Shown here: positions 1 through 64,000 of the stretch, one piece after another | Layout of the letters: each line of letters begins with the position of its first letter | Numbering within the stretch: position 1 is the first letter of the stretch | Assembly: GCF_020715685.1 (NCBI RefSeq) | Contig: NZ_CP085840.1 | Coordinates: forward strand, 4,354,891 to 4,418,890 | Origin: Dermatobacter hominis | GTDB lineage: Bacteria; Actinomycetota; Acidimicrobiia; Acidimicrobiales; Microtrichaceae | Direction of reading: 5' to 3' | DNA length: 64,000 nucleotides | Program-made: the position numbers and the translations under genes | Notes under the pieces: model-generated | The model's database searches: none | What the model saw: the letters and a program-made list of their open reading frames with translations, nothing else | What the model was told of the DNA's origin: nothing

Positions 1-966
1 TGGTCTCGTCGATCGCGGTCGGGGACAGCGCGTCGTCGGGGACGACTGCGATCTCGGGTCCGAGCCCGATCACGCGGGTGTAGCGCCGGCCGGGCGATGG
101 GGATGCGGCGGACACCGTGAAGCTGGTCGCGACCTCGGGGTCGAGCGGCGCTGCGAGCGTGAACGCACCAGCGCCGTAGGCGGCCAGTGACGGGGCGATG
201 TGGGACAGCGCGCTGTCGCCGACGTGGAGGTTCGGTCCGTCGTCCCCGTACGCCATCGTGTCGCCGAGCGGGATCCCCCCGAGGAGCATCCCGCCGGCGG
301 TGACGGTCGCGACCGTCACCTCTGGCACCGACGGGAGGACGATGTCACCCACCGCCCACGTCCCCGACAGACCGGCACCCGTGTGCTGCACGATGGCCGC
401 CTGGAGCTGGTTCAGGTCGCTGGAGGCCTGGTAGTGCCGGACGATCCCGTTCGGGTCGACGAGCACGTAGGTCGGGAAGGCACCGCCGGCCACGCCGTTG
501 GCGGACCCCACGTCTGAGGAGAGCTGCCGCAACGGCGACCCGGGGTCGCCGTCGCAGTGCAGCACGATCTCGGAGTCCAGCCCGAAGCGTCCGGACCACC
601 GCTCCGCGTCGGAGCGGACCGACGGCGCCGAGCTGAGGTCCTCCACGACGATCGCGAGGATCCGCAGGTCGACGCCGGCCGCCGTGGCGGACCGGACGAA
701 GTCCGCGTGGTGGACGGCGCTGCTCCGGCACGGGTTGCACCACCACGGGCAGATGTCGACGAGCACCCACGACCCGTCGTAGTCCGCGGAGCCGGACGTG
801 CCGCCGTACTGGTCCCGGCCGAGGACGGGGAGCAGCCGCTGCCCCACGCCGTAGCCGGTGGCGACCGGTTCCGGCGGGGGTGCGCACGCCGTGTCGAGCA
901 TGCCGATCGCCGCCACGGCAGCGGTCGCTCCGACCGACTTCACCAGGAACTCACGTCGGTTCTGCA
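1..966 (-). CDS. Tat-secreted thioredoxin-like (TlpA/ResA family) CxxC protein, 3'-partial (runs off window start)
   Basis: Own translation of minus strand from ATG (rc of cat at 964-966): MQNRREFLVKSVGATAAVAAIG (twin-arginine signal) ... DICPWWCNPC (thioredoxin-fold WCxPC motif) ... open to position 1; not in ORF track because incomplete. Same strand/downstream of hemerythrin and cupredoxin genes. Confidence 0.55.
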
Positions 967-1076
967 TCGTCGTCCTCCGCTCGGGCCCCACCTGGTTCGG
1001 AGCAGGACCCGAGGAACGTACGGTCGGGCCGGAACGCCGACAATCGGGCATCTGCCCGGGTTGACGGCCGGGACGG

Positions 1077-1607
1077 TCACCGCACCGTGAGGGTGCGGTG
1101 CATGCCGTGGCCGAAGTGGGGCTTCCCGTCCGACTTCGCCGGGAAGAAGCAGACGACCTCGTACTCGCCCGGTCCGAGATCGAGCGTGAGCTCGGCGTCG
1201 GCCGCCGCTCCGGGGCCGGCGATCAGCGTGCCGACCACCTCGACGGCGTCCTTGATCCCCATCGGGCCGAGCTCGTACAGCTCCTCCAGCGACCGGTGCT
1301 CGGGGTTGCGGAAGATCGTGATCTCGTGGGCCTCGACGCCGTCGTTGCGGAACGACGTGGGGTACGACCCGGCTCGCAGCTCCTCCGGCAGTCCGCTCCA
1401 CTCGTACTCGGTCGCCACGATGTCGAGCCTCGACGGTGCCGGCGGCACGCTCGAGGTCGAGGTCTCGCTCGGCGCCGCACCCGCGTGCTCGGCGTGGGCG
1501 AGGGTGGTCGCCGGCTCGTCCGCCGACGTCGAGCCGTCGCCGCAGCCGATGGGGACGACGGCCCCGGCCGCCAGCAGCAGCCCGACGCCGATCGCTGCGG
1601 GCCTCAC
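1077..1607 (-). CDS. cupredoxin-like (type-1 copper ligand pattern) lipoprotein
   Basis: In-frame GTG within ORF 1077..2348; N-term VRPAAIGVGLLLAAGAVVPIGCGDG (signal + lipobox-like Cys); C-term HEITIF...GEYEVVCFFPAKSDGKPHFGHGMH = His...Cys-x10-His-x4-Met ligand spacing of plastocyanin/azurin-like domains. Start overlaps hemerythrin stop by 4 nt (operon). Confidence 0.55.
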   Translation of the reverse strand: MRPAAIGVGLLLAAGAVVPIGCGDGSTSADEPATTLAHAEHAGAAPSETSTSSVPPAPSRLDIVATEYEWSGLPEELRAGSYPTSFRNDGVEAHEITIFRNPEHRSLEELYELGPMGIKDAVEVVGTLIAGPGAAADAELTLDLGPGEYEVVCFFPAKSDGKPHFGHGMHRTLTVR

Positions 1608-2320
1608 GACGCCACCGCCGTCATCGGAGCGAGCACGTCGGTGCCGAGCGCCGCCGCCGTGAGCCGGTCGTAGCCCCGGCGGGTCGCCACCCAGAGCACC
1701 TTCATCATGAACGGGGCGGAGTCGAGCAGGTGGCGCCGCTCGTCGGGGGTGGCGTTGGCCATCATCCACGGGACGGTGAACCGGAGCTCGCCGAGCTTCG
1801 GGTCGGCCAGCGCCGTCGCCTCGAGCTCGTCGTACTCGGCGGCGTCCATGTGACGGGTGAAGAGCGGCAGGATCTCGGCGTCCTCGAAGTCGAGGTGGCG
1901 GTCCATGAACGACTCCAGGTCGGCGGTCCGGTCCACCGCCACGGCGACCGCGTCCGGGAACGCCACGGACGGGTCCGCGAGCCCGGCGATGGCCGCACGG
2001 CTGGCGACGATCAGCTCGTCGAGGTGGTGGTGCTCCTCGTCGATCCGCTCGAGGTGGCCTCGGAGCGCCGGCACCCGCTGGAACAGCGCCGGGAAGAAGA
2101 CGTCGTCCTCGACGGTGTGGTGGGTGTGGAGCTCGTTCTCGAAGCCCTGGTACCAGCGCGCCAGCCGACGGCCACGGTCGTCGCGCTCGGCCTCGGTGAC
2201 GCCGCTGACGGCGGCGGTGAGCCGCGCCGTGCTCTGGCGGATCGACCGGTGGACCAGCCGGTACATGGTGAGATCTGGTGTGTTCATGACGCCTCCACGG
2301 CTTGTAGGTTCTGCCGTCAC
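1604..2320 (-). CDS. hemerythrin-like (HHE cation-binding) domain protein
   Basis: 238 aa; H/E/D-rich motifs HTHHTVEDDVFFPAL, EEHHHLDELI, typical of hemerythrin HHE domains; GTG start (internal ATG at 2287 also possible). Confidence 0.8.
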   Translation of the reverse strand: MTAEPTSRGGVMNTPDLTMYRLVHRSIRQSTARLTAAVSGVTEAERDDRGRRLARWYQGFENELHTHHTVEDDVFFPALFQRVPALRGHLERIDEEHHHLDELIVASRAAIAGLADPSVAFPDAVAVAVDRTADLESFMDRHLDFEDAEILPLFTRHMDAAEYDELEATALADPKLGELRFTVPWMMANATPDERRHLLDSAPFMMKVLWVATRRGYDRLTAAALGTDVLAPMTAVAS

Positions 2321-2367
2321 CGTCGTCGGGCGACCTTGGAGCCCACACCCGGAGGGCGGTCCCTGAC

Positions 2368-5300
2368 TTGGAGTCCGCTTGGAACCTGTCCTTCTCGGCC
2401 CTGGGCGGGCTGGCCGCGTTCCGGGACGGAGCGCCGCTCGACCTCGGTGGGCCGAAGCAGCGCCTCGTCCTGGCCCTGCTGCTCCTCGCCGAGGGTGAGG
2501 CCGTCCCGCCGGAGCGCCTCGTCGACCGGGTGTGGGGCGAGGCGCCGCCGGACCGTGCGGAGGCGTCGCTGCAGGCCTACGTCTCCAACTTGCGCAAGGT
2601 CCTCGAGCCGGATCGGGCGCCCCGCCAGGCCGCAGCCGTCCTCGTCACGCGGCCGGCCGGCTACGCGGTCGCCGTCGACCGGGACCAGTTGGACCTCACG
2701 CGCTTCATCGACCTGACGACGGCCGGTATCGACCACCAGCGCGCCGGTCGGCCCGCCGAGGCCGAGCCGGCGCTCGCGGCAGCGACGGCGATGTGGAAGC
2801 CGTTGCTGCCGGAGTTCGCCGACGTGCGCACGGTGGAGGAGTCGGCGCGCCGGCTGGCGACGCTCGCCGGCGAGGCCCGGGCCAACCTGTACGCGGCGCG
2901 TCTCGACCTCGGCGAGTCCTCGTCGGTGCTCGCCGACCTCCGCGACGCGCTCGACGAGGCGCCGCTCGACGAGCGCCTCTGGGGGCACCTCGCCCTCGCG
3001 CTGTACCGCGCCGGCCGCCAGGCCGACGCCCTCCGGTCGCTCGCCGAGGCCCGGCGGGTCCTCGGCGAGGAGGTCGGGGTGGAGCCCGGCCCCGCGCTCC
3101 GGGCCCTGGAGTCGGACATCCTCGACCAGTCGCCGTCGCTCATCTGGGTCCCGGTCGCCCCGTCCGTCCCTGCGACACCCGGGGCGGCGCGGCCGGCTCC
3201 CGGTCCGACGGCGGCGGTCGACCCGACGGACCGGCCGCTGTTCGTCGGCCGCGACCGCGAGCTCGACGCCCTGACGGCCGCCGTCGGTCGGGCCCGCGAA
3301 GGGGACGGCACGGCGGTCGTGGTCAGCGGCGAGCCGGGCATCGGCAAGACGCGCCTCGTCGAGGAGCTCGCCGACTCGGTGCGGCGGCAGGACGTCGCCG
3401 TCGCGTGGGCCCGCTGCCCCGAGAGCGCCGCCACCAGCTCCTTCTTCGCCGTCTCCGAGGTCGCGGCCCAGCTGGAGGCCCAGGGGATCGTGGACCTGGA
3501 GGGCCGTCTCGGGTTCGACGCGGTCACCGACGACACCGACCGCATCGGGATCTACCGGCGGACGACCGACGTCCTCCGGGACGCGACCGGGCCGGCGCTC
3601 GTCGTGCTCGACGACCTGCAGTGGGCCGACCCCGGGACCCTCCGGATGGTGGAGTTCATCGCCGGCGAGCTGCGCCGGCTGCCGATCGCGCTCGTCGTCA
3701 CGACCCGTCCGCCCGTCGCCGACTCGCCCGAACCGCTCGTAGACTGCCTCAGCGAGCTGGCCCGCTCGGAGGGCAGCGTGCGCCTCGACCTCGACGGGCT
3801 CGACGTCGACGCCGTCGCGGTGTGGCTCGACCGGCGGACCAGCGGGGCGGTCTCGCCCCACGTCGCCGGCCTCGTGCACGACCGCAGCGGCGGCAACCCG
3901 TTCTTCGCCCAGGAGCTGGTCGAGCTGATGGTCGGGGAGGACCGCCTCGACCCCGAGGCCGCCGGCCGGGTGCCCGCCGCGGTGGCCGACGTCGTCCGCC
4001 GCCGGGTGGGACGCCTGCCCGCCGGATCGCAGAAGCTGCTCTCCGTGGCCTCGGTCATCGGACGGACGTTCGACCTCGACGTCGTCGCCCACGTGTCGGG
4101 GTCCACGCTGGCCGAGGTGCTCGACGCCCTGGACGCCCCGGTGGCGGCGGGTCTGGTCGCCCAGGACCCCGGCGCGCCGGCCCGGTTCCGCTTCTCGCAC
4201 GCGCTCGTCGCCGAGGCGCTCGAGACCGAGCTGGCGCCGTCACGACGAGCGCGCCTCCACGTGTCGACGATGGTCGCGATCGAGGAGCTGCGTGCCGCCT
4301 CGCTCGACCGCCACCTGGCCGAGCTGGCCCACCACGCGCTGGCCGGGGCGATCGCCGGTTCGGCGACCGATGCCGTCCGCTGGTCGGTCCGGGCCGGCGA
4401 GCGCGCCGAGCAGCGCCACGCCCCCGAGGACGCCGCCGGCCACTACCAGCGAGCGCTCGAGGTCGTCGACCTCGCCCACCCCGCCGAGCCGCAGGTCCGG
4501 CTCGACCTGCTCCGTTCGCTCGGGCGGGCGTGGGCGGCGGCGGGCTCCGAGGAGCGGGCCCAGCGGGTGCTCGCCGACGCGGTCGAGCTGGCCGACGACC
4601 TGGGCGACGTCGACGCGATGGTCGCCAGCGCGCTGGCGCTCGTGCACCCGACCCTGTGGCAACCCGGGGAGTACCGGGGCTCCAACGAACGGCTCGTGTC
4701 CGTCGTCGACCTCGTGCTCGATCGGCTCGGTCCCGACGGCGACGTCGGGGTCCGGGCGCTGCTCGGCGGGTTCCGCGCCAACCTCTCCTACTACGTGACG
4801 CCTCGCGCCGAGCTCGACGCCCGGAGCGCGGCGGCGGTGGCGCTCGCCCGGCGGACCGGAGACGACGACCTGATCGCCCGGGTCCTGGTGCAGCGGCTCC
4901 AGGCGATCTGGTTCGCGCCGAACGCCCACGAGCAGCTGGCGATCTCGGACGAGGCGCTATCACTCATCCGGCGCTCCGGGCTCGATGCGCAGCTCGAGGC
5001 GGTGGCCGAGCTCCAGCGGGTGTGCGCGCTCTACCAGCTCGGCACCTACGACGAGGCCGCCTTCGAGCACGTCTCGGCGCTCGTCCGGGCGCAGGGCTCC
5101 CCGATCCAGGTGCTCGAGGTCGACGCGTTCGCGGCGGCCCGCCTCGCGTGCGAGGGCCGCTACGTCGAGGCCCAGGCGGCGGCGGCCGGCGCCGAGGACC
5201 TCTTCCGCCGCACCGCGCGCCGCAGCGACGCCGCCGTGCTGTTCGGTTCGAAGCTGCTGTCGTTCGTCGACCAGGGGATGCTCGACGAGATCGTCGAGAT

Positions 5301-5814
5301 GACCGCAGGGGTGGTCGACAGCAACTTCGCGACGTCGTCGGTGGAGATGATGGCCTTCGTCATGCTCGAGTTCGGCATGCCCGAGCAGGCACGGGAGGCC
5401 ATCGGGCCGGTCGGCTCGCTGCCGGAGGTGCCCGACGACTGGATGTGGCTCTCGGTCACCTGCAACGCGGCCATGGTGCGGGCCGCGCTCGGCGACGTCG
5501 AGGCGTGCGCCGTCCTCCACGAGCGGCTCGCGCCGTACTCGGGACAGGTCTGGATCGTGGGATCGGTGCCCGTCTGCGGGTGCGTGGACCTCGCGCTGGG
5601 TCGATTGGCGGCGACGCTGGGGCGCCACGACGATGCCCTCCGTCACATCGAGGTCGCGATCGAGGTCGACGGCTCGATGGGGGCGAGGGCCTGGCTCGCC
5701 CGCTCGCTCGAGGCGAAGGCGGAGCTGACCGGCGATCCGGCCGACCACGCGGCGGCGCTCGCGCTGGCCACCGCGATCGGCTGCGTCCCGGTGCTGCGTC
5801 GCCTCCAGGGCTGA
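2368..5814 (+). CDS. AfsR/DnrI/RedD-family (SARP) transcriptional regulator with BTAD, NB-ARC ATPase and TPR-like C-terminus
   Basis: 1148 aa; N-term [29 protein letters not shown] (OmpR-type winged helix of SARPs), BTAD region, Walker [15 protein letters not shown], long helical repeat C-terminus. TTG start at 2368 preceded by ggagg. Confidence 0.85.
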
Positions 5815-5923
5815 TCCGGGGAACCCGGCCCGCCGGACGCCCGAGGACGGGGCGCCGCGACGGGGCTCCGGGCGGGAACCGGCGGCGCGGCATTCGCATC
5901 GCGCCGCGTTAGCCTCCAGCGCC

Positions 5924-6553
5924 ATGCAGCCACTCGGACCTTCCGACCTCCCGCCGCAGCTCGCGGCGGACCCCGTACTCATGCAGGCCGGCAACGGCAT
6001 GGAGCCCTCCGCCGACATCTACAACCGGCTCCTGAAGAACCGCATCGTGTTCCTCGGCTCCGAGGTCAACGACACCGTCGCCAACTTCATCACCGCCCAG
6101 ATGCTGTTCCTCGAGGGCGAGGACCCCGACAAGGACATCTGGCTGTACATCAACTCGCCGGGCGGCTCGGTGACGGCCGGCATGGCGATCTACGACACGA
6201 TGCAGTTCGTCACACCCGACGTCGGCACCATCTGCATGGGCCTCTGCGCCTCGATGGGGCAGTTCCTGCTGTGCGCCGGTGCCGCGGGCAAGCGCTACTC
6301 GCTGCCGCACGCCCGGATCATGATGCACCAGCCCTCCGCGGGCATGCAGGGCCAGGCGTCCGACATCGCCATCCAGGCGGAGCAGCTGAAGTACATCAAG
6401 GACCTGCTGGCCGAGCGCATCGCGCACCACACCGGTCAGACCAAGGAGCAGGTCAACATCGACTCCGACCGCGACCGCTGGTTCACCGCCGAGGGCGCCA
6501 AGGACTACGGGATCATCGACCACGTGATCGTGCGCCGCGGCGAGATGCGCTGA
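5924..6553 (+). CDS. clpP: ATP-dependent Clp protease proteolytic subunit (ClpP1-type)
   Basis: 209 aa; [19 protein letters not shown]...[21 protein letters not shown]...MHQPS...[21 protein letters not shown] closely matches actinobacterial ClpP1; Ser/His/Asp triad context present. Start may be internal (MQAGNGMEP at ~5981). Confidence 0.9.
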
Positions 6554-6600
6554 CCGCAGCGCCCGCAGGGCCCGCAGCGGCACACGTCACACCGGACGCG

Positions 6601-6634
6601 GACGAGGGGCCGACCCACGGGTCGGCCCCTCGTC
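6601..6634. terminator. inverted repeat (15-bp stem) between convergent clpP and CAP-domain genes
   Basis: gacgaggggccgacc-cacg-ggtcggcccctcgtc perfect hairpin immediately after clpP stop and before the stop of the minus-strand gene at 6660. Confidence 0.5.
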
Positions 6635-6659
6635 CCGCGTCACGGGTGGTGTCGTCCGA

Positions 6660-7127
6660 TCAGCCGGCGAAGACCTGGACCACGTAGAGGCGGCCGCCGG
6701 ACTGGGCGACGCCGGTGCCGATCCGGTTGAACTTGCCGCTGACGATGTTGGCCCGGTGCGCCGGGCTGTTCATGAACATCGAGTGCATCTGGGCGGTCGA
6801 CGACGCCATGCCGACGTTCTCGCCGAGCACGGCCCAGTCGCTGCCGGCGCCGTCGCTCAGCCGTGAGTGCGAGATCGAGCCCACGCCGGCCATGTGCTCG
6901 GCCCAGGCCTGCGCCTTGTTGACGAGCGTGTCGTCGATGGCGAGGGCCCGGAGCCCGATCTGCGTCCGGGTGTCGTTCACCCTCGCAGCGGAGTCGAACG
7001 CCTGGGCGTTCTTGGTGCACGACACGCCGACGAGCGCCACGATGGCGGTCATGGCGGCCAGCAGGACGGTCGCCCTGGTCCGGCGCGCGCGGGTCGAACG
7101 GGGGAAGATCAGGGACGGGCGGTCCAT
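6660..7127 (-). CDS. secreted CAP/SCP (YkwD-like) domain protein
   Basis: 155 aa; N-terminal hydrophobic signal (TVLLAAMTAIVALVGVSC); motifs AWAEHMAGVGSISHS, GENVG, HSMFMNSPAHRANIVSGKFNRIGTGVA resemble CAP superfamily (PF00188). Confidence 0.6.
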   Translation of the reverse strand: MDRPSLIFPRSTRARRTRATVLLAAMTAIVALVGVSCTKNAQAFDSAARVNDTRTQIGLRALAIDDTLVNKAQAWAEHMAGVGSISHSRLSDGAGSDWAVLGENVGMASSTAQMHSMFMNSPAHRANIVSGKFNRIGTGVAQSGGRLYVVQVFAG

Positions 7128-7382
7128 GAGGGGAGGCTCCTTCTCGTCGGTCGCTTCGCTTGTGGGGGTTGCTGTCGACGGCCCCAGCCGTAGATGTGAA
7201 TGGAACCGTCACGATGTGACGGTTCCATGACGAACACATGGCTACCACATGACGACACTCCATCGGTTCATACCGACCGGATGTGAGGATTTCGTGTCCG
7301 CCGCGTCGAGAACCCCGACCCTCTGCCGTTCAGCGCCGCAGTCTTCCGTTCGGAGCGCGTGGGGTGCAACCGCAACCCCGGA

Positions 7383-7835
7383 TCAGTGCAGCGTCACCCC
7401 GCACTCGCGCGATGCCCAGCGCTCGACCCGGGAGCTGGTCGTGGCCATCTCCTCGAGCCGCCGGTTGAGCTCGTCCCGATCCTGCTCGACGACGGCGGCG
7501 TCGCCCTGGCCCTCGTCGCCGGCGCCGGGCACGGCGTTGCGATCGGCGGCCAGCAGCTCGACGATCTGCTCGACCGCGTCGGCGAGGTCCTGCATGTCCG
7601 ATCGGATGTCGTCGGGAGCGCTGCCGGCGAGTTCGGAGAACTGCTCGGCAGCTGTTCGGGCGCGGTCCAGGTCCTGGGACTCGAGCGCGCTGCTCAGCGC
7701 CGACATGTCGGCCTGCTTCGAGAGGTCGTCGCAGAACCCGGGCCGGCCGTCACCGCACGCGCCCGTGGTCACGGCGCCGACGGCGAGTGCGAGCGCGGCC
7801 GCGGCGCCGCGCAGCCCGAGCGTCCTTCCCGGCAC
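7383..7835 (-). CDS. hypothetical lipoprotein
   Basis: 150 aa; signal peptide with Cys (LAVGAVTTGACGDG), acidic helical body; no recognisable domain. Confidence 0.4.
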   Translation of the reverse strand: MPGRTLGLRGAAAALALAVGAVTTGACGDGRPGFCDDLSKQADMSALSSALESQDLDRARTAAEQFSELAGSAPDDIRSDMQDLADAVEQIVELLAADRNAVPGAGDEGQGDAAVVEQDRDELNRRLEEMATTSSRVERWASRECGVTLH

Positions 7836-7845
7836 GACGAGGTCG

Positions 7846-8526
7846 TCAGCCGCGGGCGGCCTCGGCCAGCGCTCGGATCTCGCTGACCGCGTGGGCCTGG
7901 CCCTCGGGGTCGCGGAACAGCGCGCTGCCGGCGATGAAGACGTTGGCCCCGGCGGCCGCGGCCCCGGCGACGGTCGAGGGCCCGATGCCGCCGTCGACCT
8001 CGAGGTCGATGTCCCGGCCGGACAGCTCGATCATCTGGCGCACCTCGCGCACCTTGGGCTCCATCGTGGCGATGTAGTCCTGGCCGCCGAAGCCGGGGTT
8101 GACCGTCATGACGAGGATCTCGTCGACGAGGTCGAGGACGTGCTGCACCGCGACGGCGGGCGTGGCCGGGTTCAGTGCGACGGCCGGCGAGGCGCCGAGG
8201 TCGCGGATGAGCCCGAGCGTGCGGTGGAGGTGCCGGCAGGCCTCGGCGTGCACGATGAGGAGCTCGCAGCCCGCCTCGACGTACCGCGGGAGCAGCTCGT
8301 CGGGTTCGACCACCATCAGGTGGGCCTCGAACGGCACGTCGACGAGCGGCCGGCAGGCGGCGATGACGTCGGGGCCGAAGGTGAGGTTGGGGACGAACAC
8401 CCCGTCCATGACGTCCCACTGGATTCGGTCGACACCGGCCTTCTCGAGCGCCTGGCACTCGTCGCCCAGGCGGGAGAAGTCGGCGGGGAGGACCGACGGG
8501 ACGATCTGGATCTGGGGCGCGGACAT
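7846..8526 (-). CDS. rpe: ribulose-phosphate 3-epimerase
   Basis: 226 aa; IVPSVLPADFSRLGDE...DRIQWDVMDGVFVPNLTFGP...HLMV...VMTVNPGFGGQ...DGGIG are canonical Rpe motifs. Confidence 0.9.
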   Translation of the reverse strand: MSAPQIQIVPSVLPADFSRLGDECQALEKAGVDRIQWDVMDGVFVPNLTFGPDVIAACRPLVDVPFEAHLMVVEPDELLPRYVEAGCELLIVHAEACRHLHRTLGLIRDLGASPAVALNPATPAVAVQHVLDLVDEILVMTVNPGFGGQDYIATMEPKVREVRQMIELSGRDIDLEVDGGIGPSTVAGAAAAGANVFIAGSALFRDPEGQAHAVSEIRALAEAARG

Positions 8527-8593
8527 GGCGGGGCCTCGAGTGGTCGAGCGCGGGTGGGAACGCGCGCGAGCGTACCGGTCCTATCGTTCGCCC

Positions 8594-9823
8594 ATGGATC
8601 CCGGGCTCGACTCCTCCGAGCGGGTGGTCGACGTCGAGCGCCTCGTGACCGGCGGCGCCGCGCTCGCCCACGAGCCGACCGGCCGGGTGGTCATGATCCC
8701 GGGCGCGCTCCCGGGCGAGCGGGTGCGGGTGCGGCTCGTCGACGAGCGACCGCGGATGTCCACCGCCGCCGTGGAGCGCGTCCTCGAGCCATCGCCCGTG
8801 CGGGTCGCCCCGCCGTGCGTCGAGCTCGCCAACGGCTGCGGGGGCTGCGACCTCCAGCACGCGGCGCCGCCGGCCCAGCCGGGTCTGAAGGCGGACATCG
8901 TGCGCGACGCCCTTGGCCGTGCGGTGCGGGGCGGTCGGTTCGACGAGATCGCCGTGACCGCGGGCGAGGCACTTCCACCGTGGCGCTACCGCACGACGGT
9001 GCGCTGCGCGGTCGACGGTGACCGGCTGGCGTTCCACGAGCGCCGGTCCGACGCGCTGCTCGCCGTCGGGGACTGCCCGGTCGCGCACGAGCTGGTCGCC
9101 GAGGTGATCCGCGACGGTCGCTTCCCCGGCGCCGAGGAGGTGACCGTGCGCGCCGGTGCCCGCACCGGTGAGCGGCTCGCCGTGGTGTCGCCGTCCGTCG
9201 GTGGAGGAGACGAGGCCGGCCCGGCGGTGGTCCCCGAGGGCGTCCGCGTCGTCGGCGTCGACGAGCTGCGCGCCGGTCGGCGGGCCTGGTTCCACGAGGA
9301 GGTGGCGGGGCACCGCTTCCGCATCTCGGCGCAGTCGTTCTTCCAGTCCGGACCCGAGGGGGCCGAGGCGCTGGTGGCGGCGGTCCGCCGCGCTCTGGGG
9401 CCGATCGACCCGGCGACACGGCTCGTCGACCTCTACGGCGGCGTCGGACTGTTCGCCGCCGTGCTCGGCACCGACCGGCCGGTGCTCGTCGAGCGCTCGG
9501 CGTCGTCGGTGGCCGACGCCCGCGTCAACCTCGAGGGGACGGGCGCGACGGTCGTGCGCTCGTCGGTCGAGCGCTGGCGGCCGTCGCGCGCGGACGTCGT
9601 GGTGGCGGACCCGGCGCGTGCCGGTCTCGGCCGGGACGGCGTGTCGGCGGTGGCCGCCACCGGTGCAGCGCGCGTCGCGCTGGTCAGCTGCGACGTCGCC
9701 TCGCTGGTCCGTGACGTCGGCCTCCTCGCGGACGCCGGCTACCGCGCCACGGGCATCGAGGTCGTCGACATGTTCCCGAACACGCACCACGTGGAGGCGG
9801 TCACCGCCCTGGAACGGTCGTGA
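8594..9823 (+). CDS. 23S rRNA (uracil-C5)-methyltransferase RlmD/RumA-like (TRAM + Fe-S + SAM MTase)
   Basis: In-frame ATG at 8594 inside ORF 8099..9823; TRAM-like N-term (VERLVTGGAALAH...GERVRV), Cys cluster CVELANGCGGCDLQH, C-terminal MTase (DLYGGVGLFA...VVADPARAG). Upstream part of the track ORF is junk. Confidence 0.75.
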   Translation: MDPGLDSSERVVDVERLVTGGAALAHEPTGRVVMIPGALPGERVRVRLVDERPRMSTAAVERVLEPSPVRVAPPCVELANGCGGCDLQHAAPPAQPGLKADIVRDALGRAVRGGRFDEIAVTAGEALPPWRYRTTVRCAVDGDRLAFHERRSDALLAVGDCPVAHELVAEVIRDGRFPGAEEVTVRAGARTGERLAVVSPSVGGGDEAGPAVVPEGVRVVGVDELRAGRRAWFHEEVAGHRFRISAQSFFQSGPEGAEALVAAVRRALGPIDPATRLVDLYGGVGLFAAVLGTDRPVLVERSASSVADARVNLEGTGATVVRSSVERWRPSRADVVVADPARAGLGRDGVSAVAATGAARVALVSCDVASLVRDVGLLADAGYRATGIEVVDMFPNTHHVEAVTALERS

Positions 9824-10659
9824 CCCGTCGGCCGTCCGTCGCCGTCGCCGTCGCGGCGTGCCTCGTCGCCCTGGTGCTCGGCGCCTGCTCGTCCGACGAC
9901 GGCGCCGCCCCGGCCACGACCGCACCGACCTGCGCGGCGGGCGCGCCCGAACGACTGGCGGTCGAGGTGCTCGACGAGCGCCCGCACGACCCCACGGCCT
10001 TCACCCAGGGCCTCCTCGTCGTCGACGGCGACCTCTACGAGAGCACCGGGCAGCAGGGCGAGTCGACCGTGCGCGAGGTCGACCCGACCACGGGCGAGGT
10101 GCGGCGCACGAGCGACCTCGACCCGGAGCTGTTCGGTGAGGGGCTGACGGCCGTGGGCGACGACCGCCTGGTGCAGCTCACGTGGAAGGACGGACGGGCG
10201 CTCGTGTGGGACCGGGCCGACCTCACGCTCGTCGACGAGCACGCCTACGACGGCGAGGGGTGGGGGATCACCACGCTCGACGACGGGCGGCTGGTCATGA
10301 GCGACGGCTCCGATCGGCTGGCGGTGCGCGACCCGGACGACTTCGCCGAGCTCGACCGCTGGACGGTCGAGCGCTCCGACGGACCGGCCGACCAGCTGAA
10401 CGAGCTCGAGTGGGACGGCGAGCGCCTCTGGGCGAACCGCTGGCAGACCGACGAGATCGTCCGCATCGACCCCACCTGCCACCGCGTCGACGCCGTGGTG
10501 GACGCGGCGGCGCTCACCGAGCGCGCCCGGGAGGCGGCCGATCCGGACGAGCCGATCGACGTGCTCAACGGCATCGCCCACCTGCCCGGGACCGACCGCT
10601 TCCTCGTCACCGGCAAGGACTGGCCGGTCCTGTACGAGGTCCGCTTCGTGCCCGCCTAG
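9820..10659 (+). CDS. glutaminyl-peptide cyclotransferase-like lipoprotein
   Basis: 279 aa; lipobox LVLGACSSDD; TQGLLVVDGDLYESTGQQGES...LTWKDGRALVWD...LNELEWDGERLWANRWQTDEIVRIDP match bacterial glutamine cyclotransferase beta-propeller family. GTG start overlapping upstream stop (GTGA). Confidence 0.7.
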   Translation: MTRRPSVAVAVAACLVALVLGACSSDDGAAPATTAPTCAAGAPERLAVEVLDERPHDPTAFTQGLLVVDGDLYESTGQQGESTVREVDPTTGEVRRTSDLDPELFGEGLTAVGDDRLVQLTWKDGRALVWDRADLTLVDEHAYDGEGWGITTLDDGRLVMSDGSDRLAVRDPDDFAELDRWTVERSDGPADQLNELEWDGERLWANRWQTDEIVRIDPTCHRVDAVVDAAALTERAREAADPDEPIDVLNGIAHLPGTDRFLVTGKDWPVLYEVRFVPA

Positions 10660-10661
10660 CG

Positions 10662-10753
10662 GCGGCGGTGATCTCTGCCTGGGCGGCGGCTGTCTCTGCC
10701 TGGGCGGCGGTGATCCCTGCCTGGGCGGCGGTGATCCCTGCCTGGGCGGCGGC
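10662..10753. repeat. intergenic 21-bp tandem repeat (~4.4 copies)
   Basis: gcggcggtgatctctgcctgg / gcggcggctgtctctgcctgg / gcggcggtgatccctgcctgg x2 / partial; lies between glutaminyl cyclase stop (10659) and next gene start (10808). Confidence 0.8.
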
Positions 10754-10807
10754 CGGGCAGGCCGGTGCTACCTTTCGCGAGCAGTCGACTCCGGGGGGAA
10801 CGTCGCC

Positions 10808-11620
10808 ATGGTGAAGCCGGTCCTGCGTCCGCACGACGACGCGCTGTACGCCGAGTCGTCCGCGTCCTGGCAGGTCAACCGCCACTGGTTCCCGCTCATC
10901 GGCGGCGCCCGCGCCGCCATCCTCCAGGTCTGCGATCCCCGCGTCGCGGCCGGCGTGGCGTCCTACAGCACCTACAAGACCGATCCGTTCGGCCGGCTCG
11001 ATCGCACCCTCGACGCCATGCTCACGATCTCGTTCGCGGCCCCCGAGCGGCGCGAGGAGATGCTCGAGCACCTGCGCCGCGGCCACGCCCGGGTGGCGGG
11101 CACGACCGCCGACGGCCAGGCCTACGACGCCAACGACCCCGAGCTGCAGTACTGGGTGCTCGCCACGCTGGTGGACACCACGTTCGAGGTCGAGCGCCGC
11201 TACGTCGGGGTCATGCGCCGGGCCGACCGCGAGCGCTTCTTCCAGGAGTCCAAGCTCCTGGCCACCGCCTTCGGCATCCCGGACGAGCTCGTCCCCGCCG
11301 ACCTCGACGCGTTCCGCGCCTACGTCGCCCGGCAGTTCGAGACGCTCGAACCCTCCGACGACACCCGTGAGATCACGCGCTCGCTCATGCGCCCCGGCCT
11401 GCGCTGGCTGCCGGACCAGTCGCTCGTGCCCCTCAACTGGATCACGACCGAGCTGCTGCCGGGCCGGCTCCGCCGCCTCCTCGGGCTCGCCGACCTGAAC
11501 ACCGCCGAGCTCGGCGCCGTCCGCGGCGCCCGGCTCATGGCCCGCAGCACGCTGCCCCGCCTGCACCAGGCGCTGTCGGTGAACCCATGGAACAACCGGG
11601 TGCTCCGACCGGCGGCCTGA
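10808..11620 (+). CDS. MpaB/DUF2236-family oxygenase-like protein
   Basis: 270 aa; RHWFPLIGGARAAILQVCDPRVAAGVASYS...DPELQYWVLATLVDT...FETLEPSDDTREI pattern typical of the DUF2236 (ER-bound oxygenase MpaB-like) family. Confidence 0.6.
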   Translation: MVKPVLRPHDDALYAESSASWQVNRHWFPLIGGARAAILQVCDPRVAAGVASYSTYKTDPFGRLDRTLDAMLTISFAAPERREEMLEHLRRGHARVAGTTADGQAYDANDPELQYWVLATLVDTTFEVERRYVGVMRRADRERFFQESKLLATAFGIPDELVPADLDAFRAYVARQFETLEPSDDTREITRSLMRPGLRWLPDQSLVPLNWITTELLPGRLRRLLGLADLNTAELGAVRGARLMARSTLPRLHQALSVNPWNNRVLRPAA

Positions 11621-11626
11621 GCCGCG

Positions 11627-12769
11627 ATGGTCGCTCCCGTCCCGATCAGCGGTCGCTGCGCCCCGGGCTTCGAGCCCGTGCGGGAGGCGTTCGCCCAGAA
11701 CTTCGCCGAGCGCGGCGAGATCGGCGCCGGGGTCTGCGTGCTCGTCGGCGGCGAGGTCGCCGTCGACCTCGTGGGCGGCTGGGCCGACGAGGCCCGCACC
11801 CGCGAGTTCGCGCCTGATGCACTCACCGACTTCTACTCGGTGGGCAAGGCCCTGCTCTCCACGCTGCTCCTCCGTGAGGTCGACGCCGGTCGGATCGGGC
11901 TCGACGACACGATCGCCTCGGTCTGGCCCGAGTTCGCCCAGGGCGGCAAGGCCACGGCGACCGTCCGCCACGCGCTGACGCACCGGGCCGGTGTGCCGGC
12001 CATCCGCACGCCGCTCACCGACGAGGACCTCTTCGACTGGGACGTGATGGTGGCGGCGCTGGCCGCCACCGAGGCGTGGTACCCGCCGGGCGAGCAGATC
12101 GCCTACCACACCAACACCTACGGCCACCTGGTGGGGGAGCTGCTGCGCCGAGTGTCCGGGACGATGCCGGGGCCTGCGCTGCGCGAGCAGGCGGCGCGCA
12201 TCGGGGCCGACGTGTGGTTCGGCGTGCCCGACGAGGAGCAGCACCGCTGCGCCGACGTCGTGTGGGACCCGAGCTGGTCGATCCCGACGTTCGACGTCTC
12301 GGCGCTGACCGGCGACCACCTCCTCAACGCGCTGTCGCACTTCAACCCGCCCGGGTACTCCTCGATCGGGCTCGTCAACACGCCCCGGTGGCGGTCCTGC
12401 CAGCTCGCCTCCACCGCCGGTCACGGCGCGGCCACCGGCATCGCCCGCTGGTACCAGGCGCTGCTCGACGGCGACCTGCTCTCCGAGGACCTCCTGCGGG
12501 AGGCGTCCCGGATCCAGGCCAGCGGGCACTGCCCGATCCTGGGAGACGAGGTCACCTACGGGCTCGGCTTCACGCCGACCACCCCTCGCCGGCCGCTCGG
12601 CCCCAACCCGGGCGCCTTCGGCCACTTCGGCTCGGGTGGCGCGCTGGGCTTCGCCGACCCGCTCGGCGGCGTGGCGTTCGGCTACGTGATGAACCAGGTC
12701 ATCCCGCGCTGGCAGAGCACCCGCAACCGGGCGCTGATCGACGCCGTGTACACGTCGCTGTCGGGCTGA
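11627..12769 (+). CDS. serine hydrolase (class C beta-lactamase/esterase family)
   Basis: 380 aa; nucleophile motif FYSVGK (S-x-x-K), YHTNTYGHL (Y-x-N), HGAATG region; beta-lactamase-fold esterase/PBP family. Confidence 0.8.
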   Translation: MVAPVPISGRCAPGFEPVREAFAQNFAERGEIGAGVCVLVGGEVAVDLVGGWADEARTREFAPDALTDFYSVGKALLSTLLLREVDAGRIGLDDTIASVWPEFAQGGKATATVRHALTHRAGVPAIRTPLTDEDLFDWDVMVAALAATEAWYPPGEQIAYHTNTYGHLVGELLRRVSGTMPGPALREQAARIGADVWFGVPDEEQHRCADVVWDPSWSIPTFDVSALTGDHLLNALSHFNPPGYSSIGLVNTPRWRSCQLASTAGHGAATGIARWYQALLDGDLLSEDLLREASRIQASGHCPILGDEVTYGLGFTPTTPRRPLGPNPGAFGHFGSGGALGFADPLGGVAFGYVMNQVIPRWQSTRNRALIDAVYTSLSG

Positions 12770-12900
12770 CGGTCCCGCCGGCGCCTGTCGGCGCGTCACG
12801 ACGACGTTCGGAGCATCGCGCCGCTTTTCGTGGTCGCGCCCCTACGCTCGGTGTTCCGAGAGCGGACCCGCACCGCGCAGGGTCCGGGAGGAGGATCCCC

Positions 12901-13323
12901 ATGCTCGCGACCCTTGCCCAGTACTCCACCGACGACAGCGCTTCAGGCGGTTCGATCGCGATCTTCGTGATCCTCTACCTGGCGCTGCTGGTGCTGTTCC
13001 TGGTCGGCTACTGGAAGGTCTTCACCAAGCTGGGCCTGCCCGGCTGGATGGGGATCATCCCGTTCGTCAACGTGTACATGATCTTCAAGGCCCGCGGCCA
13101 GCGCGAGCCGGTCGTGTGGCTGATCCTGTTCCTGATCCCCTGCATCAACATCGTCGCGGCGTGGTTCCTGGCGAACGACACGGCGGAGCTGTTCGACAAG
13201 GAGCTGGGCTGGAAGATCTTCCTGTTCCTGATCCCGGGCATCTCGCACCTGGTGCTCGGCTTCGGCAGCGCCCAGGCCGATCGGGCCGCCATGGCCCCGG
13301 GCGTGGGCCTCAACGCCGCCTGA
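12901..13323 (+). CDS. small polytopic membrane protein (DUF5684-like)
   Basis: ATG at 12901 preceded by ggaggaggatcccc; 140 aa with 3-4 TM helices (IAIFVILYLALLVLFLVGYWKVF...GIIPFVNVYMIFKA...WLILFLIPCINIVAAWF); upstream part of track ORF 12076..13323 is artefact. Confidence 0.55.
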   Translation: MLATLAQYSTDDSASGGSIAIFVILYLALLVLFLVGYWKVFTKLGLPGWMGIIPFVNVYMIFKARGQREPVVWLILFLIPCINIVAAWFLANDTAELFDKELGWKIFLFLIPGISHLVLGFGSAQADRAAMAPGVGLNAA

Positions 13324-13367
13324 CCGAGGCGGTGACGTCCGCGGGAGAGGCCGCGGGAGCAACGACG

Positions 13368-13399
13368 AAGGGGCCCGGAACGATCGTTCCGGGCCCCTT
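13368..13399. terminator. perfect 32-nt palindrome (bidirectional terminator-like hairpin)
   Basis: aaggggcccggaacgatcgttccgggcccctt between the 12901..13323 gene stop and the 3' end of the convergent tRNA-Lys. Confidence 0.5.
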
Positions 13400-13405
13400 C
13401 TGCAG

Positions 13406-13478
13406 TACGCCCCCCGGGACTCGAACCCGGAACCAGCGGATTAAGAGTCCGATGCTCTGCCAATTGAGCTAGAGGCGC
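13406..13478 (-). tRNA. tRNA-Lys (anticodon CTT)
   Basis: rc reads GCGCCTCTAGCTCAATTGGCAGAGCATCGGACTCTTAATCCGCTGGTTCCGGGTTCGAGTCCCGGGGGGCGTA: D-arm GCTC..GAGC, anticodon loop CU-CTT-AA, T-loop GGTTCGAGTCC; CCA not encoded. Confidence 0.8.
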
Positions 13479-13563
13479 ACGTGGCTCCGCCGGGCGGACC
13501 CGGCGGAGTTGGATTGTAGCGACCCGACCTCGACGGCCCGAACCGTCGACGCCTGCCGCTTCG

Positions 13564-13639
13564 GGTGACCGAGGGGACTTGAACCCCCGACCTCCAGGGC
13601 CACAACCTGGCGCTCTAACCGGGCTGAGCTACGGCCACC
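13564..13639 (-). tRNA. tRNA-His (anticodon GTG)
   Basis: rc reads G-GTGGCCGTAGCTCAGCCCGGTTAGAGCGCCAGGTTGTGGCCCTGGAGGTCGGGGGTTCAAGTCCCCTCGGTCACC: extra 5' G(-1) characteristic of tRNA-His, anticodon loop UU-GTG-GC. Confidence 0.85.
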
Positions 13640-13718
13640 AAGGCAAGGCGGACGATCATATACGGTGCCGCCGGGGAGGCTGCAGTCCGGTATCGCCGGG
13701 CCCTGCTCCGTCCCGCTC

Positions 13719-13792
13719 GCCCCCGTAGCTCAGCTGGATAGAGCAAGTCACTTCTAATGACAAGGTCGCAGGTTCGAGTCCTGCCGGGGGTG
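13719..13792 (+). tRNA. tRNA-Arg (anticodon TCT)
   Basis: GCCCCCGTAGCTCAGCTGGATAGAGCAAGTCACTTCTAATGACAAGGTCGCAGGTTCGAGTCCTGCCGGGGGTG: cloverleaf with anticodon loop CU-TCT-AA. Confidence 0.85.
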
Positions 13793-13824
13793 CTCAGCGC
13801 AGCGTCGGGGTGCGCCGGCGCGGG

Positions 13825-15378
13825 CTACTGGACCGCGTAGGTCTCGGCGATCGCCTCGGACTCCTGCTCCACGCGACGCAGGTCGTCGTCGACGTCGTCG
13901 GGGGAGCCGAGCCTCGGGATCAGCAGCGACACGACGGTGCCGACGGCGACGACGACCGTGCCGAAGACGAGCGCCGGGCGGGCCCCGGCGGCGGCCACCG
14001 TGGCCGGATCGCTCGATGTGGCGCGCTGGGTGAAGGTCGTCAGCAGCGTGCTGATGACCGCGATGCCGAGCGACGACCCGATCATGCGGACCGTCGTGTT
14101 GGCGCCGCTCGCCGCACCCGAGCGCTCGGGCGAGATGCCCGACAGCACGACGTTGGTGAGCTGCGACGCCGCGAACCCGACGCCGATGCCGAACAGCGCC
14201 AGTCCCGGGAGCAGGTGCAGGAAGGAGGCCGACGGGTCGACCGCCCAGGCGACGACGCCGAGCCCGGTCGCCTCGAGCAGGAGCCCGCTGCGGACGACGA
14301 AGGTCGTGTCGATCCGGCGCGTGAGCCTCGCCCCCACCTGGGAGCCGACGATGATGAACAGGCCGGAGGGGACGAGCCACAGGCCGGTCTCGACGGCGCT
14401 GAGCCGGAGCCCCTCCTGCAGGAAGACCGAGAGCACGAACAGGAACGAGATCTGGCCCATCGCCATGAGGACCAGGGTCGAGAGCCCGTAGCGGAAGGTC
14501 AGGATGCGGAGCTGGCTGAACTCGAACAGCGGGTCGCGGTCCCGTCGCTCCTTCCAGCGCTCCAGCGCCACGAACCCGACCAGCAGCGCGACCGCCACCA
14601 CCGCCGTCACGACGACGATCGACACGGGCGCGCCGGCCGGCCACAGGACCGTCCCACCGACGACGAGGTCCTGGGTGGGCCGGAACCAGCCGTACTCGGC
14701 GCCCTCGCTGATGCTGAAGACCAGCAGCAGCATCCCCGTCGCGATCAGGAGCGAGCCGGGCACGTCGATGCGCTCGCGCCGGCCGCTCGTCGCCACCTTC
14801 CGCATGAACAGCAGCGCGCCGACGATGGCGAACGGCACCACGATCACGTTGATGCGGAACGCCCATCGCCAGGAGTAGTTCGTCGTCAGGAAGCCGCCGA
14901 GCAGCGGCCCGAACGCCGCGGCCGCGCCCATCGTGCCGCCCCACGCCCCGAAGGCCATGCCCCGCTCCCGCCCGGTGAAGGTCGTCGACAGGATGCCCAT
15001 CGTCGCCGGCAGCATCAGCGACGCGCCCATGCCCTCGATCACGGCCTCGCCGAGGACGAGCTCGGGCACGCCGCTCGAGATCGACGCGATGAACGAGCCG
15101 ATGCCGAACAGCGCGGCGCCGATCACGAACATGCGGCGCGGTCCGAAGATGTCCGAGAGGCGACCGCCGATGATCAGCAGCGCGGCGAACGTCAGCGTGT
15201 AGCCGGTGATGACCCACTGCAGGGCCGTGAGCGTGGTGTCGAACTCCTCGAGGATCGTCGGGATCGCGACGTTGAGGACCGTGGCGTCGAGCGCGGCGAT
15301 CAGGACCGACGTGAGGACGATCCCGAGCGTCGCCCAGCGGCGGGGGTCGGCGTTCGGGGCGGCGTCCTCGGTTATCAT
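13825..15378 (-). CDS. MFS transporter, DHA2-like 14-TMS drug:H+ antiporter family
   Basis: In-frame ATG at 15378 within ORF 13825..16383; MITEDAAPNADPRRWATLGIVLTSVLIAALDATVLNVAIP...GRLSDIFGPRRMF (MFS motif A-like), ~14 predicted TM segments. Upstream 335 codons of the track ORF are artefact. Confidence 0.85.
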   Translation of the reverse strand: MITEDAAPNADPRRWATLGIVLTSVLIAALDATVLNVAIPTILEEFDTTLTALQWVITGYTLTFAALLIIGGRLSDIFGPRRMFVIGAALFGIGSFIASISSGVPELVLGEAVIEGMGASLMLPATMGILSTTFTGRERGMAFGAWGGTMGAAAAFGPLLGGFLTTNYSWRWAFRINVIVVPFAIVGALLFMRKVATSGRRERIDVPGSLLIATGMLLLVFSISEGAEYGWFRPTQDLVVGGTVLWPAGAPVSIVVVTAVVAVALLVGFVALERWKERRDRDPLFEFSQLRILTFRYGLSTLVLMAMGQISFLFVLSVFLQEGLRLSAVETGLWLVPSGLFIIVGSQVGARLTRRIDTTFVVRSGLLLEATGLGVVAWAVDPSASFLHLLPGLALFGIGVGFAASQLTNVVLSGISPERSGAASGANTTVRMIGSSLGIAVISTLLTTFTQRATSSDPATVAAAGARPALVFGTVVVAVGTVVSLLIPRLGSPDDVDDDLRRVEQESEAIAETYAVQ

Positions 15379-15395
15379 CCAGACGGATGATAACC
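15370..15395. promoter_or_regulatory. perfect 11-4-11 palindrome, putative TetR operator overlapping MFS start codon
   Basis: ggttatcatcc-agac-ggatgataacc; sits in the 46-bp divergent region between MFS (start 15378, the ATG is inside the palindrome) and TetR (start 15424). Confidence 0.6.
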
Positions 15396-15423
15396 CGCCG
15401 ATGCCGTCGAGGTCGGGCCGGAC

Positions 15424-16041
15424 GTGGCCGGACGTGAGCGCAACCCCGAGCGCAGCCGGGAGCGGATCCTCGACGCCGCGCTGAGCGAGTTCTCCGAGCA
15501 CGGCTACGCCGGCGCCCGCGTCGACGCGATCGCCCGGCGGGCGGGGCTCAACAAGCAGCTGATCTCGCACCACTTCGGGGGCAAGCTCGGCCTCTACCGG
15601 TCCGTGATGGCCGAGCGCCGCATGCGCGGCGGCGGCGAGCTGGTCGGGTCGGCGGAGGACGTGCCCCACGCCCTCGCCGCGTTCTTCGACCGGGCCGGCG
15701 CGGATCCCGAGTGGATCCGGGTGCTGCTGTGGGAGACCCTCGAACGGCCCGACGAGGACGACGGCACCGGTCCCGACCGGGACCGCCGGCGGCAGCGGTA
15801 CGGGGAGCGCATCGACTGGGTGCGCCACGAGCAGGAGGCCGGGCGGCTGCCCGCCGACCTCGACCCCACGCTGCTGCTCATGTCGCTGCTCGGCGCCGCC
15901 CTGTACCCGGTGCTGCTCCCCGAGGTCTGCGAGATCGCCACCGGTCTCCGACCCGAGGACGAGGCGTTCGCGTCGCGCTACCGCGACCACCTCCGCTCGC
16001 TCGCCGGCCACCTGGCCGCAGCGCCGGCGGCCGACGGCTGA
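15424..16041 (+). CDS. TetR/AcrR-family transcriptional regulator
   Basis: 205 aa; N-terminal HTH RERILDAALSEFSEHGYAGARVDAIARRAGLNKQLISHHFGGKLGLY typical of TetR_N; divergent from MFS gene. Confidence 0.85.
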   Translation: MAGRERNPERSRERILDAALSEFSEHGYAGARVDAIARRAGLNKQLISHHFGGKLGLYRSVMAERRMRGGGELVGSAEDVPHALAAFFDRAGADPEWIRVLLWETLERPDEDDGTGPDRDRRRQRYGERIDWVRHEQEAGRLPADLDPTLLLMSLLGAALYPVLLPEVCEIATGLRPEDEAFASRYRDHLRSLAGHLAAAPAADG

Positions 16042-16117
16042 CCGGTCGACCACCGGCGGCCCGACCGGCGCGACCGGGGGCGGGCACGGCCCGGCGGTCG
16101 CGCGAGCATCTGCCCCC

Positions 16118-16897
16118 GTGCCGAGCTCGTCCCTGATCCTCATCCCGCCGTCCGAGGGCAAGGCGCCCGGTGGCGGCGGTCCGCCGTGGACCCCGGGGAC
16201 GATGGCCGTCGACCTCGACCACCGGCGGGAGCGGGTGATGGCGGCGCTGCGCTCGGCGATGCGGCGCAACGCCGCGGAGCGGGGGCGCCTGCTGGGCGTG
16301 AAGGGAGAGGCGCTGGCGGCGGCGACCGAGGCCAACCGGTCGATCGCGACCTCACCGACCATGCCGGCCGCCGAGCGCTTCACCGGCGTGCTCTACGACG
16401 CCCTGTCGCTGTCGACCCTGGCCGCCGACGCCCGTGCCCGCGCCGACGGCTCGCTGCTCGTCCTGTCGGGCGTGTTCGGCCTGGTCGCGCCGTCGGACCC
16501 GATCCCGGACCACAAGCTCAAGATGAGCGTGTCGATCGGTCGTCTCGGGAAGCTCTCGACGTGGTGGCGCGACGCGGTGAGCGCCGAGCTCGCGGAGCGG
16601 GCGGCGGGCCGCACCGTCTGGAACCTCCTGCCCAACGAGCACGCCGCCGCTGTCGCGCTGGCGGGCGTGGCGCAGACCACGGTCACGTTCCTCGAGCCCG
16701 GGCGCGACGGCCAGCTCGTCGCCGTGGCCCACTGGAACAAGCTGCTCAAGGGCTCGCTCGTCCGGCACCTCCTGGAGCAGCCCGGCACGGCGCCCGACGA
16801 CCTCGCCGACTGGGACCACCCCGAGGGCTTCCGGCTCGATCCGCGCCGGACGGTCGTCGACGGGTCGACGACGACGTTGTCGCTGGTGCGCCGGTAG
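16118..16897 (+). CDS. yaaA: peroxide stress protein YaaA (UPF0246/DUF328)
   Basis: 259 aa; N-term SLILIPPSEGKA matches YaaA signature (LILISPAKT...); DYALSL/LSGVFGL motifs conserved. Confidence 0.75.
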   Translation: MPSSSLILIPPSEGKAPGGGGPPWTPGTMAVDLDHRRERVMAALRSAMRRNAAERGRLLGVKGEALAAATEANRSIATSPTMPAAERFTGVLYDALSLSTLAADARARADGSLLVLSGVFGLVAPSDPIPDHKLKMSVSIGRLGKLSTWWRDAVSAELAERAAGRTVWNLLPNEHAAAVALAGVAQTTVTFLEPGRDGQLVAVAHWNKLLKGSLVRHLLEQPGTAPDDLADWDHPEGFRLDPRRTVVDGSTTTLSLVRR

Positions 16898-17206
16898 GGA
16901 CGGTCGCCGCGGCGCGGGCCGCTACCCCACGCCGACGGCGCTGCCGCGGCGCCCGGGAAGGTTCGCCCACTGTGATCAGCTTCACCTCCGGATGAACCTG
17001 CGTCGGCGAACGCGCCGCGCTAGACATGAGGTCACAACGACCCCCGGCCGTAGGGTTCTTCCCTTCCCTCCTACTCTCCGGCCGGGGGTCTGTTGCTGTC
17101 CGGGAACAGGTCGAGCGCCGGTCCGCTCCCGCCCGGAGACCTCTCAGCCGCAACCCGCCACCGCCGCAGCACGGGGGTAGGTTGCGTCGCAACAGGGAGG
17201 AGCGCA

Positions 17207-18433
17207 GTGCGCACTTCAGGACTTCGACTCGGACGCATCCTCGGCATCGAGGTGGCCGCGGACCTCGGCGTGCTGCTGTTCGGTGGCCTGCTGACCTGGA
17301 TCCTCGCCACGTCGATCCTCCCTGCGAGCGAGCCCGGTCGCACCGGCACGGCGTACTGGTCCGTCGCCGCCCTCGGCACCCTGCTGTTCATCGGCTCGCT
17401 CCTCGCCCACGAGCTCGGCCACTCGGTGGTCGCCCGCCGCAACGACATCGAGGTGGCGGGCATCACGCTGTGGATGTTCGGCGGCGTGGCGGAGCTGCGG
17501 TCCGAGGCCAGGACCGCCGGCGCCGAGCTGCGGATCGCGCTCGCCGGCCCGGCCATGAGCCTGCTGGTCGGTGCCGTCTCGATCGGCGCCGCCCTCGGCC
17601 TGTCGCAGGTCGGCGCCCCCGACCTCTACGTCGCCGCCCTCGCCTGGCTCGGCGTCGTCAACGTCTTCCTCGCGGTGTTCAACCTGCTGCCGGGCTCGCC
17701 GCTCGACGGCGGACGGGTGCTGGCCGCGGTGATCTGGATGGTCCGCGGCGACCGCCTCCAGGCCAAGGTCTGGGCCGCCCGGACCGGCCGCGTGGTCGCC
17801 CTGCTCATCATCGCCGCCGGGTTCGCCGAGGTGTTCGTCCTGCAGAGCGGCACCGGCCTCTGGACCGTGTTCATCGGCTGGTTCCTGCTGAGCGCCGCCC
17901 GGGTCGAGGAGGCCCACTACGTCGGCGAGGCCGCGCTCGGCACGATGCCGGTCTCGGCAGCGATGCTCCAGGACCCCGCCTCGGTCCGGACGTGGGCCAC
18001 CGTCGACGACGCCGTCCGCGGCCCCCTCGCCAGCAGCTCGCAGAGCGCGGTGCCGGTGCTCGACTGGAACGAGAAGGTCGTCGGCGTGATCACGATGTCG
18101 CAGGTGCGGCGCCTCCCGGCCGACCGCTGGGCCGCCACGACCGTCGGCGACGTGATGCTGCCGGCCGCGCAGCTGCCCACGGCCATGCCGACCGAGCGCC
18201 TGACGTCGGTGCTCGAGCGGCTCCGCGCCACCTCCGGCGGGTTCGCCCTCGTGCTCGACCGGGGCCGCCTGGTCGGCCTGCTCACGCCCGACGGCATCAG
18301 CCGGGCGATCTCGTTCGGCCAGATGGCCCGCCGCGGCGGGGTCCCCACGCCCGTCACGAGCGGGCCCCAGCCGCCGCCCGCCCCGATCCACGTCCCCACC
18401 CAGCGGTGGGAGCCCCCGAGGAGCCAGCCATGA
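17207..18433 (+). CDS. site-2 protease family zinc metallopeptidase (M50) with tandem CBS domains
   Basis: GTG at 17207 after gggagga; HELGH zinc motif, [11 protein letters not shown] (LDG motif of M50), C-terminal CBS pair ([10 protein letters not shown].../[14 protein letters not shown]). Confidence 0.8.
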
Positions 18434-18849
18434 CGACCGATCCCACCTCCGGCACCGGCGCACCGGCCGACGTCGACCTCGATGGCCTCAAGCAGCGGCT
18501 CGACTCGCTGCAGTGGCACGTCACCCAGGAGGCGGGCACCGAGCGCGCCTTCACCGGCGTGTACTGGGACTGCCACGACGACGGCACCTACCACTGCATC
18601 GTCTGCGACGTCCCGCTGTTCCGGAGCGACACCAAGTACGAGTCGGGCTCCGGGTGGCCGAGCTTCTACGAGCCGGTCAGCCCCGACGCCGTCGAGGAGA
18701 TCACCGATCGCTCCCACGGCATGGTGCGCACCGAGGTCCGCTGCGCCAACTGCGGCGCCCACCTGGGGCACGTCTTCACCGACGGGCCCCGGCCGACGGG
18801 CCTTCGCTACTGCATGAACAGCGCGGCCCTGAACCTCGAAGCGGACTGA
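18430..18849 (+). CDS. msrB: peptide-methionine (R)-S-oxide reductase MsrB
   Basis: 139 aa; CIVCDVPLF...GWPSF...[17 protein letters not shown] = SelR domain with zinc CxxC pairs and catalytic Cys; ATG overlaps upstream stop (ATGA). Confidence 0.9.
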
Positions 18850-18906
18850 ACCTCGAAGCGGACCGGGCTCGCGGGCGCTGCGGTCCCGGGCTCCGCGGGC
18901 GCGGGC

Positions 18907-19704
18907 TCAGCGGTCGCCGGCGACCCGCCGCCACAGCGGGCGGGGGAGCGCGCGGACCACGCCGAACAGCGGTCCGAGCACGCGGGGGACCGACGCGACG
19001 TCGCGCCGCGGGTCCTGCAGGGCCGCGACGGTCGCGCGGGCCACGGTCGCCGGGTCGGTGCTGAACGGCGCAGGATCGAGGCCGTCGGTCATCCGGGACC
19101 GGACGAAACCGGGCCGCACGACCAGGCACCGCACCCCGGTGCCGACCAGCGCGTCGGACAAGCCCTGCGCGAACACGTCGAGGCCCGCCTTCGTCGAGCC
19201 GTAGACGTAGTTGGAGCGGCGGGCCCGCAGCCCGGCGACCGACGACAGCACGACGATCGTCCCGTGGCCCTGCTCGACGAGGAACTGGCCGGCGGCGGCC
19301 AGGGCCGCGGCCGGCCCGGCGAAGTTCGTGCGGACCATGTGGTCGACGTCGACCGGCCCCATCGTCCGGCCGGCGTGGTGGCCGAGCAACCCCACGGCGC
19401 AGACGACGAGGTCGACCTGCCCGAGCGACCCGGCGGCGCGCTCGACCAGGGCGCGGTGGCCCTCGACCTCGAGCGCGTCCCAGGCCATCGACTCGGTGGT
19501 GAGCGCGGGCGCCGCGTCCGCCACGGCCCGCGCCGCGGCCTCGGGGTCGCGGGCCGCGAGGACGGCGGCGCGGAGCCCGTGCCGAGCGAGCTCGGCGAGC
19601 ACGGCCACGGCGATGTCGCTCGTGGCCCCGAGCACCAGGGCGGTGCGGGGGTGCTCGTTCAGCGAGCCGTGGGGCTCGTTCGGGTCGGGAGCGAGGTCGG
19701 CCAC
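18907..19704 (-). CDS. SDR-family oxidoreductase
   Basis: C-terminal 265 aa of ORF 18907..20484: ALVLGATSDIAVAV (Rossmann), NYVYGSTKAG (YxxxK). GTG at 19704 assumed; a GTG ~60 nt downstream (19641) would remove the overlap with the upstream MBL gene. Confidence 0.75.
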   Translation of the reverse strand: MADLAPDPNEPHGSLNEHPRTALVLGATSDIAVAVLAELARHGLRAAVLAARDPEAAARAVADAAPALTTESMAWDALEVEGHRALVERAAGSLGQVDLVVCAVGLLGHHAGRTMGPVDVDHMVRTNFAGPAAALAAAGQFLVEQGHGTIVVLSSVAGLRARRSNYVYGSTKAGLDVFAQGLSDALVGTGVRCLVVRPGFVRSRMTDGLDPAPFSTDPATVARATVAALQDPRRDVASVPRVLGPLFGVVRALPRPLWRRVAGDR

Positions 19705-20564
19705 GACCCGACGGTAGCCGGGGCGGTCTCGATCACCATCCCCCCGCGGGCCGCCACGACGTCGAGGTCGGCCCCGGCGAGGGCGGCGGCATCGCGCTCG
19801 ATCCGCTCGACCTCCTCGTCGGTCCGGGTCGGCCCGTGGTGGAACAGGACCAGCCGCTGCACCCCGGCGGCGCGGGCCAGCTCGATCGCCTGGTCCACCG
19901 TCGAGTGGCCGTAGCGCTGCGCCACCTCCGCCTCCGCCGAGGTGAACTGCGCGTCGTGCAGCAGCACGTCGCTGCCCTGGAGCCGGGCCACGAGCGTCGG
20001 GTCGGGACCGTCGGCGCGCGGGAGGTGGTCGGGGACGTACGCCACCGACCCGGCGCCCGGCTCCGCGATCCGGTAGCCGAAGGTGCGGCCGCCCTTGTGC
20101 GGGACCTCGAAGGCGTCGACGTCGAGGCCCTCGACGCGGTGGTGACCCGGTCCGATCCCGTGCCAGCGCCACGCGCCGAGGAGCCCGTCGGGGCCGATCG
20201 GGAAGTGCGGCGGCGACATCGCGCGCGCCATGACGTCGCGGGCGCACTCGCCCGTGCCGTCGTCGGGCGCCGGGAGGAGCACGTCGACCCGGGCATCGGC
20301 CCGGTCGCCCGCCGGCCAGAACGGCAGGCCGTGCGTGTGGTCCCAGTGCAGGTGCGTGAGCAGCACGGACCCACGGAACGGCGCGCCGCCCAGGAGCTGG
20401 CCCAGGCGTTGGAGGCCCGTACCGGCGTCGAGCACGACGGTCGGCGGTGCCGCGCCGTCGGTGCCCGCGCTGACGGCCACACACGAGGTGTGGCCGCCGA
20501 CGCCGGTGAACTCGGGACCGGGCGCCGGGGTCGAGCCCCGGACGCCGAGCAGGTGGATCCTCAA
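19659..20564 (-). CDS. MBL-fold metallo-hydrolase
   Basis: 301 aa; HLHWDHTHG (HxHxDH motif) plus downstream His/Asp ligands. Confidence 0.8.
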   Translation of the reverse strand: MRIHLLGVRGSTPAPGPEFTGVGGHTSCVAVSAGTDGAAPPTVVLDAGTGLQRLGQLLGGAPFRGSVLLTHLHWDHTHGLPFWPAGDRADARVDVLLPAPDDGTGECARDVMARAMSPPHFPIGPDGLLGAWRWHGIGPGHHRVEGLDVDAFEVPHKGGRTFGYRIAEPGAGSVAYVPDHLPRADGPDPTLVARLQGSDVLLHDAQFTSAEAEVAQRYGHSTVDQAIELARAAGVQRLVLFHHGPTRTDEEVERIERDAAALAGADLDVVAARGGMVIETAPATVGSWPTSLPTRTSPTAR

Positions 20565-21556
20565 GCGTCCTCCCGCCGGTGGCCAGCGGCGACCGCGGCC
20601 AGCGTCGAGCGGTCCAGGCGGTCCTCGGTCGTCACGGCCACCCTGATCCGGGTCCGGGCGTGCAGGGTGGAGGTCCGGCGGCCGTCCTCGAGCGAGGCGC
20701 GCTCGCCGACGATGGCGCCCGGGCCGACCTCGGCGATCGCCTCGCCGTCGACCTCGACGGCCAGCACGCCGTCGAGCAGGAGGTACACCTCGCCGTTGGC
20801 GCCGGCGCCCTGGCGGGTCAGGGTGGAGCCCGCCTCGATCGTCCGGACCTCGGGGCGGCCCCCGCCCATGATGTGCGAGGAGAGCTGGCGCTCCAGCGCC
20901 GTCTCCACCGCCGTCACCATCGCGGGCGTGTCACGGTCGCCCCACGGCGTGTGCGTGCCGAACGAGTGGCGGAACCACTCGTCGAAGTCGGCCAGCCCCG
21001 CCTTGGCGAAGAGCTCCATCTGGTCGTCGTAGACCCAGTGCCGGGGGAAGGTGCTGGCGCCGATGAGGTTGCGCTCGACCCGCCCGTCGGCGTGGATGAC
21101 CAGCTCCAGGGTCGTCCACACCGTCGGGGCCTCCCACTTCACGAACGGCGGGTGCGCCACCCGGCGGGGGCCGGGCAGGGCGGTGTGGCCGCCGGTCGTC
21201 TGCGTGAACCGCACGCTCGTGCCGCCGAGCTCCGGCTCGTTGCGGAGGTCGGGGAACGACACCGCTGCGAACGTGGCCGACCGCTTCCCGATGCGCACCG
21301 TGGTGGCGCCCATCAACCCGCCGCCGTCGTGGCCGGCGGCCACGATCCGACCGTCGACGACCTCCGCCCACGCCGACAGCCGGTTGCCGAACCGGAAGGC
21401 GTCGGCCTCCCGGAGGGCGTCGAGGTCGTCGACGTGGTCGGGGAGCGGGTCGTCGTAGTGGGTCACGCCGGAGGCGAACACCGCCTTGTTGATCGGGCCG
21501 GACACCGCCTCGGTGGGGATCCAGCTGAGCGAGGTGACGGACGATTCGATGCGCAT
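20561..21556 (-). CDS. protein with C-terminal cyclic-nucleotide-binding (cNMP) domain and uncharacterised ~230-aa N-terminal domain
   Basis: 331 aa; C-term GEVYLLLDGVLAVEVDGEAIAEVGPGAIVGERASLEDGRRTSTLHARTRIRV matches CAP/PKA-type cNMP-binding beta-roll (GE...R.A motif); N-terminal domain has no family I can name. Confidence 0.6.
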   Translation of the reverse strand: MRIESSVTSLSWIPTEAVSGPINKAVFASGVTHYDDPLPDHVDDLDALREADAFRFGNRLSAWAEVVDGRIVAAGHDGGGLMGATTVRIGKRSATFAAVSFPDLRNEPELGGTSVRFTQTTGGHTALPGPRRVAHPPFVKWEAPTVWTTLELVIHADGRVERNLIGASTFPRHWVYDDQMELFAKAGLADFDEWFRHSFGTHTPWGDRDTPAMVTAVETALERQLSSHIMGGGRPEVRTIEAGSTLTRQGAGANGEVYLLLDGVLAVEVDGEAIAEVGPGAIVGERASLEDGRRTSTLHARTRIRVAVTTEDRLDRSTLAAVAAGHRREDA

Positions 21557-21611
21557 CGGGGGCCTCCTGGGACTGCTGCGGGCGTGCGGGTGGTGGGTGG
21601 GGCGGACGGGC

Positions 21612-22439
21612 TCAGCCGACGGTGAACTCGCCGACCATCCCCTGCATGGCGTGGGGCATGCCCTCGGGCTCGGCGCCGGAGGTCATCATCTGCTCCATCG
21701 CCGCAGGGGTCATGCCGGTGGGGATGAAGCAGACGGCGATGTACCGGCCGTCGGTCGTGTCGAGCAGCGCGCCGCCCGAGCCGCCCGGCATGGCGAAGCC
21801 GCTGCTGAGGAACTCGACCTTCTCGCCGGCCTGCTCCTCGGGGAGCTGGATCAGCTCCTCGGCGCTCTCCGTGACGCCGTCCTTGGCCTTGGCGAACGCG
21901 ATCTCGTGGACCTCGTTGCCGTGGTTGGTGAGGCGGACGATCGTCCGGCCGGGCTTCGCCGTCTCGGGCAGGCCCTCGAAGGCGTACTCGTGGGCCTCCA
22001 CGTCGATGACCTGGTAGTCGCAGTTGTCGGCCATCCAGTCGACGAGGTCGGCGAACGACGAGAGGAACTCGTCCGACGGCGGGCCGGGGTTGGTGAACAT
22101 GGCCTCGGTCGCGTCGACGACGGCGGTGGCGGTGGCCTCGGCCTCGGCCGGGGCGGCCTCCTCGAGGGCGGTCAGCTCGGTCTTCGCCTTCTCGACGGCG
22201 GCCTCGTCGGGGCCCTGCTCACCGGCGCTGCTGTTCGCCGCGTTCACGGCGGCGTCGGTGGTGAAGGCCTGCTCGCAGAAGCCCTCGACCGACGCCGTGG
22301 CCGCCGTGGCCTCGGTCGTGGTGGTCGAATCGGCCTTCTCGTCGTCGCCGCAGGCCGCCAGGGGCAGCAGTGCGACGGTCGCGCCGAGCACGGCGGCCAC
22401 CGTGCGGGTGCGGGATCGGCGAGGGGTGCGTGCGCTCAT
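21612..22439 (-). CDS. Met-rich cupredoxin-like lipoprotein (paralogue of 1077..1607)
   Basis: ATG at 22439 within ORF 21612..23981; signal + lipobox LLPLAACGDDE; C-term HEYAFEGLPE...NEVHEIAF...GRYIAVCFIPTGMTPAAMEQMMTSGAEPEGMPHAMQGM aligns with the 1077..1607 protein (EYEWSGLPE...EAHEITIF...GEYEVVCFFP...HFGHGM); Met-rich stretch suggests Cu(I) handling. Confidence 0.6.
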   Translation of the reverse strand: MSARTPRRSRTRTVAAVLGATVALLPLAACGDDEKADSTTTTEATAATASVEGFCEQAFTTDAAVNAANSSAGEQGPDEAAVEKAKTELTALEEAAPAEAEATATAVVDATEAMFTNPGPPSDEFLSSFADLVDWMADNCDYQVIDVEAHEYAFEGLPETAKPGRTIVRLTNHGNEVHEIAFAKAKDGVTESAEELIQLPEEQAGEKVEFLSSGFAMPGGSGGALLDTTDGRYIAVCFIPTGMTPAAMEQMMTSGAEPEGMPHAMQGMVGEFTVG

Positions 22440-22625
22440 CTGGGTGTGTCTCCATCCGTCGTGGCCGCCTCGGTGCGGCCCTCGTGTTCGATGTGTCGAA
22501 CGTACGGGCGAGCACCGCTGCGGCGACACGGTGGAGGCGGGTGTCCTCGGGGGGTGCCAGCACCCCCGGCACGCTTCGTGGTGGACACCTTCCTGCGGAC
22601 CGCCCGGATCGGCTGAGATGTCAGG

Positions 22626-24023
22626 GTGGACCTGACCGAGACGGCCGATCACCCCGCCGCCGGCGCCGCCGACCCGGGCGACGCCGCCACCCGCGAGCGC
22701 GCCATCACCGTCCTGCTCGCGGACGACAACCTGATCGTGCGCGAGGGCGTTCGGGCGCTGCTCGGGCTCGAGGACGACATCGAGGTGGTCGGGGTCGCCG
22801 CCGACCTCGACGAGCTGGTGGCCACCGCCGACGAGCTGGTGCCCCAGGTCGTGGTGACCGACATCCGGATGCCGCCGAACTTCCAGGACGAGGGCATCGA
22901 GGGCGCCAAGGAGGTGCGCAAGCGCCACCCCGGCACCGGCATCGTGGTGCTGTCGCAGTACGACGAGCCCGAGTACGCGATCTCGCTGCTCGCCCAGGGC
23001 GCCGCGAGCTCGGCCTACCTGCTCAAGGACCGCATCGGCGACGGCAACCAGCTGGCCCGGGCGATCCGGGAGGTCGCGACCGGCGGCTCGATGCTCGACC
23101 CGCAGATCGTGCAGGCGCTGGTGGCGCCGGTGACCGACGAGGCCGCCCTGACGCCCGCCGAGGAGGCGCTGCTGCAGCAGGTCGCCGAGGGGCGTCCGGT
23201 CAAGGCGATCGCCGCTGCGACCTCGACCACCCCCGAGGCGGTGAACGACGCCGTCGAGGACCTCTTCCTCAAGCTGGCCCGCGGCGCGAGCGCCGGCCGT
23301 GTCGGCGCGCTGCGCCGGCTCCGGCTCCTCCAGAAGGCGATCATCGACCGCGAGGAGCAGGGCGAGACGCTCAGCCGGATGCTGCCGGGCGGCCTGGCCG
23401 ACAAGCTGCGCGAGGACGTCGGGGCCGCCGAGCGGACCGAGCGCCTGGACGTGACCGTCCTGATGTCGGACGTCCGCGGCTACTCCGCCATCGCCGAGCG
23501 GACGGACCCGACCGTGCTCGCCGGGCAGCTCGACGAACACCGGGCGGCCATGAACGACGCGATCCTCGCCCAGAGCGGGACCGTGATGCAGTACGTCGGC
23601 GACGCGGTGATGGCCGTGTTCGGCGCCCCGTTCCCCGTCGACGACCACGCCGGGGCCGCCGTGCGGGCCGCCGTCGCGATGCACGAGCGCCAGCAGGCGA
23701 TCGACGAGCGCTGGTCCGGCGAGGGTCGAGCGCCGTTCGGGCTCGGGATCGGGCTGTCGACCGGCGAGGTCGCCGCTGCGATGCTGGGCAGCGAGGAGCG
23801 CTACGAGTACACCCTCGTCGGCGACACGGTGAACCTGGCGCAGCGGCTCCAGGACCTCGCCCGGCCCGCCGGGACGACGGTGCTGAGCGACGCGACCCGG
23901 GTCGCCGTCGCGGGTGACTGGACCACGGAGGAGCTCCCGGTCCAGCGGGTCAAGGGACGGGACGCACCGGTGCGGTGCCACCGTCTCGTCGGGGCGGTGG
24001 ACCGGATCACGGAGGTGCGGTGA
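22626..24023 (+). CDS. response regulator fusion: REC + LuxR-type HTH + class III adenylate/guanylate cyclase domain
   Basis: 465 aa; REC: ITVLLADDNLIVREGV...VVVTDIRMPP (phospho-Asp context); HTH: LTPAEEALLQQVAEGRPVKAIAAATSTTPEAVNDAVEDLFLKL; cyclase: VTVLMSDVRGYS...QYVGDAVMAVFGAP...GLGIGLSTGEV...TLVGDTVNLAQRLQ (metal Asp residues and catalytic Asn/Arg region present). Confidence 0.8.
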   Translation: MDLTETADHPAAGAADPGDAATRERAITVLLADDNLIVREGVRALLGLEDDIEVVGVAADLDELVATADELVPQVVVTDIRMPPNFQDEGIEGAKEVRKRHPGTGIVVLSQYDEPEYAISLLAQGAASSAYLLKDRIGDGNQLARAIREVATGGSMLDPQIVQALVAPVTDEAALTPAEEALLQQVAEGRPVKAIAAATSTTPEAVNDAVEDLFLKLARGASAGRVGALRRLRLLQKAIIDREEQGETLSRMLPGGLADKLREDVGAAERTERLDVTVLMSDVRGYSAIAERTDPTVLAGQLDEHRAAMNDAILAQSGTVMQYVGDAVMAVFGAPFPVDDHAGAAVRAAVAMHERQQAIDERWSGEGRAPFGLGIGLSTGEVAAAMLGSEERYEYTLVGDTVNLAQRLQDLARPAGTTVLSDATRVAVAGDWTTEELPVQRVKGRDAPVRCHRLVGAVDRITEVR

Positions 24024-24772
24024 TGAGCGAGACGTTGGTGGAGGGTGCGGAGGACGACGGCGTCGCCCGCCCGGGGTCGACCGGGCCGGCGGTGCTGACC
24101 GTGCGCGGCGTGCGCCGGACCTTCGAGGCCGAGCTCGCGCCCGTCCGGGCCCTGCGCGGCGTCGACGTCCAGGTGGCCGCCGGCGAGTTCGTCGGGGTGA
24201 TGGGGCCCTCGGGCTGCGGCAAGTCCACGCTGCTCAACCTCGTCGCGGGGCTCGACATCGCGGACGAGGGCACGATCCTGATCGGCGACGAGGAGATCAC
24301 CGGCCGGGACGAGGACTGGCTCGCCCGCATGCGTCGCCGCCACATCGGGATCGTCTTCCAGTTCTTCAACCTGCTCGAGGGCATGACGGCGCTCGAGAAC
24401 GTCGTGCTGCCCGCGGTCATCTCCGGTCGCATGAAGCGGCGGGCGGCCGAGAGCCGGGCCCGTGACCTCCTCGACCTGCTCGGGCTCGGCGACAAGACCG
24501 GCGAGGTGCCGGCGGTCCTCTCGGGCGGTCAGCGGCAGCGACTCGCGATCGCACGGGCGCTCGCCAACGAGCCGACGCTGCTGCTCGCCGACGAGCCGAC
24601 CGGCGCCCTCGACAGCGACGGCGGGCGCGAGGTGCTCGAGCTCTTCCGGCGCCTCCACGACGAGGGCCAGACGATCATCATGGTGACGCACTCCGCCGAC
24701 GTCGCCAGCGGCTCGGACCGCGTCCTGCACATGCGCGACGGCCGCATCGAGCGCGAGGAGGTGCCGTCCTGA
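24023..24772 (+). CDS. ABC transporter ATP-binding protein (MacB/LolD-like), no cognate permease adjacent
   Basis: 249 aa; Walker A GPSGCGKSTLLNLVAGLD, signature LSGGQRQRLAIARAL, Walker B LLLADEPTGALD; start overlaps upstream stop by 1 nt. Confidence 0.9.
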   Translation: MSETLVEGAEDDGVARPGSTGPAVLTVRGVRRTFEAELAPVRALRGVDVQVAAGEFVGVMGPSGCGKSTLLNLVAGLDIADEGTILIGDEEITGRDEDWLARMRRRHIGIVFQFFNLLEGMTALENVVLPAVISGRMKRRAAESRARDLLDLLGLGDKTGEVPAVLSGGQRQRLAIARALANEPTLLLADEPTGALDSDGGREVLELFRRLHDEGQTIIMVTHSADVASGSDRVLHMRDGRIEREEVPS

Positions 24773-24876
24773 CCACCTCCGCCGTCACCGAGCGCTCGCC
24801 GCACCCGAGCCGCGCTGCGACGGTCGAGGCCGCGCCCGCGACGTCGACGTCGCCGGCCCGGGTCGCGGCCACGGCG

Positions 24877-26895
24877 GTGCTGGCGGTCGTCGCCGTGGCG
24901 CTGGCCGTGGTCGCCGCGACCCGGCTCGACGTCGAGGGCCGCGTCGCCGCCGGCGTCATCGGCGCCTGGGCCGCGCTCGGCCTCTGGACGGCGCTGCGCC
25001 GGCCGGCGGAGCCGGTCGGGCTCCTGGCCGTCGCAGCCTCGATGGTGGGGGCGGCCACGCTGCTCGCCCTCTCCGACGACGGATCCGACGTGGCCGAGGT
25101 CGTCGTGGCGCTCAGCCAGGCGATCGGACCCGCACTGCTGTTCCAGCTCGCGTCCTCGCTGCCGACGGGCCGGCTCGCCCGGCGGCCGCGCCACCGCACC
25201 GCCGTGATCGTGGCCTGGGCCTCCGCCGCCGTCGTGGCCGTGGTCGGCGTGGCGGCGCGCCCCGATCCGCCCGTCGCCCTGATCGTCGCGTGGCTCGCGG
25301 TGCTCGGCGTCGCTGCGCTCGTCCTCTTCGTGACGACCTGCCGCCGGGCGGGGCCGCGTGACCGGGCGCGCCTGCAGTGGGACGGCTGGGGCGTGCTCGT
25401 GGCCGCCACCGTCGCGCTGGCGGCGTGGGCGCTCGACGCCCTCACCGGGTGGCCCGCGACGCCGTCGCTGGTGGCGGCCGTCGCCACCGTGGCGGTGCCC
25501 GTCGGGTTCCTGGCCGCGACGTCCGAGCCGGCCCTGGCACGGGTGGACCGGGTGCTCGTCCACACCATCGTGACCATCGGGCTCGTGGCGCTCGTGGTGT
25601 GCGTCTACGTCGTGGTCGTCCTGGGCCTCCAGGGCACGCCGAGCGACGAGGCCCGGTCGGTCCTCGGGCTGTCGCTCGTCGCCGCTGCGATCGCGGCGGC
25701 GCTGAGCTTCCCGGCGCGCCGTCGCCTCGAGGAGTTCGCCAACCAGCGCGTCTACGGCGAGCGCAGCGCGCCCGACGAGGCGCTGCGCACATTCGCCACC
25801 CGCATGTCGCGCTCCGTGCCGATGGACGAGCTCCTGCGCCAGCTGGCCGAATCGCTGCGGAAGTCGATGGGCGTGGCCCGCGCCGAGGTCTGGACCGGTA
25901 CGAGCGGCCACCTCGAACGACAGGTCTCGGTGCCCGATGCGGGTGCGGCCGAGGTGACGCTCGAGGGCGAGGAGCTCGCGGTCGCCAGCCGCACCCACGT
26001 CGCGGGCAACGGCTGGTTGGCCGTGTGGATCCCGGCACTGCTGGCCGGGCGCGGCGACCGGGTGCTGCGCGTGGCCCCGGTGGCGCACCTCGGCGAGCTG
26101 CTGGGCCTGCTCGTCGTGGAGCGGACCCAGGAGGACACGGCCTTCGACGAGGAGGACGACCGGGTGCTCGCGGACCTGGCCCGCCAGGTGGGCCTGGCGC
26201 TGCACAACGTCCGCCTGGACTCGGCGCTGCAGGACAGCCTCGAGCAGCTCCAGCTGCGCAACGAGCAGCTGGTCGCCTCGCGCGCCCGCATCGTGTCGGC
26301 CGCCGACGAGTCCCGGCGGGCGATCGAGCGCAACCTCCACGACGGCGCCCAGCAGCACCTGGTCGCGATGGCGGTGAAGGTCGGCCTCGTCCGCCAGGTC
26401 ATGGCGAAGGACCCGGACGCCGCCTCGGCGATGCTCGAGGAGCTGCGCGAGGACGTGCAGGTCACCGTCGGGGAGCTGCGGGAGCTGGCCCACGGCATCT
26501 ACCCGCCGCTGCTCCGCGACCGGGGCCTGCCCGAGGCGCTCCGCACCGCCGCCAACCGGGCCGCGCTCCCGACCGACGTGGTCGTCGCCGAGGACCTCGG
26601 CCGGTTCCCGACCGACCTCGAGGCCGCCGTCTACTTCTGCTGCCTCGAGGCCATGCAGAACGCCGGCAAGCACGCCGGCGAGGGCGCCGAGGTCACCGTG
26701 ACGATCGTCCGCGCCGACCACGAGCTGCGCTTCGCCGTGGCCGACGACGGCGTGGGCTTCGTCGTCGGCGACCGCCCCGAGGGCCACGGCTTCGTGAACA
26801 TGGAGGACCGGCTCGGCGCCATGGGCGGCCGCCTCGAGGTCGAGTCGGCCCCCGGCCGGGGCACGACGGTCCGCGGCACGATCCCGATCGACTGA
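24877..26895 (+). CDS. polytopic membrane sensor histidine kinase (multi-TM N-term, GAF-like, HisKA_3, HATPase_c)
   Basis: 672 aa; ~300 aa N-terminal region with >=7 hydrophobic segments; HisKA_3 box RRAIERNLHDGAQQHLVAMAV; HATPase FCCLEAMQNAGKHAGE...DDGVGF...GHGFVNMEDRLGAMGGRLEVESAPGRGTTV. Start may lie further upstream (to 24769). Confidence 0.85.
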   Translation: MLAVVAVALAVVAATRLDVEGRVAAGVIGAWAALGLWTALRRPAEPVGLLAVAASMVGAATLLALSDDGSDVAEVVVALSQAIGPALLFQLASSLPTGRLARRPRHRTAVIVAWASAAVVAVVGVAARPDPPVALIVAWLAVLGVAALVLFVTTCRRAGPRDRARLQWDGWGVLVAATVALAAWALDALTGWPATPSLVAAVATVAVPVGFLAATSEPALARVDRVLVHTIVTIGLVALVVCVYVVVVLGLQGTPSDEARSVLGLSLVAAAIAAALSFPARRRLEEFANQRVYGERSAPDEALRTFATRMSRSVPMDELLRQLAESLRKSMGVARAEVWTGTSGHLERQVSVPDAGAAEVTLEGEELAVASRTHVAGNGWLAVWIPALLAGRGDRVLRVAPVAHLGELLGLLVVERTQEDTAFDEEDDRVLADLARQVGLALHNVRLDSALQDSLEQLQLRNEQLVASRARIVSAADESRRAIERNLHDGAQQHLVAMAVKVGLVRQVMAKDPDAASAMLEELREDVQVTVGELRELAHGIYPPLLRDRGLPEALRTAANRAALPTDVVVAEDLGRFPTDLEAAVYFCCLEAMQNAGKHAGEGAEVTVTIVRADHELRFAVADDGVGFVVGDRPEGHGFVNMEDRLGAMGGRLEVESAPGRGTTVRGTIPID

Positions 26896-26946
26896 CCGCC
26901 GCCCCCCGACCCGTCGGCTGGGACCGGACGGGTCCCGTCCGGTCCG

Positions 26947-27369
26947 TCAGGAGGGGGCGTGCTCGTCCCAGACCTCGCGGAGCACGTCGGGGGACAGGTC
27001 CTCCTTGTGCACGTACCGGCGGGCCCCGCAGCTGCCGGCGTCGGCCGGCAGGTCCTCGGCCGTGTAGGTCGACATCAGCACCACCACCGTGTCGGGCGCG
27101 GCCTCGACGATCCGGCGGGTGGCCTCGATCCCGTTGATGCCCGGGAGGTTGATGTCCATGAGCACGAGGTCCGGTCGGGCGTCGGCCGCTCGGCCGACGG
27201 CGTCCTCGCCGGACTCGGCCTCGGCCACGACGGCGAACCCGTCGGCCAGCAGGACCACCGTGCGGGCGGTCGAGCGGAAGGTCGCCTGGTCGTCGACGAT
27301 CATCACGCCGACGTCGGTCGTCGGGGCGGGCTCAACGTCGATGTCGCGGTCCTCCTGCGTGCACGTCAC
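26947..27369 (-). CDS. stand-alone response-regulator receiver (REC) domain protein
   Basis: 140 aa; VMIVDDQATFRS...DLVLMDINLPGINGIEATRRIVEAAPDTVVVLMSTY; no output domain. Confidence 0.75.
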   Translation of the reverse strand: MTCTQEDRDIDVEPAPTTDVGVMIVDDQATFRSTARTVVLLADGFAVVAEAESGEDAVGRAADARPDLVLMDINLPGINGIEATRRIVEAAPDTVVVLMSTYTAEDLPADAGSCGARRYVHKEDLSPDVLREVWDEHAPS

Positions 27370-27466
27370 GACAGTAGGTTCGCGTCGTCACGGCCGGGTG
27401 CACATGGTGCAACCCGGTGGCGTGCCGGGGGTGCTGGCACCCCGCCCGATCCGGGTGGGCCGGCGA

Positions 27467-28135
27467 TCAGCCGCCCTGGTCCGCCAGGTACAGCAGGACG
27501 GCCTTCACACGGCGGTGCACGTCGGGCTCCGCGCCGAGCCCGAGCTTGGCGAACAGCGAGTTGATGTGCTTCTCGACCGCCCGTTCCGACAGCACGAGGG
27601 CCTCGGCCACCGCGGCGTTGTTCTTGCCCTGGGCGATCTCGGCGAGCACCTCGGTCTCGCGGGGCGTGAGGTCCCGCAGCGGCGACGCGGCCGAGCGGCT
27701 GCGGCCCGCGACCAGCGAGTCGACGACCTGCGGGTCGACCACCGAGCCGCCGTTCGCGACCTGGCGGATCGCGGCCATCAGGTGGTCCGGCTCCGAGATC
27801 CGCTCCTTGAGCAGGTAGGCCCGGCCGCGCGACCCCTGGTCGAGCAGGTCGACCGCGTACGCCGGCTCCACGTACTGCGAGAGCACGACCACGCCGGTTT
27901 CGGGCGCCGTCTCCCGGAGGGCGGTGGCGAACCGGATGCCCTCGTCGGTGCCGGTCGGCGGCATCCGGATGTCGGTGAGGACGACGTCGGGTCGGTGCTC
28001 CTCGACCGCCGCGTTGAGCTGGTCGAGGTCCTCGCACAGGGCGGCGACCTCGATGTCGTCCTGTGCGGCCAGCACCGCGGCGAGGCCCTCACGGACCAGC
28101 ATCGAGTCCTCCGCCACCACGACCCGGATCGCCAT
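27467..28135 (-). CDS. NarL/FixJ-family response regulator (REC + LuxR HTH)
   Basis: ATG at 28135 within ORF 27467..28927; IRVVVAEDSMLVREGLAAVLAAQDDIEVAALCEDLDQL...VVLTDIRMPP...LTPRETEVLAEIAQGKNNAAVAEALVLSERAVEKHINSLFAKLGL. REC domain is a close paralogue of the REC of the cyclase fusion at 22626. Confidence 0.9.
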   Translation of the reverse strand: MAIRVVVAEDSMLVREGLAAVLAAQDDIEVAALCEDLDQLNAAVEEHRPDVVLTDIRMPPTGTDEGIRFATALRETAPETGVVVLSQYVEPAYAVDLLDQGSRGRAYLLKERISEPDHLMAAIRQVANGGSVVDPQVVDSLVAGRSRSAASPLRDLTPRETEVLAEIAQGKNNAAVAEALVLSERAVEKHINSLFAKLGLGAEPDVHRRVKAVLLYLADQGG

Positions 28136-28190
28136 GGCGGGCGAGGATACTCGGGTCACGATCCGGCCTCGCCGCCCGTACGGTGTCGCC

Positions 28191-29036
28191 GTGACCCCCC
28201 GATCCGTCCGACTCATCGCGTGCGACATGGACGGGACGCTGCTCGGCGCCGACGGACTCGTCTCGGCACGCAACGGGGCGGCGCTCGCCGCTGCGCGCGA
28301 CGCCGGCATCGCCGTGGCGGTGGCCACCGGCCGGTCCCACCAGACCGCGCTGCGCCGACTGGGCGACGCCACCGCGATCGAGTGGGCGATCTGCTCGAAC
28401 GGCGCGCTCGAGATGGAGGTCGCCACCCGGCGCACCACCCGCGTCGACCCGCTGCCGGCGGCGGTCGTCGACGACGTCGTCGCCGAACTGGCCGCGCTCG
28501 ACGGCGTCGCGTACGCGTGGGAGGACGTCGAGCTCGGCCTCCGCTGCTCTCCCGAGTTCCTGCGCCGCCACCCGAGCATCGAGTCGGTCGTCGTGGACGA
28601 GGTGCCGGCGCCGACGTACCCCTCCGGGCCCCAGATCAAGATCATGGTCTCGCTGGCCGACCGGGTCCGCCTGGCCGCGGTCGAGGCCGTCTCGCCGCTG
28701 CTGCCCGACGGGGTCGAGGTGGCCACGTCGGGCTCGTTGTTCACGGAGCTGACCGCCCACGGCGTCGACAAGGCCTTCGGCGTCGCGCACCTGGCCGACC
28801 GGCTCGGGATCGACCGGTCCGAGGTGCTCGCGTTCGGCGACAACCACAACGACGTGCCGATGCTGCGCTGGGCCGGCACCGCCGTCGCCATGGGCAACGC
28901 GGACCCAACGGCGCTGGCCGTGACCACCGAGCGGACGCTGCGCCACGACGAGGACGGCGTCGCCGCCTACGTCGAGGCGGTGCTCGATCGGAAACCCGGT
29001 GGCGACGACCTCGATCCCGCGACGATCCTGCCGTGA
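28191..29036 (+). CDS. Cof-type HAD-IIB family hydrolase
   Basis: GTG at 28191 within ORF 27924..29036; IACDMDGTLL (DxDGT motif I), GDNHNDVPML (motif IV). Confidence 0.8.
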   Translation: MTPRSVRLIACDMDGTLLGADGLVSARNGAALAAARDAGIAVAVATGRSHQTALRRLGDATAIEWAICSNGALEMEVATRRTTRVDPLPAAVVDDVVAELAALDGVAYAWEDVELGLRCSPEFLRRHPSIESVVVDEVPAPTYPSGPQIKIMVSLADRVRLAAVEAVSPLLPDGVEVATSGSLFTELTAHGVDKAFGVAHLADRLGIDRSEVLAFGDNHNDVPMLRWAGTAVAMGNADPTALAVTTERTLRHDEDGVAAYVEAVLDRKPGGDDLDPATILP

Positions 29037-29069
29037 TGAGCGCGTTCACGATCATGGTGGTCCGCCACC

Positions 29070-29663
29070 GTGGCCGGGCGATCCCGGCCCGGGGGGGGCA
29101 CGGGGGAGCACCGGTCGGGATCGCCGCCCGGTGGCACCCGGCGACGATGGGGCTGGCACGAGCTCGCTCCTGACGCAGCGCGCCGACTGGTCCGAGCCAG
29201 CGGCGTCGGGGCCGGCGACCTGGTCCTCGACGTCGGCGCCGGCACCGGCGCGCTGACGCGCGAGCTGGTGGCCGCCGGCGCGCGGGTGGTCGCGGTCGAG
29301 GCCCACCCCGGTCGCGCCGCCGAGCTGCGACGGCGGTTCGGGACGAGCGACGGCGTCACGGTCGTGCGCGCCGATGCCGCCGACCTCCGGCTCCCGCGCC
29401 GGCCCTTCCGCGTCGTCGCCAACCCGCCGTTCTCCGTCACCAGCCCGATCCTCCGGCGCCTGCTCGCACCCGGGTCGCGCCTGACGGACGCGCACCTCGT
29501 GCTGCAGCACCACGCCGCCGTCCGGTGGTGCGGCCCGGAGGCGCCGGCGTGGGGTCGGTGGGCCCGCAGCTGGGAGGCCTCGCTCGGCCCGGCGGTGGCC
29601 CGGTCGTCGTTCCGGCCGGCCCCGGCGGTCGACTGCCGGGTGCTCGTGCTCCGCCGCCGGTGA
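29070..29663 (+). CDS. short rRNA adenine N6-methyltransferase-family protein (Erm/KsgA-like)
   Basis: SAM-binding VLDVGAGTGALT, catalytic VVANPPFSVTSPIL (N/D-PP-F/Y), preceding GWHELAPDAARRLV resembles the QNFL...IV lead of Erm/KsgA; only ~190 aa so the C-terminal RNA-binding domain is missing; true start uncertain. Confidence 0.5.
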   Translation: MAGRSRPGGGTGEHRSGSPPGGTRRRWGWHELAPDAARRLVRASGVGAGDLVLDVGAGTGALTRELVAAGARVVAVEAHPGRAAELRRRFGTSDGVTVVRADAADLRLPRRPFRVVANPPFSVTSPILRRLLAPGSRLTDAHLVLQHHAAVRWCGPEAPAWGRWARSWEASLGPAVARSSFRPAPAVDCRVLVLRRR

Positions 29664-29672
29664 GCGCCGCCG

Positions 29673-30038
29673 TCAGGTCGGGGGCTCGGTGGTGCCCTCG
29701 TTGCGGCGGCGCCACAGGCTCGCGGCGGTCTCGGCGGCGACGAAGGCGGACACGTCGTCGCCGAGGATCGCCTCGGGCACCTTCTTGCGGACCCCGGCGA
29801 GCAGCTTCGCCAGCGCCTGGAGCACGTAGACCCCGGCGGAGTACGCGGTGTCGCGGGTGGGGCGGGTCTCGAGCGCCCAGTGCGTGCCGCCGTCGAACAT
29901 GATCAGCGGCACCCAGCGGTCGTCGACGGTCCGCTGCACGACGATCGCCTCGACCTTGAGCGGCGCCAGCCTGGCGGCGAGGAGCTGCAGGTCCTCGCGC
30001 TCCCTGATGAGGACGCCGACCGGGCCCTCGGTCGGCAT
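29673..30038 (-). CDS. hypothetical protein
   Basis: ATG at 30038 within ORF 29673..32312; MPTEGPVGVLIREREDLQLLAARLAPLKVEAIVVQRTVDDRWVPLIMFDGGTHWALE...; no family assigned; rest of the 879-aa track ORF is artefact opposite the flotillin gene. Confidence 0.4.
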   Translation of the reverse strand: MPTEGPVGVLIREREDLQLLAARLAPLKVEAIVVQRTVDDRWVPLIMFDGGTHWALETRPTRDTAYSAGVYVLQALAKLLAGVRKKVPEAILGDDVSAFVAAETAASLWRRRNEGTTEPPT

Positions 30039-30125
30039 GTGGTCGGCGAAGGAGTGCACCGGTGCCGTGTCGGGATCGTCAGGGCCGTGCTCGTCGTCCA
30101 CGGACCCGAGCGTAGGGTCTGCGCC

Positions 30126-30875
30126 ATGGGTGGTCCCGAACCCGTCGAACCGGTCCCGCTGAGCGAGCTGGCGCAGGAGATCCGCCGGGCGGTCGACCGC
30201 TTCGTCACCGACGACGCCGCGGACCCGGCGTCGCTGGCCGCAGCGCTCGACGCGCTGCCGCGTCAGGAGCTCGCTGCGATCGCCCGGGTCGCCTTCGACC
30301 GGTTGGAGCCGCTGCAGCAGTGGGCGGTGCTCGAGCGCGTGCTGGGCGAGCGCGGTGCGGTCGACGCGCTCGCCGTCGACCAGCGGGACCGTCTCGGCTC
30401 GCTGCGGCGCGAGGCGGCCGCGGCCCACGTCGTCGCCGAGGCCGTCGAGGACGACGTGATCGACCTCACGGCGCTGCCCGCCGGGGTCGAGCTGTCGATC
30501 GGCCTGTTCCGGCCCGGCGACGTGCGCGCCGCATCGGGCCGTGGTCGCCTGTCCGACGTCTGCGCCCGCCAGCTCGTCGTGCTGGCCACGTCGACGCCCG
30601 GCACGTTCCGCGTCGTCGACGACGTGTTCAACCCGCGGGGCGGCCTGTTCGTCAGCGCGGAGTACGACCTGTCGGTCTGGAGCTCGGAGCGGCTCGACAG
30701 CCACTCCGCCGCCCGGCTCGGGTCGCTGGCCGGCGCCGATGCCGACTCGCTGGAGCCGGTGCTGCGCCGGGGCGCCCGCGTCGACGTGGTGGCGGCGGAG
30801 CGCACGATGCCCGGCCGGCTCCGGCTCGGATGGGCGACGGTCGACGACGTCGACGCCTTCGGCGCACCCGGCTGA
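30126..30875 (+). CDS. hypothetical protein
   Basis: ATG at 30126 in ORF 29880..30875; acidic/helical, non-Arg-biased composition; divergent from 29673..30038. Confidence 0.45.
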   Translation: MGGPEPVEPVPLSELAQEIRRAVDRFVTDDAADPASLAAALDALPRQELAAIARVAFDRLEPLQQWAVLERVLGERGAVDALAVDQRDRLGSLRREAAAAHVVAEAVEDDVIDLTALPAGVELSIGLFRPGDVRAASGRGRLSDVCARQLVVLATSTPGTFRVVDDVFNPRGGLFVSAEYDLSVWSSERLDSHSAARLGSLAGADADSLEPVLRRGARVDVVAAERTMPGRLRLGWATVDDVDAFGAPG

Positions 30876-30983
30876 GCCGTCGCATCGCCGCAGCGACCGT
30901 GGTGCGCGGTTCGCTGCGGGCGGTCGTAGCCTCGGTCCGGGAGGATGCACCGATGCGTCCCGTGAGGAAAGGCGGCACTTGAG

Positions 30984-33017
30984 ATGGCTCTCGGTGTCCT
31001 GATTTTGGTCGCGGTCCTGGTCCTGGTGGTCCTGGTCGTGGTCCTGCGGAGCTTCCACTCGGTGGGCCCCGCGGAGGTGGGTCTGGTCACGAAGCGGATC
31101 GGCCGCAAGCTCGGCGACGAGCAGCTCGTCGCGATGCGCGGGGAGGCGGGCTACCAGGCCGCGCTCCTCATGCCCGGGCTGCGCTTCAAGCCCTGGCCCC
31201 TCTTCAAGGTCGAGCGGTTCCCGTGGGTCCAGGTCGCCCCGGACCACATCGGCCTGGTGATCGCCCAGGTCGGCCACGCGCTGCCGACCGGTGCCAAGTC
31301 CGCGATCTACCGCAACGAGTTCGGCAACTTCGCCGACCTCGACACGTTCCTGAACGGCGGCGGCCAGCGCGGCGTCCAGCGACCGGTCCTGCCCCCGGGC
31401 ACCACGGCGCCGGTCCACCCCGTCGGGTTCATCGTGATCACCGCCGACCAGGTGTTCGGCAAGGTCGTGTCCGAGTCGACCATGGCCGTCGTCCAGCAGG
31501 TGGAGTCCTCCGCGCTGCGGGTCACGCACATCACGCCGCAGGGCGACCGCGACATCGTCGGCGTCGTCACCACCCTGGAGGGCCCGCCCTCGGGCGACAT
31601 CGCCAGTCGCATCGGCGGGTTCAGCGACGTCACCGCGATGGAGTCCTCGGGCGGATCGGCCAGCCAGGTGATCCAGGCCGTGCTGCGGGCCAAGAACCAC
31701 CTGCACGACAACTACCAGGACTACCAGGCCTTCCTGGACAACGGCGGGTGCATCGGTCTCCAGCACGACCCGCTGCTCTACGGCTCGTACCTGCTGAACC
31801 CGTACCTCGTGAACGTCGAGCTCCGGGAGATGCTCGTGGTCCGCCAGGGCGAGGTCGCGGTGATCAAGTCCTACGTCGGGCTGCCGACCGAGGACACCTC
31901 GGGCGAGGAGTTCAAGTTCGGCTCCATCGTGAAGCCGGGCCACCAGGGCATCTGGTCCGAGCCGCTGCGGACGGGCAAGTACACGCTCAACCCGCGCATC
32001 TACGAGGCCGAGATCGTGCCGACGTCGATCCTGACGCTGAACTGGTCCCACGCCACGAGCGACGCCCACAGCCTCGACGAGCGACTGGCCCCGATCGACG
32101 CCAAGTCGAAGGAGGCCTTCACGTTCAGCATCGACCTGCAGGTGCAGATCCACGTGCCCGACACCCGGGCCCCGAAGGTGATCAGCATGGTCGGCACCAT
32201 GCAGAACCTCGTCAACGAGGTGCTGCAGTCGGCGGTCGGCAACTACTTCCGGAACAAGCTGCAGACCCTCGGTGCGACGGAGTTCATCGAGCAGCGCGAC
32301 GAGGTCCAGCACGCGGCCGAGACCTACATCCAGCAGTACCTGTCGCGCTACGAGGTCGAGACCCGCGGCGTCTACATCCAGGACGTCGTGTTCCCGGCGG
32401 ACCTCGTCGAGGTGCTGACCAGCCGGGAGATCGCGGCGCAGGAGCGCTCGACCTTCGCCCAGCAGCGAGCGGCCCAGGAGGCACGCGTCAGCCTCGAGCA
32501 GCAGCGCGGCGTCGCCGACATGCAGGCGCAGCTCGCCCAGGCGAACGTGTCGATCGACATCGAGCGGTCCCGGGCCGAGGCGAACCGGGCCCGTGCCGAC
32601 GGCGAGGCCAGCGTGATCACCGTGACCGGCGCCGCCGAGGCGCAGCGGACCCGCGACCTCGGCAACGCCAGCGCGTCGGCGGAGGAGGCGCTCGGCCTGG
32701 CGAGGGCCAAGGGGTTCGACGCCCAGCGCCGCGCGATCGGCTCCGAGCAGACCGCACTGGTCGCGGCGCTCCGCGAGGTGGCCGCCGGCGACGTGAAGAT
32801 CGTCCCCGACATCCAGGTCGGCAGCGACGGCGGCGGGGTCATCGGCGGCCTCGGTGCCCTGCTGATGCGCAACCTGGCCTCACCGGGCGACGGCGACGGC
32901 GTCGCCGCCAACGGCGCCGGGACCAACGGTGCGACGGCACCCGTGGCCGAGGGTGAGGCGATCGAGGCCGCTGCGGTGCCCGACGCACCGGCGGACGGCG
33001 ACGCCGCGGGCGCCTGA
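30984..33017 (+). CDS. flotillin-family SPFH (band 7) domain membrane protein
   Basis: 677 aa; N-terminal TM (LGVLILVAVLVLVVLVVVL), SPFH core and long coiled-coil region rich in A/E/Q/R (AQERSTFAQQRAAQEARVSLEQQRGVADMQAQLAQANV...), Ala/Gly-rich acidic tail. Confidence 0.8.
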   Translation: MALGVLILVAVLVLVVLVVVLRSFHSVGPAEVGLVTKRIGRKLGDEQLVAMRGEAGYQAALLMPGLRFKPWPLFKVERFPWVQVAPDHIGLVIAQVGHALPTGAKSAIYRNEFGNFADLDTFLNGGGQRGVQRPVLPPGTTAPVHPVGFIVITADQVFGKVVSESTMAVVQQVESSALRVTHITPQGDRDIVGVVTTLEGPPSGDIASRIGGFSDVTAMESSGGSASQVIQAVLRAKNHLHDNYQDYQAFLDNGGCIGLQHDPLLYGSYLLNPYLVNVELREMLVVRQGEVAVIKSYVGLPTEDTSGEEFKFGSIVKPGHQGIWSEPLRTGKYTLNPRIYEAEIVPTSILTLNWSHATSDAHSLDERLAPIDAKSKEAFTFSIDLQVQIHVPDTRAPKVISMVGTMQNLVNEVLQSAVGNYFRNKLQTLGATEFIEQRDEVQHAAETYIQQYLSRYEVETRGVYIQDVVFPADLVEVLTSREIAAQERSTFAQQRAAQEARVSLEQQRGVADMQAQLAQANVSIDIERSRAEANRARADGEASVITVTGAAEAQRTRDLGNASASAEEALGLARAKGFDAQRRAIGSEQTALVAALREVAAGDVKIVPDIQVGSDGGGVIGGLGALLMRNLASPGDGDGVAANGAGTNGATAPVAEGEAIEAAAVPDAPADGDAAGA

Positions 33018-33048
33018 CGGCCGGGCGCCTGACGCCGGCTGCCCGGGC

Positions 33049-34146
33049 TCAGGACCCGAGGTCGATCGCGGCGTCCGCGACCGCGGTGATCGGCCACCGC
33101 CGCCCGGAGCTGCCGAACACGCACGCGCCGGCCCCGAGCTCGGGGTCGAGCCGCATGATGTGCCAGTAGCCCATGCCGCCGCCGAAGTGCTGCACCCGTG
33201 GACCGGGATCGCCGTGGGGGCGGAACCAACCGAGCCCGACGTCGTAGGGGCGACCCGGCGTCCCGATCGTGGCCATCGCCGCCCGGCTCGCCTCGCCGAG
33301 CACCTTCCGGCCGGCGGTGCCCTCGCCACGGGCGTGCAGGGCCAGCAGCTCGACTGCGTCGCCGATCGTGCCCACGAGCCCGCCGTAGGCGGCGCCGTCG
33401 ACGTCGAACGGGTGGAGCCGCACGAAGCCCCCGGCGCGGTCGCCGACGATCCGCGGCGGGAGCACCCGGCCCACGACCGCCTCCGTCGCACGGCCCATCG
33501 GCTGGTGGGCGGTGAGCCGGCCCGCGCCCGGCACGCCGGACCACGACGTGGCGGTCGAGCCCATGCCGAGGGGACCCAGGACCGTGCGGTCGAGGACGTC
33601 CTCGAACGGGGCGCCGGCGGCCGCGGCGATGACCTCGCCGAGGGCGAGGTAGCCGACGTTGGAGTAGCGCGCCCTCGCGCCGGGAGCGCCGCGAGGGCGG
33701 CGCTGCCGGCGGAGCAACCGGGCGAGGAAGTCCCGCGGGTCCGGTCGTGGCCGTCCTGCGGCGTGCACCCATCGGATCGGGACGGGGTTGGACAGCCCGC
33801 TGCTGTGGGCCAGCAGGTGCCGGACGCGCACGTCCGCGAACGCAGCGGGCCACAGGTCGGGGAGGTGCTGCCCGACGGGGATGTCGAGGTCGAGCAGGCC
33901 GCGCTCGGCGAGCGTCATCGCGGTCGTCGCGGTCGCGACCTTGGTCATCGAGAACCAGTTGGCCGCGTCGTCCAGGGACGCCGGCCTCCCGGCCCCGAGG
34001 TCGTCGGTCCCGGCCCGTCCGAAGCGGGCGCCGTCGCCGTCGACGACCCCGATCAGGACCGCGGGCACCGTGGAGGCGTGCACCGCACGCCGGGCGAGCT
34101 CGTCGAGCCGCTCGTCGCGCTGCGGTCGGTCGTCCAAGGGCGCCAT
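33049..34146 (-). CDS. serine hydrolase (beta-lactamase/esterase family)
   Basis: ATG at 34146 within ORF 33049..34203; SMTKVATATTAM (S-x-x-K), YSNVGY, HSSG motifs. The longer track start (MRVRFPSPAL) is translation of the tRNA-derived att repeat. Confidence 0.8.
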   Translation of the reverse strand: MAPLDDRPQRDERLDELARRAVHASTVPAVLIGVVDGDGARFGRAGTDDLGAGRPASLDDAANWFSMTKVATATTAMTLAERGLLDLDIPVGQHLPDLWPAAFADVRVRHLLAHSSGLSNPVPIRWVHAAGRPRPDPRDFLARLLRRQRRPRGAPGARARYSNVGYLALGEVIAAAAGAPFEDVLDRTVLGPLGMGSTATSWSGVPGAGRLTAHQPMGRATEAVVGRVLPPRIVGDRAGGFVRLHPFDVDGAAYGGLVGTIGDAVELLALHARGEGTAGRKVLGEASRAAMATIGTPGRPYDVGLGWFRPHGDPGPRVQHFGGGMGYWHIMRLDPELGAGACVFGSSGRRWPITAVADAAIDLGS

Positions 34147-34173
34147 CGCCGCTCCTCCCCCGACGAGGTGCGT

Positions 34174-34218
34174 GAGAGCGGGTGACGGGAATCGAACCCG
34201 CATGACCAGCTTGGAAGG
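34174..34218. repeat. attR: 45-bp direct repeat = partial 3' copy of tRNA-Gly
   Basis: gagagcgggtgacgggaatcgaacccgcatgaccagcttggaagg identical to 43721..43765 (3' half of tRNA-Gly: acceptor 3' strand, T-arm, part of anticodon arm). Confidence 0.85.
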
Positions 34219-34331
34219 TCACCCGGGGCGATGTCGCCGACTGTCGCTCCCTGTCATTTCAACAGGTCCGACACTAGGCGACAGGTCCCGAATCCCAGCG
34301 GCCGCGCGCACGGCGCGCGCACGGCTGGTGT

Positions 34332-35150
34332 TTACCGGGCCGGCCGACCGGCGCGTCCTGGGGGAGCGTGGCCGAGCTTGCGGGCTCGTCGGATCCGCTC
34401 TCGGGCTTGCTGCGGGCTGCACGCATGGCCTGAAGCCCTGGCGAGCGCGGCCGCCACAAACGAGTACATCGAGTCAGGTCGGCCGGCAGCCTCCCACGCC
34501 TGGAGAGCGTCTGGCACTGCGTTGACCTGCGCTGCAGCGACGTCGGATGAAACGCGGTCGGACACGGGGCCCTCGGCTCGAGGCGGCTGCAGCATCACGC
34601 TGACGTCCTCGAGATCGGCAGGTCGGAGCGAGCCGTCGTCGACGAGCGCCAGGGCCCTCGCTCCTTCCTTCACGACGTGAGTGAGGGGGATCCTGCGGAT
34701 GTTGCCGGGCGTCGCAGCCGGGCCGCCTTGCCTAGCGATGACGCACACCGCCTCCGGCTCCAGCACGGCCTCGGGGGTGTCATCGGACCAGCGGAGCCTG
34801 ACTCGGTAATCGAAGTCCCCGAGCATCCCGCATGGCTCCGACACGTCCATGTTTACGATCTCGACCAGGCCCGTTCGGAACATGACCTTCCGGCCGGGTC
34901 CGGCCTTGCGGTGGATCTCCGCCGCCGTGTCGCCCGCGTCCGGCAACCGCCGAACACGCATGGCTGCTGCGGGCCGCGCAAGGAACGCACGGGCGCCCTT
35001 GATGAGCTTGTCGATCCCGGCGTACTGGCCACCCCGCAGCTTTAGGGCTGCGCGACTCCGCAATCGAGCGAGCTCGTCCTCCCACGGCGGCAGATCGAGC
35101 TGGGGACGTTCGACCGAAATGTGGGTGGGGGGTGCTGGTGGCATACCCAC
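34332..35150 (-). CDS. hypothetical protein (att-adjacent cargo of the integrated element)
   Basis: 272 aa, balanced composition (K/D/E present, not Arg-biased), lower-GC DNA; divergent from excisionase gene; no recognisable domain. Confidence 0.5.
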   Translation of the reverse strand: MGMPPAPPTHISVERPQLDLPPWEDELARLRSRAALKLRGGQYAGIDKLIKGARAFLARPAAAMRVRRLPDAGDTAAEIHRKAGPGRKVMFRTGLVEIVNMDVSEPCGMLGDFDYRVRLRWSDDTPEAVLEPEAVCVIARQGGPAATPGNIRRIPLTHVVKEGARALALVDDGSLRPADLEDVSVMLQPPRAEGPVSDRVSSDVAAAQVNAVPDALQAWEAAGRPDSMYSFVAAALARASGHACSPQQARERIRRARKLGHAPPGRAGRPAR

Positions 35151-35219
35151 ATTCTTCCATCGATTGTTGGGACTTGAGCGACATCACCGGGATGTCCGAG
35201 ACCAAAGGGAGGCCCGTCG

Positions 35220-35414
35220 GTGGCCGAGCTTCGCAAGATGCTGTTCTCCATGCAGGAGGGGTGGGAGTCGACCGGCCTCGGTCGCACCACGTTCCTGCAC
35301 CTGGTCCGCGAAGGCAGGATCGAGACGGTCCGGGTGGGCCGGCGCCGGATGGTCACGGCCGATGCGCTCGAGGCGTTCGTCGATTCGCTCAAGGCCGACC
35401 AGGACGCGGCCTGA
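35220..35414 (+). CDS. xis: excisionase / AlpA-like HTH_17 DNA-binding protein
   Basis: 64 aa; LGRTTFLHLVREGRIETVRVGRRRMVTADALEAFV is the classical excisionase/MerR-like winged HTH. Confidence 0.75.
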   Translation: MAELRKMLFSMQEGWESTGLGRTTFLHLVREGRIETVRVGRRRMVTADALEAFVDSLKADQDAA

Positions 35415-36094
35415 TGTCGGACATCTCCGTCCTCCGCCAACTCGCCGAGCGAGCGGCCGTCGTTGAGCTCGCGCGAGCCGGCGCAGCCGAGGCGACCGGC
35501 AGCTCCGAGAACTTCGAACGTCACGTTCTCGAGGCCGCCGACGTGCTCGCACAGATGTTCCTTGTGGACGCCATCGGTGTTCCGTACGTGATCGAGGCGC
35601 TCAAGTCGCACGGCCCTCTCGTTCGACCGGGCGACTTGCTGGCGGCGACGGAACTGGCCTCCGACGCGATCGCACGGATCGCCGATGAGCGACCCGCCGT
35701 GCTCCACCCGGACTGCTCGAAGTGGATCGACACGGCGATCGTCGAGTTCGACAGCGCCGACCGAGACAGGGTGGCGGCTGCCGCCACCCTGGTGATGAGC
35801 GTCGACGGCATCTCGATGCCGGGCGACCTGCCCCTCACCGACGAGCTGCGCGACCTCGCCGGGGAATGCACGGCTGCAGACCTCCGCGCTGGCATCAGGG
35901 TCCGGGAGCTCCACGCCAAGGAGCTCGCAGACTCGTCGACCCGTCTGGCGGAGCTCCTCCAGACGCTGGAGCACCCCATGTTGAACCGGGGCCTGACGCT
36001 CGAGGAAGCGGTCAACGAGCTGAGCGGCGAGGACCGAGTCCACGCCGAGGAGCTGCTCGCATCATTGCCCACGATCCTGTGCGTGGTCCGCTGA
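35414..36094 (+). CDS. hypothetical protein
   Basis: ATG at 35414 overlapping xis stop (TGATG); 226 aa acidic helical protein; no family assigned. Confidence 0.5.
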   Translation: MSDISVLRQLAERAAVVELARAGAAEATGSSENFERHVLEAADVLAQMFLVDAIGVPYVIEALKSHGPLVRPGDLLAATELASDAIARIADERPAVLHPDCSKWIDTAIVEFDSADRDRVAAAATLVMSVDGISMPGDLPLTDELRDLAGECTAADLRAGIRVRELHAKELADSSTRLAELLQTLEHPMLNRGLTLEEAVNELSGEDRVHAEELLASLPTILCVVR

Positions 36095-36095
36095 C

Positions 36096-36284
36096 GTGGC
36101 CCAGACGCGAACCGACCGGGCGCTGGTGACGCCCGGTCGGCCAGTCGTTCACGACGACGGAATCACCAGCGATCCTATCGACCGCTACAGCCGACGAACC
36201 GCTGGCCGCTTCTGGGAGCGCCAGGCGGAACGCGACGAGCAGATGCGGAAGACCTGCCAGCACTGTGGACGTGAGGCGTCATGA
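36096..36284 (+). CDS. small hypothetical protein
   Basis: 62 aa ORF ending CQHCGREAS, stop overlaps RepA-like start (ATGA), consistent with translational coupling; weak. Confidence 0.3.
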   Translation: MAQTRTDRALVTPGRPVVHDDGITSDPIDRYSRRTAGRFWERQAERDEQMRKTCQHCGREAS

Positions 36285-37303
36285 GGGGCGATGTCGACGC
36301 TCCTCCGAGGCGCACAGCGTGGACCGCGTCGGAGCTCATGGCCGCGGTGTTCCCCGATCCGAAGTGGGCCGTCCCGGGCCTGCTCTGCGAGGGGTTGAAC
36401 TTGCTCGCCGGCGCTCCGAAGCTCGGCAAGAGCTGGTTCGCGTTGAACGTGTGCGTGGCCGTCGCCGCCGGCGGGCGGGCTCTGGGCGCCGTCCAAGTCG
36501 AGCAGGGCGACTGCCTCTACCTGGCCCTCGAGGACACCCCGCGCAGACTGCAGTCTCGGCTGCGTCTCGTGCTGGGTGACGAGCCTGCGCCTGATCGTCT
36601 CACTGTCGACGTGGAGTGTGCACGGTTCCCGGACGGCGCGTCCAAGGTCGCCCAGTGGCTTCGTGACCACCCTGACGCGCGGCTCGTGGTTGTCGACGTG
36701 CTGACGAAGGTGCGCCCGGTTCCGGACGGCACGGTCGGGCGCTACGAGGCGGACTACCTGGCGGTGTCGGCCATGAAGGCGCTCGCCGACGACCACGGCG
36801 TGGCGCTGCTGGTCGTGCACCACACCAGGAAGCAGGAGTCGGTCGACTACCTCGACAGCGTCTCAGGCACGCAGGGCCTCGCCGGCGCCGCCGACGCGGT
36901 GCTCGTCCTGGCCCGTTCGCGCGGGTCAGCGCAGGCGGTCCTGAAGGTCACCGGGCGAGACATCGAGGAGACCGACCACGCCCTCGACTTCGACGCCTCC
37001 ACCGGGCTGTGGAAGCTCCTCGATGGGCCGGCCGAGGACTACCTCCTGCAGGACACCCGGCGACGCATTCTCCAGCACCTCCGGGACCAGGACGCTGCGC
37101 TTCAGCCGAAGACGATCGCCTCGGCGCTCGACCTCAATCACGAGTCGGTGAAGAAGACCTGCCAGCGCATGGCAGGCGACGGGCAGCTCGAGAACGACGG
37201 CGGCCGCTACCGCCTCCCCGTGTCCCCTGTCCCTCCTGTCCCTCTGTCCCTCATCGAGGGGGACACAGGGACACGGGGGACACCAGATAGGGGGCCCCTG
37301 TGA
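36281..37303 (+). CDS. RepA-like RecA-family ATPase (AAA_25)
   Basis: 340 aa; Walker A LLAGAPKLGKSWFALNV, Walker B-like LVVVDVLT, HHTRKQ motif; architecture of AAA_25 replication/primase-associated ATPases common on integrative elements and phage satellites. Confidence 0.75.
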   Translation: MRGDVDAPPRRTAWTASELMAAVFPDPKWAVPGLLCEGLNLLAGAPKLGKSWFALNVCVAVAAGGRALGAVQVEQGDCLYLALEDTPRRLQSRLRLVLGDEPAPDRLTVDVECARFPDGASKVAQWLRDHPDARLVVVDVLTKVRPVPDGTVGRYEADYLAVSAMKALADDHGVALLVVHHTRKQESVDYLDSVSGTQGLAGAADAVLVLARSRGSAQAVLKVTGRDIEETDHALDFDASTGLWKLLDGPAEDYLLQDTRRRILQHLRDQDAALQPKTIASALDLNHESVKKTCQRMAGDGQLENDGGRYRLPVSPVPPVPLSLIEGDTGTRGTPDRGPL

Positions 37304-37536
37304 GAGAGACCTCCGCTGCGAAGGCTCGTCGGTACCTCACCGAAGGCCGTGTCCTGCTTCTGCACGTCGGTCAACTCCGTGTCGTCGCGCAGGTTCGCGG
37401 CGACGGCTGCGTGCACGAAGTGAGGGTCAGCGGCCCCTCTTGGCAGTGCACCTGCCCCGCTCGAGGGCGCTGCTCGCACCAGCTCGCCGTCGGCCTCGTC
37501 GTTGCCATCGATCACGAAGCCCCCGCACCTCACTGA
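37300..37536 (+). CDS. SWIM zinc-finger small protein
   Basis: 78 aa; WQCTCPARGRCSHQ = CxCx5CxH SWIM pattern; start overlaps RepA-like stop (ATGA). Confidence 0.45.
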   Translation: MRETSAAKARRYLTEGRVLLLHVGQLRVVAQVRGDGCVHEVRVSGPSWQCTCPARGRCSHQLAVGLVVAIDHEAPAPH

Positions 37537-37553
37537 CCCCGAAAGGACTACCC

Positions 37554-38465
37554 ATGCCCACCCGATCCACCCTCCATCCGCAACAGGACGTCCGACGTGT
37601 CCTCCGCGCTCTCGACGCTGCCGGACTCGGCGACGCCATCCCCGACGTCCGGACGACGCTCGACCGCGCCGAGCACCTCGCCCGCTCGGCGTCGCAGGCC
37701 CCGCGCGAGATCGCGGACGTCAGCCACGAGCTCGCCCGCCAGCTCGCCGCCGGAGCGATCACACCTGACGAAGCAGGCGCCGCCGTCCTCGACGCCGAAC
37801 GTGCTCACGCCGCACACGGCGCGGGCGTGAAGCTTCTGCGAGCCGCTGGCGACATCGCCGCTCGCAAGGCGTCTGACCTCCTCGCCGCCGAAGCCGAGAC
37901 CCTCATCGCCGACACCCTCTGGCCCGCGGGCGTGAAGGTCATCGAAGCGGCCGTCGACGCCGGCGACCAACTCCCCGACGACGTGCACTCTGCCGAGGAC
38001 GCCATGAACGGCGACCCCGTCACCCGCCGAGCCTGGGCCCAGCTGCACGACGCCGCCACCGCCTGGAAGCTCCTCACCGCCGCCGCTTGGGAGCTCCACA
38101 ACGGAGGCTTCACCCGCCTCTCACCCCGAGCCGCAGCCGCCGCCGAGACCAACGCCGGCCGCCGCCTCTTCGAGTACCGCAACCCCGACCAGGTCCTCTC
38201 CCACGTCGGCCTCCCCGAACCGCTCGTCCTCCTGAACGACATCCGCTCAGGAGCAGAGCCCGAGATCCAGACCCTCGAGCAGCTCCGGGCCACCGAAGCT
38301 GAGGTCGACCGCCGAGTCGCCGAGGAGCGCGACGCCCTGGCGTTCGCCGCTCGCCCCAACGTCAGCACCCCGAACAGCGAGCGAGCGAAAGCAGCAGCCC
38401 GCGAGCTCAAGGCCGAGCTCGCCGCCGAAGCCGCCCTCGTCCCCGAACCGGAGGACGCCGCGTGA
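37554..38465 (+). CDS. hypothetical Ala-rich helical protein
   Basis: ATG at 37554 preceded by gaaagga; 303 aa; no family assigned. Confidence 0.5.
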   Translation: MPTRSTLHPQQDVRRVLRALDAAGLGDAIPDVRTTLDRAEHLARSASQAPREIADVSHELARQLAAGAITPDEAGAAVLDAERAHAAHGAGVKLLRAAGDIAARKASDLLAAEAETLIADTLWPAGVKVIEAAVDAGDQLPDDVHSAEDAMNGDPVTRRAWAQLHDAATAWKLLTAAAWELHNGGFTRLSPRAAAAAETNAGRRLFEYRNPDQVLSHVGLPEPLVLLNDIRSGAEPEIQTLEQLRATEAEVDRRVAEERDALAFAARPNVSTPNSERAKAAARELKAELAAEAALVPEPEDAA

Positions 38466-38668
38466 TGGGCAACCACCACGACCGCGAGAGGGCGCGCGCT
38501 GCGGCACGCGACCTCGACGCCGAACAGCAACCGAGCGACGACCTCGCCGCCAAGCTCGCCAACCTTCGCTCCGGTGGCGTCAGCCCCGAAGACCTCGGCG
38601 GCGACCCGAGCGACGCCGACCTCGATGAGCTCGTCGCCCGCACCCAGAAGCGGCCCTTCAGCGTCTGA
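38462..38668 (+). CDS. small acidic hypothetical protein
   Basis: 68 aa; start overlaps upstream stop (ATGA). Confidence 0.4.
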   Translation: MMGNHHDRERARAAARDLDAEQQPSDDLAAKLANLRSGGVSPEDLGGDPSDADLDELVARTQKRPFSV

Positions 38669-38864
38669 TGATCTGCACCGGCGACTCGGGAACGGCAAAC
38701 CGGCTGCGGCCGGCTGTCGTCGTCGCGTGCACCCCGGTGTCGGGGGCGGAGCTTGACCGCGGCCGTCCTCGACACCGGACCCCCTTGGCAAGCGCACCCT
38801 CGGTCACTGCGGAGCCGGTCGGCCCTGCTCCACCGATTTGTGTGTGAAGGATCAGGACTGACCC

Positions 38865-39164
38865 ATGCCGAAACGAACGGGCCGTCGCTGGCGCGAGAAG
38901 ATCGTCCCGAGGGTGATCCGCCGCGACGGTGGACGGTGTCACCTGTGCGGGAGGCTCGGAGCCGACAGCGCCGACCACATCATCCCGTGGAGTCACTTCC
39001 CGCCCGACCAGAAGCACCTCGCCGACCGGCTCGAGAACCTGGCCGCAGTCCACAACGATCCCTGCAACCGGATCCGCGGAGCCCGGTCCGTCGTCTGGGC
39101 TCGAGCTGAGATCGCTCGCCGCAACGCGGTGGCCGAGCAGGCGGCGGCGGGGTGGAAGTGGTGA
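38865..39164 (+). CDS. HNH endonuclease
   Basis: 99 aa; CHLCG...DHIIPWS...N...H...CN HNH motif with zinc-binding Cys pairs; RBS-like aaggatcagga upstream. Confidence 0.75.
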   Translation: MPKRTGRRWREKIVPRVIRRDGGRCHLCGRLGADSADHIIPWSHFPPDQKHLADRLENLAAVHNDPCNRIRGARSVVWARAEIARRNAVAEQAAAGWKW

Positions 39165-39598
39165 CGGGGGTGGGGGGGAAGCCGAAGTCGACCCGAAACG
39201 GAGCCATCGGCGTCGGCTCCGCCATCTCCCCCCGGCATTTTTTTGCACCGCTGGAGGGGCTCATTCGGCCTCTCGGCCGTGTGGAAACTCGCCTGTGTGT
39301 AAGAAACGGCGCTGCGCCGATCGGCTCCGTCTGTGGCGGTTGCGGGGCACTCCCCAGGTCGTCAAAGGACGCCGAGTGTCAAGGTCAGCTCAGGTCGGCG
39401 AGCTCGAGCAGACGGTCGAGGCGCTCGACCAGCTGTGGCCATGTCTCGGTCAGGGCGAGCCGCTTGTCGGGGTGCAGGACGAACTGGTCTCGGATCCCCG
39501 TAGCCAGGCCGGCGTACTGGGCGAGACGGACGAGGTCGCGGTCGGAGCGGGCCACGCCGCCGACGGTAGGTCGCTCGTGTGACGGTCAGCCGTGGGCG

Positions 39599-39991
39599 TC
39601 ACGCGGCGGCGCGCCCGGCGGTGACCGCTCGCTGGCGACGGCGTTCCTGAGGCGACGTGCCGGCGAGGATCCCGTCGTTCGCCGCAGTGCCCTGCTCCCG
39701 CGCCCAGACCGAGCACTCGGGAAGCACGGCGCAGGACGCGCACAGGGCTCGGGCTTTGGCCCCGGAGTTGGCGGGGAACATGACGGCGGTCTGACCGCGG
39801 CAAGCAGCCTCGGTCTGCCATGCGGGCTCCGGGCCGATCGCCTCGAGGAGCACCGCCAAGGCTTCGGCTACGTGCTGCAGCTGCTCCTCGCGCTTGCGGT
39901 CAACGTCGTCCGCTGCGGCCAGAAGCAGGGGGAGGCTTTTCACGTTGTCACCGTACCGCTTGCGCAACCCGCTGGTTGCGTAGCGGATCAA
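39599..39991 (-). CDS. WhiB-like (Wbl) iron-sulfur transcription factor
   Basis: 130 aa; C-x22-C-x2-C-x5-C (AACRGQ...CASCAVLPEC) spacing of WhiB family followed by basic tail. Confidence 0.7.
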   Translation of the reverse strand: MIRYATSGLRKRYGDNVKSLPLLLAAADDVDRKREEQLQHVAEALAVLLEAIGPEPAWQTEAACRGQTAVMFPANSGAKARALCASCAVLPECSVWAREQGTAANDGILAGTSPQERRRQRAVTAGRAAA

Positions 39992-39997
39992 CGGGAT

Positions 39998-40555
39998 CTA
40001 CCGCTTTCGACGGCGAGCGCGGCGTCTGCTGAAACGAGCCGACGACAGCCGACCGTCCGGCCATCTGACCCACCTCCGGCCCTGGCCGTCACGAAACCAC
40101 AGAACTACCGGGACGACGCGGGGACCACCACCGAAGCTCTCGATCAACGGTCCCCATTCGACGACCTCGCTGATCGATCGAGGCACGATCAGGCTGTAGT
40201 AGCGGCCGCCCATGTGTTCGCCTGTCCACACGTCGGTGGGACGGCGGAGCCGCCAGAACCACCTCCGCCGGCCCCAGTCGAACAAGGCGATAGACGCATC
40301 GAGGATTGGTGTCTCCCCGTCGTTCTGGATCGCCGCTGCAGTGATTGCGAACCCGTCGGGGCGTGGTTGTCCGTTCACGGGCAACGTTGCCGCTGCGGAT
40401 CGGACAAACACCGCCGCCGCAGCTGCGCGGCGACGGTCCCATTGCGCAACGACAAACGTGGCGACTGCGGCGAGTCCGCCGAGCACGCCGAGCACAGCGA
40501 TCGTCCGGCTCCACGTCCACCAATCCGGCCACTGCGCCGCAGACACCCTTCCCAT
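39998..40555 (-). CDS. hypothetical membrane-anchored protein
   Basis: In-frame ATG at 40555 of ORF 39998..40648; N-terminal TM (WSRTIAVLGVLGGLAAVATFVVAQW); Trp-rich body; no family. Confidence 0.45.
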   Translation of the reverse strand: MGRVSAAQWPDWWTWSRTIAVLGVLGGLAAVATFVVAQWDRRRAAAAAVFVRSAAATLPVNGQPRPDGFAITAAAIQNDGETPILDASIALFDWGRRRWFWRLRRPTDVWTGEHMGGRYYSLIVPRSISEVVEWGPLIESFGGGPRVVPVVLWFRDGQGRRWVRWPDGRLSSARFSRRRARRRKR

Positions 40556-40668
40556 CGGCCGCACGCTACGGCAGCGGCTGGGGCTACGGTGGCGCCGACA
40601 ACTGAGTGGGCCCGGCGCTGCGTCAACAGCCCGGGCCCTGGCCAACACCTACAGAGGAGGTGCTGACG

Positions 40669-41163
40669 GTGGACGACTCTACGTTCCCCGACCTGGCGAC
40701 CGTGCTTGATGCCGGCGCCTTCCCCGCCGACGACGACGGCCTGCGCTCGACGCTGGCCGAGGCGCTCGTCGACCTAGCCACGTATCCGGACCTGGAGCGC
40801 CTGGTCGAGCTGCGCCGGACCCATGTCGAGCTCCGCAGGGACCTCGCATGGGCGACAGAGCTCCTCGAGAATCCGCAGCTCGCCGAGCGGATCTTCGACC
40901 AGTACGACGTCGTGTTCCGCCTCGACGTCGAGCAGACCGTCGACCGCGCACGACGCTCCCACCCGATCCACGTCGGCCGCCGTTATGAGTGTCCCGACGC
41001 AGGAGAGCGGTGGAAGTGCGAGAACTGCGGTGTCGGGCACACCAACGACCAGCCGGCGTTCGTCGTTGGTGACCGTCCCGGCTTCTCGGACCTGCCGTAC
41101 CCGATCACGTACTGCGTGCCCTGTGTGCAGATGGCGGTGGCTGCCTTGGAGACTGTCCGATGA
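40669..41163 (+). CDS. hypothetical Cys-rich (zinc-ribbon-like) protein
   Basis: GTG at 40669 after gaggagg; C-term YECPDAGERWKCENCGVGH...YCVPCVQ; stop overlaps int1 start. Confidence 0.45.
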   Translation: MDDSTFPDLATVLDAGAFPADDDGLRSTLAEALVDLATYPDLERLVELRRTHVELRRDLAWATELLENPQLAERIFDQYDVVFRLDVEQTVDRARRSHPIHVGRRYECPDAGERWKCENCGVGHTNDQPAFVVGDRPGFSDLPYPITYCVPCVQMAVAALETVR

Positions 41164-42119
41164 GCGGCCACCGCCTGCGTCGCAGCGAGGGCTGCGACTC
41201 GCTCCTCCCCCTCGCTGCCGAGTCGCGCAGAGGCGTGACCCCGGAGATCCAGACGCTCGTCGAGGCGTACCTGCAGGAGCGGGTCGACCGGAAGCTCATG
41301 AACGAGAAGTCCGCTCGAGGCGTCGGCTACGCGCTGCTGCAGCTCGGCCGAGCTCATGGCGACCGACCCGTCGGCGACCTCGACGACCAGACCGTCGATC
41401 GGTACCTCGACCACTACGCCGACGCTGCGCCCGCGACGCTGCGGCGGGTGATCGCCGCGGCGACCGGCTGGGTCAAGTGGCTGCGTCACCGCGGCGTCCT
41501 CGACCGGGACCCGTTCTGGAACGTCGAGAAGCCATCCCTGCCCCGGTACCTGCCGCGGGCGCTCGACGCCGCTCAGGTACGCGCCGTGTTCCAAGCGTGC
41601 ACCAACCCTCGCGACACGCTCGTCGTGTCCCTGATGGTCAACGAGGGCCTCCGGTGCGTCGAGGTGTCGCGCCTACAGGTCGGCGACCTCGACCTCCGGA
41701 GCCGCACGATGCGGATCCACGGCAAGGGCGACCACGAGCGCATGCTGCCGATCACCGACGAGTCGTGGTCGTGCCTGCGGATCTACCTCGAGACGTTCGA
41801 GCTCGTCGGCGGCCCGCTGCTCAGGGACATCCGCTGGGGCGAACGGGGCCTCACCGCTCAGTGGGTCAGCGACCTCGTACGCGGCCTGATGACGGACGCC
41901 GGCGTGAAGCGCGGCCGCTACGACCGGGTGAGTGCCCACAGTCTCCGCCACACCGCGGCAACGGACATGCTCCGCAACGGCGCCCACGTCAGAGACGTCC
42001 AGCACGCCCTCGGCCACGCCAACCTCAAGACCACCGAGACGTACATGCCCCTCGTCGTGAACGACCTGCGATCGGCCATGAACGGTCGCTCGTACCGCTT
42101 TCCGGAGGTGGACCGCTGA
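41160..42119 (+). CDS. tyrosine recombinase (XerC/D-like, no arm-binding N-terminus)
   Basis: 319 aa; catalytic region HSLRHTAATDMLRNGAHVRDVQHALGHANLKTTETY (R..H-x-x-R...Y). Confidence 0.85.
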   Translation: MSGHRLRRSEGCDSLLPLAAESRRGVTPEIQTLVEAYLQERVDRKLMNEKSARGVGYALLQLGRAHGDRPVGDLDDQTVDRYLDHYADAAPATLRRVIAAATGWVKWLRHRGVLDRDPFWNVEKPSLPRYLPRALDAAQVRAVFQACTNPRDTLVVSLMVNEGLRCVEVSRLQVGDLDLRSRTMRIHGKGDHERMLPITDESWSCLRIYLETFELVGGPLLRDIRWGERGLTAQWVSDLVRGLMTDAGVKRGRYDRVSAHSLRHTAATDMLRNGAHVRDVQHALGHANLKTTETYMPLVVNDLRSAMNGRSYRFPEVDR

Positions 42120-43273
42120 TGGCTTCGATCGTCAAGCGTCAGACCTCGAAGGGCGACACCCACTACCTCGTCCGTTACCGGGACCCGTCCGGCAAGGTCC
42201 GCAACAAGACCTTCCGACGAGCCGAGGACGCGCGTCGCTTCGCGTCGACGACCGAGGCCGACATGGTGCGCGGCGCGTGGGTCGACCCGAACGCCGGCCG
42301 GGTCCTGTTCCGCGACTACGCCGCCCGGTGGGTGGCCGAGCGGACAACCAGCCGAGGCCGGAAGCTCGCGCCGCGCACGGTCGAGCTCTACCGCTCCCAG
42401 CTCGCCAAGCACATCGAGCCGACCTTCGGCGACGTCGACCTGTCGAAGATCACCGTCGCTGCGGTGCGGTCGTGGCACTCGCAGCTCGTCGGCCGAGGCC
42501 ACCCGACCGCCGCCGCGAAGTGCTACCGACTCCTCCGGGCCATCCTGGCGACCGCCGTCGAGGACGACCTGATCCTCAAGAACCCGTGCACGATCAAGGG
42601 CGCAGGCGTGGAGCGGTCAGGGGAGCGCCCGGTGGCCACCGCCGACCAGGTGTGGGACCTCGCCGACGAGATCGACGACCACCTCCGGGCCTTCATTCTC
42701 GTCGGAGCCTTCGCCGGACTCCGGTTTAGCGAGGCCGCTGGTCTGCAACGTCGACACGTCGACCTCTTGCACCGAACGATCACCGTCGAGCACCAGCTCG
42801 AGCGGGTCAGCAAGGCCACCGCAGAGCACCTCGGCATGGACACCGTCGGGTTCGGCCCGCCGAAGTCCGACGCCGGCTACCGCACGCTCGCCATCCCGGC
42901 GCCACTGGTGCCCGAGCTCGAGCGACACCTCGGCATCTACGCCGCGCCGGGGCCCGACGGGCTCGTGTTCGTGGGTCCGCTCGGGGCGCCGCTCTCGCGT
43001 GGCAACTTCACTCACCAGTGGAAGCCGGCCAGGATCGCCGCTGGCCTCCCGGCAGGCTTCCGCTACCACGACTTGCGCCACACCCACATGACGGCGGCAG
43101 CCGAGTCCGGAGCGTCCACCAAGGAGCTCATGCGCCGTCTCGGTCAGTCCTCGCCGGCGGCGGCGCTGCGCTATCAGCACGCGACGGACCGGCGTGACGT
43201 CGAGATCGCCGACGCAGTGGGGGCGACCCTCCGTCGACGCTCGGACGATCGTCGAGCGGGTCAAGGCGCGTAA
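42119..43273 (+). CDS. int: phage-type tyrosine integrase with N-terminal arm-type DNA-binding domain
   Basis: 384 aa from ATG overlapping int1 stop (TGATG); N-term KGDTHYLVRYRDPSGKVRNKTFRRAEDARRF (AP2-like arm-binding), catalytic HDLRHTHMTAAAESGASTKELMRRLGQSSPAAALRYQH. The 816-aa track ORF 40823..43273 is an artefactual extension. Confidence 0.85.
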   Translation: MASIVKRQTSKGDTHYLVRYRDPSGKVRNKTFRRAEDARRFASTTEADMVRGAWVDPNAGRVLFRDYAARWVAERTTSRGRKLAPRTVELYRSQLAKHIEPTFGDVDLSKITVAAVRSWHSQLVGRGHPTAAAKCYRLLRAILATAVEDDLILKNPCTIKGAGVERSGERPVATADQVWDLADEIDDHLRAFILVGAFAGLRFSEAAGLQRRHVDLLHRTITVEHQLERVSKATAEHLGMDTVGFGPPKSDAGYRTLAIPAPLVPELERHLGIYAAPGPDGLVFVGPLGAPLSRGNFTHQWKPARIAAGLPAGFRYHDLRHTHMTAAAESGASTKELMRRLGQSSPAAALRYQHATDRRDVEIADAVGATLRRRSDDRRAGQGA

Positions 43274-43569
43274 CCGAAGCCCTCCATGCACTCCTCGTAG
43301 CTCATGCTGTACGTGCCGCTCTCGCTGATGGTCTTGCAAGTCCGGCTTGCAGAGGCGGGCGCAACCGGGGTGCCGATGTCCTCGACCGACTCAGTTCCGT
43401 CGTCCACCGAAGGAACGTAAATCGGCTCGTCAGGACTCGAGCTTCCGCCGCCGAGCATCAACCCGGCGGCGATGGCGCCCACGAAGAGGATGACCATCAC
43501 CGGTACGCCGACGTACCAGGGGATGTCGATCTGGGCTGCCAGAGACTGCTTGCGGGGTTCCTCGTCCAT
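43261..43569 (-). CDS. small hypothetical membrane protein
   Basis: In-frame ATG at 43569 (MDEEPRK...IPWYVGVPVMVILFVGAIAAGLMLGG...); one TM helix; between int and attL. Confidence 0.4.
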   Translation of the reverse strand: MDEEPRKQSLAAQIDIPWYVGVPVMVILFVGAIAAGLMLGGGSSSPDEPIYVPSVDDGTESVEDIGTPVAPASASRTCKTISESGTYSMSYEECMEGFGYAP

Positions 43570-43720
43570 GCCATAGGCATCGGCGCCCGGCCTGAACGGC
43601 TGAAACGTTGGTACTGCGAGCCGAGTCCGCGCGCAGGCCGCGCGCACGGCTGACGAGCGGGTGAATATGGGCCAGGACGCGCAAATGGCCGAACCCCTTG
43701 CAACCGTAGGGATCCGGCCG

Positions 43721-43765
43721 GAGAGCGGGTGACGGGAATCGAACCCGCATGACCAGCTTGGAAGG
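43721..43765. repeat. attL core: 45-bp direct repeat within tRNA-Gly
   Basis: Identical to 34174..34218. Confidence 0.85.
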
Positions 43766-43795
43766 CTGGGACTCTCGCCATTGAGCTACACCCGC
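43724..43795 (-). tRNA. tRNA-Gly (anticodon TCC)
   Basis: rc reads GCGGGTGTAGCTCAATGGCGAGAGTCCCAGCCTTCCAAGCTGGTCATGCGGGTTCGATTCCCGTCACCCGCT; anticodon loop CU-TCC-AA; T-loop GGTTCGATTCC. Confidence 0.85.
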
Positions 43796-43887
43796 GAGCC
43801 CCGCCGCAGCAGGGTCCGACCACGCTAGCGCGGCGCCGGCCGATCACCCCGTGCGTGGGCGGCGGCACCGCCGGGTAGGAGTGTCCG

Positions 43888-44745
43888 ATGGCGACGATCA
43901 CGACGACCTCGGACGACCGCCGACTGCACGACGCCGTGCTGGGAGAGACGAGGTTCGGCCCGTTCGACCTCCGCTGGTACGAGAGCGGCCCCTCCGACGA
44001 GCCGGGCATCCTGCTGCTCCACGGCCTCTACGCCGGCGCGTCGGGCTACGAGTGGCGGAAGCTCGTCCCCGAGCTGGCCCGCACCCACCGCGTGCGGGTC
44101 CCCGACCTGCTCGGGGCGGGCGGGAGCGACCGCCCGGCCATCGACTACACCCCCGACGTCGTCCGGCGAGCGGTCGAGGCGCTCATCGACGACGCCGGCG
44201 ACCGGGTGCACGTGGTCGCCAGCTCGTTGGTCGGCGCGTACGCGCTCCAGGTGGTCGCCGACCGCGCCCGCCGCGGCGCCGGGGTGCCGCTGACCCTGGT
44301 GACGCCGACCGGGCTCGGTCGCCGCCAGCCCCGCCCGCCCGCGCCGGTGGCCGAGCTGCTGCGCCGCACGCCGGTGGGCGACGTGCTCGTCCACGGCCTC
44401 ACGTCGGCGCCGTCGGTGCGCTGGTTCCAGCGCAACCGCACCTACGACGACCCCGAGGTGCTCACCGAGGAGGAGGTCGTCGTGACCCGCCGCAAGGGTC
44501 GGCTGCCGGGCGCGAAGCACCTGCAGCTGGCGTTCGTGACGGGCGAGCTGGCGCTCGACATCGACGCCGCTGACGTCGGCCTGGTCGCGCCGCGTGTCGT
44601 GTGGGGCACCGGCCAGGACTTCGTCGACGACGACGAGCGCCACCTCTGGCGAGCAGCCGGCGCGACGGTCGTCGAGCTCGCCTCCGGACTGCCGCAGGTG
44701 GAGCAACCTGAACGGCTCGCGGAGATCCTGCGAGAACGGGAGTAG
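43888..44745 (+). CDS. alpha/beta-fold hydrolase
   Basis: 285 aa; HGLYAG oxyanion-hole region, VVASSLVGAY (nucleophile elbow, Sm-S-x-G). Confidence 0.75.
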   Translation: MATITTTSDDRRLHDAVLGETRFGPFDLRWYESGPSDEPGILLLHGLYAGASGYEWRKLVPELARTHRVRVPDLLGAGGSDRPAIDYTPDVVRRAVEALIDDAGDRVHVVASSLVGAYALQVVADRARRGAGVPLTLVTPTGLGRRQPRPPAPVAELLRRTPVGDVLVHGLTSAPSVRWFQRNRTYDDPEVLTEEEVVVTRRKGRLPGAKHLQLAFVTGELALDIDAADVGLVAPRVVWGTGQDFVDDDERHLWRAAGATVVELASGLPQVEQPERLAEILRERE

Positions 44746-44774
44746 GCCGTACCACTGCGGGGTACAGGACGGTC

Positions 44775-45074
44775 GTGATCTCGTCCTCGGTCCCCCTCCA
44801 GGTGGTGATGGTGGAAGAGCGCGCCGACGAGCTGGTCATCGACTGCCTGGTCGCCGAGCGGATCGTCGCCGGCCCCGGTCGAGCCATCTCCGCCGGCACG
44901 CCGTTCACGATCATCGTCAACCCCTCGGCGGTCGTCGGTGGGACCGACGCCGCCATCGCCCTGCTCGAGCACTGGTCCGACACGTGCGGCTCCGTGGAGG
45001 CCACGGGCTCCGTGTCCGACGGCATGATCCGCCTGTGCGCCGAAGGACGGGAGCTCGTCCTCGACGTGCCCTGA
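44775..45074 (+). CDS. small hypothetical protein
   Basis: 99 aa, acidic; no family; low support. Confidence 0.3.
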   Translation: MISSSVPLQVVMVEERADELVIDCLVAERIVAGPGRAISAGTPFTIIVNPSAVVGGTDAAIALLEHWSDTCGSVEATGSVSDGMIRLCAEGRELVLDVP

Positions 45075-45151
45075 CCGGCCCCGATCCCGGATCCGCACGT
45101 CTACGAACGCGTTCGCGCGGGTAGACAGGCCTCCGCAACGGGTAGACAGGA

Positions 45152-45520
45152 TTGACCCGGTCCCGGATGGGTCGGCGGGTGCGGACAGAGGTGCGCGTGG
45201 ACAGTACGGAACGCTTGTCGGTCAGAGCTGCGGACGGTGACGGCGGGACGCTGGTGGTGACCGGCGACCTCGACGCGTACACGGTCGGCGAGCTGGAGTC
45301 GGAGATGCAGCGGCTCGGCGTCGATGCGGACGTCCGGATCGACCTGTCGGGCGTCACGTTCATGGACTCCAGCGGCATCAGGGCCGTGGTCCGACTGGAC
45401 AACGCCCTGCGGGAGCAGGGCCACGAGCTGGTCCTGGTCGCCCCGTCGGCGCCGGTCCTCCGCCTGTTCGAGCTCACCTCGCTCGTGGACCGCTTCCGGA
45501 TCGACCCCGCCGCTCCCTGA
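45152..45520 (+). CDS. STAS-domain anti-sigma-factor antagonist (SpoIIAA-like)
   Basis: LVVTGDLDAYTVGELE...IDLSGVTFMDSSGIRAVVRL...ELVLVAPSAPVLRLFELTSL; true start probably slightly downstream. Confidence 0.75.
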   Translation: MTRSRMGRRVRTEVRVDSTERLSVRAADGDGGTLVVTGDLDAYTVGELESEMQRLGVDADVRIDLSGVTFMDSSGIRAVVRLDNALREQGHELVLVAPSAPVLRLFELTSLVDRFRIDPAAP

Positions 45521-45626
45521 GCGGCCGTCGCGACCTGTCGTGGCGGCGGTCGCGGCGCCCGGGGTCATCACGGCTCAACCCCGCCCCCCGATCGGGCGAT
45601 GATGATCTGGGAACGGATGGCATAGG

Positions 45627-45980
45627 TTGTCCCGAATGGCCGGCGCCACCCCTCCGACGCCGACCGACGACAGGAGCAGGATGACTGACGGGTTCGCGGT
45701 GGAGGTCGTCGACGACGTGATCCGCATCAGCGGTGACCTCGACGCACAGACCTCGAGCAGGCTGGACGAGGTGATCACCTCGCAGCTCGAGCGCGGGTGC
45801 CAGGAGGTCGTGCTCGACCTGACCGACCTCGAGTTCGTCGACTCCAGCGGACTGCGGTCGATGGTGCTGGCCCGTGGCCCCGAGGGCGCCGGCCGGGTCG
45901 TGCTGCGCTCGCCGTCCACCTCCGTCGTCCGCCTGCTCGACATCACCGGGCTCACCGAGGTGTTCGTCATCGAGCCGTGA
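45627..45980 (+). CDS. STAS-domain anti-sigma-factor antagonist (second copy)
   Basis: IRISGDLDAQTSSRLDE...LDLTDLEFVDSSGLRSMVLA...VVLRSPSTSVVRLLDITGL; start may be ATG at 45681. Confidence 0.75.
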   Translation: MSRMAGATPPTPTDDRSRMTDGFAVEVVDDVIRISGDLDAQTSSRLDEVITSQLERGCQEVVLDLTDLEFVDSSGLRSMVLARGPEGAGRVVLRSPSTSVVRLLDITGLTEVFVIEP

Positions 45981-46022
45981 CCTCGGCCCGATCCTGTCGG
46001 CCCCGCCGGATGCGGGTGCCGG

Positions 46023-46853
46023 TCAGTGCTGGACGATCCAGGCGGTCACCAGGCCGCTGCCGTTGATCGACCAGTGGAGCAGCACGGGTGCCAGCAGGCT
46101 GCCGGAGCGGTTCCGCAGCCAGGTGAAGCCCAGTCCCGCAGCGGCCGTGGCCACCACGCTCCCGGCGATCGCGACCGGGGTGCCCAGCCCGAGCGGCAAC
46201 CCCTTCAGCGCGGCGTTGCTGTCGGCGAGGTCGAGCGACGGCAGCACGTGCCACAGCCCGAACAGCAGCGCGGCGGCCACGTCGGCCTTGACGGCCCAGT
46301 TCCGCCGGTGCGCGAACCGGCGCCGGAACATGGCGGGCAGCACGCCGCGGAACATCGTCTCCTCGGCGAGCACCGTGCCGAAGGGGATCTCGACGCCGAC
46401 GTGCAGCAGCAGGCCGGCGAGCGTGAGCTCCTTGGCCCGGTCGTCGTGGAAGAGCTCCCTGGTGGCGGGGATCAGGGCGCCGGCCGCGCAGACGCCGATG
46501 ACCGCGGCCGACGCGAGGCCGCCCCAGCGCAGACCGTCGACCAGGTGGGCGCGCGAGAGGCCGAGCTCGTCGTCGCGGATGTGGCCGTAGCGCTTCGCGA
46601 ACCAGACCAGCGCACCGGCGACGCCGATGTTCCAGGGGATGTAGGCCCACGACGGCAGGACCTCGTTGGCGAGGACGTTGGAGCCGACGAGGATCCCGAT
46701 GACGCCGAGGACCGGGCCGGTCTCGGGGTTGGCGTGGTCGGGCCGCCGTGACAGCGGATCCCACCACGCCGGACCGCCGTGGTCGTGGGGTGCGATCCGT
46801 CCGGGCGCGGCGGCGCCCCCGTCGGCGGCGTCCGGTCCCGCCCGCTCAGCCAC
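46023..46853 (-). CDS. CPBP-family intramembrane glutamic endopeptidase (CAAX protease/Abi)
   Basis: 276 aa; EETMFRG (EExxxR), FGLWH (FxxxH), HWSIN (HxxxN) motifs on TM helices. Confidence 0.8.
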   Translation of the reverse strand: MAERAGPDAADGGAAAPGRIAPHDHGGPAWWDPLSRRPDHANPETGPVLGVIGILVGSNVLANEVLPSWAYIPWNIGVAGALVWFAKRYGHIRDDELGLSRAHLVDGLRWGGLASAAVIGVCAAGALIPATRELFHDDRAKELTLAGLLLHVGVEIPFGTVLAEETMFRGVLPAMFRRRFAHRRNWAVKADVAAALLFGLWHVLPSLDLADSNAALKGLPLGLGTPVAIAGSVVATAAAGLGFTWLRNRSGSLLAPVLLHWSINGSGLVTAWIVQH

Positions 46854-49017
46854 CGATGCCGGACTTGCGGAGCCACGCCGGGCCGGAGGTGCGGCCCTGG
46901 AGGGCGCCGGCCGGCGACGGGGTCGCGGCCGGTGCCGCCGGCGCGGCCGGTGCCGCCGGCGCGGCCGGTGCCGTCGGCGCGCCCTGAGTCGCAGGAGCCG
47001 ACCCGTTGCCGGACGGGGCCGGCGCGGTGGCGCCCGCGTCGGGCGGGGCCGGCGCGTCGGCGTCGCCCTTGATGCGCTCGGCGCGCTCCTTCTCGAGCCG
47101 GCGCAGCTCCGTCTCGACGCGTGCCAGCTGGTCCTCGCTGTACGGGAACCGGTAGCCCTCGGCCACGAAGCGCGCGGTGTCGGCCCGGTAGTCGTGGCCC
47201 GTGGAGCGGAAGTCGCCGGGGCTGTTGCGCATGGCGTTCGCCGCGTCGATGAGCGTCTGCAGGAACGTCACGACCGGGTACCAGCGCTGGCCGGCGGGCA
47301 CGTTGCGGCCGCGGGGCTCGCCCAGCCAGTCGGGCTGGCGGAACAGGATCGACGGGTCGACGTGGGTGATCGGATCGTTGTCGTGGCTGAGCTGCACGAC
47401 GCGCAGGGCGTCGCGCTGCTCGGGGGTGAGCTGCTCGAGCTCCTCCCACCGGTCGAACACGCCGACGGTCCCGGGCGGGGTCATCGCCCCCGGGCGGTCG
47501 AGGCCCGCCTTCGACCACTTGGCCAGGTGCGGCATGCCGAACCACAGGGCCCGGCTGATGCTGTAGCCGTCGAAGCCCTCGATGCCGGACTTCATGACGA
47601 CGTCGGACGACGACCACGCCCCGAGGCTCTCGCCGAACACCAGGACCTCGGGCCGGTCGGCCGGGTCCATGCCCATGAGCCGCTGGTGGACGCCGAGCAC
47701 CAGCGTCCGGAACTGGCGGCGACCCTGGCGCACCTTCTGCAGCGACAGGAACGACGGGTACCGCCCGTACTGCACGCACACCGTCGCGATGTCGCCGCGG
47801 GCGAAGAACTCGGCCGACTCCTGCACCGTGTGGTCGACCCAGCCCGTGCCGGTCGGCGACACGAGGAGCAGGTACCTCCGCTCGAACGCCCCGACCCGCT
47901 CGAGCTCGGCGAGCGCCGTCTCGGCCCGGGACGCCGAGTGGATCGGGTGGTCGTTGAAGCCGATGTAGATCCGGATCGGGGTCTTGGCGCCCTGCTCGTC
48001 GAGCGTGCGGTCGATGAGGTCCGGGTCGAGGGCGTCGAGCACGAAGCGGCGGCCCTGCTGGCCGAGCTCGTCGAAGGTCGCCAGGCTGTCGGGCGACCCG
48101 GAGACGAGCGGGTTGGTGGGCGGCGTGGCGTAGCCCGGGTCGACCTTCTCGTTCGACCGGCCGATGTAGGAGATGCCGGTCCAGTAGAGCCCGGTCAGCC
48201 CGCCGGCCCACATCGCCGCGTTGACGCCACGGGCCAGGACGTTCTTCGTGATGCCCGGCCCGAAGTAGCGGATCCAGCCCTTGCGGGTCATCCGGAACGA
48301 CGCGGCGAGGCCGGTGCCGACCGCCGTCACCGCGGCGGTGTCGAGCATGGCCTTCGGCAACGTCAGCGGCAGCTGGTCGAAGTCGTCGGTGAAGAACGAC
48401 CGGCGCTCCGCGAGATAACGCCGGGAGGCGAAGGTGGCGACCCCGAGCGAGGCGCCGGTCGTGATCGCCAGGCGGCGCACGCTGCGGGCGTCGTCGCCCT
48501 CCTTGGGGTCGACCTTCGAGAGGACGTCGTAGAGCGCCCCGCCGGCAGCGCCGACCTGCAGGAGCTCGCCGGAGAGGCGCGACACGCCGGCGGTCCAGCG
48601 CTGGTCGTCGGCGTCGGGCGCGCTGGCGAGCGCGTTGCCGCCCGCCACCATCGCGGCGCGGGCGACCAGGCGGACCGTGAGCGACGAGCTGCCGAACGTG
48701 ACCCGGTTGGTGATGCGCTCGACGGCGGAGCTGACGCCGCGGGCCGCGAGGATCGACAGCCCGCTCACCACCCCCTGGTGCAGCGAGGTGCGCGGCATCA
48801 GCGAGGGCTGGACGGACCGGATGAAGCTGGTCGTCTCGAGCGGGGCGCCCGGCGACGAGGTCAACGGCGAGATGACCGACAGCACGGACTCGAGCCGGGT
48901 GACCGCGGCGGAGCCGCGGGGCGCACCCTCGAGCGCGACGTCGGCGGTCCCCGTCGCGGGGAGGTCGTCGGGTCCGACTCCGGGCTGGGCGTCGGGGGCG
49001 GGGGTCGGGTCCTGCAT
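46846..49017 (-). CDS. membrane-anchored alpha/beta-hydrolase family protein (Abhydrolase_9-like) with Pro/Ala-repeat tail
   Basis: ATG at 49017 within ORF 46846..50232; N-terminal TM region, hydrolase core with nucleophile elbow LVFGESLGAWSS and downstream H/D; C-terminal (PAA)n repeats encoded by 18-bp DNA repeats (46920..46990). Confidence 0.7.
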   Translation of the reverse strand: MQDPTPAPDAQPGVGPDDLPATGTADVALEGAPRGSAAVTRLESVLSVISPLTSSPGAPLETTSFIRSVQPSLMPRTSLHQGVVSGLSILAARGVSSAVERITNRVTFGSSSLTVRLVARAAMVAGGNALASAPDADDQRWTAGVSRLSGELLQVGAAGGALYDVLSKVDPKEGDDARSVRRLAITTGASLGVATFASRRYLAERRSFFTDDFDQLPLTLPKAMLDTAAVTAVGTGLAASFRMTRKGWIRYFGPGITKNVLARGVNAAMWAGGLTGLYWTGISYIGRSNEKVDPGYATPPTNPLVSGSPDSLATFDELGQQGRRFVLDALDPDLIDRTLDEQGAKTPIRIYIGFNDHPIHSASRAETALAELERVGAFERRYLLLVSPTGTGWVDHTVQESAEFFARGDIATVCVQYGRYPSFLSLQKVRQGRRQFRTLVLGVHQRLMGMDPADRPEVLVFGESLGAWSSSDVVMKSGIEGFDGYSISRALWFGMPHLAKWSKAGLDRPGAMTPPGTVGVFDRWEELEQLTPEQRDALRVVQLSHDNDPITHVDPSILFRQPDWLGEPRGRNVPAGQRWYPVVTFLQTLIDAANAMRNSPGDFRSTGHDYRADTARFVAEGYRFPYSEDQLARVETELRRLEKERAERIKGDADAPAPPDAGATAPAPSGNGSAPATQGAPTAPAAPAAPAAPAAPAATPSPAGALQGRTSGPAWLRKSGIGG

Positions 49018-49074
49018 GACGGGAAGCCTACGGGGGCGAGTGGGTTCGACGGCGGCTGACGGCACGATGGAGCC

Positions 49075-50352
49075 ATGACCGCCGTGCCGCCCGCCGCCGA
49101 CCCGTCCGACCTGCTCCGCTTCGTCGGACCGGCCACCGACGTGATCGTCCCCGGACCCAACGGCGAACCGGTCGGCTTCGTGGACGCGCTCGAGGCGGCG
49201 GCGCCGGGCCTCGACGGCGTGCGGGTGCACCAGCTCGACTGCCAGCGCGACCGCGAGTACCACACCGGCTGCCACGGCGACCGGCTGCGCCACGTGTCGT
49301 ACTTCCTCAGCCGCGACATGCGCCCGCACTACGAGGCGGGCGGCGTCGACCTCGTGCCGAACGACTTCCACGCCATCCCGGACCTGCTCCGCCGCCGCTG
49401 GCGCAACCCGCTGCTCGCCGTCGCGGCGTCGCCGCCCGACCGCCACGGCTACGTCTCGCTCGGGCTGGCCGCCGACTACGCGGCGGCGCTGCTCGGCGAG
49501 GTCCCGGTCGTAATCGAGGTGAACCCGAACCTGCCGCGCACGAACGGCCTGCACACGCTGCACCTCTCCGACGCCCTGGGCTGGACCGAGGTGACGACCG
49601 AGCTGGTCGAGACACCGCCGCCGCCGGTCACCGACGTCGATCGCGCCATCGCCGAGCGGGTCGCCGAGCGCATCCCCGACGGTGCGACGCTCCAGATCGG
49701 CATCGGTGCGGTGCCCGGGCTGGTCGCCGGGATGCTCGGCGACCACCGCGACCTGGGCGTGCACACCGAGGTCCTCGGCGACGCGGTCATGGGCCTGATC
49801 GAGTCGGGGGCCGTCAACGGCCGGCGCAAGGCGCGCGAGCGCGGCCTGGCCACCACGACGATCGTGCTGGGCGGCGGCGAGCTCTACGAGTGGGCCGACG
49901 AGAACCCCGGGCTCTTCCTCCTCCCGGTCGACATCTCGAACGACCCGAGGGTGATCTCCCAGCACGACGACCTGTGCTCGATCAACGCCACGATGCAGGT
50001 CGACCTCCTCGGCCAGTGCGCGTCGGAGTCGCTCGGCACCCACTACGTGTCGTCGACCGGCGGTCAGGCCGACTTCATGCGTGGCGCCCAGCTGTCGCGG
50101 GGCGGGCAGAGCTTCATCGTCACCCACAGCACGGCGGTCGGGGGCACGGTGTCGCGCATCGTGCCGACGCTGACGCCCGGGGCCGTCGTGAGCGCGCACA
50201 AGAACCTGGTCGACAAGGTCGTGACCGAGCACGGCATCGCGGAGCTCACCGGCCGCACCGTCCGCGAGCGCACCGAGGCGCTGATCGCCGTCGCGGACCC
50301 GACGTTCCGCGACGACCTGGAGCGGGCCGCCAAGGAGCTGGGCTACCTCTGA
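49075..50352 (+). CDS. acetyl-CoA hydrolase/transferase family protein (4-hydroxybutyrate CoA-transferase-like)
   Basis: 425 aa; ATLQIGIGAVPG, TTIVLGGGELYEW, GQCASESLG, SSTGGQADFMRGA are conserved blocks of the AcetylCoA_hydro/CoA-transferase family. Confidence 0.85.
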   Translation: MTAVPPAADPSDLLRFVGPATDVIVPGPNGEPVGFVDALEAAAPGLDGVRVHQLDCQRDREYHTGCHGDRLRHVSYFLSRDMRPHYEAGGVDLVPNDFHAIPDLLRRRWRNPLLAVAASPPDRHGYVSLGLAADYAAALLGEVPVVIEVNPNLPRTNGLHTLHLSDALGWTEVTTELVETPPPPVTDVDRAIAERVAERIPDGATLQIGIGAVPGLVAGMLGDHRDLGVHTEVLGDAVMGLIESGAVNGRRKARERGLATTTIVLGGGELYEWADENPGLFLLPVDISNDPRVISQHDDLCSINATMQVDLLGQCASESLGTHYVSSTGGQADFMRGAQLSRGGQSFIVTHSTAVGGTVSRIVPTLTPGAVVSAHKNLVDKVVTEHGIAELTGRTVRERTEALIAVADPTFRDDLERAAKELGYL

Positions 50353-50391
50353 CGGCGCCGGCGGTGCGCGCCGAGGGCTCGCGGCGCCGGG

Positions 50392-51285
50392 TCAGGCGTC
50401 GTGGGGCCGGTTCGTCCAGCCCCGGCCGTGCCGGGTGCGGTACCAGCCCCCGGCGGCGTAGGTGCCGCCGTCGCAGTGCACGGTCGTCCCGGTGACGAAG
50501 GCCGACAGCTCCGACGCGAGGAAGACGGCCACGCCGGCTGCGTCACCCGGTTCGCCGAGCCGGCCGAGCGGCACCCAGGAGGGGATCCGTGCCACGTCCT
50601 CCTCGCCGAGCCAGCGCTCGTAGGGGAGCTGCTGGGAGCGGGTGACGTCGGGGGCGATGTCGTTGACGCGGATGCCGTGCTCGGACACCTGCAGGGCCAG
50701 GCTCTTCGAGAACTGCACGACGGCGGCCTTGAACGCGGCGTACACCGGGTGTCCCGGGATGCCGCGGAACGCCTCGACGGTGGTCAGGTTGACGATGCTG
50801 GGCCCCGGGCGCGTGCCGGCGGCGACCTCGGGACCGCCGGCGGCGATCAGGTGGGGGAGCGCCGCCCGGGTGACCCGCAGCACGTGGCCGAGGTTGATCT
50901 CGTAGAGCTCGGCGATCTGGTCGTCGGTGACGTCCGCGAAGGGCGTGACGGGGTGGAGGTAGTGGCCGACGCCGTTGACGAGGACGTCGAGTCCGCCCAG
51001 CCGGTCGACCGCGGCCTCGACGGTCGCGGCGGCCGCGCCGCGGTCGGTCACGTCGGCCGTCACGGCCCACGCGGCGCCGCCCGCCGCCACGACGTCGGAC
51101 GCGGTGCGCTCCGCCGCCTCGCCGTCCACGTCGGCCACGACCACGGCGGCGCCGTGCGACCCGAAGGCGAGGCACGTGCCGCGCCCGATGCCGTGGCCGC
51201 CGCCGGTCACCAGCGCACGGCGGCCCTCGAGCAGCGGCCCGGGGTCCGCCGTCCGGGCTCGGTCCACGGTGCGGCCCCCGTCCAT
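50392..51285 (-). CDS. SDR-family oxidoreductase
   Basis: 297 aa; ALVTGGGHGIGRG (Rossmann TGxxxGIG), NGVG, YAAFKAA (YxxxK). Confidence 0.85.
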   Translation of the reverse strand: MDGGRTVDRARTADPGPLLEGRRALVTGGGHGIGRGTCLAFGSHGAAVVVADVDGEAAERTASDVVAAGGAAWAVTADVTDRGAAAATVEAAVDRLGGLDVLVNGVGHYLHPVTPFADVTDDQIAELYEINLGHVLRVTRAALPHLIAAGGPEVAAGTRPGPSIVNLTTVEAFRGIPGHPVYAAFKAAVVQFSKSLALQVSEHGIRVNDIAPDVTRSQQLPYERWLGEEDVARIPSWVPLGRLGEPGDAAGVAVFLASELSAFVTGTTVHCDGGTYAAGGWYRTRHGRGWTNRPHDA

Positions 51286-51589
51286 GGGGCGAAGGTACCC
51301 GCCGGTCCCGGCCGTGCGGCGCCCGGCGCGCCGGGGGAGGTCCGCCCACGACCCGGAACCGATCGGCCCATGGCCCCCGAGGGGTGCCCGGCGCTCATCA
51401 TGGACCCATGCCCCGCACCACCGACCGCCCCCGCCCGCTCACGTCGCCGATCGACGTCGAGCTCGACATCGACACCGCCGGCCGCCACGAGATCGTCGAG
51501 GCCCTGGTCCGCGTCGGCTGCGGTCGCGCCGCGGCCCGGGCGCTGGCCGATTCGCTGGCCGCCGACAGCCCCGACGCCTGACGTTCAAG

Positions 51590-51666
51590 GTGGTCGGGAC
51601 GGCGAGATTCGAACTCGCGGCCCCCGGCTCCCAAAGCCGGTGCGCTACCAGGCTGCGCCACGTCCC
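51590..51666 (-). tRNA. tRNA-Pro (anticodon TGG)
   Basis: rc reads CGGGACGTGGCGCAGCCTGGTAGCGCACCGGCTTTGGGAGCCGGGGGCCGCGAGTTCGAATCTCGCCGTCCCGACCA; anticodon loop CU-TGG-GA; CCA encoded. Confidence 0.85.
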
Positions 51667-51799
51667 GTGCGGGCGACACTACCCGGGCGCCGTCCGGATC
51701 TCCGACGGCGTCCCGGTGCCGGCCGCCCACCGGTCCGGCCGCGGAGCGGCGCCCGGCGATGGGGAGCCCCGTCCGCGGCGGGAGTAGGCTCTCGCCCCT

Positions 51800-53167
51800 G
51801 TGAAAGCCACGCTCGAACCCGTTCCCGACACCCCCGACCTCGAGCCCAAGGTCAAGCTCACCGTGGAGGTGCCCGAGGCCGAGCTCGAGCCGGCGATCGC
51901 CGCGGCCTGGAAGGAGATCGCCAAGGAGGTGCGGATCCCCGGGTTCCGGCCCGGCAAGGCGCCCCGGGCGCTCATGGAGAAGCAAATCGGCACCGGCTAC
52001 GCCCGGTCCGAGGCCCTGCGCTCCGCCGTGCCCGAGTTCTACAGCGAGGCCGTGATCGACAACGACGTCGACGTCATCGCCCAGCCCGAGCTCGACATCA
52101 CCGACGGCGAGGAGTCCGGCGACGTCACCTTCACCGCCGTCGTCGGCGTCCGGCCGACCATCAACGTCGCCGGCTACGACGGCCTGCGGGTCGAGGTGCC
52201 GAGCCCGGACGTCCCCGACGACGAGGTCGAGGCCCAGCTCGACCGGCTCCGCAGCCAGTACGGCGAGCTCACCACCGTGGAGCGCGCCGCCGGCGAGGGC
52301 GACTACGTCACGATCGACATCGAGGGCACCCAGGACGGCGAGGAGGTCGACGGCCTCACCGCGGACGACTACCTCTACGCCGTCGGCTCCGGGATGATCG
52401 CCTCCGAGTTCGACGAGCACCTCGTCGGCGCCTCGGCCGGCGACGTGCTCGAGTTCTCCGCGGAGCACCCCGACCCCGACGAGGACGACGTCGACTTCCG
52501 CCTCACGGTCAAGGAGGTCAAGGAGCGGGTCCTGCCGGAGCTGACCGACGAGTGGGTCGCCGAGGCGACCGAGTTCGAGACCGTCGAGGAGCTGACCGCC
52601 GACGTGCGCGGCCGGCTGGCCGAGGGCCGGGAGAACCAGACCCGCGGCGCCGTGCGCGCCCGCACGGTCACGGAGCTGGCGAAGCTCGTCGACGAGGAGA
52701 TCCCCGAGTCGCTCGTCTCGGCCGAGATGCAGGGCCAGCTGCAGAACGTGATCATGCGGCTCCAGCAGCAGGGGATCGGCCTCGACGACTACCTGCGGGT
52801 GATGGGCCAGGAACCCGACGAGTTCATGGCCGGCCTGAAGGAGAGCGCGGTCGACGGCGTCAAGGCCGACCTGGCGCTGCGGGCCGTCGTCGCCGCCGAG
52901 GGCCTGACCGCCGAGGACGCCGACGTCGACCACGCGATCGAGGACATGATCGGCGACGCCGACATCACCCTCGACGACGCCCGGGAGCAGCTGCGCACCA
53001 ACGGGCAGCTCTCGGCGCTCAAGTCGGACCTGGCCGCGCAGAAGGCGATCGACTGGCTGGTCGAACACGCCGAGGTGGTGGATCCTGATGGCAAGGCCAT
53101 CGACGAGCGGTTCCTGCAGCCGCTCGAACACGACCACGATCACGACCACGATCACGATCACGACTGA
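51800..53167 (+). CDS. tig: trigger factor with C-terminal (His-Asp)6 tail
   Basis: 455 aa; N-term ribosome-binding region ([16 protein letters not shown] ~ GFRxGxxP signature), PPIase and C-terminal arm; ends ...[17 protein letters not shown] start. Confidence 0.9.
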
Positions 53168-53261
53168 TCAGGCGGCCACCGGGATACGGTGGGCCACCCA
53201 CCGGCCCCGCCCGACGGGCGCCGGCGCACATCGACAGAACGACGCCGACCAGGAGAGCCGA

Positions 53262-53906
53262 GTGCCCCCCATCCAGCCGCAGAGCTACCTCGTCCCCAAC
53301 GTCATCGAGCAGACGAGCCGTGGTGAGCGCTACTCGGACCTGTACTCGCGCCTGCTCCGGGAGAACATCATCTTCCTCGGCACGCCGATCGACGACGCCG
53401 TGGCCAACCTGATCTGCGCCCAGCTGCTGTTCCTCGAGTCGGAGAACCCCGACAAGGACATCAGCATCTACATCAACTCGCCCGGCGGCGACATCAACGC
53501 CCTGATGGCGATCTACGACACGATGCAGTACATCCGGCCCGAGATCGCCACCCTGTGCTTCGGCCAGGCGGCCTCGGCGGCGGCGGTCCTGCTCGCCGCC
53601 GGCACGCCCGGCAAGCGCCTCGCGCTTCCCAACGCCCGGGTGCTGATCCACCAGCCGTACGCCCAGTCGGGCTACGCCCAGGTGTCGGACCTCGAGATCG
53701 CCGCCAACGAGATCATCCGGCTCAAGGAGACCCTCGAGCACGTGCTGTCGCGCCACACCGGGCAGTCCGTCGAGAAGATCTCCAAGGACACCGACCGCGA
53801 CTACGTGATGACCGCGGCCGAGGCCAAGGAGTACGGCATCATCGACGAGGTCATCGAGGCCCGCGACATCGTCGACAACAGCGGGCCCATCGCGGCGATC
53901 CGCTGA
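53262..53906 (+). CDS. clpP: ATP-dependent Clp protease proteolytic subunit (ClpP2-type)
   Basis: GTG at 53262 after aggaga; [33 protein letters not shown]...[50 protein letters not shown]...IHQP matches mycobacterial ClpP2. Confidence 0.9.
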
Positions 53907-54006
53907 CGGATCGGGCACAATGGTCCACCACGCCGGGACCCCCTCGGCAGGGTGCGTGCCGTTGACCCGGCCGATTCCACCAACCAGCCGACCCTGAAGG
54001 AGCCCG

Positions 54007-55287
54007 GTGGCGAAGTTCGGTGACGGAGGAGAGCTCCTCAAGTGCTCGTTCTGCGGCAAGTCGCAGAAGCAGGTGAAGAAGCTCATCGCAGGCCCGGGGG
54101 TCTACATCTGCGACGAGTGCATCGACCTGTGCAACGAGATCATCGAGGAGGAGCTCGCCGAGACGGGTGAGCTGGTCCTCGACGAGCTGCCCAAGCCAGC
54201 CGAGATCTTCGAGTTCCTCGACGACTTCATCGTCGGCCAGGACCGGGCCAAGAAGATCCTGTCGGTCGCCGTCTACAACCACTACAAGCGGGTCCAGCAC
54301 GGCGCCACGCGCTCGGGTCCCGACGACGTCGAGCTGGCCAAGAGCAACATCATGCTCATCGGCCCGACCGGCTGCGGCAAGACGCTGCTGGCCCAGACGC
54401 TGGCCCGCATGCTCAACGTCCCGTTCGCCATCGCGGACGCCACGGCGCTGACCGAGGCGGGCTACGTCGGCGAGGACGTCGAGAACATCCTGCTCAAGCT
54501 GATCCAGGCCGCCGACTTCGACGTGAAGAAGGCCGAGACCGGGATCATCTACATCGACGAGATCGACAAGGTCGCCCGCAAGTCGGAGAACCCGTCGATC
54601 ACGCGCGACGTGTCCGGCGAGGGCGTCCAGCAGGCGCTGCTGAAGATCCTCGAGGGGACGACGGCGTCGGTGCCGCCGCAGGGCGGTCGCAAGCACCCGC
54701 ACCAGGAGTTCATCCAGATCGACACCACGAACATCCTGTTCATCTGCGGCGGTGCGTTCGCCGGGCTGGACAAGATCGTGGAGCAGCGGGTCGGCAAGAA
54801 GGGCATCGGCTTCGGCGCCGAGGTCCGGTCCGTCAACGAGCGGCGCGAGGGCGACCTGTTCGCCGACGCGCTGCCCGAGGACCTGCTCAAGTTCGGCCTG
54901 ATCCCCGAGTTCGTCGGCCGCCTGCCCGTCATGGGCGTCGTCGACAACCTCGACCGCGAGGCCCTCATCCAGATCCTCGTCGAGCCCAAGAACGCGCTGG
55001 TCAAGCAGTACCGCAAGTTCTTCGAGCTCGAGGAGGTCGAGCTCGAGTTCACCGACGAGGCGCTCGCCGCCGTCGCGGACCAGGCGCTGGCCCGGGGCAC
55101 CGGTGCCCGTGGCCTCCGGGCCATCCTCGAGGAGGTCCTGCTCGGGGTCATGTACGAGCTGCCGTCCCGCACCGACGTGAGCAAGGTCGTCGTCGACGAG
55201 GACTCGGTGCTCGAGAAGGTGAACCCCACGCTGGTGCCCCGCACCGGCAAGCCCCGCTCCAGCCGCCCGCGCCGCGCCGCGTCCTGA
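54007..55287 (+). CDS. clpX: ATP-dependent Clp protease ATP-binding subunit ClpX
   Basis: 426 aa; zinc-binding CSFCGKS...CDEC, Walker [24 protein letters not shown]. Confidence 0.95.
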
Positions 55288-55331
55288 GCGGCCGCGCCGA
55301 CCGCGCCCGCCCGCGTCCGGACCGCCTCCCC

Positions 55332-56645
55332 ATGGGCATCGTCGACTCGCTGGCCTGGCTCGACTCCCACCTGGACCACGAGTCCAGCTCCGTCGGCATC
55401 GCCGCGGGCCGGGTCGAGGGCTTGGACCTCGCCGCCATGTCGGAGCTGGTCGGGCTGCTCGGCGACCCGCAGACCGACGTGCCCGTCATCCACGTGACCG
55501 GCACGAACGGCAAGGGGTCGGTCACCGCGATGGTGGTGGGGCTGCTGCAGGCCCACGGGCTGAGCGTCGGCAGCTACACCAGCCCGCACCTCGAGCGCAT
55601 CAACGAGCGGATGCGCCGCGACGGTGAGCCGATCGACGACCAGACGCTGTCCGAGGTCCTCGACGGGCTCCGCGCCGTCGAGCCGCTGCTCTCGTCGCGA
55701 CCGACGTGGTTCGAGCTGGTGACCGCCGCCGCGCTCCGGTGGTTCGCCGAGGCGCCGGTCGACGTCGCGGTGGTCGAGGTCGGCCTGCTGGGGCGCTACG
55801 ACGCCACGAACGTCGTCGAGGCCCAGGTCGCCGTGGTGACGGGCGTGGGCGGCGACCACACCGACTTCCGGCCCGGTTGGGAGCTGGCGGTGGCGGGGGA
55901 GAAGGCGGGCATCATCGGTCCTGACGCCGCGGCCGTGCTCGGCCGGATGGAGCCCGAGCTGCGCGACGTGTTCCGTGCCGAGGGCCCGGCCTCGCTCGTC
56001 GCCGAGGACGTCGACTTCGAGGTGCTGTCCAGCCGACCCGCCATCGGCGGGCGGCTCGTGGAGATCGCCGGGGTGCACGAGCGCTACGACGAGATCTTCC
56101 TGCCGCTGCACGGCGACGTGCAGGCGCACAACGCCGCCGTGGCCGTCGCCGCGGTCGAGTCGTTCTTCGACCGGGCGCTCGACCCCGACCTCGTCCGTGA
56201 CGGGCTCGCGCTCGTCCGCCTCGAGGGGCGGGCCGAGGTGGTCGCCCACCAGCCGCTCGTGATCCTCGACGGCGCCCACAACCCCGACGCGCTGCGGGCG
56301 CTCGGCGCCACGCTCGACGACGAGTTCGCGACCGTGGGCTCACGGACCGTCGTGCTCGGCCTGCTCGCCGGCCGTGACCCCGATCAGGCCGTCGAGGCGC
56401 TCTCGTCGCTGCGGCCCGACCTGGTCGTGTGCACCACTGCCGATCCCGACGACCGGGGGCTGCCGGCCGAGGTCCTGGCGGCGGCCTGCGAGCGGGCCGG
56501 CCTGGCGCACGAGGCCGTCGCCACGCCGGCCGAGGCCGTGGCGCGGGCGCTGGCCCACGCCCAGGAGGAGGACCTCGTGGTCGTCACCGGCAGCTTCCGG
56601 CTGCTCGGCCCGGCACGGGCCGTGGTCGCCGCCGCCCTGTCCTGA
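55332..56645 (+). CDS. folC: bifunctional folylpolyglutamate synthase / dihydrofolate synthase
   Basis: 437 aa; P-loop [16 protein letters not shown], Mur-ligase fold blocks ([25 protein letters not shown]). Confidence 0.9.
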
Positions 56646-56691
56646 CCGGGGCGCGCCGGTCGACGTGGCGCGGCGTCGGACCCGGCGTGGG

Positions 56692-57105
56692 TCAGGCGAG
56701 GCCGGGGAACCAGAGCCCGATCTCGCGGGCGGCCGACTCGGTGCCGTCGGAGCCGTGGACCAGGTTCTCGTTGGTGGTGGTGGCGAAGTCGCCGCGGATC
56801 GAGCCCGGCTGGGCGTCCTCGACCTTCGTCTTGCCGATCAGCGTGCGCATCAGGTGCCACGTGCCGTCGTCGGGGCCCTCGACCACCATGGCCACGACCG
56901 GTCCCCGGGTCAGGAAGGTGACGAGCTCGCCGAAGAACGGCTTGTCGGCGTGCTCCTCGTAGTGCGCCTCGACCAGCGCGACCTCGGGGACTCGCATGTC
57001 CATGGCGACGATCCGCAGGCCCTTGCGCTCGATGCGGCTCACGATCTCGCCGACCAGGCCCCGCTCCACGGCGTCGGGCTTGCACATGATGAAGGTCCTG
57101 GTCAC
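56692..57105 (-). CDS. ndk: nucleoside-diphosphate kinase
   Basis: GTG at 57105 in ORF 56692..57450; [28 protein letters not shown]...NLVHGSD (active-site His). Confidence 0.9.
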
Positions 57106-57452
57106 GGGTCTCGCTCCTGTCGTCGGTCCGGGGGTCCGGCGGGCGTGCCCGGCACGGCGGCGTGCGGCGGGGCAGGGGATCGAAGGGTAGGAGCGACCGG
57201 GGTGCGACGGCGAACCCGAGGCTGTGGCGTCGCTCGGGTCCCGCCCGGACCGTTTCGTCGCGGTCCTGAACCGACCGACAGGGGGCACTGGTCGGACGCT
57301 CGTCGAACCGTTAGGGTCTTTGCGGTCCTGTTGCGACGCCCTCCGTCGCACACCGCCGTCCTCGGGGCCCGCCCACCTCGCGGACGCGCCATGCGCGGGT
57401 GACCGTCCGGTCACACGCTCCGTCGACGCCCGAGTAGTTTGAGGACGCACCT

Positions 57453-58490
<1,038 letters not shown>

Positions 58491-58495
58491 ACCCC

Positions 58496-59347
58496 GTGCG
58501 GACCGTCGAGACACGACGACGCTCCCGGTACGTGCTGCTCGTCCTCAGCCTGCTGGCCGTCACGCTGATCACCCTCGACTCGCGGGGCGTCGGCGTGTTC
58601 GACGGGATCCGCGGCGCCGCCGGCGACGTCTTCGCCCCGGTCGGCGACGCGTTCGCCTGGGTGACGACGCCGGTGCGCAACGCCTGGGGCGGCGTGTCGG
58701 ACTACGAGGACCTCGAGGCCGAGAACGAGCGCCTTCGCGAGCGGGTGGCAGAGCTCGAGGGCAACGAGGACAAGGCGGCCAACGCGATCGAGCAGCTCAA
58801 GCGCATCCAGGAGCAGCTCAACCTCGGCTTCGTCGGCGACGTGCCGCTCCAGGTGGCGAGGGTGGCGTCCGGGCCCTACTCGAACTTCGACTCCTTCCGG
58901 ATGGAGATCGACAAGGGGAGCGACGCCGGCCTGGCGGTCGGGATGCCGGTCGTGGCCAACGCCGGGGAGACCGGTGGCGGCCTGGTCGGTCGGCTCGAGC
59001 GCGTCAGCCGGACGCGGTCGGTGGTGCAGCTGGCCACCGACCCCGACTTCGGCATCGGCGTCCGCCTGGCCAGCACCCAGGACGTGGGGTTCGGGCACGG
59101 CGGCGGCGACTCCGACCGCTTCGTGGTCGACAAGGGGATCGAGATCGGCGACCCCATCCAACCCGGCGAGGTGGTGCTGACGAGCGGCCTCGAGAACTCG
59201 GTCATGCCGCCCGACATCCCGGTCGGCACCGTCGACAAGGCGAGCCCGAACGGGAGCACCGGCCTGCAGGTCCTGCTCGTGAACTACGCGGTCGACTTCT
59301 CCCAGCTCGACGTCGTGCAGGTGATGAAGTGGACGCCGCAGCGGTGA
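58496..59347 (+). CDS. mreC: rod shape-determining protein MreC
   Basis: GTG at 58496 within ORF 57551..59347; N-terminal TM, coiled coil (LEAENERLRERVAELEG), beta-rich C-terminus; position between mreB and mreD. Confidence 0.85.
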   Translation: MRTVETRRRSRYVLLVLSLLAVTLITLDSRGVGVFDGIRGAAGDVFAPVGDAFAWVTTPVRNAWGGVSDYEDLEAENERLRERVAELEGNEDKAANAIEQLKRIQEQLNLGFVGDVPLQVARVASGPYSNFDSFRMEIDKGSDAGLAVGMPVVANAGETGGGLVGRLERVSRTRSVVQLATDPDFGIGVRLASTQDVGFGHGGGDSDRFVVDKGIEIGDPIQPGEVVLTSGLENSVMPPDIPVGTVDKASPNGSTGLQVLLVNYAVDFSQLDVVQVMKWTPQR

Positions 59348-59354
59348 CGGGCCG

Positions 59355-59864
59355 GTGATCGAGGGCAGCTCCCTCATCCGGTGGGTCCTGCTCGTGACGG
59401 CCACGCTGGTGCTGCAGATCGGCCTGGCGACCCAGATCAGGGTCGCCGGCGTGCACCCCGACCTCCTCCTGCTGGTCGCGATCTGCGCCGGGCTGGTCGG
59501 CGGTCCGAGCACCGGCGCCGGCGTCGGGTTCGCCTGCGGGCTCCTCTTCGACCTGTTCCTGCCGGGGCGCTTCGGCGTGACGGCCCTGGCCTACCTGCTC
59601 GTCGGCTACGGGTCCGGCGTGGCCGGCGACGCCGTGGCCCGGCCGACGCGGTGGATCTCGGCGGGGATCGTCGCCCTGGCCAGCGCGGCGGGCACGCTCG
59701 TCTACGCCGCGATCGGCCAGTTGCTGGGACAGCGCTCATTGTCCGATCCCAACCTGGGCGCCATCGTCGGTATCGTCGCGGCGTTCAACGCGCTCTTGGC
59801 GGTCCCGGTCCTGGCCGTCTGCCGCTGGGCGGAACCGGAGGACGTGCGCCTCCGGGCGCGCTGA
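59355..59864 (+). CDS. mreD: rod shape-determining protein MreD
   Basis: 169 aa polytopic membrane protein immediately after mreC. Confidence 0.8.
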   Translation: MIEGSSLIRWVLLVTATLVLQIGLATQIRVAGVHPDLLLLVAICAGLVGGPSTGAGVGFACGLLFDLFLPGRFGVTALAYLLVGYGSGVAGDAVARPTRWISAGIVALASAAGTLVYAAIGQLLGQRSLSDPNLGAIVGIVAAFNALLAVPVLAVCRWAEPEDVRLRAR

Positions 59865-59978
59865 TCCCCGCCGTCACCCGCACCGCCCGCCACCCAGGTC
59901 CCTCCGCACCCATGTCGTCGCCCCTCCTCCACGCTCCCGATCACGCCGGCGGGCGCGGGCACCTCGCCGGAGACGAAC

Positions 59979-62123
59979 GTGGACACCGAGGCGGGCATGG
60001 ACACTGACTCCCGCCAGGTCCGGCTCAGCGCGCTCGGCATCGTGGCCGTGTCGCTGTTCCTCGCGCTGTTCGTCCGCCTGTGGTTCCTGCAGGGGATCGA
60101 CCGGCAGAAGTTCGAGGTCGCCTCGGCCTCGAACCGCCTGCGAGTGATCCACGAGGAGGGCCCCCGCGGCCGGATCCTCGACCGCAACGGCAAGGTCATC
60201 GTCGACAACCGGACCTCCCGGGTGGTGGCGCTCGACCGGGAGCCCCTGCGGAAGATGGACGAGGAGGAGCGGACGCAGCACTTCGACGAGCTGGCCCAGA
60301 CCCTGACCGACCTCGGGCGGCCCACCAAGGTCGATCTCATCCAGAAGCGCTACGCCGACCAGCGCTACGCCCCGCAGGAGTACGTCCCGATCGTCGACGA
60401 CGTCACCGAGGAGGTCGAGATCTACCTCTCGGAGCGGGCCGACCGGTTCCCCGGCGTCGTGGTCGAGACGCGCGCGGTGCGCGCGTACCCCTACGGCTCG
60501 CTGGCCGGGCAGGTGCTCGGCTACGTCGGCGAGACCAACGAGAAGGAGCTGGCCGCCAAGGGCGGCACGCTGCCGGCCGGCGCCACCACGACGGACCCGC
60601 CGGCCACCACGACGACGATCGAGGGTGTCCCGCCGAAGCCGTACCAGCCGGGCGACCTGATCGGGAAGTCCGGGGTGGAGCAGTCCTACGAGGACTACCT
60701 CCGGGCGGTCCCCGGCAGCCGCACGATCGAGGTGAACGCGAAGGGCGACCTCATCGACGTCGTGAAGCAGGAGGAGGCGAAGGCCGGCGACGACGTGTGG
60801 CTCAGCATCGACATCGACCTCCAGGCCCAGGCCGAGCGGCTGCTCAAGGCCAAGATCGAGTCGCTGCGCGGGCGGACCGATCGGACGACCGGCGCCAAGC
60901 TGAACGTGCCGCAGGGCTCGGTGGTGATCCAGGAGCCGATGACCGGGCAGATCCTGGCGATGGCGAGCTACCCGGAGTTCGATCCGGGGCAGACGGTGAA
61001 CGGCATCTCGTCGGAGCTGTGGGCGCAGCTCAACGACCCGGCCAACGGACGGCCGCTCTACAACTGGGCCCTCCAGGGCGCCTACGCACCCGGGTCGACG
61101 TTCAAGCCGTTCACCGCGTACGCGGCGATGTCGAGCGGCCTGCTCCCCACCGGCAACGAGAGCTACGTGGACAACGGCGTCTACAAGCTGAAGGCGTGCA
61201 AGGGCACGAAGTGCGAGTACCAGAACGCCGGCCGCAACGCGCACGGCCGGGTCAACGTGCCGCGGTCGCTCACCGTGAGCTCGGACGTCTACTACTACTG
61301 GATCGGCGAGCAGTTCTGGGTCGGCCGCGACCGCTTCGGCAACACGCCGATCCAGGACTCGGCCAAGGGGTTCGGCCTCGGCGACCGCACCGGGATCAAG
61401 CTGCTGGGCGAGAACCAGGGTCGGCTCCCGACGCCCGAGGCGCGCCGCGAGGCGTACGAGGCGAACCCCGAGGCGTTCGCGACTGGCGACTGGTTCACCG
61501 GCGACAACATCATCACCGCCATCGGCCAGGGCGACGTGCTGGTGACGCCGCTGCAGCTGGCCGACGCCTACGCCACGCTGGCCAACGGTGGGACGCGCTT
61601 CCGGCCCCAGATCGTCTCGAAGGTCACCCGCAGCAAGGACCCGACCCTCCCGCCCGGCCAGGAGGGCAACTTCGAGGTGGTGACCCAGGTCGAGCCCGAG
61701 GAGCTGGGCAAGGTCGCCATGACGCCCGAGCAGTACAACCAGATCGTCAGCGGCCTCGTCGGTGTGACCCAGAGCGGCGAGGGCACGGCCTCGGCGTCCT
61801 GGCGGGCCAGCCCGACGGCGTGGCCGATGGCGGGCAAGACCGGCACGGCCCAGGTCAAGGACAAGGCCGACACGGCGCTCTTCGCCGGGTGGGGCCCGGT
61901 CGCGCCCGGCGGCGTGCCGCAGTACGCGATCAGCGTGATCGTGCCCGAGGCCGGCTTCGGCGGCGACGTCGCCGCCCCGCTCGCGTTCCGCATCCTCCAG
62001 CCGGCCAGCTCGGGCCAGCTCGTCCCGGCCTGCACGGTCGCGGACCGGGCCAACTGCGACCTCGCGTCGATCGCCGCCAGCAGCGCCAGCCAGCGCGACG
62101 TCGGTTCCGGAGGCCCGGGATGA
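59979..62123 (+). CDS. mrdA: penicillin-binding protein 2 (elongasome transpeptidase)
   Basis: 714 aa; N-terminal TM, dimerisation domain, transpeptidase motifs STFKPF (SxxK), SSD (SxN), KTGTA (KTG). Confidence 0.9.
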   Translation: MDTEAGMDTDSRQVRLSALGIVAVSLFLALFVRLWFLQGIDRQKFEVASASNRLRVIHEEGPRGRILDRNGKVIVDNRTSRVVALDREPLRKMDEEERTQHFDELAQTLTDLGRPTKVDLIQKRYADQRYAPQEYVPIVDDVTEEVEIYLSERADRFPGVVVETRAVRAYPYGSLAGQVLGYVGETNEKELAAKGGTLPAGATTTDPPATTTTIEGVPPKPYQPGDLIGKSGVEQSYEDYLRAVPGSRTIEVNAKGDLIDVVKQEEAKAGDDVWLSIDIDLQAQAERLLKAKIESLRGRTDRTTGAKLNVPQGSVVIQEPMTGQILAMASYPEFDPGQTVNGISSELWAQLNDPANGRPLYNWALQGAYAPGSTFKPFTAYAAMSSGLLPTGNESYVDNGVYKLKACKGTKCEYQNAGRNAHGRVNVPRSLTVSSDVYYYWIGEQFWVGRDRFGNTPIQDSAKGFGLGDRTGIKLLGENQGRLPTPEARREAYEANPEAFATGDWFTGDNIITAIGQGDVLVTPLQLADAYATLANGGTRFRPQIVSKVTRSKDPTLPPGQEGNFEVVTQVEPEELGKVAMTPEQYNQIVSGLVGVTQSGEGTASASWRASPTAWPMAGKTGTAQVKDKADTALFAGWGPVAPGGVPQYAISVIVPEAGFGGDVAAPLAFRILQPASSGQLVPACTVADRANCDLASIAASSASQRDVGSGGPG

Positions 62124-62136
62124 CGGCGGTGCACCG

Positions 62137-63255
62137 ATGACCAGGACCTTCACCGGTACCGACCGGTTCCGCTCCCGCGACCTCTCGGCGCCCTGGCGCC
62201 ACGTGGACGTCGCGCTGCTCGTCGTCGTCGGGCTCATCGTCGTGATGGGGACGGCGATGGTGTACAGCGCCACCCGCAACATGGACGGCGGCACCGGCTA
62301 CATGCTTCGCCAGGGGATGTTCATCATCCTCGGCCTCGGCCTGATGGCCGGCCTCGCCCTCGTCGACTACCGGCGGATCGCGGACTGGTGGCAGCTGATC
62401 TACGGCCTGTCGCTCGTCGCCATGGCGGGCGTCTTCACACCGCTCGGCTCCGTCGTGAACGGCACGAAGGGCTGGTACCGCTTCGGCCCGTTCTCGCTCC
62501 AGCCGGCCGAGTTCGCCAAGCTCGGCGTGATCATCGCGGTCGCCGCGTACCTCGGCCACCAGGAGAAGGTCGACCTGCGGCGCCTCGCCGTGGCGCTGGG
62601 CCTGTTCGCCGTCCCGACCGCGATGACGCTGCTGCAGCCCGACCTCGGCTCGGCGCTGGTGTTCATCGTGATCGCGCTCGGCATGCTCGTCGTGGGCGGC
62701 GTGCAGATGCGCCACCTGCTCGTGCTGGTCGTGCTGGGGCTGGTGGCGGTGTTCGGCATCCTCAACTCGGGCACGCTCGACCAGTACCAGAAGGACCGGC
62801 TGACCTCGTTCGTGACCCCCAACGGCCAGTCGTACAACGTCGAGCAGGCCCAGCAGGCCATCGGCTCCGGCGGCCTGACCGGCTACGGGTACACCAAGGG
62901 GCCCCAGACCCGGGGCGGCTACGTGCCCGAGCAGGAGACCGACTTCATCTTCACCGTCGCGGGGGAAGAGCTCGGTTTCGTGGGCGCCGGGTCGCTCGTC
63001 ATCCTCCTCGGGCTCCTGGTCTGGCGGATCTGGCGGGTCGCCCAGCTCGCCGCGGACCCGCTGGGGACCCTGATCTGCGTCGGGATCATGTCGATGTTCC
63101 TGTTCCACATCTTCGAGAACATCGGGATGACGCTCGGGATCATGCCGGTGACCGGCATCCCGCTGCCCTTCGTGTCCTACGGCGGCTCCTCGCTGATGAC
63201 GTCGTTCGCCGCGGTCGGCCTGGTGCAGTCGGTCCACATGCACCGCTACGCCTGA
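62137..63255 (+). CDS. rodA: SEDS-family peptidoglycan glycosyltransferase RodA
   Basis: 372 aa, ~10 TM; conserved blocks PAEFAKLGVIIAVAAYL, DLGSALVF, QQAIGSGGLTGYGY, PLPFVSYGGSSL. Confidence 0.9.
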   Translation: MTRTFTGTDRFRSRDLSAPWRHVDVALLVVVGLIVVMGTAMVYSATRNMDGGTGYMLRQGMFIILGLGLMAGLALVDYRRIADWWQLIYGLSLVAMAGVFTPLGSVVNGTKGWYRFGPFSLQPAEFAKLGVIIAVAAYLGHQEKVDLRRLAVALGLFAVPTAMTLLQPDLGSALVFIVIALGMLVVGGVQMRHLLVLVVLGLVAVFGILNSGTLDQYQKDRLTSFVTPNGQSYNVEQAQQAIGSGGLTGYGYTKGPQTRGGYVPEQETDFIFTVAGEELGFVGAGSLVILLGLLVWRIWRVAQLAADPLGTLICVGIMSMFLFHIFENIGMTLGIMPVTGIPLPFVSYGGSSLMTSFAAVGLVQSVHMHRYA

Positions 63256-63327
63256 TGCGCCGGGCCCGGCGTGGCGGCTGAACCCGGTTCCGTGCCCGAA
63301 CGTCACCGTCGGTACACTTCACGGACC

Positions 63328-64000
63328 ATGTCCGTCCACCAGGCCGACGCCCCCGGGGCGCCCTCAGGTCCGGGCGGCTCCGTGTGGGACCGCCTGGAGC
63401 CGCTGCTGCACCGGGTCCAGAAGCCCGCCCGGTACATCGGCTGCGAGGACGGCAGCGTCAACCCCGACTGGTCGGGGATGGGGCCCACGAGCCCCGTCGT
63501 CGCCTGGTTGATGACCTATCCCGACACGTACGAGATCGGCCTGCCCAACCAGGGCCTGCAGATCCTGTACGAGATCCTCAACGAGCGCGCCGACGCCGTC
63601 GCCGAGCGGGCGTACGCCCCCTGGGTCGACCTCGAGGCCGAGATGCGGGCCTCCGGCCTGCCGCTGTTCAGCGTCGACACCCACCGGCCCGCGACCGACT
63701 TCGACGTCGTCGCGTTCAACCTCTCGGCCGAGCTCAACTACACGAACCTCCTCAACTGCATCGACCTGGCCGGCGTGCCGGTCCGGGCGGCGGAGCGGCG
63801 GGCCCACCACCCGCTCGTCGCCGTGGGCGGCCACTGCACCTACAACCCCGAGCCGATCGCCGACTTCGTCGACCTGGTCGTCCTGGGCGACGGCGAGGAG
63901 GTCGTCACCGAGATCAACCGGGTCGTCTCGGCGTGGAAGTCCTCGGGCCGCGGTGACCGGGAGGACGTCCTGCGGGCGCTGTGCGCCGTGCCCGGCGTGT
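63328..64000 (+). CDS. TIGR03960-family B12-binding-domain radical SAM protein, 5'-partial (continues past window end)
   Basis: ATG at 63328; RYIGCEDGSVNPDW...AWLMTYPDTYEIGLPNQGLQILYEILN...PLVAVGGHCTYNPEPIADFVDLVVLGDGEE matches the conserved radical-SAM gene that follows mre/rodA and precedes rne in actinobacteria. Confidence 0.7.
   Translation, partial: MSVHQADAPGAPSGPGGSVWDRLEPLLHRVQKPARYIGCEDGSVNPDWSGMGPTSPVVAWLMTYPDTYEIGLPNQGLQILYEILNERADAVAERAYAPWVDLEAEMRASGLPLFSVDTHRPATDFDVVAFNLSAELNYTNLLNCIDLAGVPVRAAERRAHHPLVAVGGHCTYNPEPIADFVDLVVLGDGEEVVTEINRVVSAWKSSGRGDREDVLRALCAVPGV

Follow-up and report, generated by a model that had tools for sequence, protein, structure and literature searches.

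The 64-kb window from Dermatobacter hominis (Acidimicrobiales), the whole stretch of DNA analysed here, carries a real, conserved and uncharacterised module that is probably kinase-driven and signals by cyclic nucleotides; it appears to be a variant of second-messenger signalling not yet described in bacteria. With genes called via third-position GC and domains assigned with Pfam and NCBIfam, the module spans positions 19659-28135 and comprises a receiver-cyclase fusion, an ABC ATPase, a sensor histidine kinase, a single-domain receiver and a NarL-type regulator, together with a cNMP-binding protein and an MBL-fold hydrolase encoded on the strand opposite to the cyclase. A first-pass annotation had placed the cluster at 22626-28135; the genes in that interval are confirmed, but its boundary was too narrow, as the cluster reaches down to 19659. 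The same annotation proposed a self-contained second-messenger circuit that matches no described system, and this description is borne out by synteny retained in two phyla, co-duplication and invariant catalytic residues.

We hold, with moderate confidence in the mechanism as a whole, that the locus encodes a two-component-driven cyclic-nucleotide signalling module. The polytopic GAF/HisKA_3 kinase would detect a membrane or envelope cue and phosphorylate both paralogous NarL-type receivers, one of which, the NarL factor, probably binds an inverted-repeat element fronting the cyclase operon and the single-receiver gene. The second receiver would be coupled via a degenerate four-helix domain and a helical linker to a class III cyclase, and dimerisation of the phosphorylated receiver/four-helix unit would align two cyclase domains as an active homodimer. 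The product would most likely be cAMP, while cGMP or a mixed product is possible because the specificity pair is Gln-Thr/Ser. A divergently encoded receptor would then read the product, its C-terminal CNB domain gating the N-terminal beta-domain. In Acidimicrobiia, a co-transcribed MBL hydrolase is the likely phosphodiesterase terminating the signal, and the single-domain receiver probably tunes phosphate flux.

The receiver-cyclase fusion

The fusion protein (22626..24023, + strand, 465 aa) consists, according to Pfam and alignments, of a receiver, a degenerate LuxR-type four-helix domain, a helical linker and a class III cyclase. Its Response_reg domain occupies residues 29-134 (57.7 bits, Pfam), and the pocket residues D33, D34, D79, S110 and K134 are conserved in all or nearly all of 60 orthologues, with D33 kept in 58/60 and D34 in 59/60. 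The receiver had been regarded as a paralogue of the NarL regulator at 27467..28135, which is supported by 48.8% identity over 201 aa; at the DNA level, this likeness appears as a 198-nt inverted repeat with 74% complementarity.

The earlier description of a fused NarL-type receiver and LuxR helix-turn-helix (HTH) holds for the receiver and for a homologous four-helix domain, but the HTH is degenerate and lies below the Pfam threshold (GerE 15.8 bits, E=0.011; gathering score 23.5). Residues 27-218 align end to end with the full-length NarL-family regulators DevR, NarL and VraR, and the hydrophobic core positions of the HTH are preserved. As in NarL, DosR and VraR, the acidic pocket, Ser and Lys are present; unlike in these regulators, the DNA-contact residues are missing and the last helix continues into the cyclase. 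The invariant K189, H190 and N192 of the NarL paralogue are replaced in the fusion family by D/A, D/A and E, respectively, the DNA-contact positions are now acidic or neutral, and the mean HTH net charge is about -2.5 versus +0.5 in the NarL paralogue family. As judged from these residues, the HTH is more likely a dimerisation or transducer element than a DNA binder. A bifunctional fusion, in which phosphorylation triggers sequence-specific DNA binding by the LuxR HTH as well as cNMP synthesis, would fit the clear homology of the four-helix domain to NarL-family HTHs, its kept core and a conserved inverted repeat upstream of the fusion's own operon. However, the low GerE score, the lost contact residues and the acidic charge speak against it, a nearby canonical NarL regulator is a simpler candidate for the operator, and we consider it unlikely; the dual control of DNA binding and cNMP synthesis first suggested for this protein finds no support here.

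Behind the HTH, the motif DREEQGE[TS]LSR[ML]LPGG forms a conserved, helical linker, in which the stretch 241-256 is almost invariant. Residues 238-275 align with the pre-cyclase helical segment of receptor guanylyl cyclase, soluble guanylyl cyclase and mammalian adenylyl cyclases, and by this alignment the linker resembles a cyclase-transducer element.

The Guanylate_cyc domain (residues 275-446; Pfam, 65.7 bits, gathering score 21.9) was annotated from the start as a complete class III cyclase with metal-binding Asp residues, and the alignment of 60 orthologues agrees: D282, D326, N403, R407 and K443 are invariant, including the two Asp residues that bind metal and the Asn and Arg of the transition state. 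The Lys-Gly-Arg motif at the C-terminus is likewise invariant or almost so. The substrate-specifying pair is Q322 (59/60) and T/S396 (36/24 of 60), versus the canonical Lys-Asp. The adenylate/guanylate residue check proposed earlier yields this Gln-Thr/Ser pair, from which the choice between cAMP and cGMP is not readable, and the replacement of Lys by Gln in 59/60 orthologues makes cyclase activity and product uncertain. This replacement, together with T/S396 for Asp, would suit a weak or inactive cyclase domain through which the receiver acts by binding a nucleotide or by scaffolding, with the CNB protein answering cNMP from elsewhere. Such a role is quite improbable, as the metal-binding pair, the transition-state residues and the Lys-Gly-Arg motif are retained as in a working enzyme; adenylyl cyclases of class IIIb usually have Thr as the second residue of the pair, as the alignment with CyaB indicates; and Rv0386, which has a Gln-Asn pair, is cited as an adenylyl cyclase that is active and shows a guanylyl side activity (in PMC3466318 and bioRxiv 10.1101/2024.03.06.583649).

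Among described proteins, the fusion is comparable to receiver-regulated class III adenylyl cyclases, such as cyanobacterial CyaC and the censused REC-CHD regulators, in joining a phospho-accepting receiver and a dimerising cyclase in one polypeptide, and it aligns with class IIIb CyaB and CyaC in having Thr as second specificity residue. It departs from the CyaC type in the degenerate LuxR-type four-helix domain between receiver and cyclase and in Gln for Lys. Moreover, it is a stand-alone response regulator beside a paralogous NarL regulator, whereas CyaC has a hybrid kinase-cyclase domain order. The mycobacterial CHD-ATPase-LuxR proteins Rv0386, Rv1358 and Rv2488c also combine a cyclase and a LuxR HTH in one polypeptide (PMC3466318), and Rv0386 shares the Gln at the Lys position. 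In contrast to the fusion, these proteins have the opposite order, with the cyclase N-terminal and the HTH C-terminal, and they possess a large ATPase/TPR region and a recognisable LuxR domain but no receiver. The combination of CHD and LuxR in Actinobacteria is reported there as restricted to Mycobacterium, and the order REC-LuxR-CHD is absent from the domain abbreviations in the legend of Figure 1 (PMC3466318).

Candidate receptor, hydrolase and conservation of the locus

The candidate receptor or effector (20561..21556, - strand, Pfam) is composed of an N-terminal domain of ~230 aa and a C-terminal cNMP_binding domain (residues 238-314), in which the CNB fold and the phosphate-binding cassette (GERASLEDGRRTST) are intact. 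Pfam and family searches with the N-terminal 230 aa gave no match; this domain is all-beta and conserved, and its sole structural neighbour is one solved protein of unknown function. Unlike M. tuberculosis Rv0998, a cAMP-gated acetyltransferase, and the PKA/PKG modules, the receptor pairs its CNB domain with an all-beta fold outside any family. The first-pass annotation put this gene directly upstream of the cyclase gene, which is incorrect because a lipoprotein gene (21612..22439, - strand) intervenes. Its translation (275 aa) has a lipobox LAAC and a Met-rich C-terminus, and family searches with it gave no match. It lies between the receptor and cyclase genes in 7 loci only, as an insertion in this lineage, and probably stands outside the core module.

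The cNMP-binding gene ends in a stop codon that overlaps the start codon of an MBL-fold (Lactamase_B_2) metallo-hydrolase gene (19659..20564, - strand; PF12706, 82 bits), whose product carries the motif HLHWDHTHG. The C-terminal half of the hydrolase is RNase Z-like (NCBIfam), and the protein weakly matches NF041851, 'cyclic nucleotide-degrading phosphodiesterase', at 47.5 bits against a cut-off of 400. In 25 Acidimicrobiia-type loci the hydrolase gene is a neighbour of the cNMP-binding gene; it was not found in the Dormibacterota loci compared. The hydrolase is a candidate phosphodiesterase that would reset the signal.

The fusion belongs to a large and tightly conserved family: all of the best 120 database clusters, at no less than 71% identity, contain both REC and CHD. 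We collected 68 orthologous loci from species-level genomes of Acidimicrobiia and Candidatus Dormibacterota (61-89% identity), and synteny was counted over the 65 loci having a full-length fusion, where many absences are contig ends. The cNMP-binding gene occurs together with the cyclase gene in 57/65 loci, and in six of the eight loci lacking it the sequence upstream extends for no more than about 1.6 kb. The kinase gene is downstream of the cyclase gene in 50/65 loci, the single receiver is present in 38/65 and the NarL regulator in 35/65. As well, cyclase and receptor are duplicated together in three loci (L010, L012 and L013), and all six genes are under purifying selection (dN/dS 0.15-0.24). 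The pairing of cyclase and cNMP-binding genes across two phyla, which had been named as a check on the circuit, speaks against chance adjacency, and the cNMP-binding protein is retained as candidate receptor.

The two-gene logic of a cyclase plus a CNB protein, with a class III fold, parallels the architecture of Pycsar systems, whose cyclases have the catalytic motifs of class III in common (PMC11224242). In an anti-phage system of the Pycsar or Pucsar kind, a cyclic mononucleotide would be produced upon infection, and the CNB effector would arrest or kill the cell. In line with such a system are the non-canonical purine-specifying pair, the matches of PADLOC PycC models to the cyclase domain, which reach 73 bits, and weak matches of PycTIR models to the CNB domain. 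Nevertheless, these matches are confined to the generic cyclase and CNB domains, the candidate effector has neither a TIR nor a transmembrane domain, and a two-component system is linked to the locus. Identity of 61-89% and synteny over two phyla are unlike patchy defence islands, the flanks are of housekeeping type rather than defence genes, and selection on all genes is ordinary and purifying. An anti-phage role is very improbable on these grounds.

ABC ATPase and FtsX permeases

The ABC_tran ATPase of MacB/LolD/DevA type (24023..24772, + strand; Pfam, NCBIfam) begins with an ATG that overlaps the cyclase stop codon (TGATG), and the two genes are translationally coupled. It had been called an orphan, which is true within the window, where tblastn found no FtsX homologue in the 64 kb, but this is a lineage-specific loss, since the loci of relatives encode 1-3 FtsX permeases, each about 800 aa long, downstream of the ATPase or nearby. 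In many Acidimicrobiia loci, the ATPase and 1-3 FtsX permeases lie between cyclase and kinase or close by, similar to MacB/FtsX transporters linked to HisKA_3 systems, a linkage that may be likened to Bce-like modules. Such loci, and the translational coupling, would agree with an envelope-stress or export module at the core, made of the kinase, the NarL regulator and a MacB/FtsX-type transporter, with the cyclase-receptor pair secondary and co-regulated. In contrast, Dormibacterota loci are devoid of ATPase and permeases yet retain cyclase, receptor, kinase(s), single receiver and NarL regulator, and the permease is also missing from D. hominis and the closely related L002, where everything else is kept under purifying selection (ATPase dN/dS versus L002, 0.17). 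This export-centred alternative is rather unlikely, and the transporter is better seen as an accessory part of the cyclic-nucleotide module, because the versions in Dormibacterota, D. hominis and L002 persist without a complete transporter.

Kinase, receivers and the inverted-repeat element

The sensor histidine kinase (24877..26895, + strand, 672 aa, Pfam) has a polytopic N-terminus followed by GAF, HisKA_3 and HATPase_c domains. Its residues 1-281 contain about 8-9 hydrophobic segments, in keeping with the 7+TM kinase annotated before, and this N-terminal domain has no family match. The single-domain receiver (26947..27369, - strand; Pfam Response_reg, 81 bits) shows a complete phospho-acceptor pocket in its translation, and the canonical NarL-type regulator (27467..28135, - strand, Pfam) combines Response_reg with GerE. 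The suggestion that one kinase feeds all three receivers is plausible for two of them, as the fusion ([I/L]VGAL) and the NarL regulator (L[L/V]G[Q/R/A]L) are alike at the specificity positions of helix 1; the case is weaker for the single receiver, which differs from both at these positions. Dormibacterota loci possess 1-4 tandem kinase paralogues, and the wiring may be more complex because of these several kinases and the differing specificity of the single receiver.

Two copies of a 24-nt element (GGGGTGCCAGCACCCCCGGCACGC), a candidate operator with a core inverted repeat of GGGGTGC-CA-GCACCCC, are found in the window. Copy 1 (22551..22574, + strand) is 52-75 nt upstream of the cyclase start codon and copy 2 (27420..27443, - strand) is 51-74 nt upstream of the start codon of the single-receiver gene; they are 100% complementary on the window strand over 24 nt and have the same orientation relative to the downstream gene. 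GGTG-N1-8-CACC occurs at a fixed position in 24/42 cyclase-upstream regions, compared with 9.5% of windows drawn at random from these loci. Taken strictly, the repeat upstream of the cyclase is present in only these 24 regions. An equivalent inverted repeat precedes the single-receiver gene in 29/39 sequences (38 loci and the window). In the NarL regulator, the recognition-helix residues R185, K189, H190, N192 and K197 are kept in all or nearly all orthologues (36-37/37), and this protein is the candidate transcriptional output and autoregulator of the module.

Layout and conservation of the locus

The cluster occupies 19659-28135 of the window, which has a G+C content of ~73% and comes from Dermatobacter hominis, placed in Acidimicrobiia, Acidimicrobiales, Iamiaceae; an NCBI protein of this species is 100% identical to the cyclase of the window. 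Because spurious ORFs are abundant at such G+C, genes were chosen by third-position GC and then confirmed with Pfam and NCBIfam, and every element listed in the first-pass annotation was found in its place. On the minus strand, the start codon of an MBL-fold hydrolase gene (19659-20564) overlaps the stop of a gene for a cNMP-binding protein (20561-21556), a candidate receptor and hereafter called the receptor. The cyclase gene (22626-24023, plus strand), which encodes a fusion of receiver, four-helix domain and class III cyclase, is divergent from this receptor operon. Its stop is overlapped by the ATG of a MacB-type ABC ATPase gene (24023-24772, plus strand), which is followed by a polytopic GAF/HisKA_3 kinase gene (24877-26895, plus strand). 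A NarL-type regulator gene (27467-28135, minus strand) is convergent to the plus-strand genes, and downstream of it lies a single-domain receiver gene (26947-27369, minus strand), convergent to the kinase gene. The receptor gene had been described as the direct neighbor of the cyclase gene; the two are indeed divergent and close, but a lipoprotein gene (21612-22439, minus strand) separates them, and the MBL hydrolase joins the receptor operon. The flanking genes (MFS transporter, M50 protease, YaaA homologue, HAD hydrolase, SPFH protein, and beta-lactamase-fold proteins) are of housekeeping type and unrelated to the module.

A scan of 19400-28400 for sigma-70 promoters and intrinsic terminators gave none, a result that is uninformative at the 74% GC of this genome. 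As well, a GC-rich palindrome, GTCGGCCCCCGGCCGGGGCACGAC (26844-26867), is present toward the 3' end of the kinase gene, just ahead of the 52-bp gap between this gene and the convergent single-receiver gene. It has no T-tract after it and could act as a bidirectional terminator.

A locus scan with one genome per species yielded 70 loci, 68 of which carry fusion orthologues (61-89% identity). Their hosts are Acidimicrobiia (Microthrixaceae and others) as well as, unexpectedly, numerous independent MAGs of Candidatus Dormibacterota. Synteny was assessed by tblastn with the window proteins and counted over the 65 loci whose fusion is full-length. Of these, 57 contain the cNMP-binding gene, mostly divergent and 110-310 bp from the cyclase start; of the eight that lack it, six have no more than ~1.6 kb of sequence upstream. 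The kinase is found in 50/65, the single receiver in 38/65 and the NarL regulator in 35/65, with many of the absences at contig ends. In a comparison of D. hominis with the orthologous locus L002 of a relative, dN/dS was 0.15-0.24 for all six genes. The conserved core is thus receptor, cyclase, kinase(s), single receiver, and NarL regulator, and since this synteny is kept in both Acidimicrobiia and Dormibacterota, the genes are not adjacent merely by chance. The finding of the first-pass annotation is real and is better supported than the sequence it started from allowed. That both groups have the whole five-gene core points to horizontal transfer of the module or else to an unusual strength of constraint.

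The Dormibacterota loci (L018-L066) share with the window 63-70% identity in the cyclase, roughly 48-60% in the receptor, ~61% in the NarL regulator and only ~35% in the kinase, which is present there as one to four tandem paralogues. A GAF-GGDEF-EAL protein (c-di-GMP turnover) and a methylmalonyl-CoA mutase are encoded a few kb upstream of the Dormibacterota receptor gene (L020:1366-3684, minus strand, and the corresponding site in further Dormibacterota loci). In some Microthrixaceae, two cyclase fusions and two receptor genes lie close together (L010, L012, L013, L059, and L068), so the cyclase-receptor pair has been duplicated as a unit in these loci.

The receiver-cyclase fusion

The receiver of the fusion is complete (Response_reg, 57.7 bits). 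In its pocket, D79, S110 and K134 are invariant, while D33 and D34 are kept in 58 and 59 of the 60 orthologues, respectively. The proposed paralogy with the NarL regulator was borne out: the two proteins are 48.8% identical over 201 aa, and their genes form a 198-nt inverted repeat with 74% complementarity. An alignment of residues 27-218 covers NarL-family regulators over their entire length, including the NCBIfam models MctR, MadR and NarL and the PDB entries of DevR (3c3w), NarL (1a04) and VraR, and the four-helix domain is therefore homologous to the LuxR-type helix-turn-helix.

This domain was previously taken for a LuxR helix-turn-helix, which holds for its homology but not for its state, as it is degenerate and its GerE score of 15.8 bits falls below the Pfam gathering score of 23.5. 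The hydrophobic core is kept (L175, L182, L183, V186, A187, G189, I195, and A196). The recognition helix of the fusion family reads T-P-[EAT]-[AS]-V-[NAG]-[DA]-[DA]-[VI]-E and carries a net negative charge, whereas that of the NarL paralogue family, [ST]-E-R-A-V-E-K-H-I-N, is invariant or nearly so (36-37/37 orthologues) and this family keeps R185, K189, H190, N192, and K197. The mean net charge of the helix-turn-helix region is -2.5 in the fusion family versus +0.5 in the NarL paralogue family. Judged as a NarL/FixJ transcription factor, the fusion qualifies by its receiver and fails on both the GerE helix-turn-helix and the DNA-contact residues. With these residues lost, a sub-threshold GerE score and a negative charge, the suggestion that phosphorylation controls DNA binding by the fusion is probably wrong.

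The most conserved stretch of the fusion, D-R-E-E-Q-G-E-[TS]-L-S-R-[ML]-L-P-G-G (residues 241-256), follows the four-helix domain. Residues 235-275 pair in phmmer searches with the pre-cyclase helical segment of the natriuretic-peptide receptor guanylyl cyclase, soluble guanylyl cyclase, and mammalian adenylyl cyclases. In class III cyclases, this helical segment before the cyclase domain is known as the cyclase-transducer element and links dimeric sensors on the N-terminal side to the catalytic dimer. Because the helix-turn-helix is degenerate and the linker is conserved and aligned with such segments, we infer that the four-helix domain and linker form a recycled dimerisation/transducer unit rather than a DNA-binding module.

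The cyclase domain (PF00211, residues 275-446) scores 65.7 bits, above the gathering score of 21.9, and its closest solved relatives are Cya2 (2w01, E=1e-24) and CyaB (3r5g). There is no loss of catalytic residues, which would have spoken against a working enzyme in the first-pass annotation: the metal-binding D282 and D326, the transition-state residues N403 and R407, and K443 are invariant in 60 orthologues and coincide, in the alignment, with the catalytic residues of Cya2, CyaB, CyaC, and the rhodopsin guanylyl cyclase RhGC.

Canonical class III cyclases use a Lys-Asp or Lys-Thr pair for ATP and Glu-Cys/Gly/Ser for GTP. In the fusion, Q322 (59/60) sits at the Lys of CyaB and the Glu of Cya2 and RhGC, and position 396, at the Thr of CyaB, the Gly of Cya2 and the Cys of RhGC, is T in 36/60 and S in 24/60, the latter mostly in Dormibacterota-labelled loci. 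The specificity residues sought earlier are thereby located, but they do not settle adenylate versus guanylate, as the Gln-Thr/Ser pair is non-canonical and the product is not assignable from sequence. Class IIIb enzymes typically have Thr as the second residue of the pair, and cAMP is the most likely predicted product. The Gln-Asn pair of Rv0386 belongs to an enzyme reported as an adenylyl cyclase with guanylyl side activity, as cited in PMC3466318 and bioRxiv 10.1101/2024.03.06.583649, and Q322 recalls the Gln of that pair. The specificity residues of the Pycsar cyclases (PMC11224242) could not be mapped onto the fusion cyclase by sequence.

A receiver-controlled class III cyclase is a known kind of enzyme, and in this the fusion is like the CyaC-type enzymes. 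It is unlike the mycobacterial CHD-LuxR proteins (Rv0386 and relatives), in which the domain order is reversed, a receiver is lacking, and the helix-turn-helix is genuine. In PMC3466318, CHD+LuxR proteins of Actinobacteria are reported as restricted to Mycobacterium, and the domain abbreviations in its Figure 1 legend do not include a REC-LuxR-CHD architecture. A literature search for receiver-LuxR-cyclase proteins and for cAMP signalling in Acidimicrobiia found no description of the architecture or the module.

Kinase, receivers, and a shared upstream element

The kinase is a HisKA_3 sensor kinase (HisKA_3 50.3 bits, HATPase_c 44.9 bits, and GAF 31.6 bits), and its polytopic nature was confirmed by ~8-9 hydrophobic segments ahead of the GAF domain, a region with no credible Pfam match at E up to 10. 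This membrane domain was also considered as a remnant of the missing permease of the ABC ATPase, a reading that was dropped because it aligns lengthwise with orthologous kinases in loci where permeases are present as well. A cNMP-binding GAF domain, which would provide a feedback loop, had been considered too. Such domains carry an NKFDE signature, and the kinase GAF reads, by eye, 'ER...FDEED' at this position.

The NarL gene product has both a receiver (Response_reg, 62 bits) and a GerE domain above threshold (49.5 bits), with matches to the MadR, MctR and NarL models at E values down to 1e-32 and a conserved recognition helix, and thus belongs to the NarL/FixJ regulators. Helix-1 positions reportedly set kinase-regulator specificity in most cases, as known from work on Spo0F/Spo0B and HK853/RR468. 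At these positions, the fusion has [I/L]-V-G-A-L, the NarL regulator L-[L/V]-G-[Q/R/A]-L, and the single receiver P-F-[V/A]-T-V. The earlier proposal that one kinase feeds three receivers is therefore plausible for the fusion and the NarL regulator, whose similar residues point to a common kinase, but weaker for the single receiver, which may obtain its phosphate in another way or act as a phosphate sink.

Conserved blocks emerged when 41 receptor-cyclase intergenic regions were aligned. A 24-nt element, GGGGTGCCAGCACCCCCGGCACGC, has exactly two copies in the window, both in the cluster (also given as GGGGTGCCAGCACCCC). The first (22551-22574, plus strand) lies 52-75 nt upstream of the cyclase start codon, and the second (27420-27443, minus strand), which has the same orientation, precedes the start codon of the single receiver by 51-74 nt. 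The core of the element is the inverted repeat GGGGTGC-CA-GCACCCC. The pattern GGTG-N1-8-CACC was found at a fixed position in 24 of 42 cyclase-upstream regions, compared with 9.5% of random windows from the same loci, and an analogous inverted repeat in 29 of 39 single-receiver upstream sequences; GGTG-N-CACC repeats at fixed positions occur in orthologous loci of both phyla. A riboswitch or other RNA element upstream of the cyclase was dropped in favor of a DNA operator, since Rfam gave no meaningful match in 21400-22800 and folding of the conserved region was no better than that of shuffles (z-score 0.52). The element is a candidate operator for a dimeric factor, which would most simply be the NarL regulator of the cluster.

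Receptor, hydrolase, and transporter genes

The receptor has a CNB fold and a phosphate-binding cassette with conserved Glu and Arg. The Arg-Thr in this cassette presumably resembles PKG-type sites, which is only a hint on the predicted cNMP ligand. The N-terminal 230 residues matched no Pfam (including E up to 10) or NCBIfam family, while an exhaustive phmmer search recovered relatives in 1,220 clusters at 50% identity. Among the best 150 of these 1,220, many are ~330 aa long and consist of the N-domain and one CNB domain; the rest are mostly shorter and apparently partial, and a few are longer, with a second CNB or an extra C-terminal domain. The invariant polar residues of the N-domain, including E16, H33, D35, D52, R55, N58, Q119, R131, R172, and H173, would fit an active or ligand site. 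Fold searches were PDB-based, and the N-domain was modelled alone because the search with the full receptor model was dominated by CNB matches. A literature search on BAS0735/3C5P turned up nothing relevant.

The MBL hydrolase carries the HxHxDH metal motif (HLHWDHTHG) and scores 82 bits with Lactamase_B_2. Its match to NF041851, 'cyclic nucleotide-degrading phosphodiesterase', is weak (47.5 bits against a cut-off of 400), and RNase Z models score similarly or better, in the C-terminal part only. The RNase Z-like branch of the MBL superfamily consists of phosphodiesterases. Since its gene is translationally coupled to the receptor gene in 25 loci, a role as cNMP phosphodiesterase is plausible for this candidate; the Dormibacterota loci are without the MBL gene.

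CNB-gated effectors as such are not new, as Rv0998 is a known effector enzyme of this kind, and Pycsar likewise pairs a cyclase with a CNB-domain effector. The module differs from Pycsar in its two-component input and ordinary flanks, and its receptor shows no hydrophobic segments and no TIR domain (Pfam), hence no TIR or transmembrane killing domain. Nor is its distribution patchy, being syntenic in 68 species-level genomes of two phyla. Identity with Pycsar was rejected, and the PADLOC matches, including those to PycC in the cyclase domain, were confined to the generic cyclase and CNB parts.

Because all domain types but one are already familiar, the module is not categorically new; the unfamiliar features are the way in which the domains are combined, the probable reuse of a helix-turn-helix, the Gln-Thr/Ser pair, and the receptor with its orphan fold. 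We consider it rather unlikely, taken as a whole, that the locus encodes an undescribed second-messenger pathway common to Acidimicrobiia and Dormibacterota, in which the LuxR domain would be exapted as a phosphorylation-dependent dimerisation/transducer element, the Gln-Thr/Ser cyclase would make cGMP or a cyclic pyrimidine besides or instead of cAMP, the orphan beta-fold of the CNB protein would have a new activity, and the NarL regulator would close a feedback loop via the 24-nt operator.

Most of what is known about cyclic-nucleotide signalling in bacteria comes from CRP-type transcription factors, a handful of mycobacterial effectors and, more recently, anti-phage systems. The module described here is conserved, apparently chromosomal and complete on paper, with a sensor kinase, a predicted phospho-activated cyclase, a candidate dedicated receptor, and a probable phosphodiesterase. 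It is confined to Acidimicrobiia and Dormibacterota, lineages of soil and sludge that have been little studied. Since D. hominis is cultured, the system is experimentally accessible. Three questions become testable: how the receiver might act on a class III cyclase by way of a reused helix-turn-helix domain, which product forms at a Gln-Thr/Ser pair, and which role is played by the widespread N-domain + CNB family, whose ~1,200 clusters at 50% identity have no annotation.

The ABC ATPase possesses all of its motifs (Walker A GPSGCGKST, signature LSGGQRQR, Walker B LLLADEPT, and H-loop VTHS) and matches the MacB, DevA and LolD models at E values of 1e-58 to 1e-63. It was called an orphan, and tblastn with two permeases from orthologous loci indeed found no FtsX-type permease in the 64-kb window. 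However, one to three tandem FtsX-domain permeases of ~800 aa follow or lie near the ATPase in many Acidimicrobiia loci (L005, L007, L009-L011, L013, L014, L016, L030, L033, and others), while D. hominis and L002 have none between ATPase and kinase, so the orphan state reflects a lineage-specific loss of the neighboring permease. The ATPase itself is under purifying selection (dN/dS 0.17), and the Dormibacterota loci are without it.

Finally, the lipoprotein between the receptor and cyclase genes is found at this place only in D. hominis and a few relatives, and matched no credible Pfam family at E up to 10. Its lipobox is LAAC, and its C-terminus is rich in Met (MTPAAMEQMM...GMPHAMQGM), recalling the Met motifs that bind Cu(I); a weak paralogue with 32% identity is encoded at ~1083-1427 on the minus strand.

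Follow-up and report, generated by a model that had tools for sequence, protein, structure and literature searches.

A 9,547-bp tRNA-Gly island of Dermatobacter hominis as a candidate PICI-type phage satellite

The window analysed here, a 64-kb stretch of DNA from Dermatobacter hominis, contains a 9,547-bp island that site-specific recombination has placed in the 3' end of a tRNA-Gly(TCC) gene. The island occupies positions 34174-43720. Judged from its sequence, the island is probably (we put the probability at about 0.6) an integrative, self-replicating element that is not self-transmissible and is laid out like a PICI-type phage satellite. We infer that its transfer depends on phage; it appears to be a fairly ordinary mobile island, spreading probably by borrowed phage particles.

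The insertion in tRNA-Gly(TCC)

The island is bounded by 45-bp direct repeats. The window contains exactly two copies of the 45-mer GAGAGCGGGTGACGGGAATCGAACCCGCATGACCAGCTTGGAAGG, attL at 34174-34218 and attR at 43721-43765, both on the plus strand and with no mismatches between them; the exact repeats of the initial annotation thus survive a re-reading. None of 100 shuffles of the sequence matched the 45-mer, and the 64 kb holds no other long perfect direct repeat. Because the bases bordering the two copies differ (gcgt before and t after the left copy, gccg before and c after the right), the repeat is exactly 45 bp long. The intact tRNA-Gly said to carry the repeat in its 3' half was placed on the minus strand at 43723-43795 by ARAGORN and at 43724-43795 by Rfam (66.5 bits). 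The repeat spans the 3' 43 nucleotides of this tRNA, which run from its anticodon stem, with the anticodon included, to its 3' end, and extends 2 nucleotides further. At the left copy no tRNA was called, in agreement with the earlier statement that attL has no adjoining tRNA 5' half. This layout is the textbook attL/attR signature, and the island's 45-bp attP core rebuilt the tRNA.

The site is empty in L001 and L004, two MAGs of related Actinomycetes in which the beta-lactamase-like protein is 73% and 70% identical, respectively, to that encoded left of the island. It had been predicted that tRNA-Gly would directly abut this gene in genomes that lack the insertion. In both MAGs an intact tRNA-Gly(TCC) gene indeed lies directly upstream of it, with no island and a single copy of the repeat. 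Positions 1-1242 of L001 align with window positions 44950-43721, and positions 1198-8284 with 34218-27197. The two flank alignments share exactly the 45-bp repeat, and 34174-43720 is therefore an insertion, with attL as its left boundary against L001 and L004.

Composition sets the island apart, as first noted: GC content is 69.4% within the element against 73.1% outside, lower than in every one of the 71 stretches of 9.5 kb taken outside it, of which the lowest has 70.9%, and GC3 is 0.73-0.91 in its genes against 0.89-0.97 in flanking ones. The flanking genes keep their original identities: on the left lies a gene of the beta-lactamase family, on the right one for an alpha/beta hydrolase.

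The replication module and its capsid-carrying relatives

The replication operon, on the plus strand, is headed at the left end, far from the integrase, by the protein originally called an excisionase. This is g02 (35220-35414, 64 aa), an HTH_17 protein of MerR/AlpA/Xis type and a putative excisionase or regulator, which matches PF12728 at 27.1 bits, just above the cut-off of 27. It is followed by g03 (35414-36094, 226 aa), a gene placed by frame plot that is translationally coupled to g02 and has no family match, and by g04 (36096-36284, 62 aa), an uncertain gene call. Overlapping stop and start codons, another feature of the initial annotation, are many among the island genes. On the minus strand g01 (34332-35150, 272 aa, also placed by frame plot) has no match in Pfam, PHROG, NCBIfam or PADLOC and just 7 relatives in a set of 1.8 billion representative proteins; it is a candidate regulator because it is transcribed divergently from the xis-rep operon.

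The RepA-like ATPase is likewise present, as g05 (36281-37303, 340 aa), a RepA/DnaB-like AAA_25 protein with a C-terminal winged HTH and a putative replication helicase/initiator. It matches PF13481 with E=1.6e-32, the HTH_20 match being weak, and its PHROG matches are to primase/helicase and DnaB-like helicases. It is the sole Walker-A protein across the six frames of the element and has more than 3000 homologs.

Inside the 3' end of the g05 gene lies a newly described inverted iteron array (37221-37283) that consists of four copies of TGTCCCY, ATCGA and three copies of RGGGACA. Seven of the 11 TGTCCCY sites in the window fall within the 62 bp of the array, and its DNA hairpin z-score is -2.3. 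Relatives show the same layout at the same place with lineage-specific motifs, at least seven of which co-vary in both arms. Because the relatives keep the array with motifs of their own, it is a candidate Rep-binding site or origin, and probably the origin. The winged HTH of g05 would bind the TGTCCCY array at the 3' end of the gene that encodes it, the array serving as the origin from which the excised circle would replicate.

Downstream of g05, still on the plus strand, g06 (37300-37536, 78 aa) has a weak SWIM zinc-finger match (PF04434, 17.6 bits, under the cut-off). The next gene, g07 (37554-38465, 303 aa), encodes a protein predicted to be all-alpha with long helices, whose AlphaFold model (pLDDT 64) gave no significant fold match. 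A homolog of g07 (40% identity) sits just downstream of the ATPase gene in L007/L008, and in L019 g07 is found together with g08 and g09 (68 and 59 aa, 38462-38847), in the same order. About ten island proteins, the conserved g07 included, have no assignable function.

The last gene of this run, g10 (38865-39164, 99 aa), encodes an HNH endonuclease of a type seen at phage genome ends beside terminase (PF01844, E=6e-6; PHROG HNH families, E=4e-11). Its best phage matches come from Gordonia and Curtobacterium phages, where the matching gene is the final one ahead of the genome end, beside cos/TerS/TerL; at about 44% across about 70 residues, with E around 1e-5, this similarity is modest. The largest non-coding gap of the island, 220 bp at 39165-39384, lies directly after the HNH gene, between convergent genes. 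It shows no significant structure (z=-0.8) and no phage match; that it is a cos/pac site is conjecture.

Searches of the island with Pfam, PHROG and NCBIfam, and by tblastn with the relatives' markers, found no Tra, TerL, portal or capsid gene. No conjugation translocase, terminase, tail or lysis gene is seen among the island genes, nor was a small terminase, capsid-morphogenesis or helper-interference gene found. The 64-kb window contains no helper phage. Since the island lacks any transfer or virion gene, it is neither a prophage nor a conjugative element.

A further new observation is that the closest Xis-Rep relatives are islands in tRNAs, about 10 kb in size, that carry HNH-TerL-portal-capsid genes and look like capsid-forming satellites. 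The order Int-Xis-Rep-HNH-TerL-portal-VG15-capsid is found in L012, whose ATPase is 77% and whose HTH_17 (Xis) protein is 69% identical to that of the island, in L014, in L010/L011 and in many IMG/VR contigs. Sister islands with defined bounds are L008 (9,735 bp, tRNA-Lys), L009 (10,151 bp, tRNA-Val) and L010 (9,925 bp, tRNA-Val). Capsid-encoding relatives are partly enriched by selection, as they come in part from a viral contig collection; in the five unselected contexts capsid genes are present in three and absent in two. Since the nearest relatives share the Xis-Rep-iteron core and carry capsid genes, the family would spread in phage-type particles. The island, which keeps only an HNH nuclease of the terminase-associated type, most likely relies for packaging on a helper phage or on a relative that encodes a capsid.

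The same relatives bring up an unlikely alternative, that the island is a transfer-defective relic: a decayed, capsid-forming satellite-like island that has lost its TerL-portal-capsid block and its movement between cells, with integration, excision and perhaps replication still possible. In the closest relatives the HNH-TerL-portal-capsid genes come straight after Rep, while the island has retained nothing but an HNH gene, whose subtype is different (tblastn gave no match with those of L012 and L014), and no packaging specificity gene was found in it. However, its att repeats are perfect, the recombinase, Xis and Rep ORFs are all intact with their catalytic residues, its GC content is still unlike that of the host, and two related genomes have empty sites, all of which indicates that the insertion is recent and active. 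The island shows no pseudogene debris; its space is taken up by intact genes that are also conserved on other contigs (g07-g09 in L019, g14-g15 in L015-L018). L008, another island without capsid genes, matches it in size and has a g07 homolog.

The integrase and the XerC-like recombinase cassette

The two tyrosine recombinases reported next to the tRNA are there, at 41160-42119 and 42119-43273 on the plus strand, and they differ in kind. The second, g16 (384 aa), reads towards the tRNA and is a classical integrase, with an N-terminal arm-type region, a SAM-like core-binding domain and a catalytic domain (PF00589, PF22022 and PF14659; PHROG_1 integrase, E=2e-64). In an alignment to Tn1549 Int (PDB 6en0) the R, K, HxxR and Y residues are kept and the second His is replaced by Gln. 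Candidate arm-type sites on the plus strand consist of two tandem copies of CGCGCGCACGG at 34302-34327, 84-109 bp inside attL, and a segment 92% identical to them at 43627-43652, 69-94 bp inside attR. The exact 11-mer occurs only three times in the 64 kb, always near the att cores and in one orientation, a count that is not significant alone (shuffle mean 0.75, maximum 4). The integrase would catalyse integration and excision, aided by the Xis-like g02, and probably binds these motifs about 70-110 bp inside both island ends.

The first recombinase, g15 (319 aa), is a XerC/XerD-like enzyme (PF00589, E=4.5e-28; matches to NCBIfam Xer models fall under their cut-offs) with the full catalytic set R-K-H-R-H-Y, read from an alignment to XerD (PDB 1a0p). 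Upstream of it on the same strand lies g14 (40669-41163, 164 aa), which always leads the cassette; it has a C-terminal CxxC...CxxC, and its structural model (pLDDT 63) gave no fold match. The operon begins with a non-coding leader (40596-40668, plus strand) that contains the inverted repeat GGGCCCGG-N15-CCGGGCCC and a Shine-Dalgarno sequence. This leader is about 97% identical to those of L015-L018, where the coding DNA is 75% identical. The genes g14, g15 and Int recur with overlapping stops in L015 and L016, where identity is 76% for g15 and 61% for g14 but only 42% for Int, and where Int adjoins a different tRNA-like end. The trio of g14, the XerC-like gene and Int, which to judge by these contigs is a conserved cassette, is newly described here. 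Within it, g15 and its partner g14 would form a separate conserved module that stays constant while integrase and tRNA target vary.

Two recombinases in one island could also mean two elements in tandem in one tRNA, each with its own recombinase and with the middle att lost, and the minus-strand block g11-g13 does break up the plus-strand operons. Such a composite is very improbable: no third att copy appears even at 3 mismatches and no degenerate copy was found, the two recombinase genes share a TGATG overlap and form, together with g14, a cassette that is seen again on independent contigs, and the total size matches that of single sister islands.

Adjacent, co-transcribed tyrosine recombinases with a small accessory gene are also seen in Tn554 (TnpA/TnpB/TnpC), RIT trios, GInt and SE elements. 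There, however, the recombinase set itself transposes and no tRNA 3' end is duplicated, whereas in the island a standard arm-type Int accounts for the att sites and the Xer-like recombinase is constant while Int and target vary. Cre/loxP of P1, ResD/rfsF of F, TnpI/IRS of Tn4430 and XerCD/cer are replicon resolution systems based on tyrosine recombinases. Like these, the island pairs probable self-replication with a Xer/Cre-like recombinase and has a strongly conserved non-coding segment immediately upstream of the recombinase operon; unlike them, it has a 15-bp spacer in its candidate site, where a core of 6-8 bp is usual, and a partner protein, g14, without known relatives. Most likely g15 works on an element-internal site, for example in resolving multimers of the replicating circle, and the best candidate for that site is the conserved leader immediately upstream of g14.

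Comparison with known mobile elements

Set against PICI/SaPI-type islands as de Sousa et al. 2023 (PMC10085698) define them, the island agrees in its size of about 10 kb, site-specific insertion by a tyrosine integrase, a small AlpA/MerR-type HTH gene that heads the replication operon, a Rep helicase of its own, iterons placed at the rep gene or immediately behind it, intervening accessory genes, and the lack of tail, lysis and structural genes. It differs in that its integrase lies at the end opposite the regulator, its host is an actinomycete of the Acidimicrobiia, it carries the extra XerC-like recombinase cassette, and it has no known helper. Because neither TerS nor a recognisable capsid-morphogenesis gene was found, the island has three of the five PICI core components, which makes it 'Type C', a class treated as ambiguous (de Sousa et al. 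2023, PMC10085698). HNH is a core gene of cfPICIs and is now and then present in PICIs (PMC10085698). The relatives L012, L014 and L010 and the IMG/VR contigs resemble cfPICIs, with Int-regulator-Rep-HNH-TerL-portal-protease-capsid in about 10 kb at a tRNA, and the island has its left arm, size and HNH gene in common with them. It is not itself a cfPICI, since the TerL, portal, protease, capsid and connector genes proved absent when tested.

AICEs such as pSAM2, SLP1 and pMEA300 are 9-17 kb elements of actinomycete hosts that replicate after excision (te Poele et al. 2008, PMC2440964). The island, at about 10 kb, has a pSAM2-like plan, with integration at a tRNA 3' end, an att identity segment in the range of about 45-58 bp, and rep, xis and int genes with int beside att (PMC2440964). 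It could thus be an AICE-like integrative mobilizable element moved by actinomycete-type conjugation, with TraB (FtsK/SpoIIIE-like) from a co-resident plasmid or AICE acting in trans on a cis site. The ATPase gene carries short repeats of 8 bp at its 3' end that recall the clt/TRS arrangement, a feature of TraB plasmids. We consider this quite unlikely. The island has no FtsK/SpoIIIE-type Tra, spd genes, Nudix Pif or GntR/XRE Kor, and for its Rep it has an AAA_25 helicase, with PHROG matches to replicative helicases and primases, in place of RepSA, RepAM or Prim-Pol. The ATPase-iteron module also sits in islands with terminase, portal and capsid genes, which ties it to phage-type spread.

The remaining genes of the island are all on the minus strand. 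Near attR, g17 (43261-43647, 128 aa), an uncertain call with no family match, is a possible small membrane protein. In the central block, g11 (39385-39555, 56 aa; frame plot) is an uncertain call and, like the predicted membrane protein g13 (39998-40555, about 185 aa), has no family match. Between them, g12 (39599-39991, 130 aa) encodes a WhiB-family regulator (PF02467, E=2.5e-10) that also matches PHROG WhiB families.

Insertion into the 3' end of a tRNA-Gly gene

The island is bounded by two copies of one 45-mer, attL at 34174-34218 and attR at 43721-43765. The initial annotation had described an exact 45-bp duplication, an intact tRNA-Gly carrying the right copy, and a left copy with no tRNA 5' half, and all three points stand. 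Both copies lie on the plus strand and match with 0 mismatches; 100 shuffles produced 0 matches to the 45-mer, and across the 64 kb no other long direct repeat is perfect. The bases beside the two copies are unlike to the left and to the right, which fixes the repeat length at exactly 45 bp. ARAGORN and Rfam place tRNA-Gly(TCC) on the minus strand at 43723/43724-43795, and the right repeat thus comprises the 3' 43 nt of the tRNA, from anticodon stem to 3' end, plus 2 nt. No tRNA-like call falls at 34174-34218. Rfam returned this tRNA alone, two miRNA "hits" being the iteron palindrome described below.

Composition and gene neighborhood agree with the earlier description of a region of lower GC set between ordinary chromosomal genes. 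GC content is 69.4% in the island and 73.1% outside it, and the island falls under 71 of 71 outside windows of equal size. GC3 is 0.73-0.91 for island genes versus 0.89-0.97 for flanking genes. The left flank encodes SPFH/Band-7 and beta-lactamase-family proteins, and the right flank an alpha/beta hydrolase and two STAS proteins.

The empty site was sought with the left-flank protein as query, taking one genome per species. The nearest relatives by this protein are L001 and L004, metagenome-assembled genomes from Actinomycetes (73% and 70% protein identity). Both have the arrangement proposed for the unoccupied locus, with tRNA-Gly(TCC) immediately preceding the beta-lactamase-like gene and a single copy of the 45-mer. 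Positions 1-1242 of L001 correspond to window 44950-43721, and 1198-8284 to window 34218-27197; L004 aligns likewise. The two flank alignments share exactly the 45 bp, and the insertion is 9,547 bp long. This is site-specific insertion into tRNA-Gly, with the tRNA rebuilt. Direct repeats from the tRNA 3' end, the unoccupied site in L001 and L004, and a tyrosine integrase beside att are the features of a tRNA-targeting island. For the D. hominis genome, 9.5 kb is thereby marked as recently acquired mobile DNA, and the split tRNA-Gly copy is explained.

A candidate arm site, a 26-nt motif with tandem CGCGCGCACGG, lies 84-109 bp inside attL, and a copy 92% identical to it, in the same orientation, lies 69-94 bp inside attR. 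The exact 11-mer of the CGCGCGCACGG motif has no other occurrence in the window. Because the motif count is not significant alone, these stay candidate arm sites.

The most likely start of the beta-lactamase-like gene (33049-34218 region) is ATG 34146, with Shine-Dalgarno GGAGGAG, about 28 nt from the tRNA fragment at attL; the tRNA-to-gene spacing is identical in the empty sites. The insertion therefore severed this gene from the sequence formerly upstream of the tRNA and placed it behind island gene g01, which runs on the same strand.

Gene content and the recombinase cassette

Genes were called by codon-position GC, and the calls were compared with Pfam, PHROGs, NCBIfam and PADLOC. At the left end, g01 (minus strand, 272 aa, no function assigned) is transcribed divergently from g02; an exhaustive HMMER search with it found 7 relatives and was uninformative. 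Genes g02-g10 form a plus-strand operon with overlapping stop and start codons. They encode an HTH_17 protein resembling Xis, AlpA and MerR (g02; Pfam 27.1 bits against a threshold of 27), two proteins with no function assigned (g03, g04), an AAA_25 RepA/DnaB-like ATPase with a C-terminal HTH (g05), a protein with a weak SWIM match (g06), a 303-aa protein predicted to be all-helical (g07), two small proteins with no function assigned (g08, g09), and an HNH protein (g10). A non-coding gap of 220 bp separates g10 from a minus-strand block of g11 (no function assigned), g12 (WhiB) and g13 (membrane protein). The plus-strand cassette g14-g15-g16 reads towards the tRNA and encodes a 164-aa protein with CxxC motifs, a XerC/XerD-like recombinase and the integrase. 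Gene g17, on the minus strand, is a possible small membrane protein.

Homologue searches with g07 and g14 yielded 5 proteins each, and their AlphaFold models (pLDDT 64 and 63, respectively) had no Foldseek match at E<=0.001; with neither informative homologues nor a structural match, both are left without functional assignment. PADLOC reported no defence system in the island. Nucleotide comparison of 8 kb of the island gave no match to deposited phages and trivial short matches only to plasmids, and databank labels for its proteins are "hypothetical" or "AAA family ATPase" only. The attL/attR signature in a tRNA and the int-xis-rep plan are textbook features; the island as such is undescribed. 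With GC at 70%, sigma-70 and terminator scans gave no useful signal. A long plus-strand ORF at 39152-40666 (504 aa) was not accepted as a gene, since it runs antisense to the WhiB gene and g13, has poorer codon-position GC, and has no family hits.

Aligned to XerD (PDB 1a0p), g15 has the full R-K-H-R-H-Y set. For g16, alignment to Tn1549 Int (PDB 6en0) recovers R, K, HxxR and Y and shows Gln in place of the second His; the protein further contains a core-binding domain of the SAM-like type and, at its N-terminus, an arm-type region. The g14-g15-Int trio, with stops and starts overlapping, is found again on two independent contigs, L015 and L016, where g15 is 76% and g14 61% identical to the island's but Int just 42%. 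The sequence after Int on these contigs is the 3' end of another tRNA, one resembling class II. It is thus Int that follows the target, and not the g14-g15 pair. The presence of two recombinases might be read as a tandem composite of two elements; set against that are the conservation of the cassette and the lack of a third att copy, and we regard such a composite as very improbable. At L015 2700-2804, downstream of Int at the contig end, an apparent class-II tRNA 3' end lies on the opposite strand, with T-arm, acceptor and encoded CCA, so there the cassette goes with an integrase that has another tRNA as its target.

The window and L015-L018, four unrelated metagenome contigs, have about 97% identity over a leader of about 75 nt upstream of g14 (40596-40668); identity falls to 75% in the adjacent coding DNA, and no relationship remains further upstream. 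The leader holds the inverted repeat GGGCCCGG-N15-CCGGGCCC. We infer from these sequences that g15 and g14 probably act on an element-internal site, and that multimer resolution of a replicating circle would be their most economical role. The leader could equally be a plain operator or 5' UTR instead of a recombination site. A metagenome scan for the XerC-like enzyme found nothing above about 30% identity, and single-sequence viral scans were almost empty.

Two comparisons with other multi-recombinase systems were rejected. The second recombinase pair of contig L009 has partner proteins unrelated to g14 and recombinases just 25% identical, and so is not the same cassette. RIT and GInt elements have three tandem tyrosine recombinases, and the Tn554 type has a TnpA-TnpB-TnpC set, their insertion occurring without tRNA-derived repeats; the island instead has two recombinases plus the non-recombinase g14, and its tRNA att core explains the insertion.

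Replication core and sister islands

The six frames of the island contain one Walker-A protein, the AAA_25 ATPase g05 (36281-37303, plus strand). Seven of the 11 TGTCCCY heptamers in the window are crowded into 37221-37282, within the last 80 nt of this gene, as four direct copies, ATCGA, and three inverted copies. Every relative examined has an equivalent layout at the equivalent position. The motif is TGTCCC on contigs L012, L007/L008, L009, L014 and L029, TGTCAC(C) on L010, L021, L022, L025 and L027, GCAACC on L023, GTCAGA on L033, AAAGTT on L031 and L034, CTACAC on L035, and TGTTAC on L039. In each relative the change of motif hits both arms together, which argues for a DNA-level site read by a cognate protein, as expected of origin iterons. 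The inverted array is therefore a probable origin. SaPI-type islands have a similarly placed origin, either at rep or immediately behind it. The replication module of the island gave no primase domain.

Homologues of the ATPase number more than 3000, at about 55-78% identity, across Actinomycetota, and each context examined is a small island that also encodes an integrase and, in most cases, an HTH_17 protein. The nearest relative, contig L012, has an ATPase 77% and a Xis 69% identical. On L012, L014, L010/L011 and most IMG/VR hits the genes continue as HNH-TerL-SPP1 portal-VG15-HK97 capsid, a gene order like that of capsid-forming PICIs. L007/L008 are without capsid genes and have a g07 homologue directly after the ATPase.

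Sister islands that can be delimited have tRNA 3' repeats at their bounds and nearly equal sizes. The island in the window (tRNA-Gly(TCC), 9,547 bp), that of L008 (tRNA-Lys, 9,735 bp) and that of L009 (tRNA-Val(cac), 10,151 bp) have no capsid genes; that of L010 (tRNA-Val(tac), 9,925 bp) has them.

L010 8113-18084, L012, L014 and L021-L029 represent tRNA-bounded Actinomycetota islands of about 10 kb with the order Int-Rep(AAA_25)-HNH-TerL-SPP1 portal-VG15-HK97 capsid. The stretches seen have no tail or lysis genes, and by gene content these islands look like capsid-forming satellites of actinomycetes. The EPIP satellites of Mycolicibacterium were rejected as relatives, having a serine integrase and structural genes.

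L008, a related metagenomic genome, carries at 3152-12960 a sister island in tRNA-Lys homologous to that of the window, with a 39-bp att repeat and an ATPase 67% identical. Its flanks are 68-87% identical to window 7844-10641 and 13388-13793. The window has a cluster of tRNA-Lys(ctt), tRNA-His and tRNA-Arg at 13405-13793, and its tRNA-Lys site, which lacks a repeat, appears to be empty. L007 and L008 have in common the left flank and the island genes as far as a 114-aa ORF, past which L007 runs on into ABC-transporter genes, and L008 has a further six island genes, then an integrase and tRNA-Lys. The difference may reflect a deletion or rearrangement variant of the island.

Transfer, packaging and class membership

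FtsK/SpoIIIE, relaxase, terminase, portal, capsid, tail and lysis genes were all absent from the island in Pfam, PHROG and NCBIfam searches and in tblastn with the relatives' markers. Having neither transfer nor virion genes, it is neither a prophage nor an AICE/ICE; the missing virion, packaging and lysis genes and the size of only 9.5 kb set it apart from prophages. The recombinase and Rep genes are intact, the iteron array is conserved, and self-transfer genes are absent. Under the mechanism we propose, Int and Xis would use the 45-bp core and the arm sites to integrate and excise the element, the circle would be replicated by Rep and the iterons, g15 with g14 would resolve multimers, and transfer would rely on phage-type particles from a helper. 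A transfer-defective relic is an alternative that we rate as unlikely.

The island might instead be AICE-like and mobilised in trans by a TraB translocase. It has int, xis, replication genes, att beside int, and a tRNA target. Measured against the published AICE definition (PMC2440964), however, the Tra, Nudix and Kor genes are missing: none of the candidate ORFs has the FtsK/SpoIIIE domain of the main transfer protein (TraB/TraSA), and no Pfam or NCBIfam match to a GntR/XRE Kor-type regulator or a Nudix Pif was found in the island. Its Rep also differs in type from RepSA, RepAM and Prim-Pol, and its relatives carry phage-type modules. We consider AICE-like mobilisation unlikely, and transfer in helper particles remains our preferred mechanism.

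PICIs are defined by five components, namely int, a regulator, pri-rep, capsid morphogenesis and TerS (PMC10085698). The island has the integrase, a regulation module (g02 as the AlpA/MerR-type HTH_17 protein) and a replicase, the AAA_25 helicase-type Rep with its putative origin iterons. No ORF had a TerS match in Pfam or PHROGs, although g10 has one weaker PHROG match (phrog_4581, E=5e-7) to a family annotated as terminase small subunit. Capsid-morphogenesis and packaging-interference genes gave no family matches; the model of the all-helical g07 has pLDDT 64. Three of five components make the island a "Type C" case, a type ambiguous to the authors of the scheme (PMC10085698). Of the cfPICI set, TerL, portal, capsid(/protease) and head-tail connector are absent by Pfam, PHROG and tblastn with L010/L014 markers, and g10 represents the HNH nuclease. 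HNH is a cfPICI core gene, occasionally present in PICI, in the SatelliteFinder scheme (PMC10085698).

The phage genes that best match g10 are HNH genes of small Gordonia and Curtobacterium phages, where they come last, just before the genome end, and TerS and TerL come first. Terminase-associated HNH packaging factors sit in this position. A cos site in the 220-bp gap after the HNH gene was rejected, having no support from structure or similarity.

A joint reading, to which we give roughly one chance in eight, combines an undescribed, widespread family of actinobacterial tRNA satellites of about 10 kb with satellite-of-satellite packaging, an HNH-only contribution and a recruited XerC-like/g14 module. 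The family may be defined by a core of Xis, AAA_25 Rep and in-gene inverted-iteron origin. Its capsid-less members may match the unit length of capsid-encoding siblings because they are packaged in the siblings' small capsids, and they may supply only the HNH packaging factor. The recruited recombination module may be a dedicated one with its own conserved site.

One replication core, in which an HTH_17 gene accompanies an AAA_25 helicase gene with the inverted iteron array inside its 3' end, is common to many Actinomycetota tRNA islands of near-constant length, about 10 kb, some with a full head-packaging module and some with none. Phage satellites are poorly charted in Actinomycetota, and the literature searched yielded no example from Acidimicrobiia, so the family provides a defined starting point: its origin and arm sites are predicted, there is a candidate for the packaging nuclease, and the cassette with the second recombinase is conserved. 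Three features may merit specialist follow-up at the family level, namely inverted iterons that lie inside the gene and differ in motif between lineages, a size that stays at about 10 kb whether or not capsid genes are present, and the conserved XerC-like cassette; they leave this locus not highly surprising.

Other repeats occur elsewhere in the window. An in-frame tandem repeat at 10661-10765 has about five copies of the 21-bp unit GGCGGCGGTGATCTCTGCCTG, and another at 46908-46979, inside a large Abhydrolase_9 gene, has about four copies of the 18-bp unit CGGCCGGTGCCGCCGGCG. A 300-nt direct repeat with 71% identity, presumably from paralogous genes, pairs 6002-6301 with 53325-53624, 47 kb apart.

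Follow-up and report, generated by a model that had tools for sequence, protein, structure and literature searches.

A 9.6-kb island in a tRNA-Gly gene of Dermatobacter hominis, a candidate non-self-transmissible integrative element with an SLP1-type replication core

A 9.6-kb mobile island resides in a tRNA-Gly gene of Dermatobacter hominis, where it is bracketed by perfect repeats. Judged by sequence, the genes for its replication and integration have relatives in actinomycete conjugative elements, and we favor, with reasonable confidence, the view that it is a non-self-transmissible integrative-replicative element, a "plasmid" in tRNA-Gly(TCC), which belongs to a sparsely sampled family from Acidimicrobiia and has the replication and integration core of SLP1-type ICEs. 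This agrees with the "minimal integrative element" of the original prediction. The island is probably able to excise and replicate itself. Genes for a DNA translocase, a relaxase, a terminase, or a virion protein are missing from it, so its passage between cells must use something else and would rely on a conjugative helper, a phage, vesicles, or the uptake of free DNA.

Attachment sites and recombinases

The island is delimited by a 45-bp core repeat within the 64-kb stretch of DNA that was analyzed (the window). The left copy, attL (34174-34218), represents a tRNA-Gly 3′ end displaced from its gene and perfectly matches the right copy, attR (43721-43765). The latter lies inside the intact tRNA-Gly(TCC) gene (43723-43795, minus strand; found by ARAGORN, Rfam tRNA 66.5 bits), the integration target, whose 3′ 43 nt it overlaps. 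The GC content is about 0.69 within the island versus 0.74-0.77 outside, and the approximately 16 genes are closely packed, with all ORFs intact, tightly overlapping, and showing a strong GC3 signal. The genes on either side code for an SPFH protein, a beta-lactamase fold, an alpha/beta hydrolase, two STAS proteins, and a CAAX protease; these are host genes, and therefore no larger prophage extends beyond the repeats. The earlier statement that the island is not a prophage holds.

Two tandem copies of CGCGCGCACGG are located 84 nt inside attL (34302-34327, plus strand), and CGCGCGCAGGC followed by CGCGCGCACGG is located 69 nt inside attR (43627-43652, plus strand), forming candidate arm-type integrase sites. 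The exact 11-mer CGCGCGCACGG occurs only three times in the window, each time beside an att site and in the same orientation, and analogous repeats flank attP in two relatives, L082 and L083. From these features we infer that Int and Xis would recombine the 45-bp core at the tRNA 3′ end with the assistance of the arm sites on both sides of attP.

The integrase for tRNA-Gly(TCC), int (42119-43273, plus strand), has SAM_3, Int_M, and Phage_integrase domains and matches PHROG_1 (E 2.6e-64). Alignment with the Tn1549 Int shows conservation of the R, K, HxxR, and Y positions, with Gln in the island protein at the second catalytic His, which is present in the int relatives and in Tn1549 Int; this substitution might weaken Int. 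Upstream of int, g12 (40669-41163, plus strand; 164-aa NCBI protein P0017), coding for a Cys-rich protein, and rec2 (41160-42119, plus strand) complete a trio that is kept in L074 and L075. Rec2, which was omitted from the original gene list, is an XerC/XerD-like tyrosine recombinase with the R-K-HxxR-H-Y residues present (Phage_integrase, E 4.5e-28; XerD 1A0P, E 9e-22). In L074 and L075, rec2 is 76% identical, whereas int is only 42-46% identical and stands beside a different tRNA, which fits an action of rec2 on an element-internal site. Position and conservation make rec2 a candidate multimer resolvase that, together with g12, would resolve circle multimers. Between int and attR, g15 (43261-43647, minus strand; GC3 0.80) encodes a 128-aa single-pass membrane protein with no family match in profile or PADLOC searches.

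Regulatory end, replication module, and accessory genes

At the left end, g01 (34332-35150, minus strand; GC3 frame plot) encodes a protein of 270-272 aa with a C-terminal HTH-like motif and is transcribed divergently from xis. It is a near-orphan, with seven representatives among 1.8 billion proteins; its C-terminus matches the protein at the same position in L010 (E 4e-5), which in turn matches DUF6214. By position and conservation, g01 is a candidate maintenance regulator. A perfect 9-bp inverted repeat, AATGTGGGT-N18-ACCCACATT (35118-35153), spans the start of g01, where the GC content of the island is lowest, and is a putative operator. The gene xis (35220-35414, plus strand) codes for an excisionase of the MerR/AlpA-type HTH_17 (Pfam HTH_17, E 5e-6; TIGR01764 "excise" above cut-off). 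We propose that g01, divergent from the xis operon across this AT-richest stretch with its inverted repeat, would keep the element silent, and that derepression would lead to the expression of the eight-gene overlapping operon xis-g03-g04-repA-SWIM-g06-g07-HNH and to excision as a circle.

The repA-like gene (36281-37303, plus strand) encodes the predicted replication protein of the element, a hexameric-helicase-type ATPase (AAA_25, E 1.6e-32) with a C-terminal winged HTH (HTH_20, weak). Among solved structures, the closest relative is the RSF1010 RepA helicase (PDB 1G8Y, E 4.7e-6); the protein also matches the PHROG helicase and primase-helicase families and carries the sole Walker A motif of the island in all six frames. 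The nearest AAA_25 relatives show 49-57% identity, and an AAA_25-domain protein is also encoded by the largest gene of a free 8.3-kb plasmid, pATHE01. Inside the repA 3′ end, four direct GTCCC and three inverted GGGAC motifs form a hairpin (37222-37281; z = -3.3). These seven motifs in 60 nt compare with 0.19 expected, and there is no other such cluster in the window. Of 16 relatives, 15 carry the same array where their AAA_25 gene ends; it is coding in some of them and lies past the stop codon, as non-coding sequence, in L014. This conserved array is likely the replication origin, although it could alternatively be a transfer (clt-like) or regulatory site; a repeat-hairpin origin within the 3′ end of the replication gene is described for repAM (PMC2440964). 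The helicase would load at the hairpin in its own gene and, because a Prim-Pol gene is absent from the island, would depend on host primase and polymerase. The helicase is encoded alone, with no primase or other initiator, which weakens the case for autonomous replication of the island; the relatives carry, instead, Prim-Pol fusions or a 937-aa Rep.

Of the remaining operon genes, g03 (35414-36094, plus strand; 226 aa, all-helical) invariably separates xis from the replication gene. It has 11 homologues and precedes differing Rep proteins in L069, L078, L079, L081, and L084, and its AF2 model (pLDDT 83) gave no specific fold match. The 62-aa ORF g04 (36096-36284, plus strand), supported by its GC3 signal, overlaps the repA start with its stop (ATGA) and has no family match in profile searches. 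The repA stop is overlapped by a 78-aa ORF (37300-37536, plus strand) with a CxCx5CxH motif. The SWIM zinc finger announced in the original prediction can be placed here, though the Pfam SWIM match (E 0.0027) stays below the gathering score (17.6 versus 19.6 bits); g12 gave no SWIM match in the profile search. The backbone gene g06 (37554-38465, plus strand) encodes an Ala-rich, all-helical protein of 303 aa, with only five proteins found in a 5.8-billion-sequence database, no matches in phage records or IMG/VR, and no viral fold match for its AF2 model (pLDDT 64). It is translationally coupled to g07 (38462-38668, plus strand; 68 aa, acidic), and the pair is kept in L068 downstream of a different Rep, where the ORF after the g06 homologue is 45% identical to g07. 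The operon ends with an HNH endonuclease of 99 aa (38865-39164, plus strand; Pfam HNH, E 6e-6; PHROG HNH families), which drew the only PADLOC matches of the island, three marginal ones (E 0.005-0.01) to the candidate family PDC-M01B; a 220-nt non-coding stretch follows.

Three genes are oriented leftward beyond this stretch: g09 (39385-39555, minus strand), a 56-aa ORF with GC3 of 0.88 and no family match; a WhiB-like Fe-S transcription factor (39599-39991, minus strand; Pfam Whib, E 2.5e-10); and, paired with the latter, g11 (39998-40648, minus strand), a membrane-anchored protein of up to 216 aa with one hydrophobic helix. L071 holds homologues of WhiB (49% identical) and, beside it, of g11 (42%). 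Profile searches upheld the original assignments of int, xis, the RepA-like AAA_25 protein, HNH, and WhiB.

Relatives and possible modes of transfer

In 14 actinomycete loci, Prim-Pol-AAA_25 is followed by an integrase, a tRNA, or both, and 13 of them also have Tra upstream, giving a Tra(FtsK_SpoIIIE)-PrimPol-AAA_25-Xis-Int-tRNA module around the closest AAA_25 relatives. This order matches the SLP1 replication region, placed directly upstream of xis (PMC2440964, PMC3218068). One such element, L021, occupies the same tRNA-Gly(TCC) and, among relatives with a bounded genomic context, has the integrase nearest to that of the island; two bounded AICE-type relatives measure 6.5 and 9.5 kb. The island had been set apart from AICEs: having no Tra gene, it is indeed not a complete AICE, but the contrast was overdrawn, as its type of AAA_25 protein sits beside Prim-Pol in SLP1-type AICEs. 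Acidimicrobiia metagenomic relatives have the same backbone, and the blocks xis-g03-Rep, g06-g07, WhiB-g11, and g12-rec2-int are kept in independent metagenome contigs; the non-AICE part (g03, g06-g07, g12-rec2, WhiB-g11) shows 42-76% identity in other tra-less contigs. L082 and L083 each combine int, part of a tRNA, and xis-g03 on a single contig, L071 does so across an N gap, and ARAGORN found no complete tRNA on any of the three, which therefore appear to contain the joined ends (int-attP-regulator-xis) of a circular or tandem form in two or three cases. L082 has a g01-like ORF between the att piece and xis. These contigs belong to relatives rather than to the D. hominis strain itself, and there is a small likelihood that a tandem array or assembly join produced them.

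As the original prediction had stated, no island ORF matched capsid, portal, tail, or TerL in Pfam or PHROGs, and no FtsK/TraB-like translocase emerged: tblastn gave no match to AICE Tra, or to Prim-Pol, in the window, and the single Walker A belongs to the AAA_25 gene. Nothing in the island was recognizable as a relaxase or an oriT. A hidden transfer or hijacking function could lie among the seven genes without assignable function.

It is unlikely, but the most probable of the alternatives, that the double-stranded circle is exported by the FtsK/TraB-type translocase of a co-resident AICE or plasmid, which would recognize a site in cis, possibly the GTCCC array acting as a clt mimic. The short direct repeats of the array presumably resemble the repeat organization of TraB recognition sites; however, the array travels with the AAA_25 gene and not with Tra, which fits an origin better. 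The replication and integration core is common to AICEs that transfer by a single Tra protein (PMC2440964), and more distant AAA_25 relatives accompany integrases in Firmicutes, where the only element inspected over its whole length (L087) proved to be an IME with a relaxase, yet the window has no AICE Tra homologue, no relaxase or oriT was recognized, and Acidimicrobidae were reported without AICEs, in an old and small sample (PMC3218068).

The PICI-like satellite of the original prediction is somewhat more doubtful. Here a helper actinophage would induce excision and replication, and the island would be packaged in helper capsids, with the small HNH and the helper terminase acting jointly at a cos-like site that follows the HNH gene, where the non-coding stretch is found. 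The general outline is that of a satellite, with int, a divergent regulator/xis switch, a replication module, no structural genes, and 9.6 kb, but int, alpA, and replicase alone form the untrusted "Type C" class of SatelliteFinder (PMC10085698). Among phage proteins, those closest to the HNH are HNHs encoded at the genome ends of small Gordonia and Curtobacterium phages, one annotated as small terminase, and one PHROG "terminase small subunit" family was matched (E 5e-7). The phage similarity is weak (E 4e-5), published AICE maps show HNH genes as well (PMC2440964), and no HNH homologue was detected on any relative's contig. Profile searches of the island revealed no terS, capsid-size or capsid-remodeling gene, or other packaging or hijacking homologue, searches of 50,697 phage records and of IMG/VR gave no relatives for g03, g06, rec2, and int, and the identifiable replication-gene relatives are all in conjugation-linked elements (AICEs, relaxase IMEs). 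Positive evidence for a satellite is lacking, the weak HNH match being all that speaks for it.

Least probable is a decaying AICE-like remnant, now immobile and inherited only vertically after losing Tra and Prim-Pol: these genes are missing relative to the closest AAA_25 relatives, Int has the His-to-Gln change, and AICE remnants are common (PMC2440964, PMC3218068), but the 45-bp repeats are identical, the ORFs and the candidate origin array are intact, and the relatives include conserved tra-less backbones and joined-end forms.

Comparison with known systems

PICIs, SaPIs, and P4-like satellites share with the island an integrase, an AlpA/MerR-type excisionase or regulator, a divergent switch region, a replication helicase, a size of about 10 kb, and the absence of virion genes. 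They differ in that the island has no terS, ppi, cpm, sid, psu, or capsid genes and no primase domain, its backbone genes have no relatives in phage collections, and its int and regulator lie at opposite ends. The tycheposons of Prochlorococcus (10.1101/2020.12.28.424599) may offer an analogy: they, too, combine a tyrosine recombinase, xis, and a helicase/primase replication module at a tRNA, lack conjugation and virion genes of their own, form excised circular or tandem species, and are presumed to disperse passively via vesicles or capsids, although they belong to another phylum and the island has no recognizable adaptive cargo. Firmicutes IMEs with Int, NikA, AAA_25, and MobA/MobL (for example MT836902.1, labeled "Bacteriophage sp.") are elements of about 8 kb with a 35-40% identical AAA_25 ATPase adjoining a tyrosine integrase, but also encode a MobA/MobL relaxase along with a NikA-like accessory protein, neither of which is found in the island.

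Compared with SLP1/pSE211-type AICEs, the island is devoid of the FtsK/SpoIIIE Tra, the defining transfer gene, of Prim-Pol, of a GntR or XRE regulator, and of a Nudix hydrolase; its Xis is at the far end from int and not directly upstream of it, its XerD-like recombinase and the small Cys-rich partner of the latter are additional, and its host belongs to the Acidimicrobiia, a class reported without AICEs (PMC3218068). Both have a tyrosine integrase acting at a tRNA 3′ end with attP beside int, an HTH_17 Xis, a similar size, a GTCCC/GGGAC array at the 3′ end of the AAA_25 gene, and an AAA_25 ATPase, that of the island being 49-57% identical to those located between Prim-Pol and xis in the 14 loci. 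Finally, the pMEA300-type RepAM origin involves an unrelated replication protein (DUF3631 versus AAA_25) and another repeat sequence, but has the same arrangement: several short identical repeats form a hairpin within the replication gene at its 3′ end, and the next gene of the operon follows (PMC2440964).

Boundaries and gene content of the island

The island extends from 34174 to 43765 and is bounded by a perfect 45-nt direct repeat pair (attL, 34174-34218, and attR, 43721-43765), the right copy of which includes 43 nt from the 3′ end of a tRNA-Gly(TCC) gene that is left intact on the minus strand (43723-43795). Its GC content is about 0.69, as compared with 0.74-0.77 around it. Two island proteins are 100% identical to NCBI proteins of the host, Dermatobacter hominis (Acidimicrobiia, Iamiaceae). 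We called the island genes by third-position GC (GC3). Eight of them form a rightward operon with stop-start overlaps (35220-39164): the excisionase gene xis (35220-35414; HTH_17, Pfam and NCBIfam), g03 (35414-36094), g04 (36096-36284), repA, which encodes an AAA_25 RepA-like ATPase (36281-37303), a 78-aa ORF (37300-37536), g06 (37554-38465), g07 (38462-38668) and an HNH gene (38865-39164). The minus-strand g01 (34332-35150) diverges from this operon, while downstream of it lie a leftward block of g09, a WhiB gene and g11 (39385-40648), a rightward trio of g12, rec2 and the integrase gene int (40669-43273), and a convergent membrane protein gene, g15 (43261-43647), at the right end. The long plus-strand ORFs 39152-40666 and 40823-43273 were rejected as shadow ORFs on the basis of their GC3 and of homologues in the other frame or strand.

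The integrase, excisionase, AAA_25, HNH and WhiB genes of the original prediction are all recovered with Pfam, PHROGs and NCBIfam. Its SWIM zinc finger is visible as a CxCx5CxH motif in the 78-aa ORF but scores under the Pfam threshold, and the ORF 40669-41163 has no SWIM match in the profile search. The gene list had omitted rec2 (41160-42119), a second, XerD-like tyrosine recombinase.

No island protein matches the capsid, portal, tail, terminase, lysis, relaxase or FtsK/SpoIIIE families in Pfam or PHROGs, in agreement with the predicted lack of virion genes. Across all six frames of the island there is one Walker A motif, in repA, which excludes a hidden TraB/FtsK, TerL, VirB4 or VirD4; tblastn likewise led us to reject a hidden translocase or terminase, with no match to AICE (actinomycete integrative and conjugative element) Tra, from the relative L011, or to Prim-Pol in the 64-kb window. 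The predicted absence of an FtsK/TraB-type translocase is thus confirmed, and the unassigned ORFs, among which a translocase or a virion protein would have been at odds with the prediction, show a match to neither. The genes on both flanks belong to the host (SPFH, beta-lactamase fold, alpha/beta hydrolase, two STAS proteins and a CAAX protease), so a defective larger prophage reaching past the repeats, a possibility that had also been raised, is rejected; prophage genes (capsid, portal, terminase, tail, lysis) are found neither inside nor beside the island. A defence island was also rejected, PADLOC being empty save for three marginal HNH matches to the candidate family PDC-M01B (E 0.005-0.01).

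The search for noncoding RNA families found the tRNA alone, and sigma-70 promoters and terminators are not above chance. Elsewhere in the window, three tRNA genes (Lys-CTT, His-GTG and Arg-TCT) are clustered at 13405-13793. The lowest GC of the whole window (0.51) is found at 7195-7235, together with a perfect 12-bp inverted repeat, TGGAACCGTCAC-GAT-GTGACGGTTCCA, probably an intergenic operator with no relation to the island.

The replication gene and its repeat array

A scan of one genome per species gave 67 loci with AAA_25 relatives of RepA. The closest, with 49-57% identity, come from Streptosporangiales, Micromonosporales, Kineosporia, Pseudonocardia and uncultured Actinomycetota. In 14 loci the AAA_25 gene is immediately preceded by a Prim-Pol gene and followed, at a distance of 2-3 kb, by an integrase, a tRNA or both; a Xis match is detectable in 10 of these and an FtsK-like Tra gene is present further upstream in 13, the FtsK_SpoIIIE, Prim-Pol and AAA_25 domains having been verified with Pfam in L011. 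The AICE SLP1 is organised in this way, two replication genes, one of them Prim-Pol-like, directly preceding its xis (PMC2440964, PMC3218068). The contrast with AICEs drawn in the original prediction is therefore wrong for the core, the island AAA_25 protein being homologous to the partners of Prim-Pol in AICEs; of AICE type, it consists of the helicase alone. One AICE relative, L021, also resides at tRNA-Gly(TCC), and its integrase is 43-48% identical to that of the island. For most AICE relatives, no attL turned up within 10 kb. Two of the Prim-Pol-AAA_25 elements are delimited by repeats and measure 6.5 and 9.5 kb, so that satellites and AICEs cannot be told apart by small size.

The best solved relative of the island AAA_25 protein is the RSF1010 RepA hexameric helicase, and an AAA_25-domain protein is likewise encoded by the largest gene on pATHE01, a free plasmid of 8.3 kb. 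More distant relatives (35-40% identity) adjoin tyrosine integrases in Firmicutes. The one looked at in full, MT836902.1 (8.3 kb), was deposited as 'Bacteriophage sp.' and encodes Int, NikA-like, AAA_25, MobA/MobL relaxase and TnpV proteins, with no virion gene among the ORFs scanned. By its gene content it is an integrative mobilisable element (IME), either mislabelled or co-purified with virus-like particles; it was noted together with other small records of the same label from human faeces.

Within the final 80 nt of repA lie repeats capable of forming a hairpin, GTCCC in four direct copies and GGGAC in three inverted ones (37222-37281). With seven motifs per 60 nt versus 0.19 expected, this is the sole such cluster in 64 kb, and its folding z-score is −3.3. 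The array is conserved: it is present at or just past the 3′ end of the AAA_25 gene in 15 of 16 relatives, at a density of 5-8 copies per 280 nt (background, 0.5-1.1), and usually consists of three to five GTCCCC spaced about 9 nt apart, followed by GGGACAC and by one or two further GTCCCC. It lies within the coding end except in L014, where it follows the stop codon, indicating that the conserved entity is a DNA motif and not the encoded Val-Pro-rich peptide. The array was noted in L002-L016, L021 and L010, and is shared by AICEs from several actinomycete orders.

RepAM binds 8-bp repeats that form a hairpin within the 3′ end of its own gene (PMC2440964), and by this analogy we infer that the repA array serves as the origin, bound by the C-terminal winged helix-turn-helix of RepA. 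Alternatively, it could be read as a clt-like transfer site; apart from it, neither clt-like 8-bp arrays nor iterons are found in the island. Read as an origin, the GTCCC/GGGAC array is a strong candidate for the uncharacterised origin of SLP1-type replicons.

Backbone genes, joined ends and switch region

Most remaining island genes are near-orphans: g06 and g12 have five proteins each in a database of 5.8 billion sequences, and g01 has seven representatives among 1.8 billion proteins. The few relatives nevertheless outline a backbone. In every case, g03 follows an HTH_17 Xis gene and precedes a replication gene of differing type. In a Microthrixaceae MAG (L069) this gene encodes a Prim-Pol::AAA_25 fusion; L078, L079 and L081 have a 937-aa protein with a Walker A motif and a weak match to primase; and the protein of L084, about 700 aa long, combines, by inspection, a Walker A motif with an N-terminal region resembling primase-polymerases. 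The pair xis-g03 thus precedes at least three unrelated replication proteins, namely the fusion, the 937-aa primase-helicase-like protein and the AAA_25-only protein, so the replication gene was exchanged inside a conserved frame. The other modules recur as well: g06-g07 come after the 937-aa Rep in L068, WhiB-g11 adjoin int-xis-g03 in L071, and an Acidimicrobiales MAG (L010) carries int (45% identity), a g01-like DUF6214 protein, xis, a zinc-ribbon ORF and AAA_25 (53%). The trio at 40669-43273, whose first gene, g12, encodes a 164-aa Cys-rich protein, recurs in L074 and L075 with overlapping, translationally coupled stops and starts; identity to the island is 76% for rec2, 60% for g12 and 42-46% for int, which adjoins a tRNA end different from the island's.

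Joined ends are observed in relatives. Two contigs from independent metagenomes, L082 (700-1000) and L083 (980-1160), each contain, in this order, the int 3′ end and two tandem copies of TTAGGCACCCAC, followed by a hairpin and part of a tRNA 3′ end, with g03 about 1 kb on; no complete tRNA was found on either by ARAGORN. In L082, a third TTAGGCACCCAC copy, a minus-strand g01-like ORF and xis lie between the att piece and g03, so that TTAGGCACCCAC stands on both sides of the core. In a third metagenome contig, L071 (3600-3870), such a join spans a stretch of N. The source metagenomes of L071, L082 and L083 are ERZ22305348, Ga0116152 and OFRO01. With their island-like organisation, these joins match the attP junction expected of an excised circle or a tandem array. 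The island itself has three exact copies of CGCGCGCACGG, the only ones in the 64-kb window and all on the same strand, two in tandem 84 nt inside attL and one 69 nt inside attR, beside a degenerate copy, a layout that matches the arm-site layout of TTAGGCACCCAC in L082 and L083.

In the switch region, the HTH_17 Xis gene stands opposite the divergent g01, an orphan regulator candidate. A perfect 9-bp inverted repeat, AATGTGGGT-N18-ACCCACATT, overlies the g01 start codon (35118-35153) in the lowest-GC stretch of the island and is a candidate operator of the g01/xis switch. There is no Stl homologue in the island and no convincing LexA/SOS box at the switch region.

At Int residues about 340-350 (43150-43200), the island has LGQSS where its relatives and the Tn1549 Int have LGHS. 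The Gln sits at the position of the second catalytic-signature His, and may either attenuate the enzyme or reflect a sequencing difference.

Nature of the island

The island is best read as a tra-less, AICE-related integrative replicon in Acidimicrobiia, in keeping with the predicted 'minimal integrative element'. We propose that g01 would act as a repressor across the AT-richest region with its inverted repeat, that Int and Xis would perform excision, and that RepA would load at the repeat array and use the host primase. Because rec2 and g12 are much better conserved than int, which is specific to its target, they may act as a multimer resolvase. Two features qualify this scheme: the island encodes no primase, and the Int sequence has Gln at the second catalytic His position.

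Transfer by hitch-hiking on conjugation is unlikely. Profile searches find in the island no match to a relaxase family, the mark of a relaxase-type IME. The 'PICI-like satellite' (PICI, phage-inducible chromosomal island) of the original prediction is unsupported. In its favour stand the general outline of the island and the HNH protein, whose best phage matches, although weak (E 4e-5 to 3e-4), are HNH proteins encoded at the genome ends of small Gordonia and Curtobacterium phages. However, AICE maps also draw HNH genes (PMC2440964), and not one of the relatives' contigs shows an HNH homologue. Furthermore, no packaging or hijack homologue is present (Pfam and PHROGs find no terS, ppi, cpm or capsid-forming set, and there is just a generic HNH), phage records and IMG/VR gave no relatives of g03, g06, rec2 or int, and the structure models of g03 and g06 match generic helical folds alone, with no viral fold match for g06. 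A phage satellite is thus very unlikely, and it is just as doubtful that the island and its Acidimicrobiia relatives form a first Actinomycetota family of integrated phage satellites on an AICE-type replicon, exploiting a cos-packaging helper phage through the small HNH and orphans such as g06-g07. That the island is a dead remnant is highly improbable.

As a tra-less replicon, the island indicates that the AICE-type core of RepA, candidate origin, Xis and Int occurs outside Actinomycetales, in a host class reported as lacking AICEs (PMC3218068), without the Tra gene that defines AICE transfer, and hence that such a replicon is able to live as a non-conjugative integrated plasmid. It also cautions against naming small int-xis-rep islands satellites from gene absence alone. 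The most useful leads are the conserved candidate origin and the recombinase trio of small protein, XerD-like recombinase and integrase.

AICEs are defined (Ghinet 2011, te Poele 2008) by a tyrosine or serine integrase acting site-specifically, usually at a tRNA 3′ end, an FtsK/SpoIIIE-domain Tra translocase and a replication module made of RepSA, RepAM or Prim-Pol plus a partner protein, and most have a GntR or XRE regulator and a Nudix hydrolase. The island has the integrase, the tRNA-end integration and the partner-type AAA_25 protein homologous to AICE Prim-Pol neighbours; Prim-Pol itself is absent, and Pfam finds no FtsK_SpoIIIE, GntR, XRE or Nudix match. From the SatelliteFinder core set it has the integrase and no packaging or capsid-hijack genes; as regards an AlpA/Stl/MerR-type divergent regulator, there is an HTH_17 Xis opposite an orphan regulator candidate, and as regards the primase-replicase, a helicase-type AAA_25 with no primase domain. 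The authors of SatelliteFinder themselves call int + alpA + replicase alone ('Type C') unreliable (PMC10085698). Compared by architecture only, the island resembles the tycheposons (10.1101/2020.12.28.424599), which combine a tyrosine recombinase, xis and a helicase/primase module at a tRNA with no transfer genes and are the nearest functional analogue of an int, xis and helicase element without transfer genes of its own.
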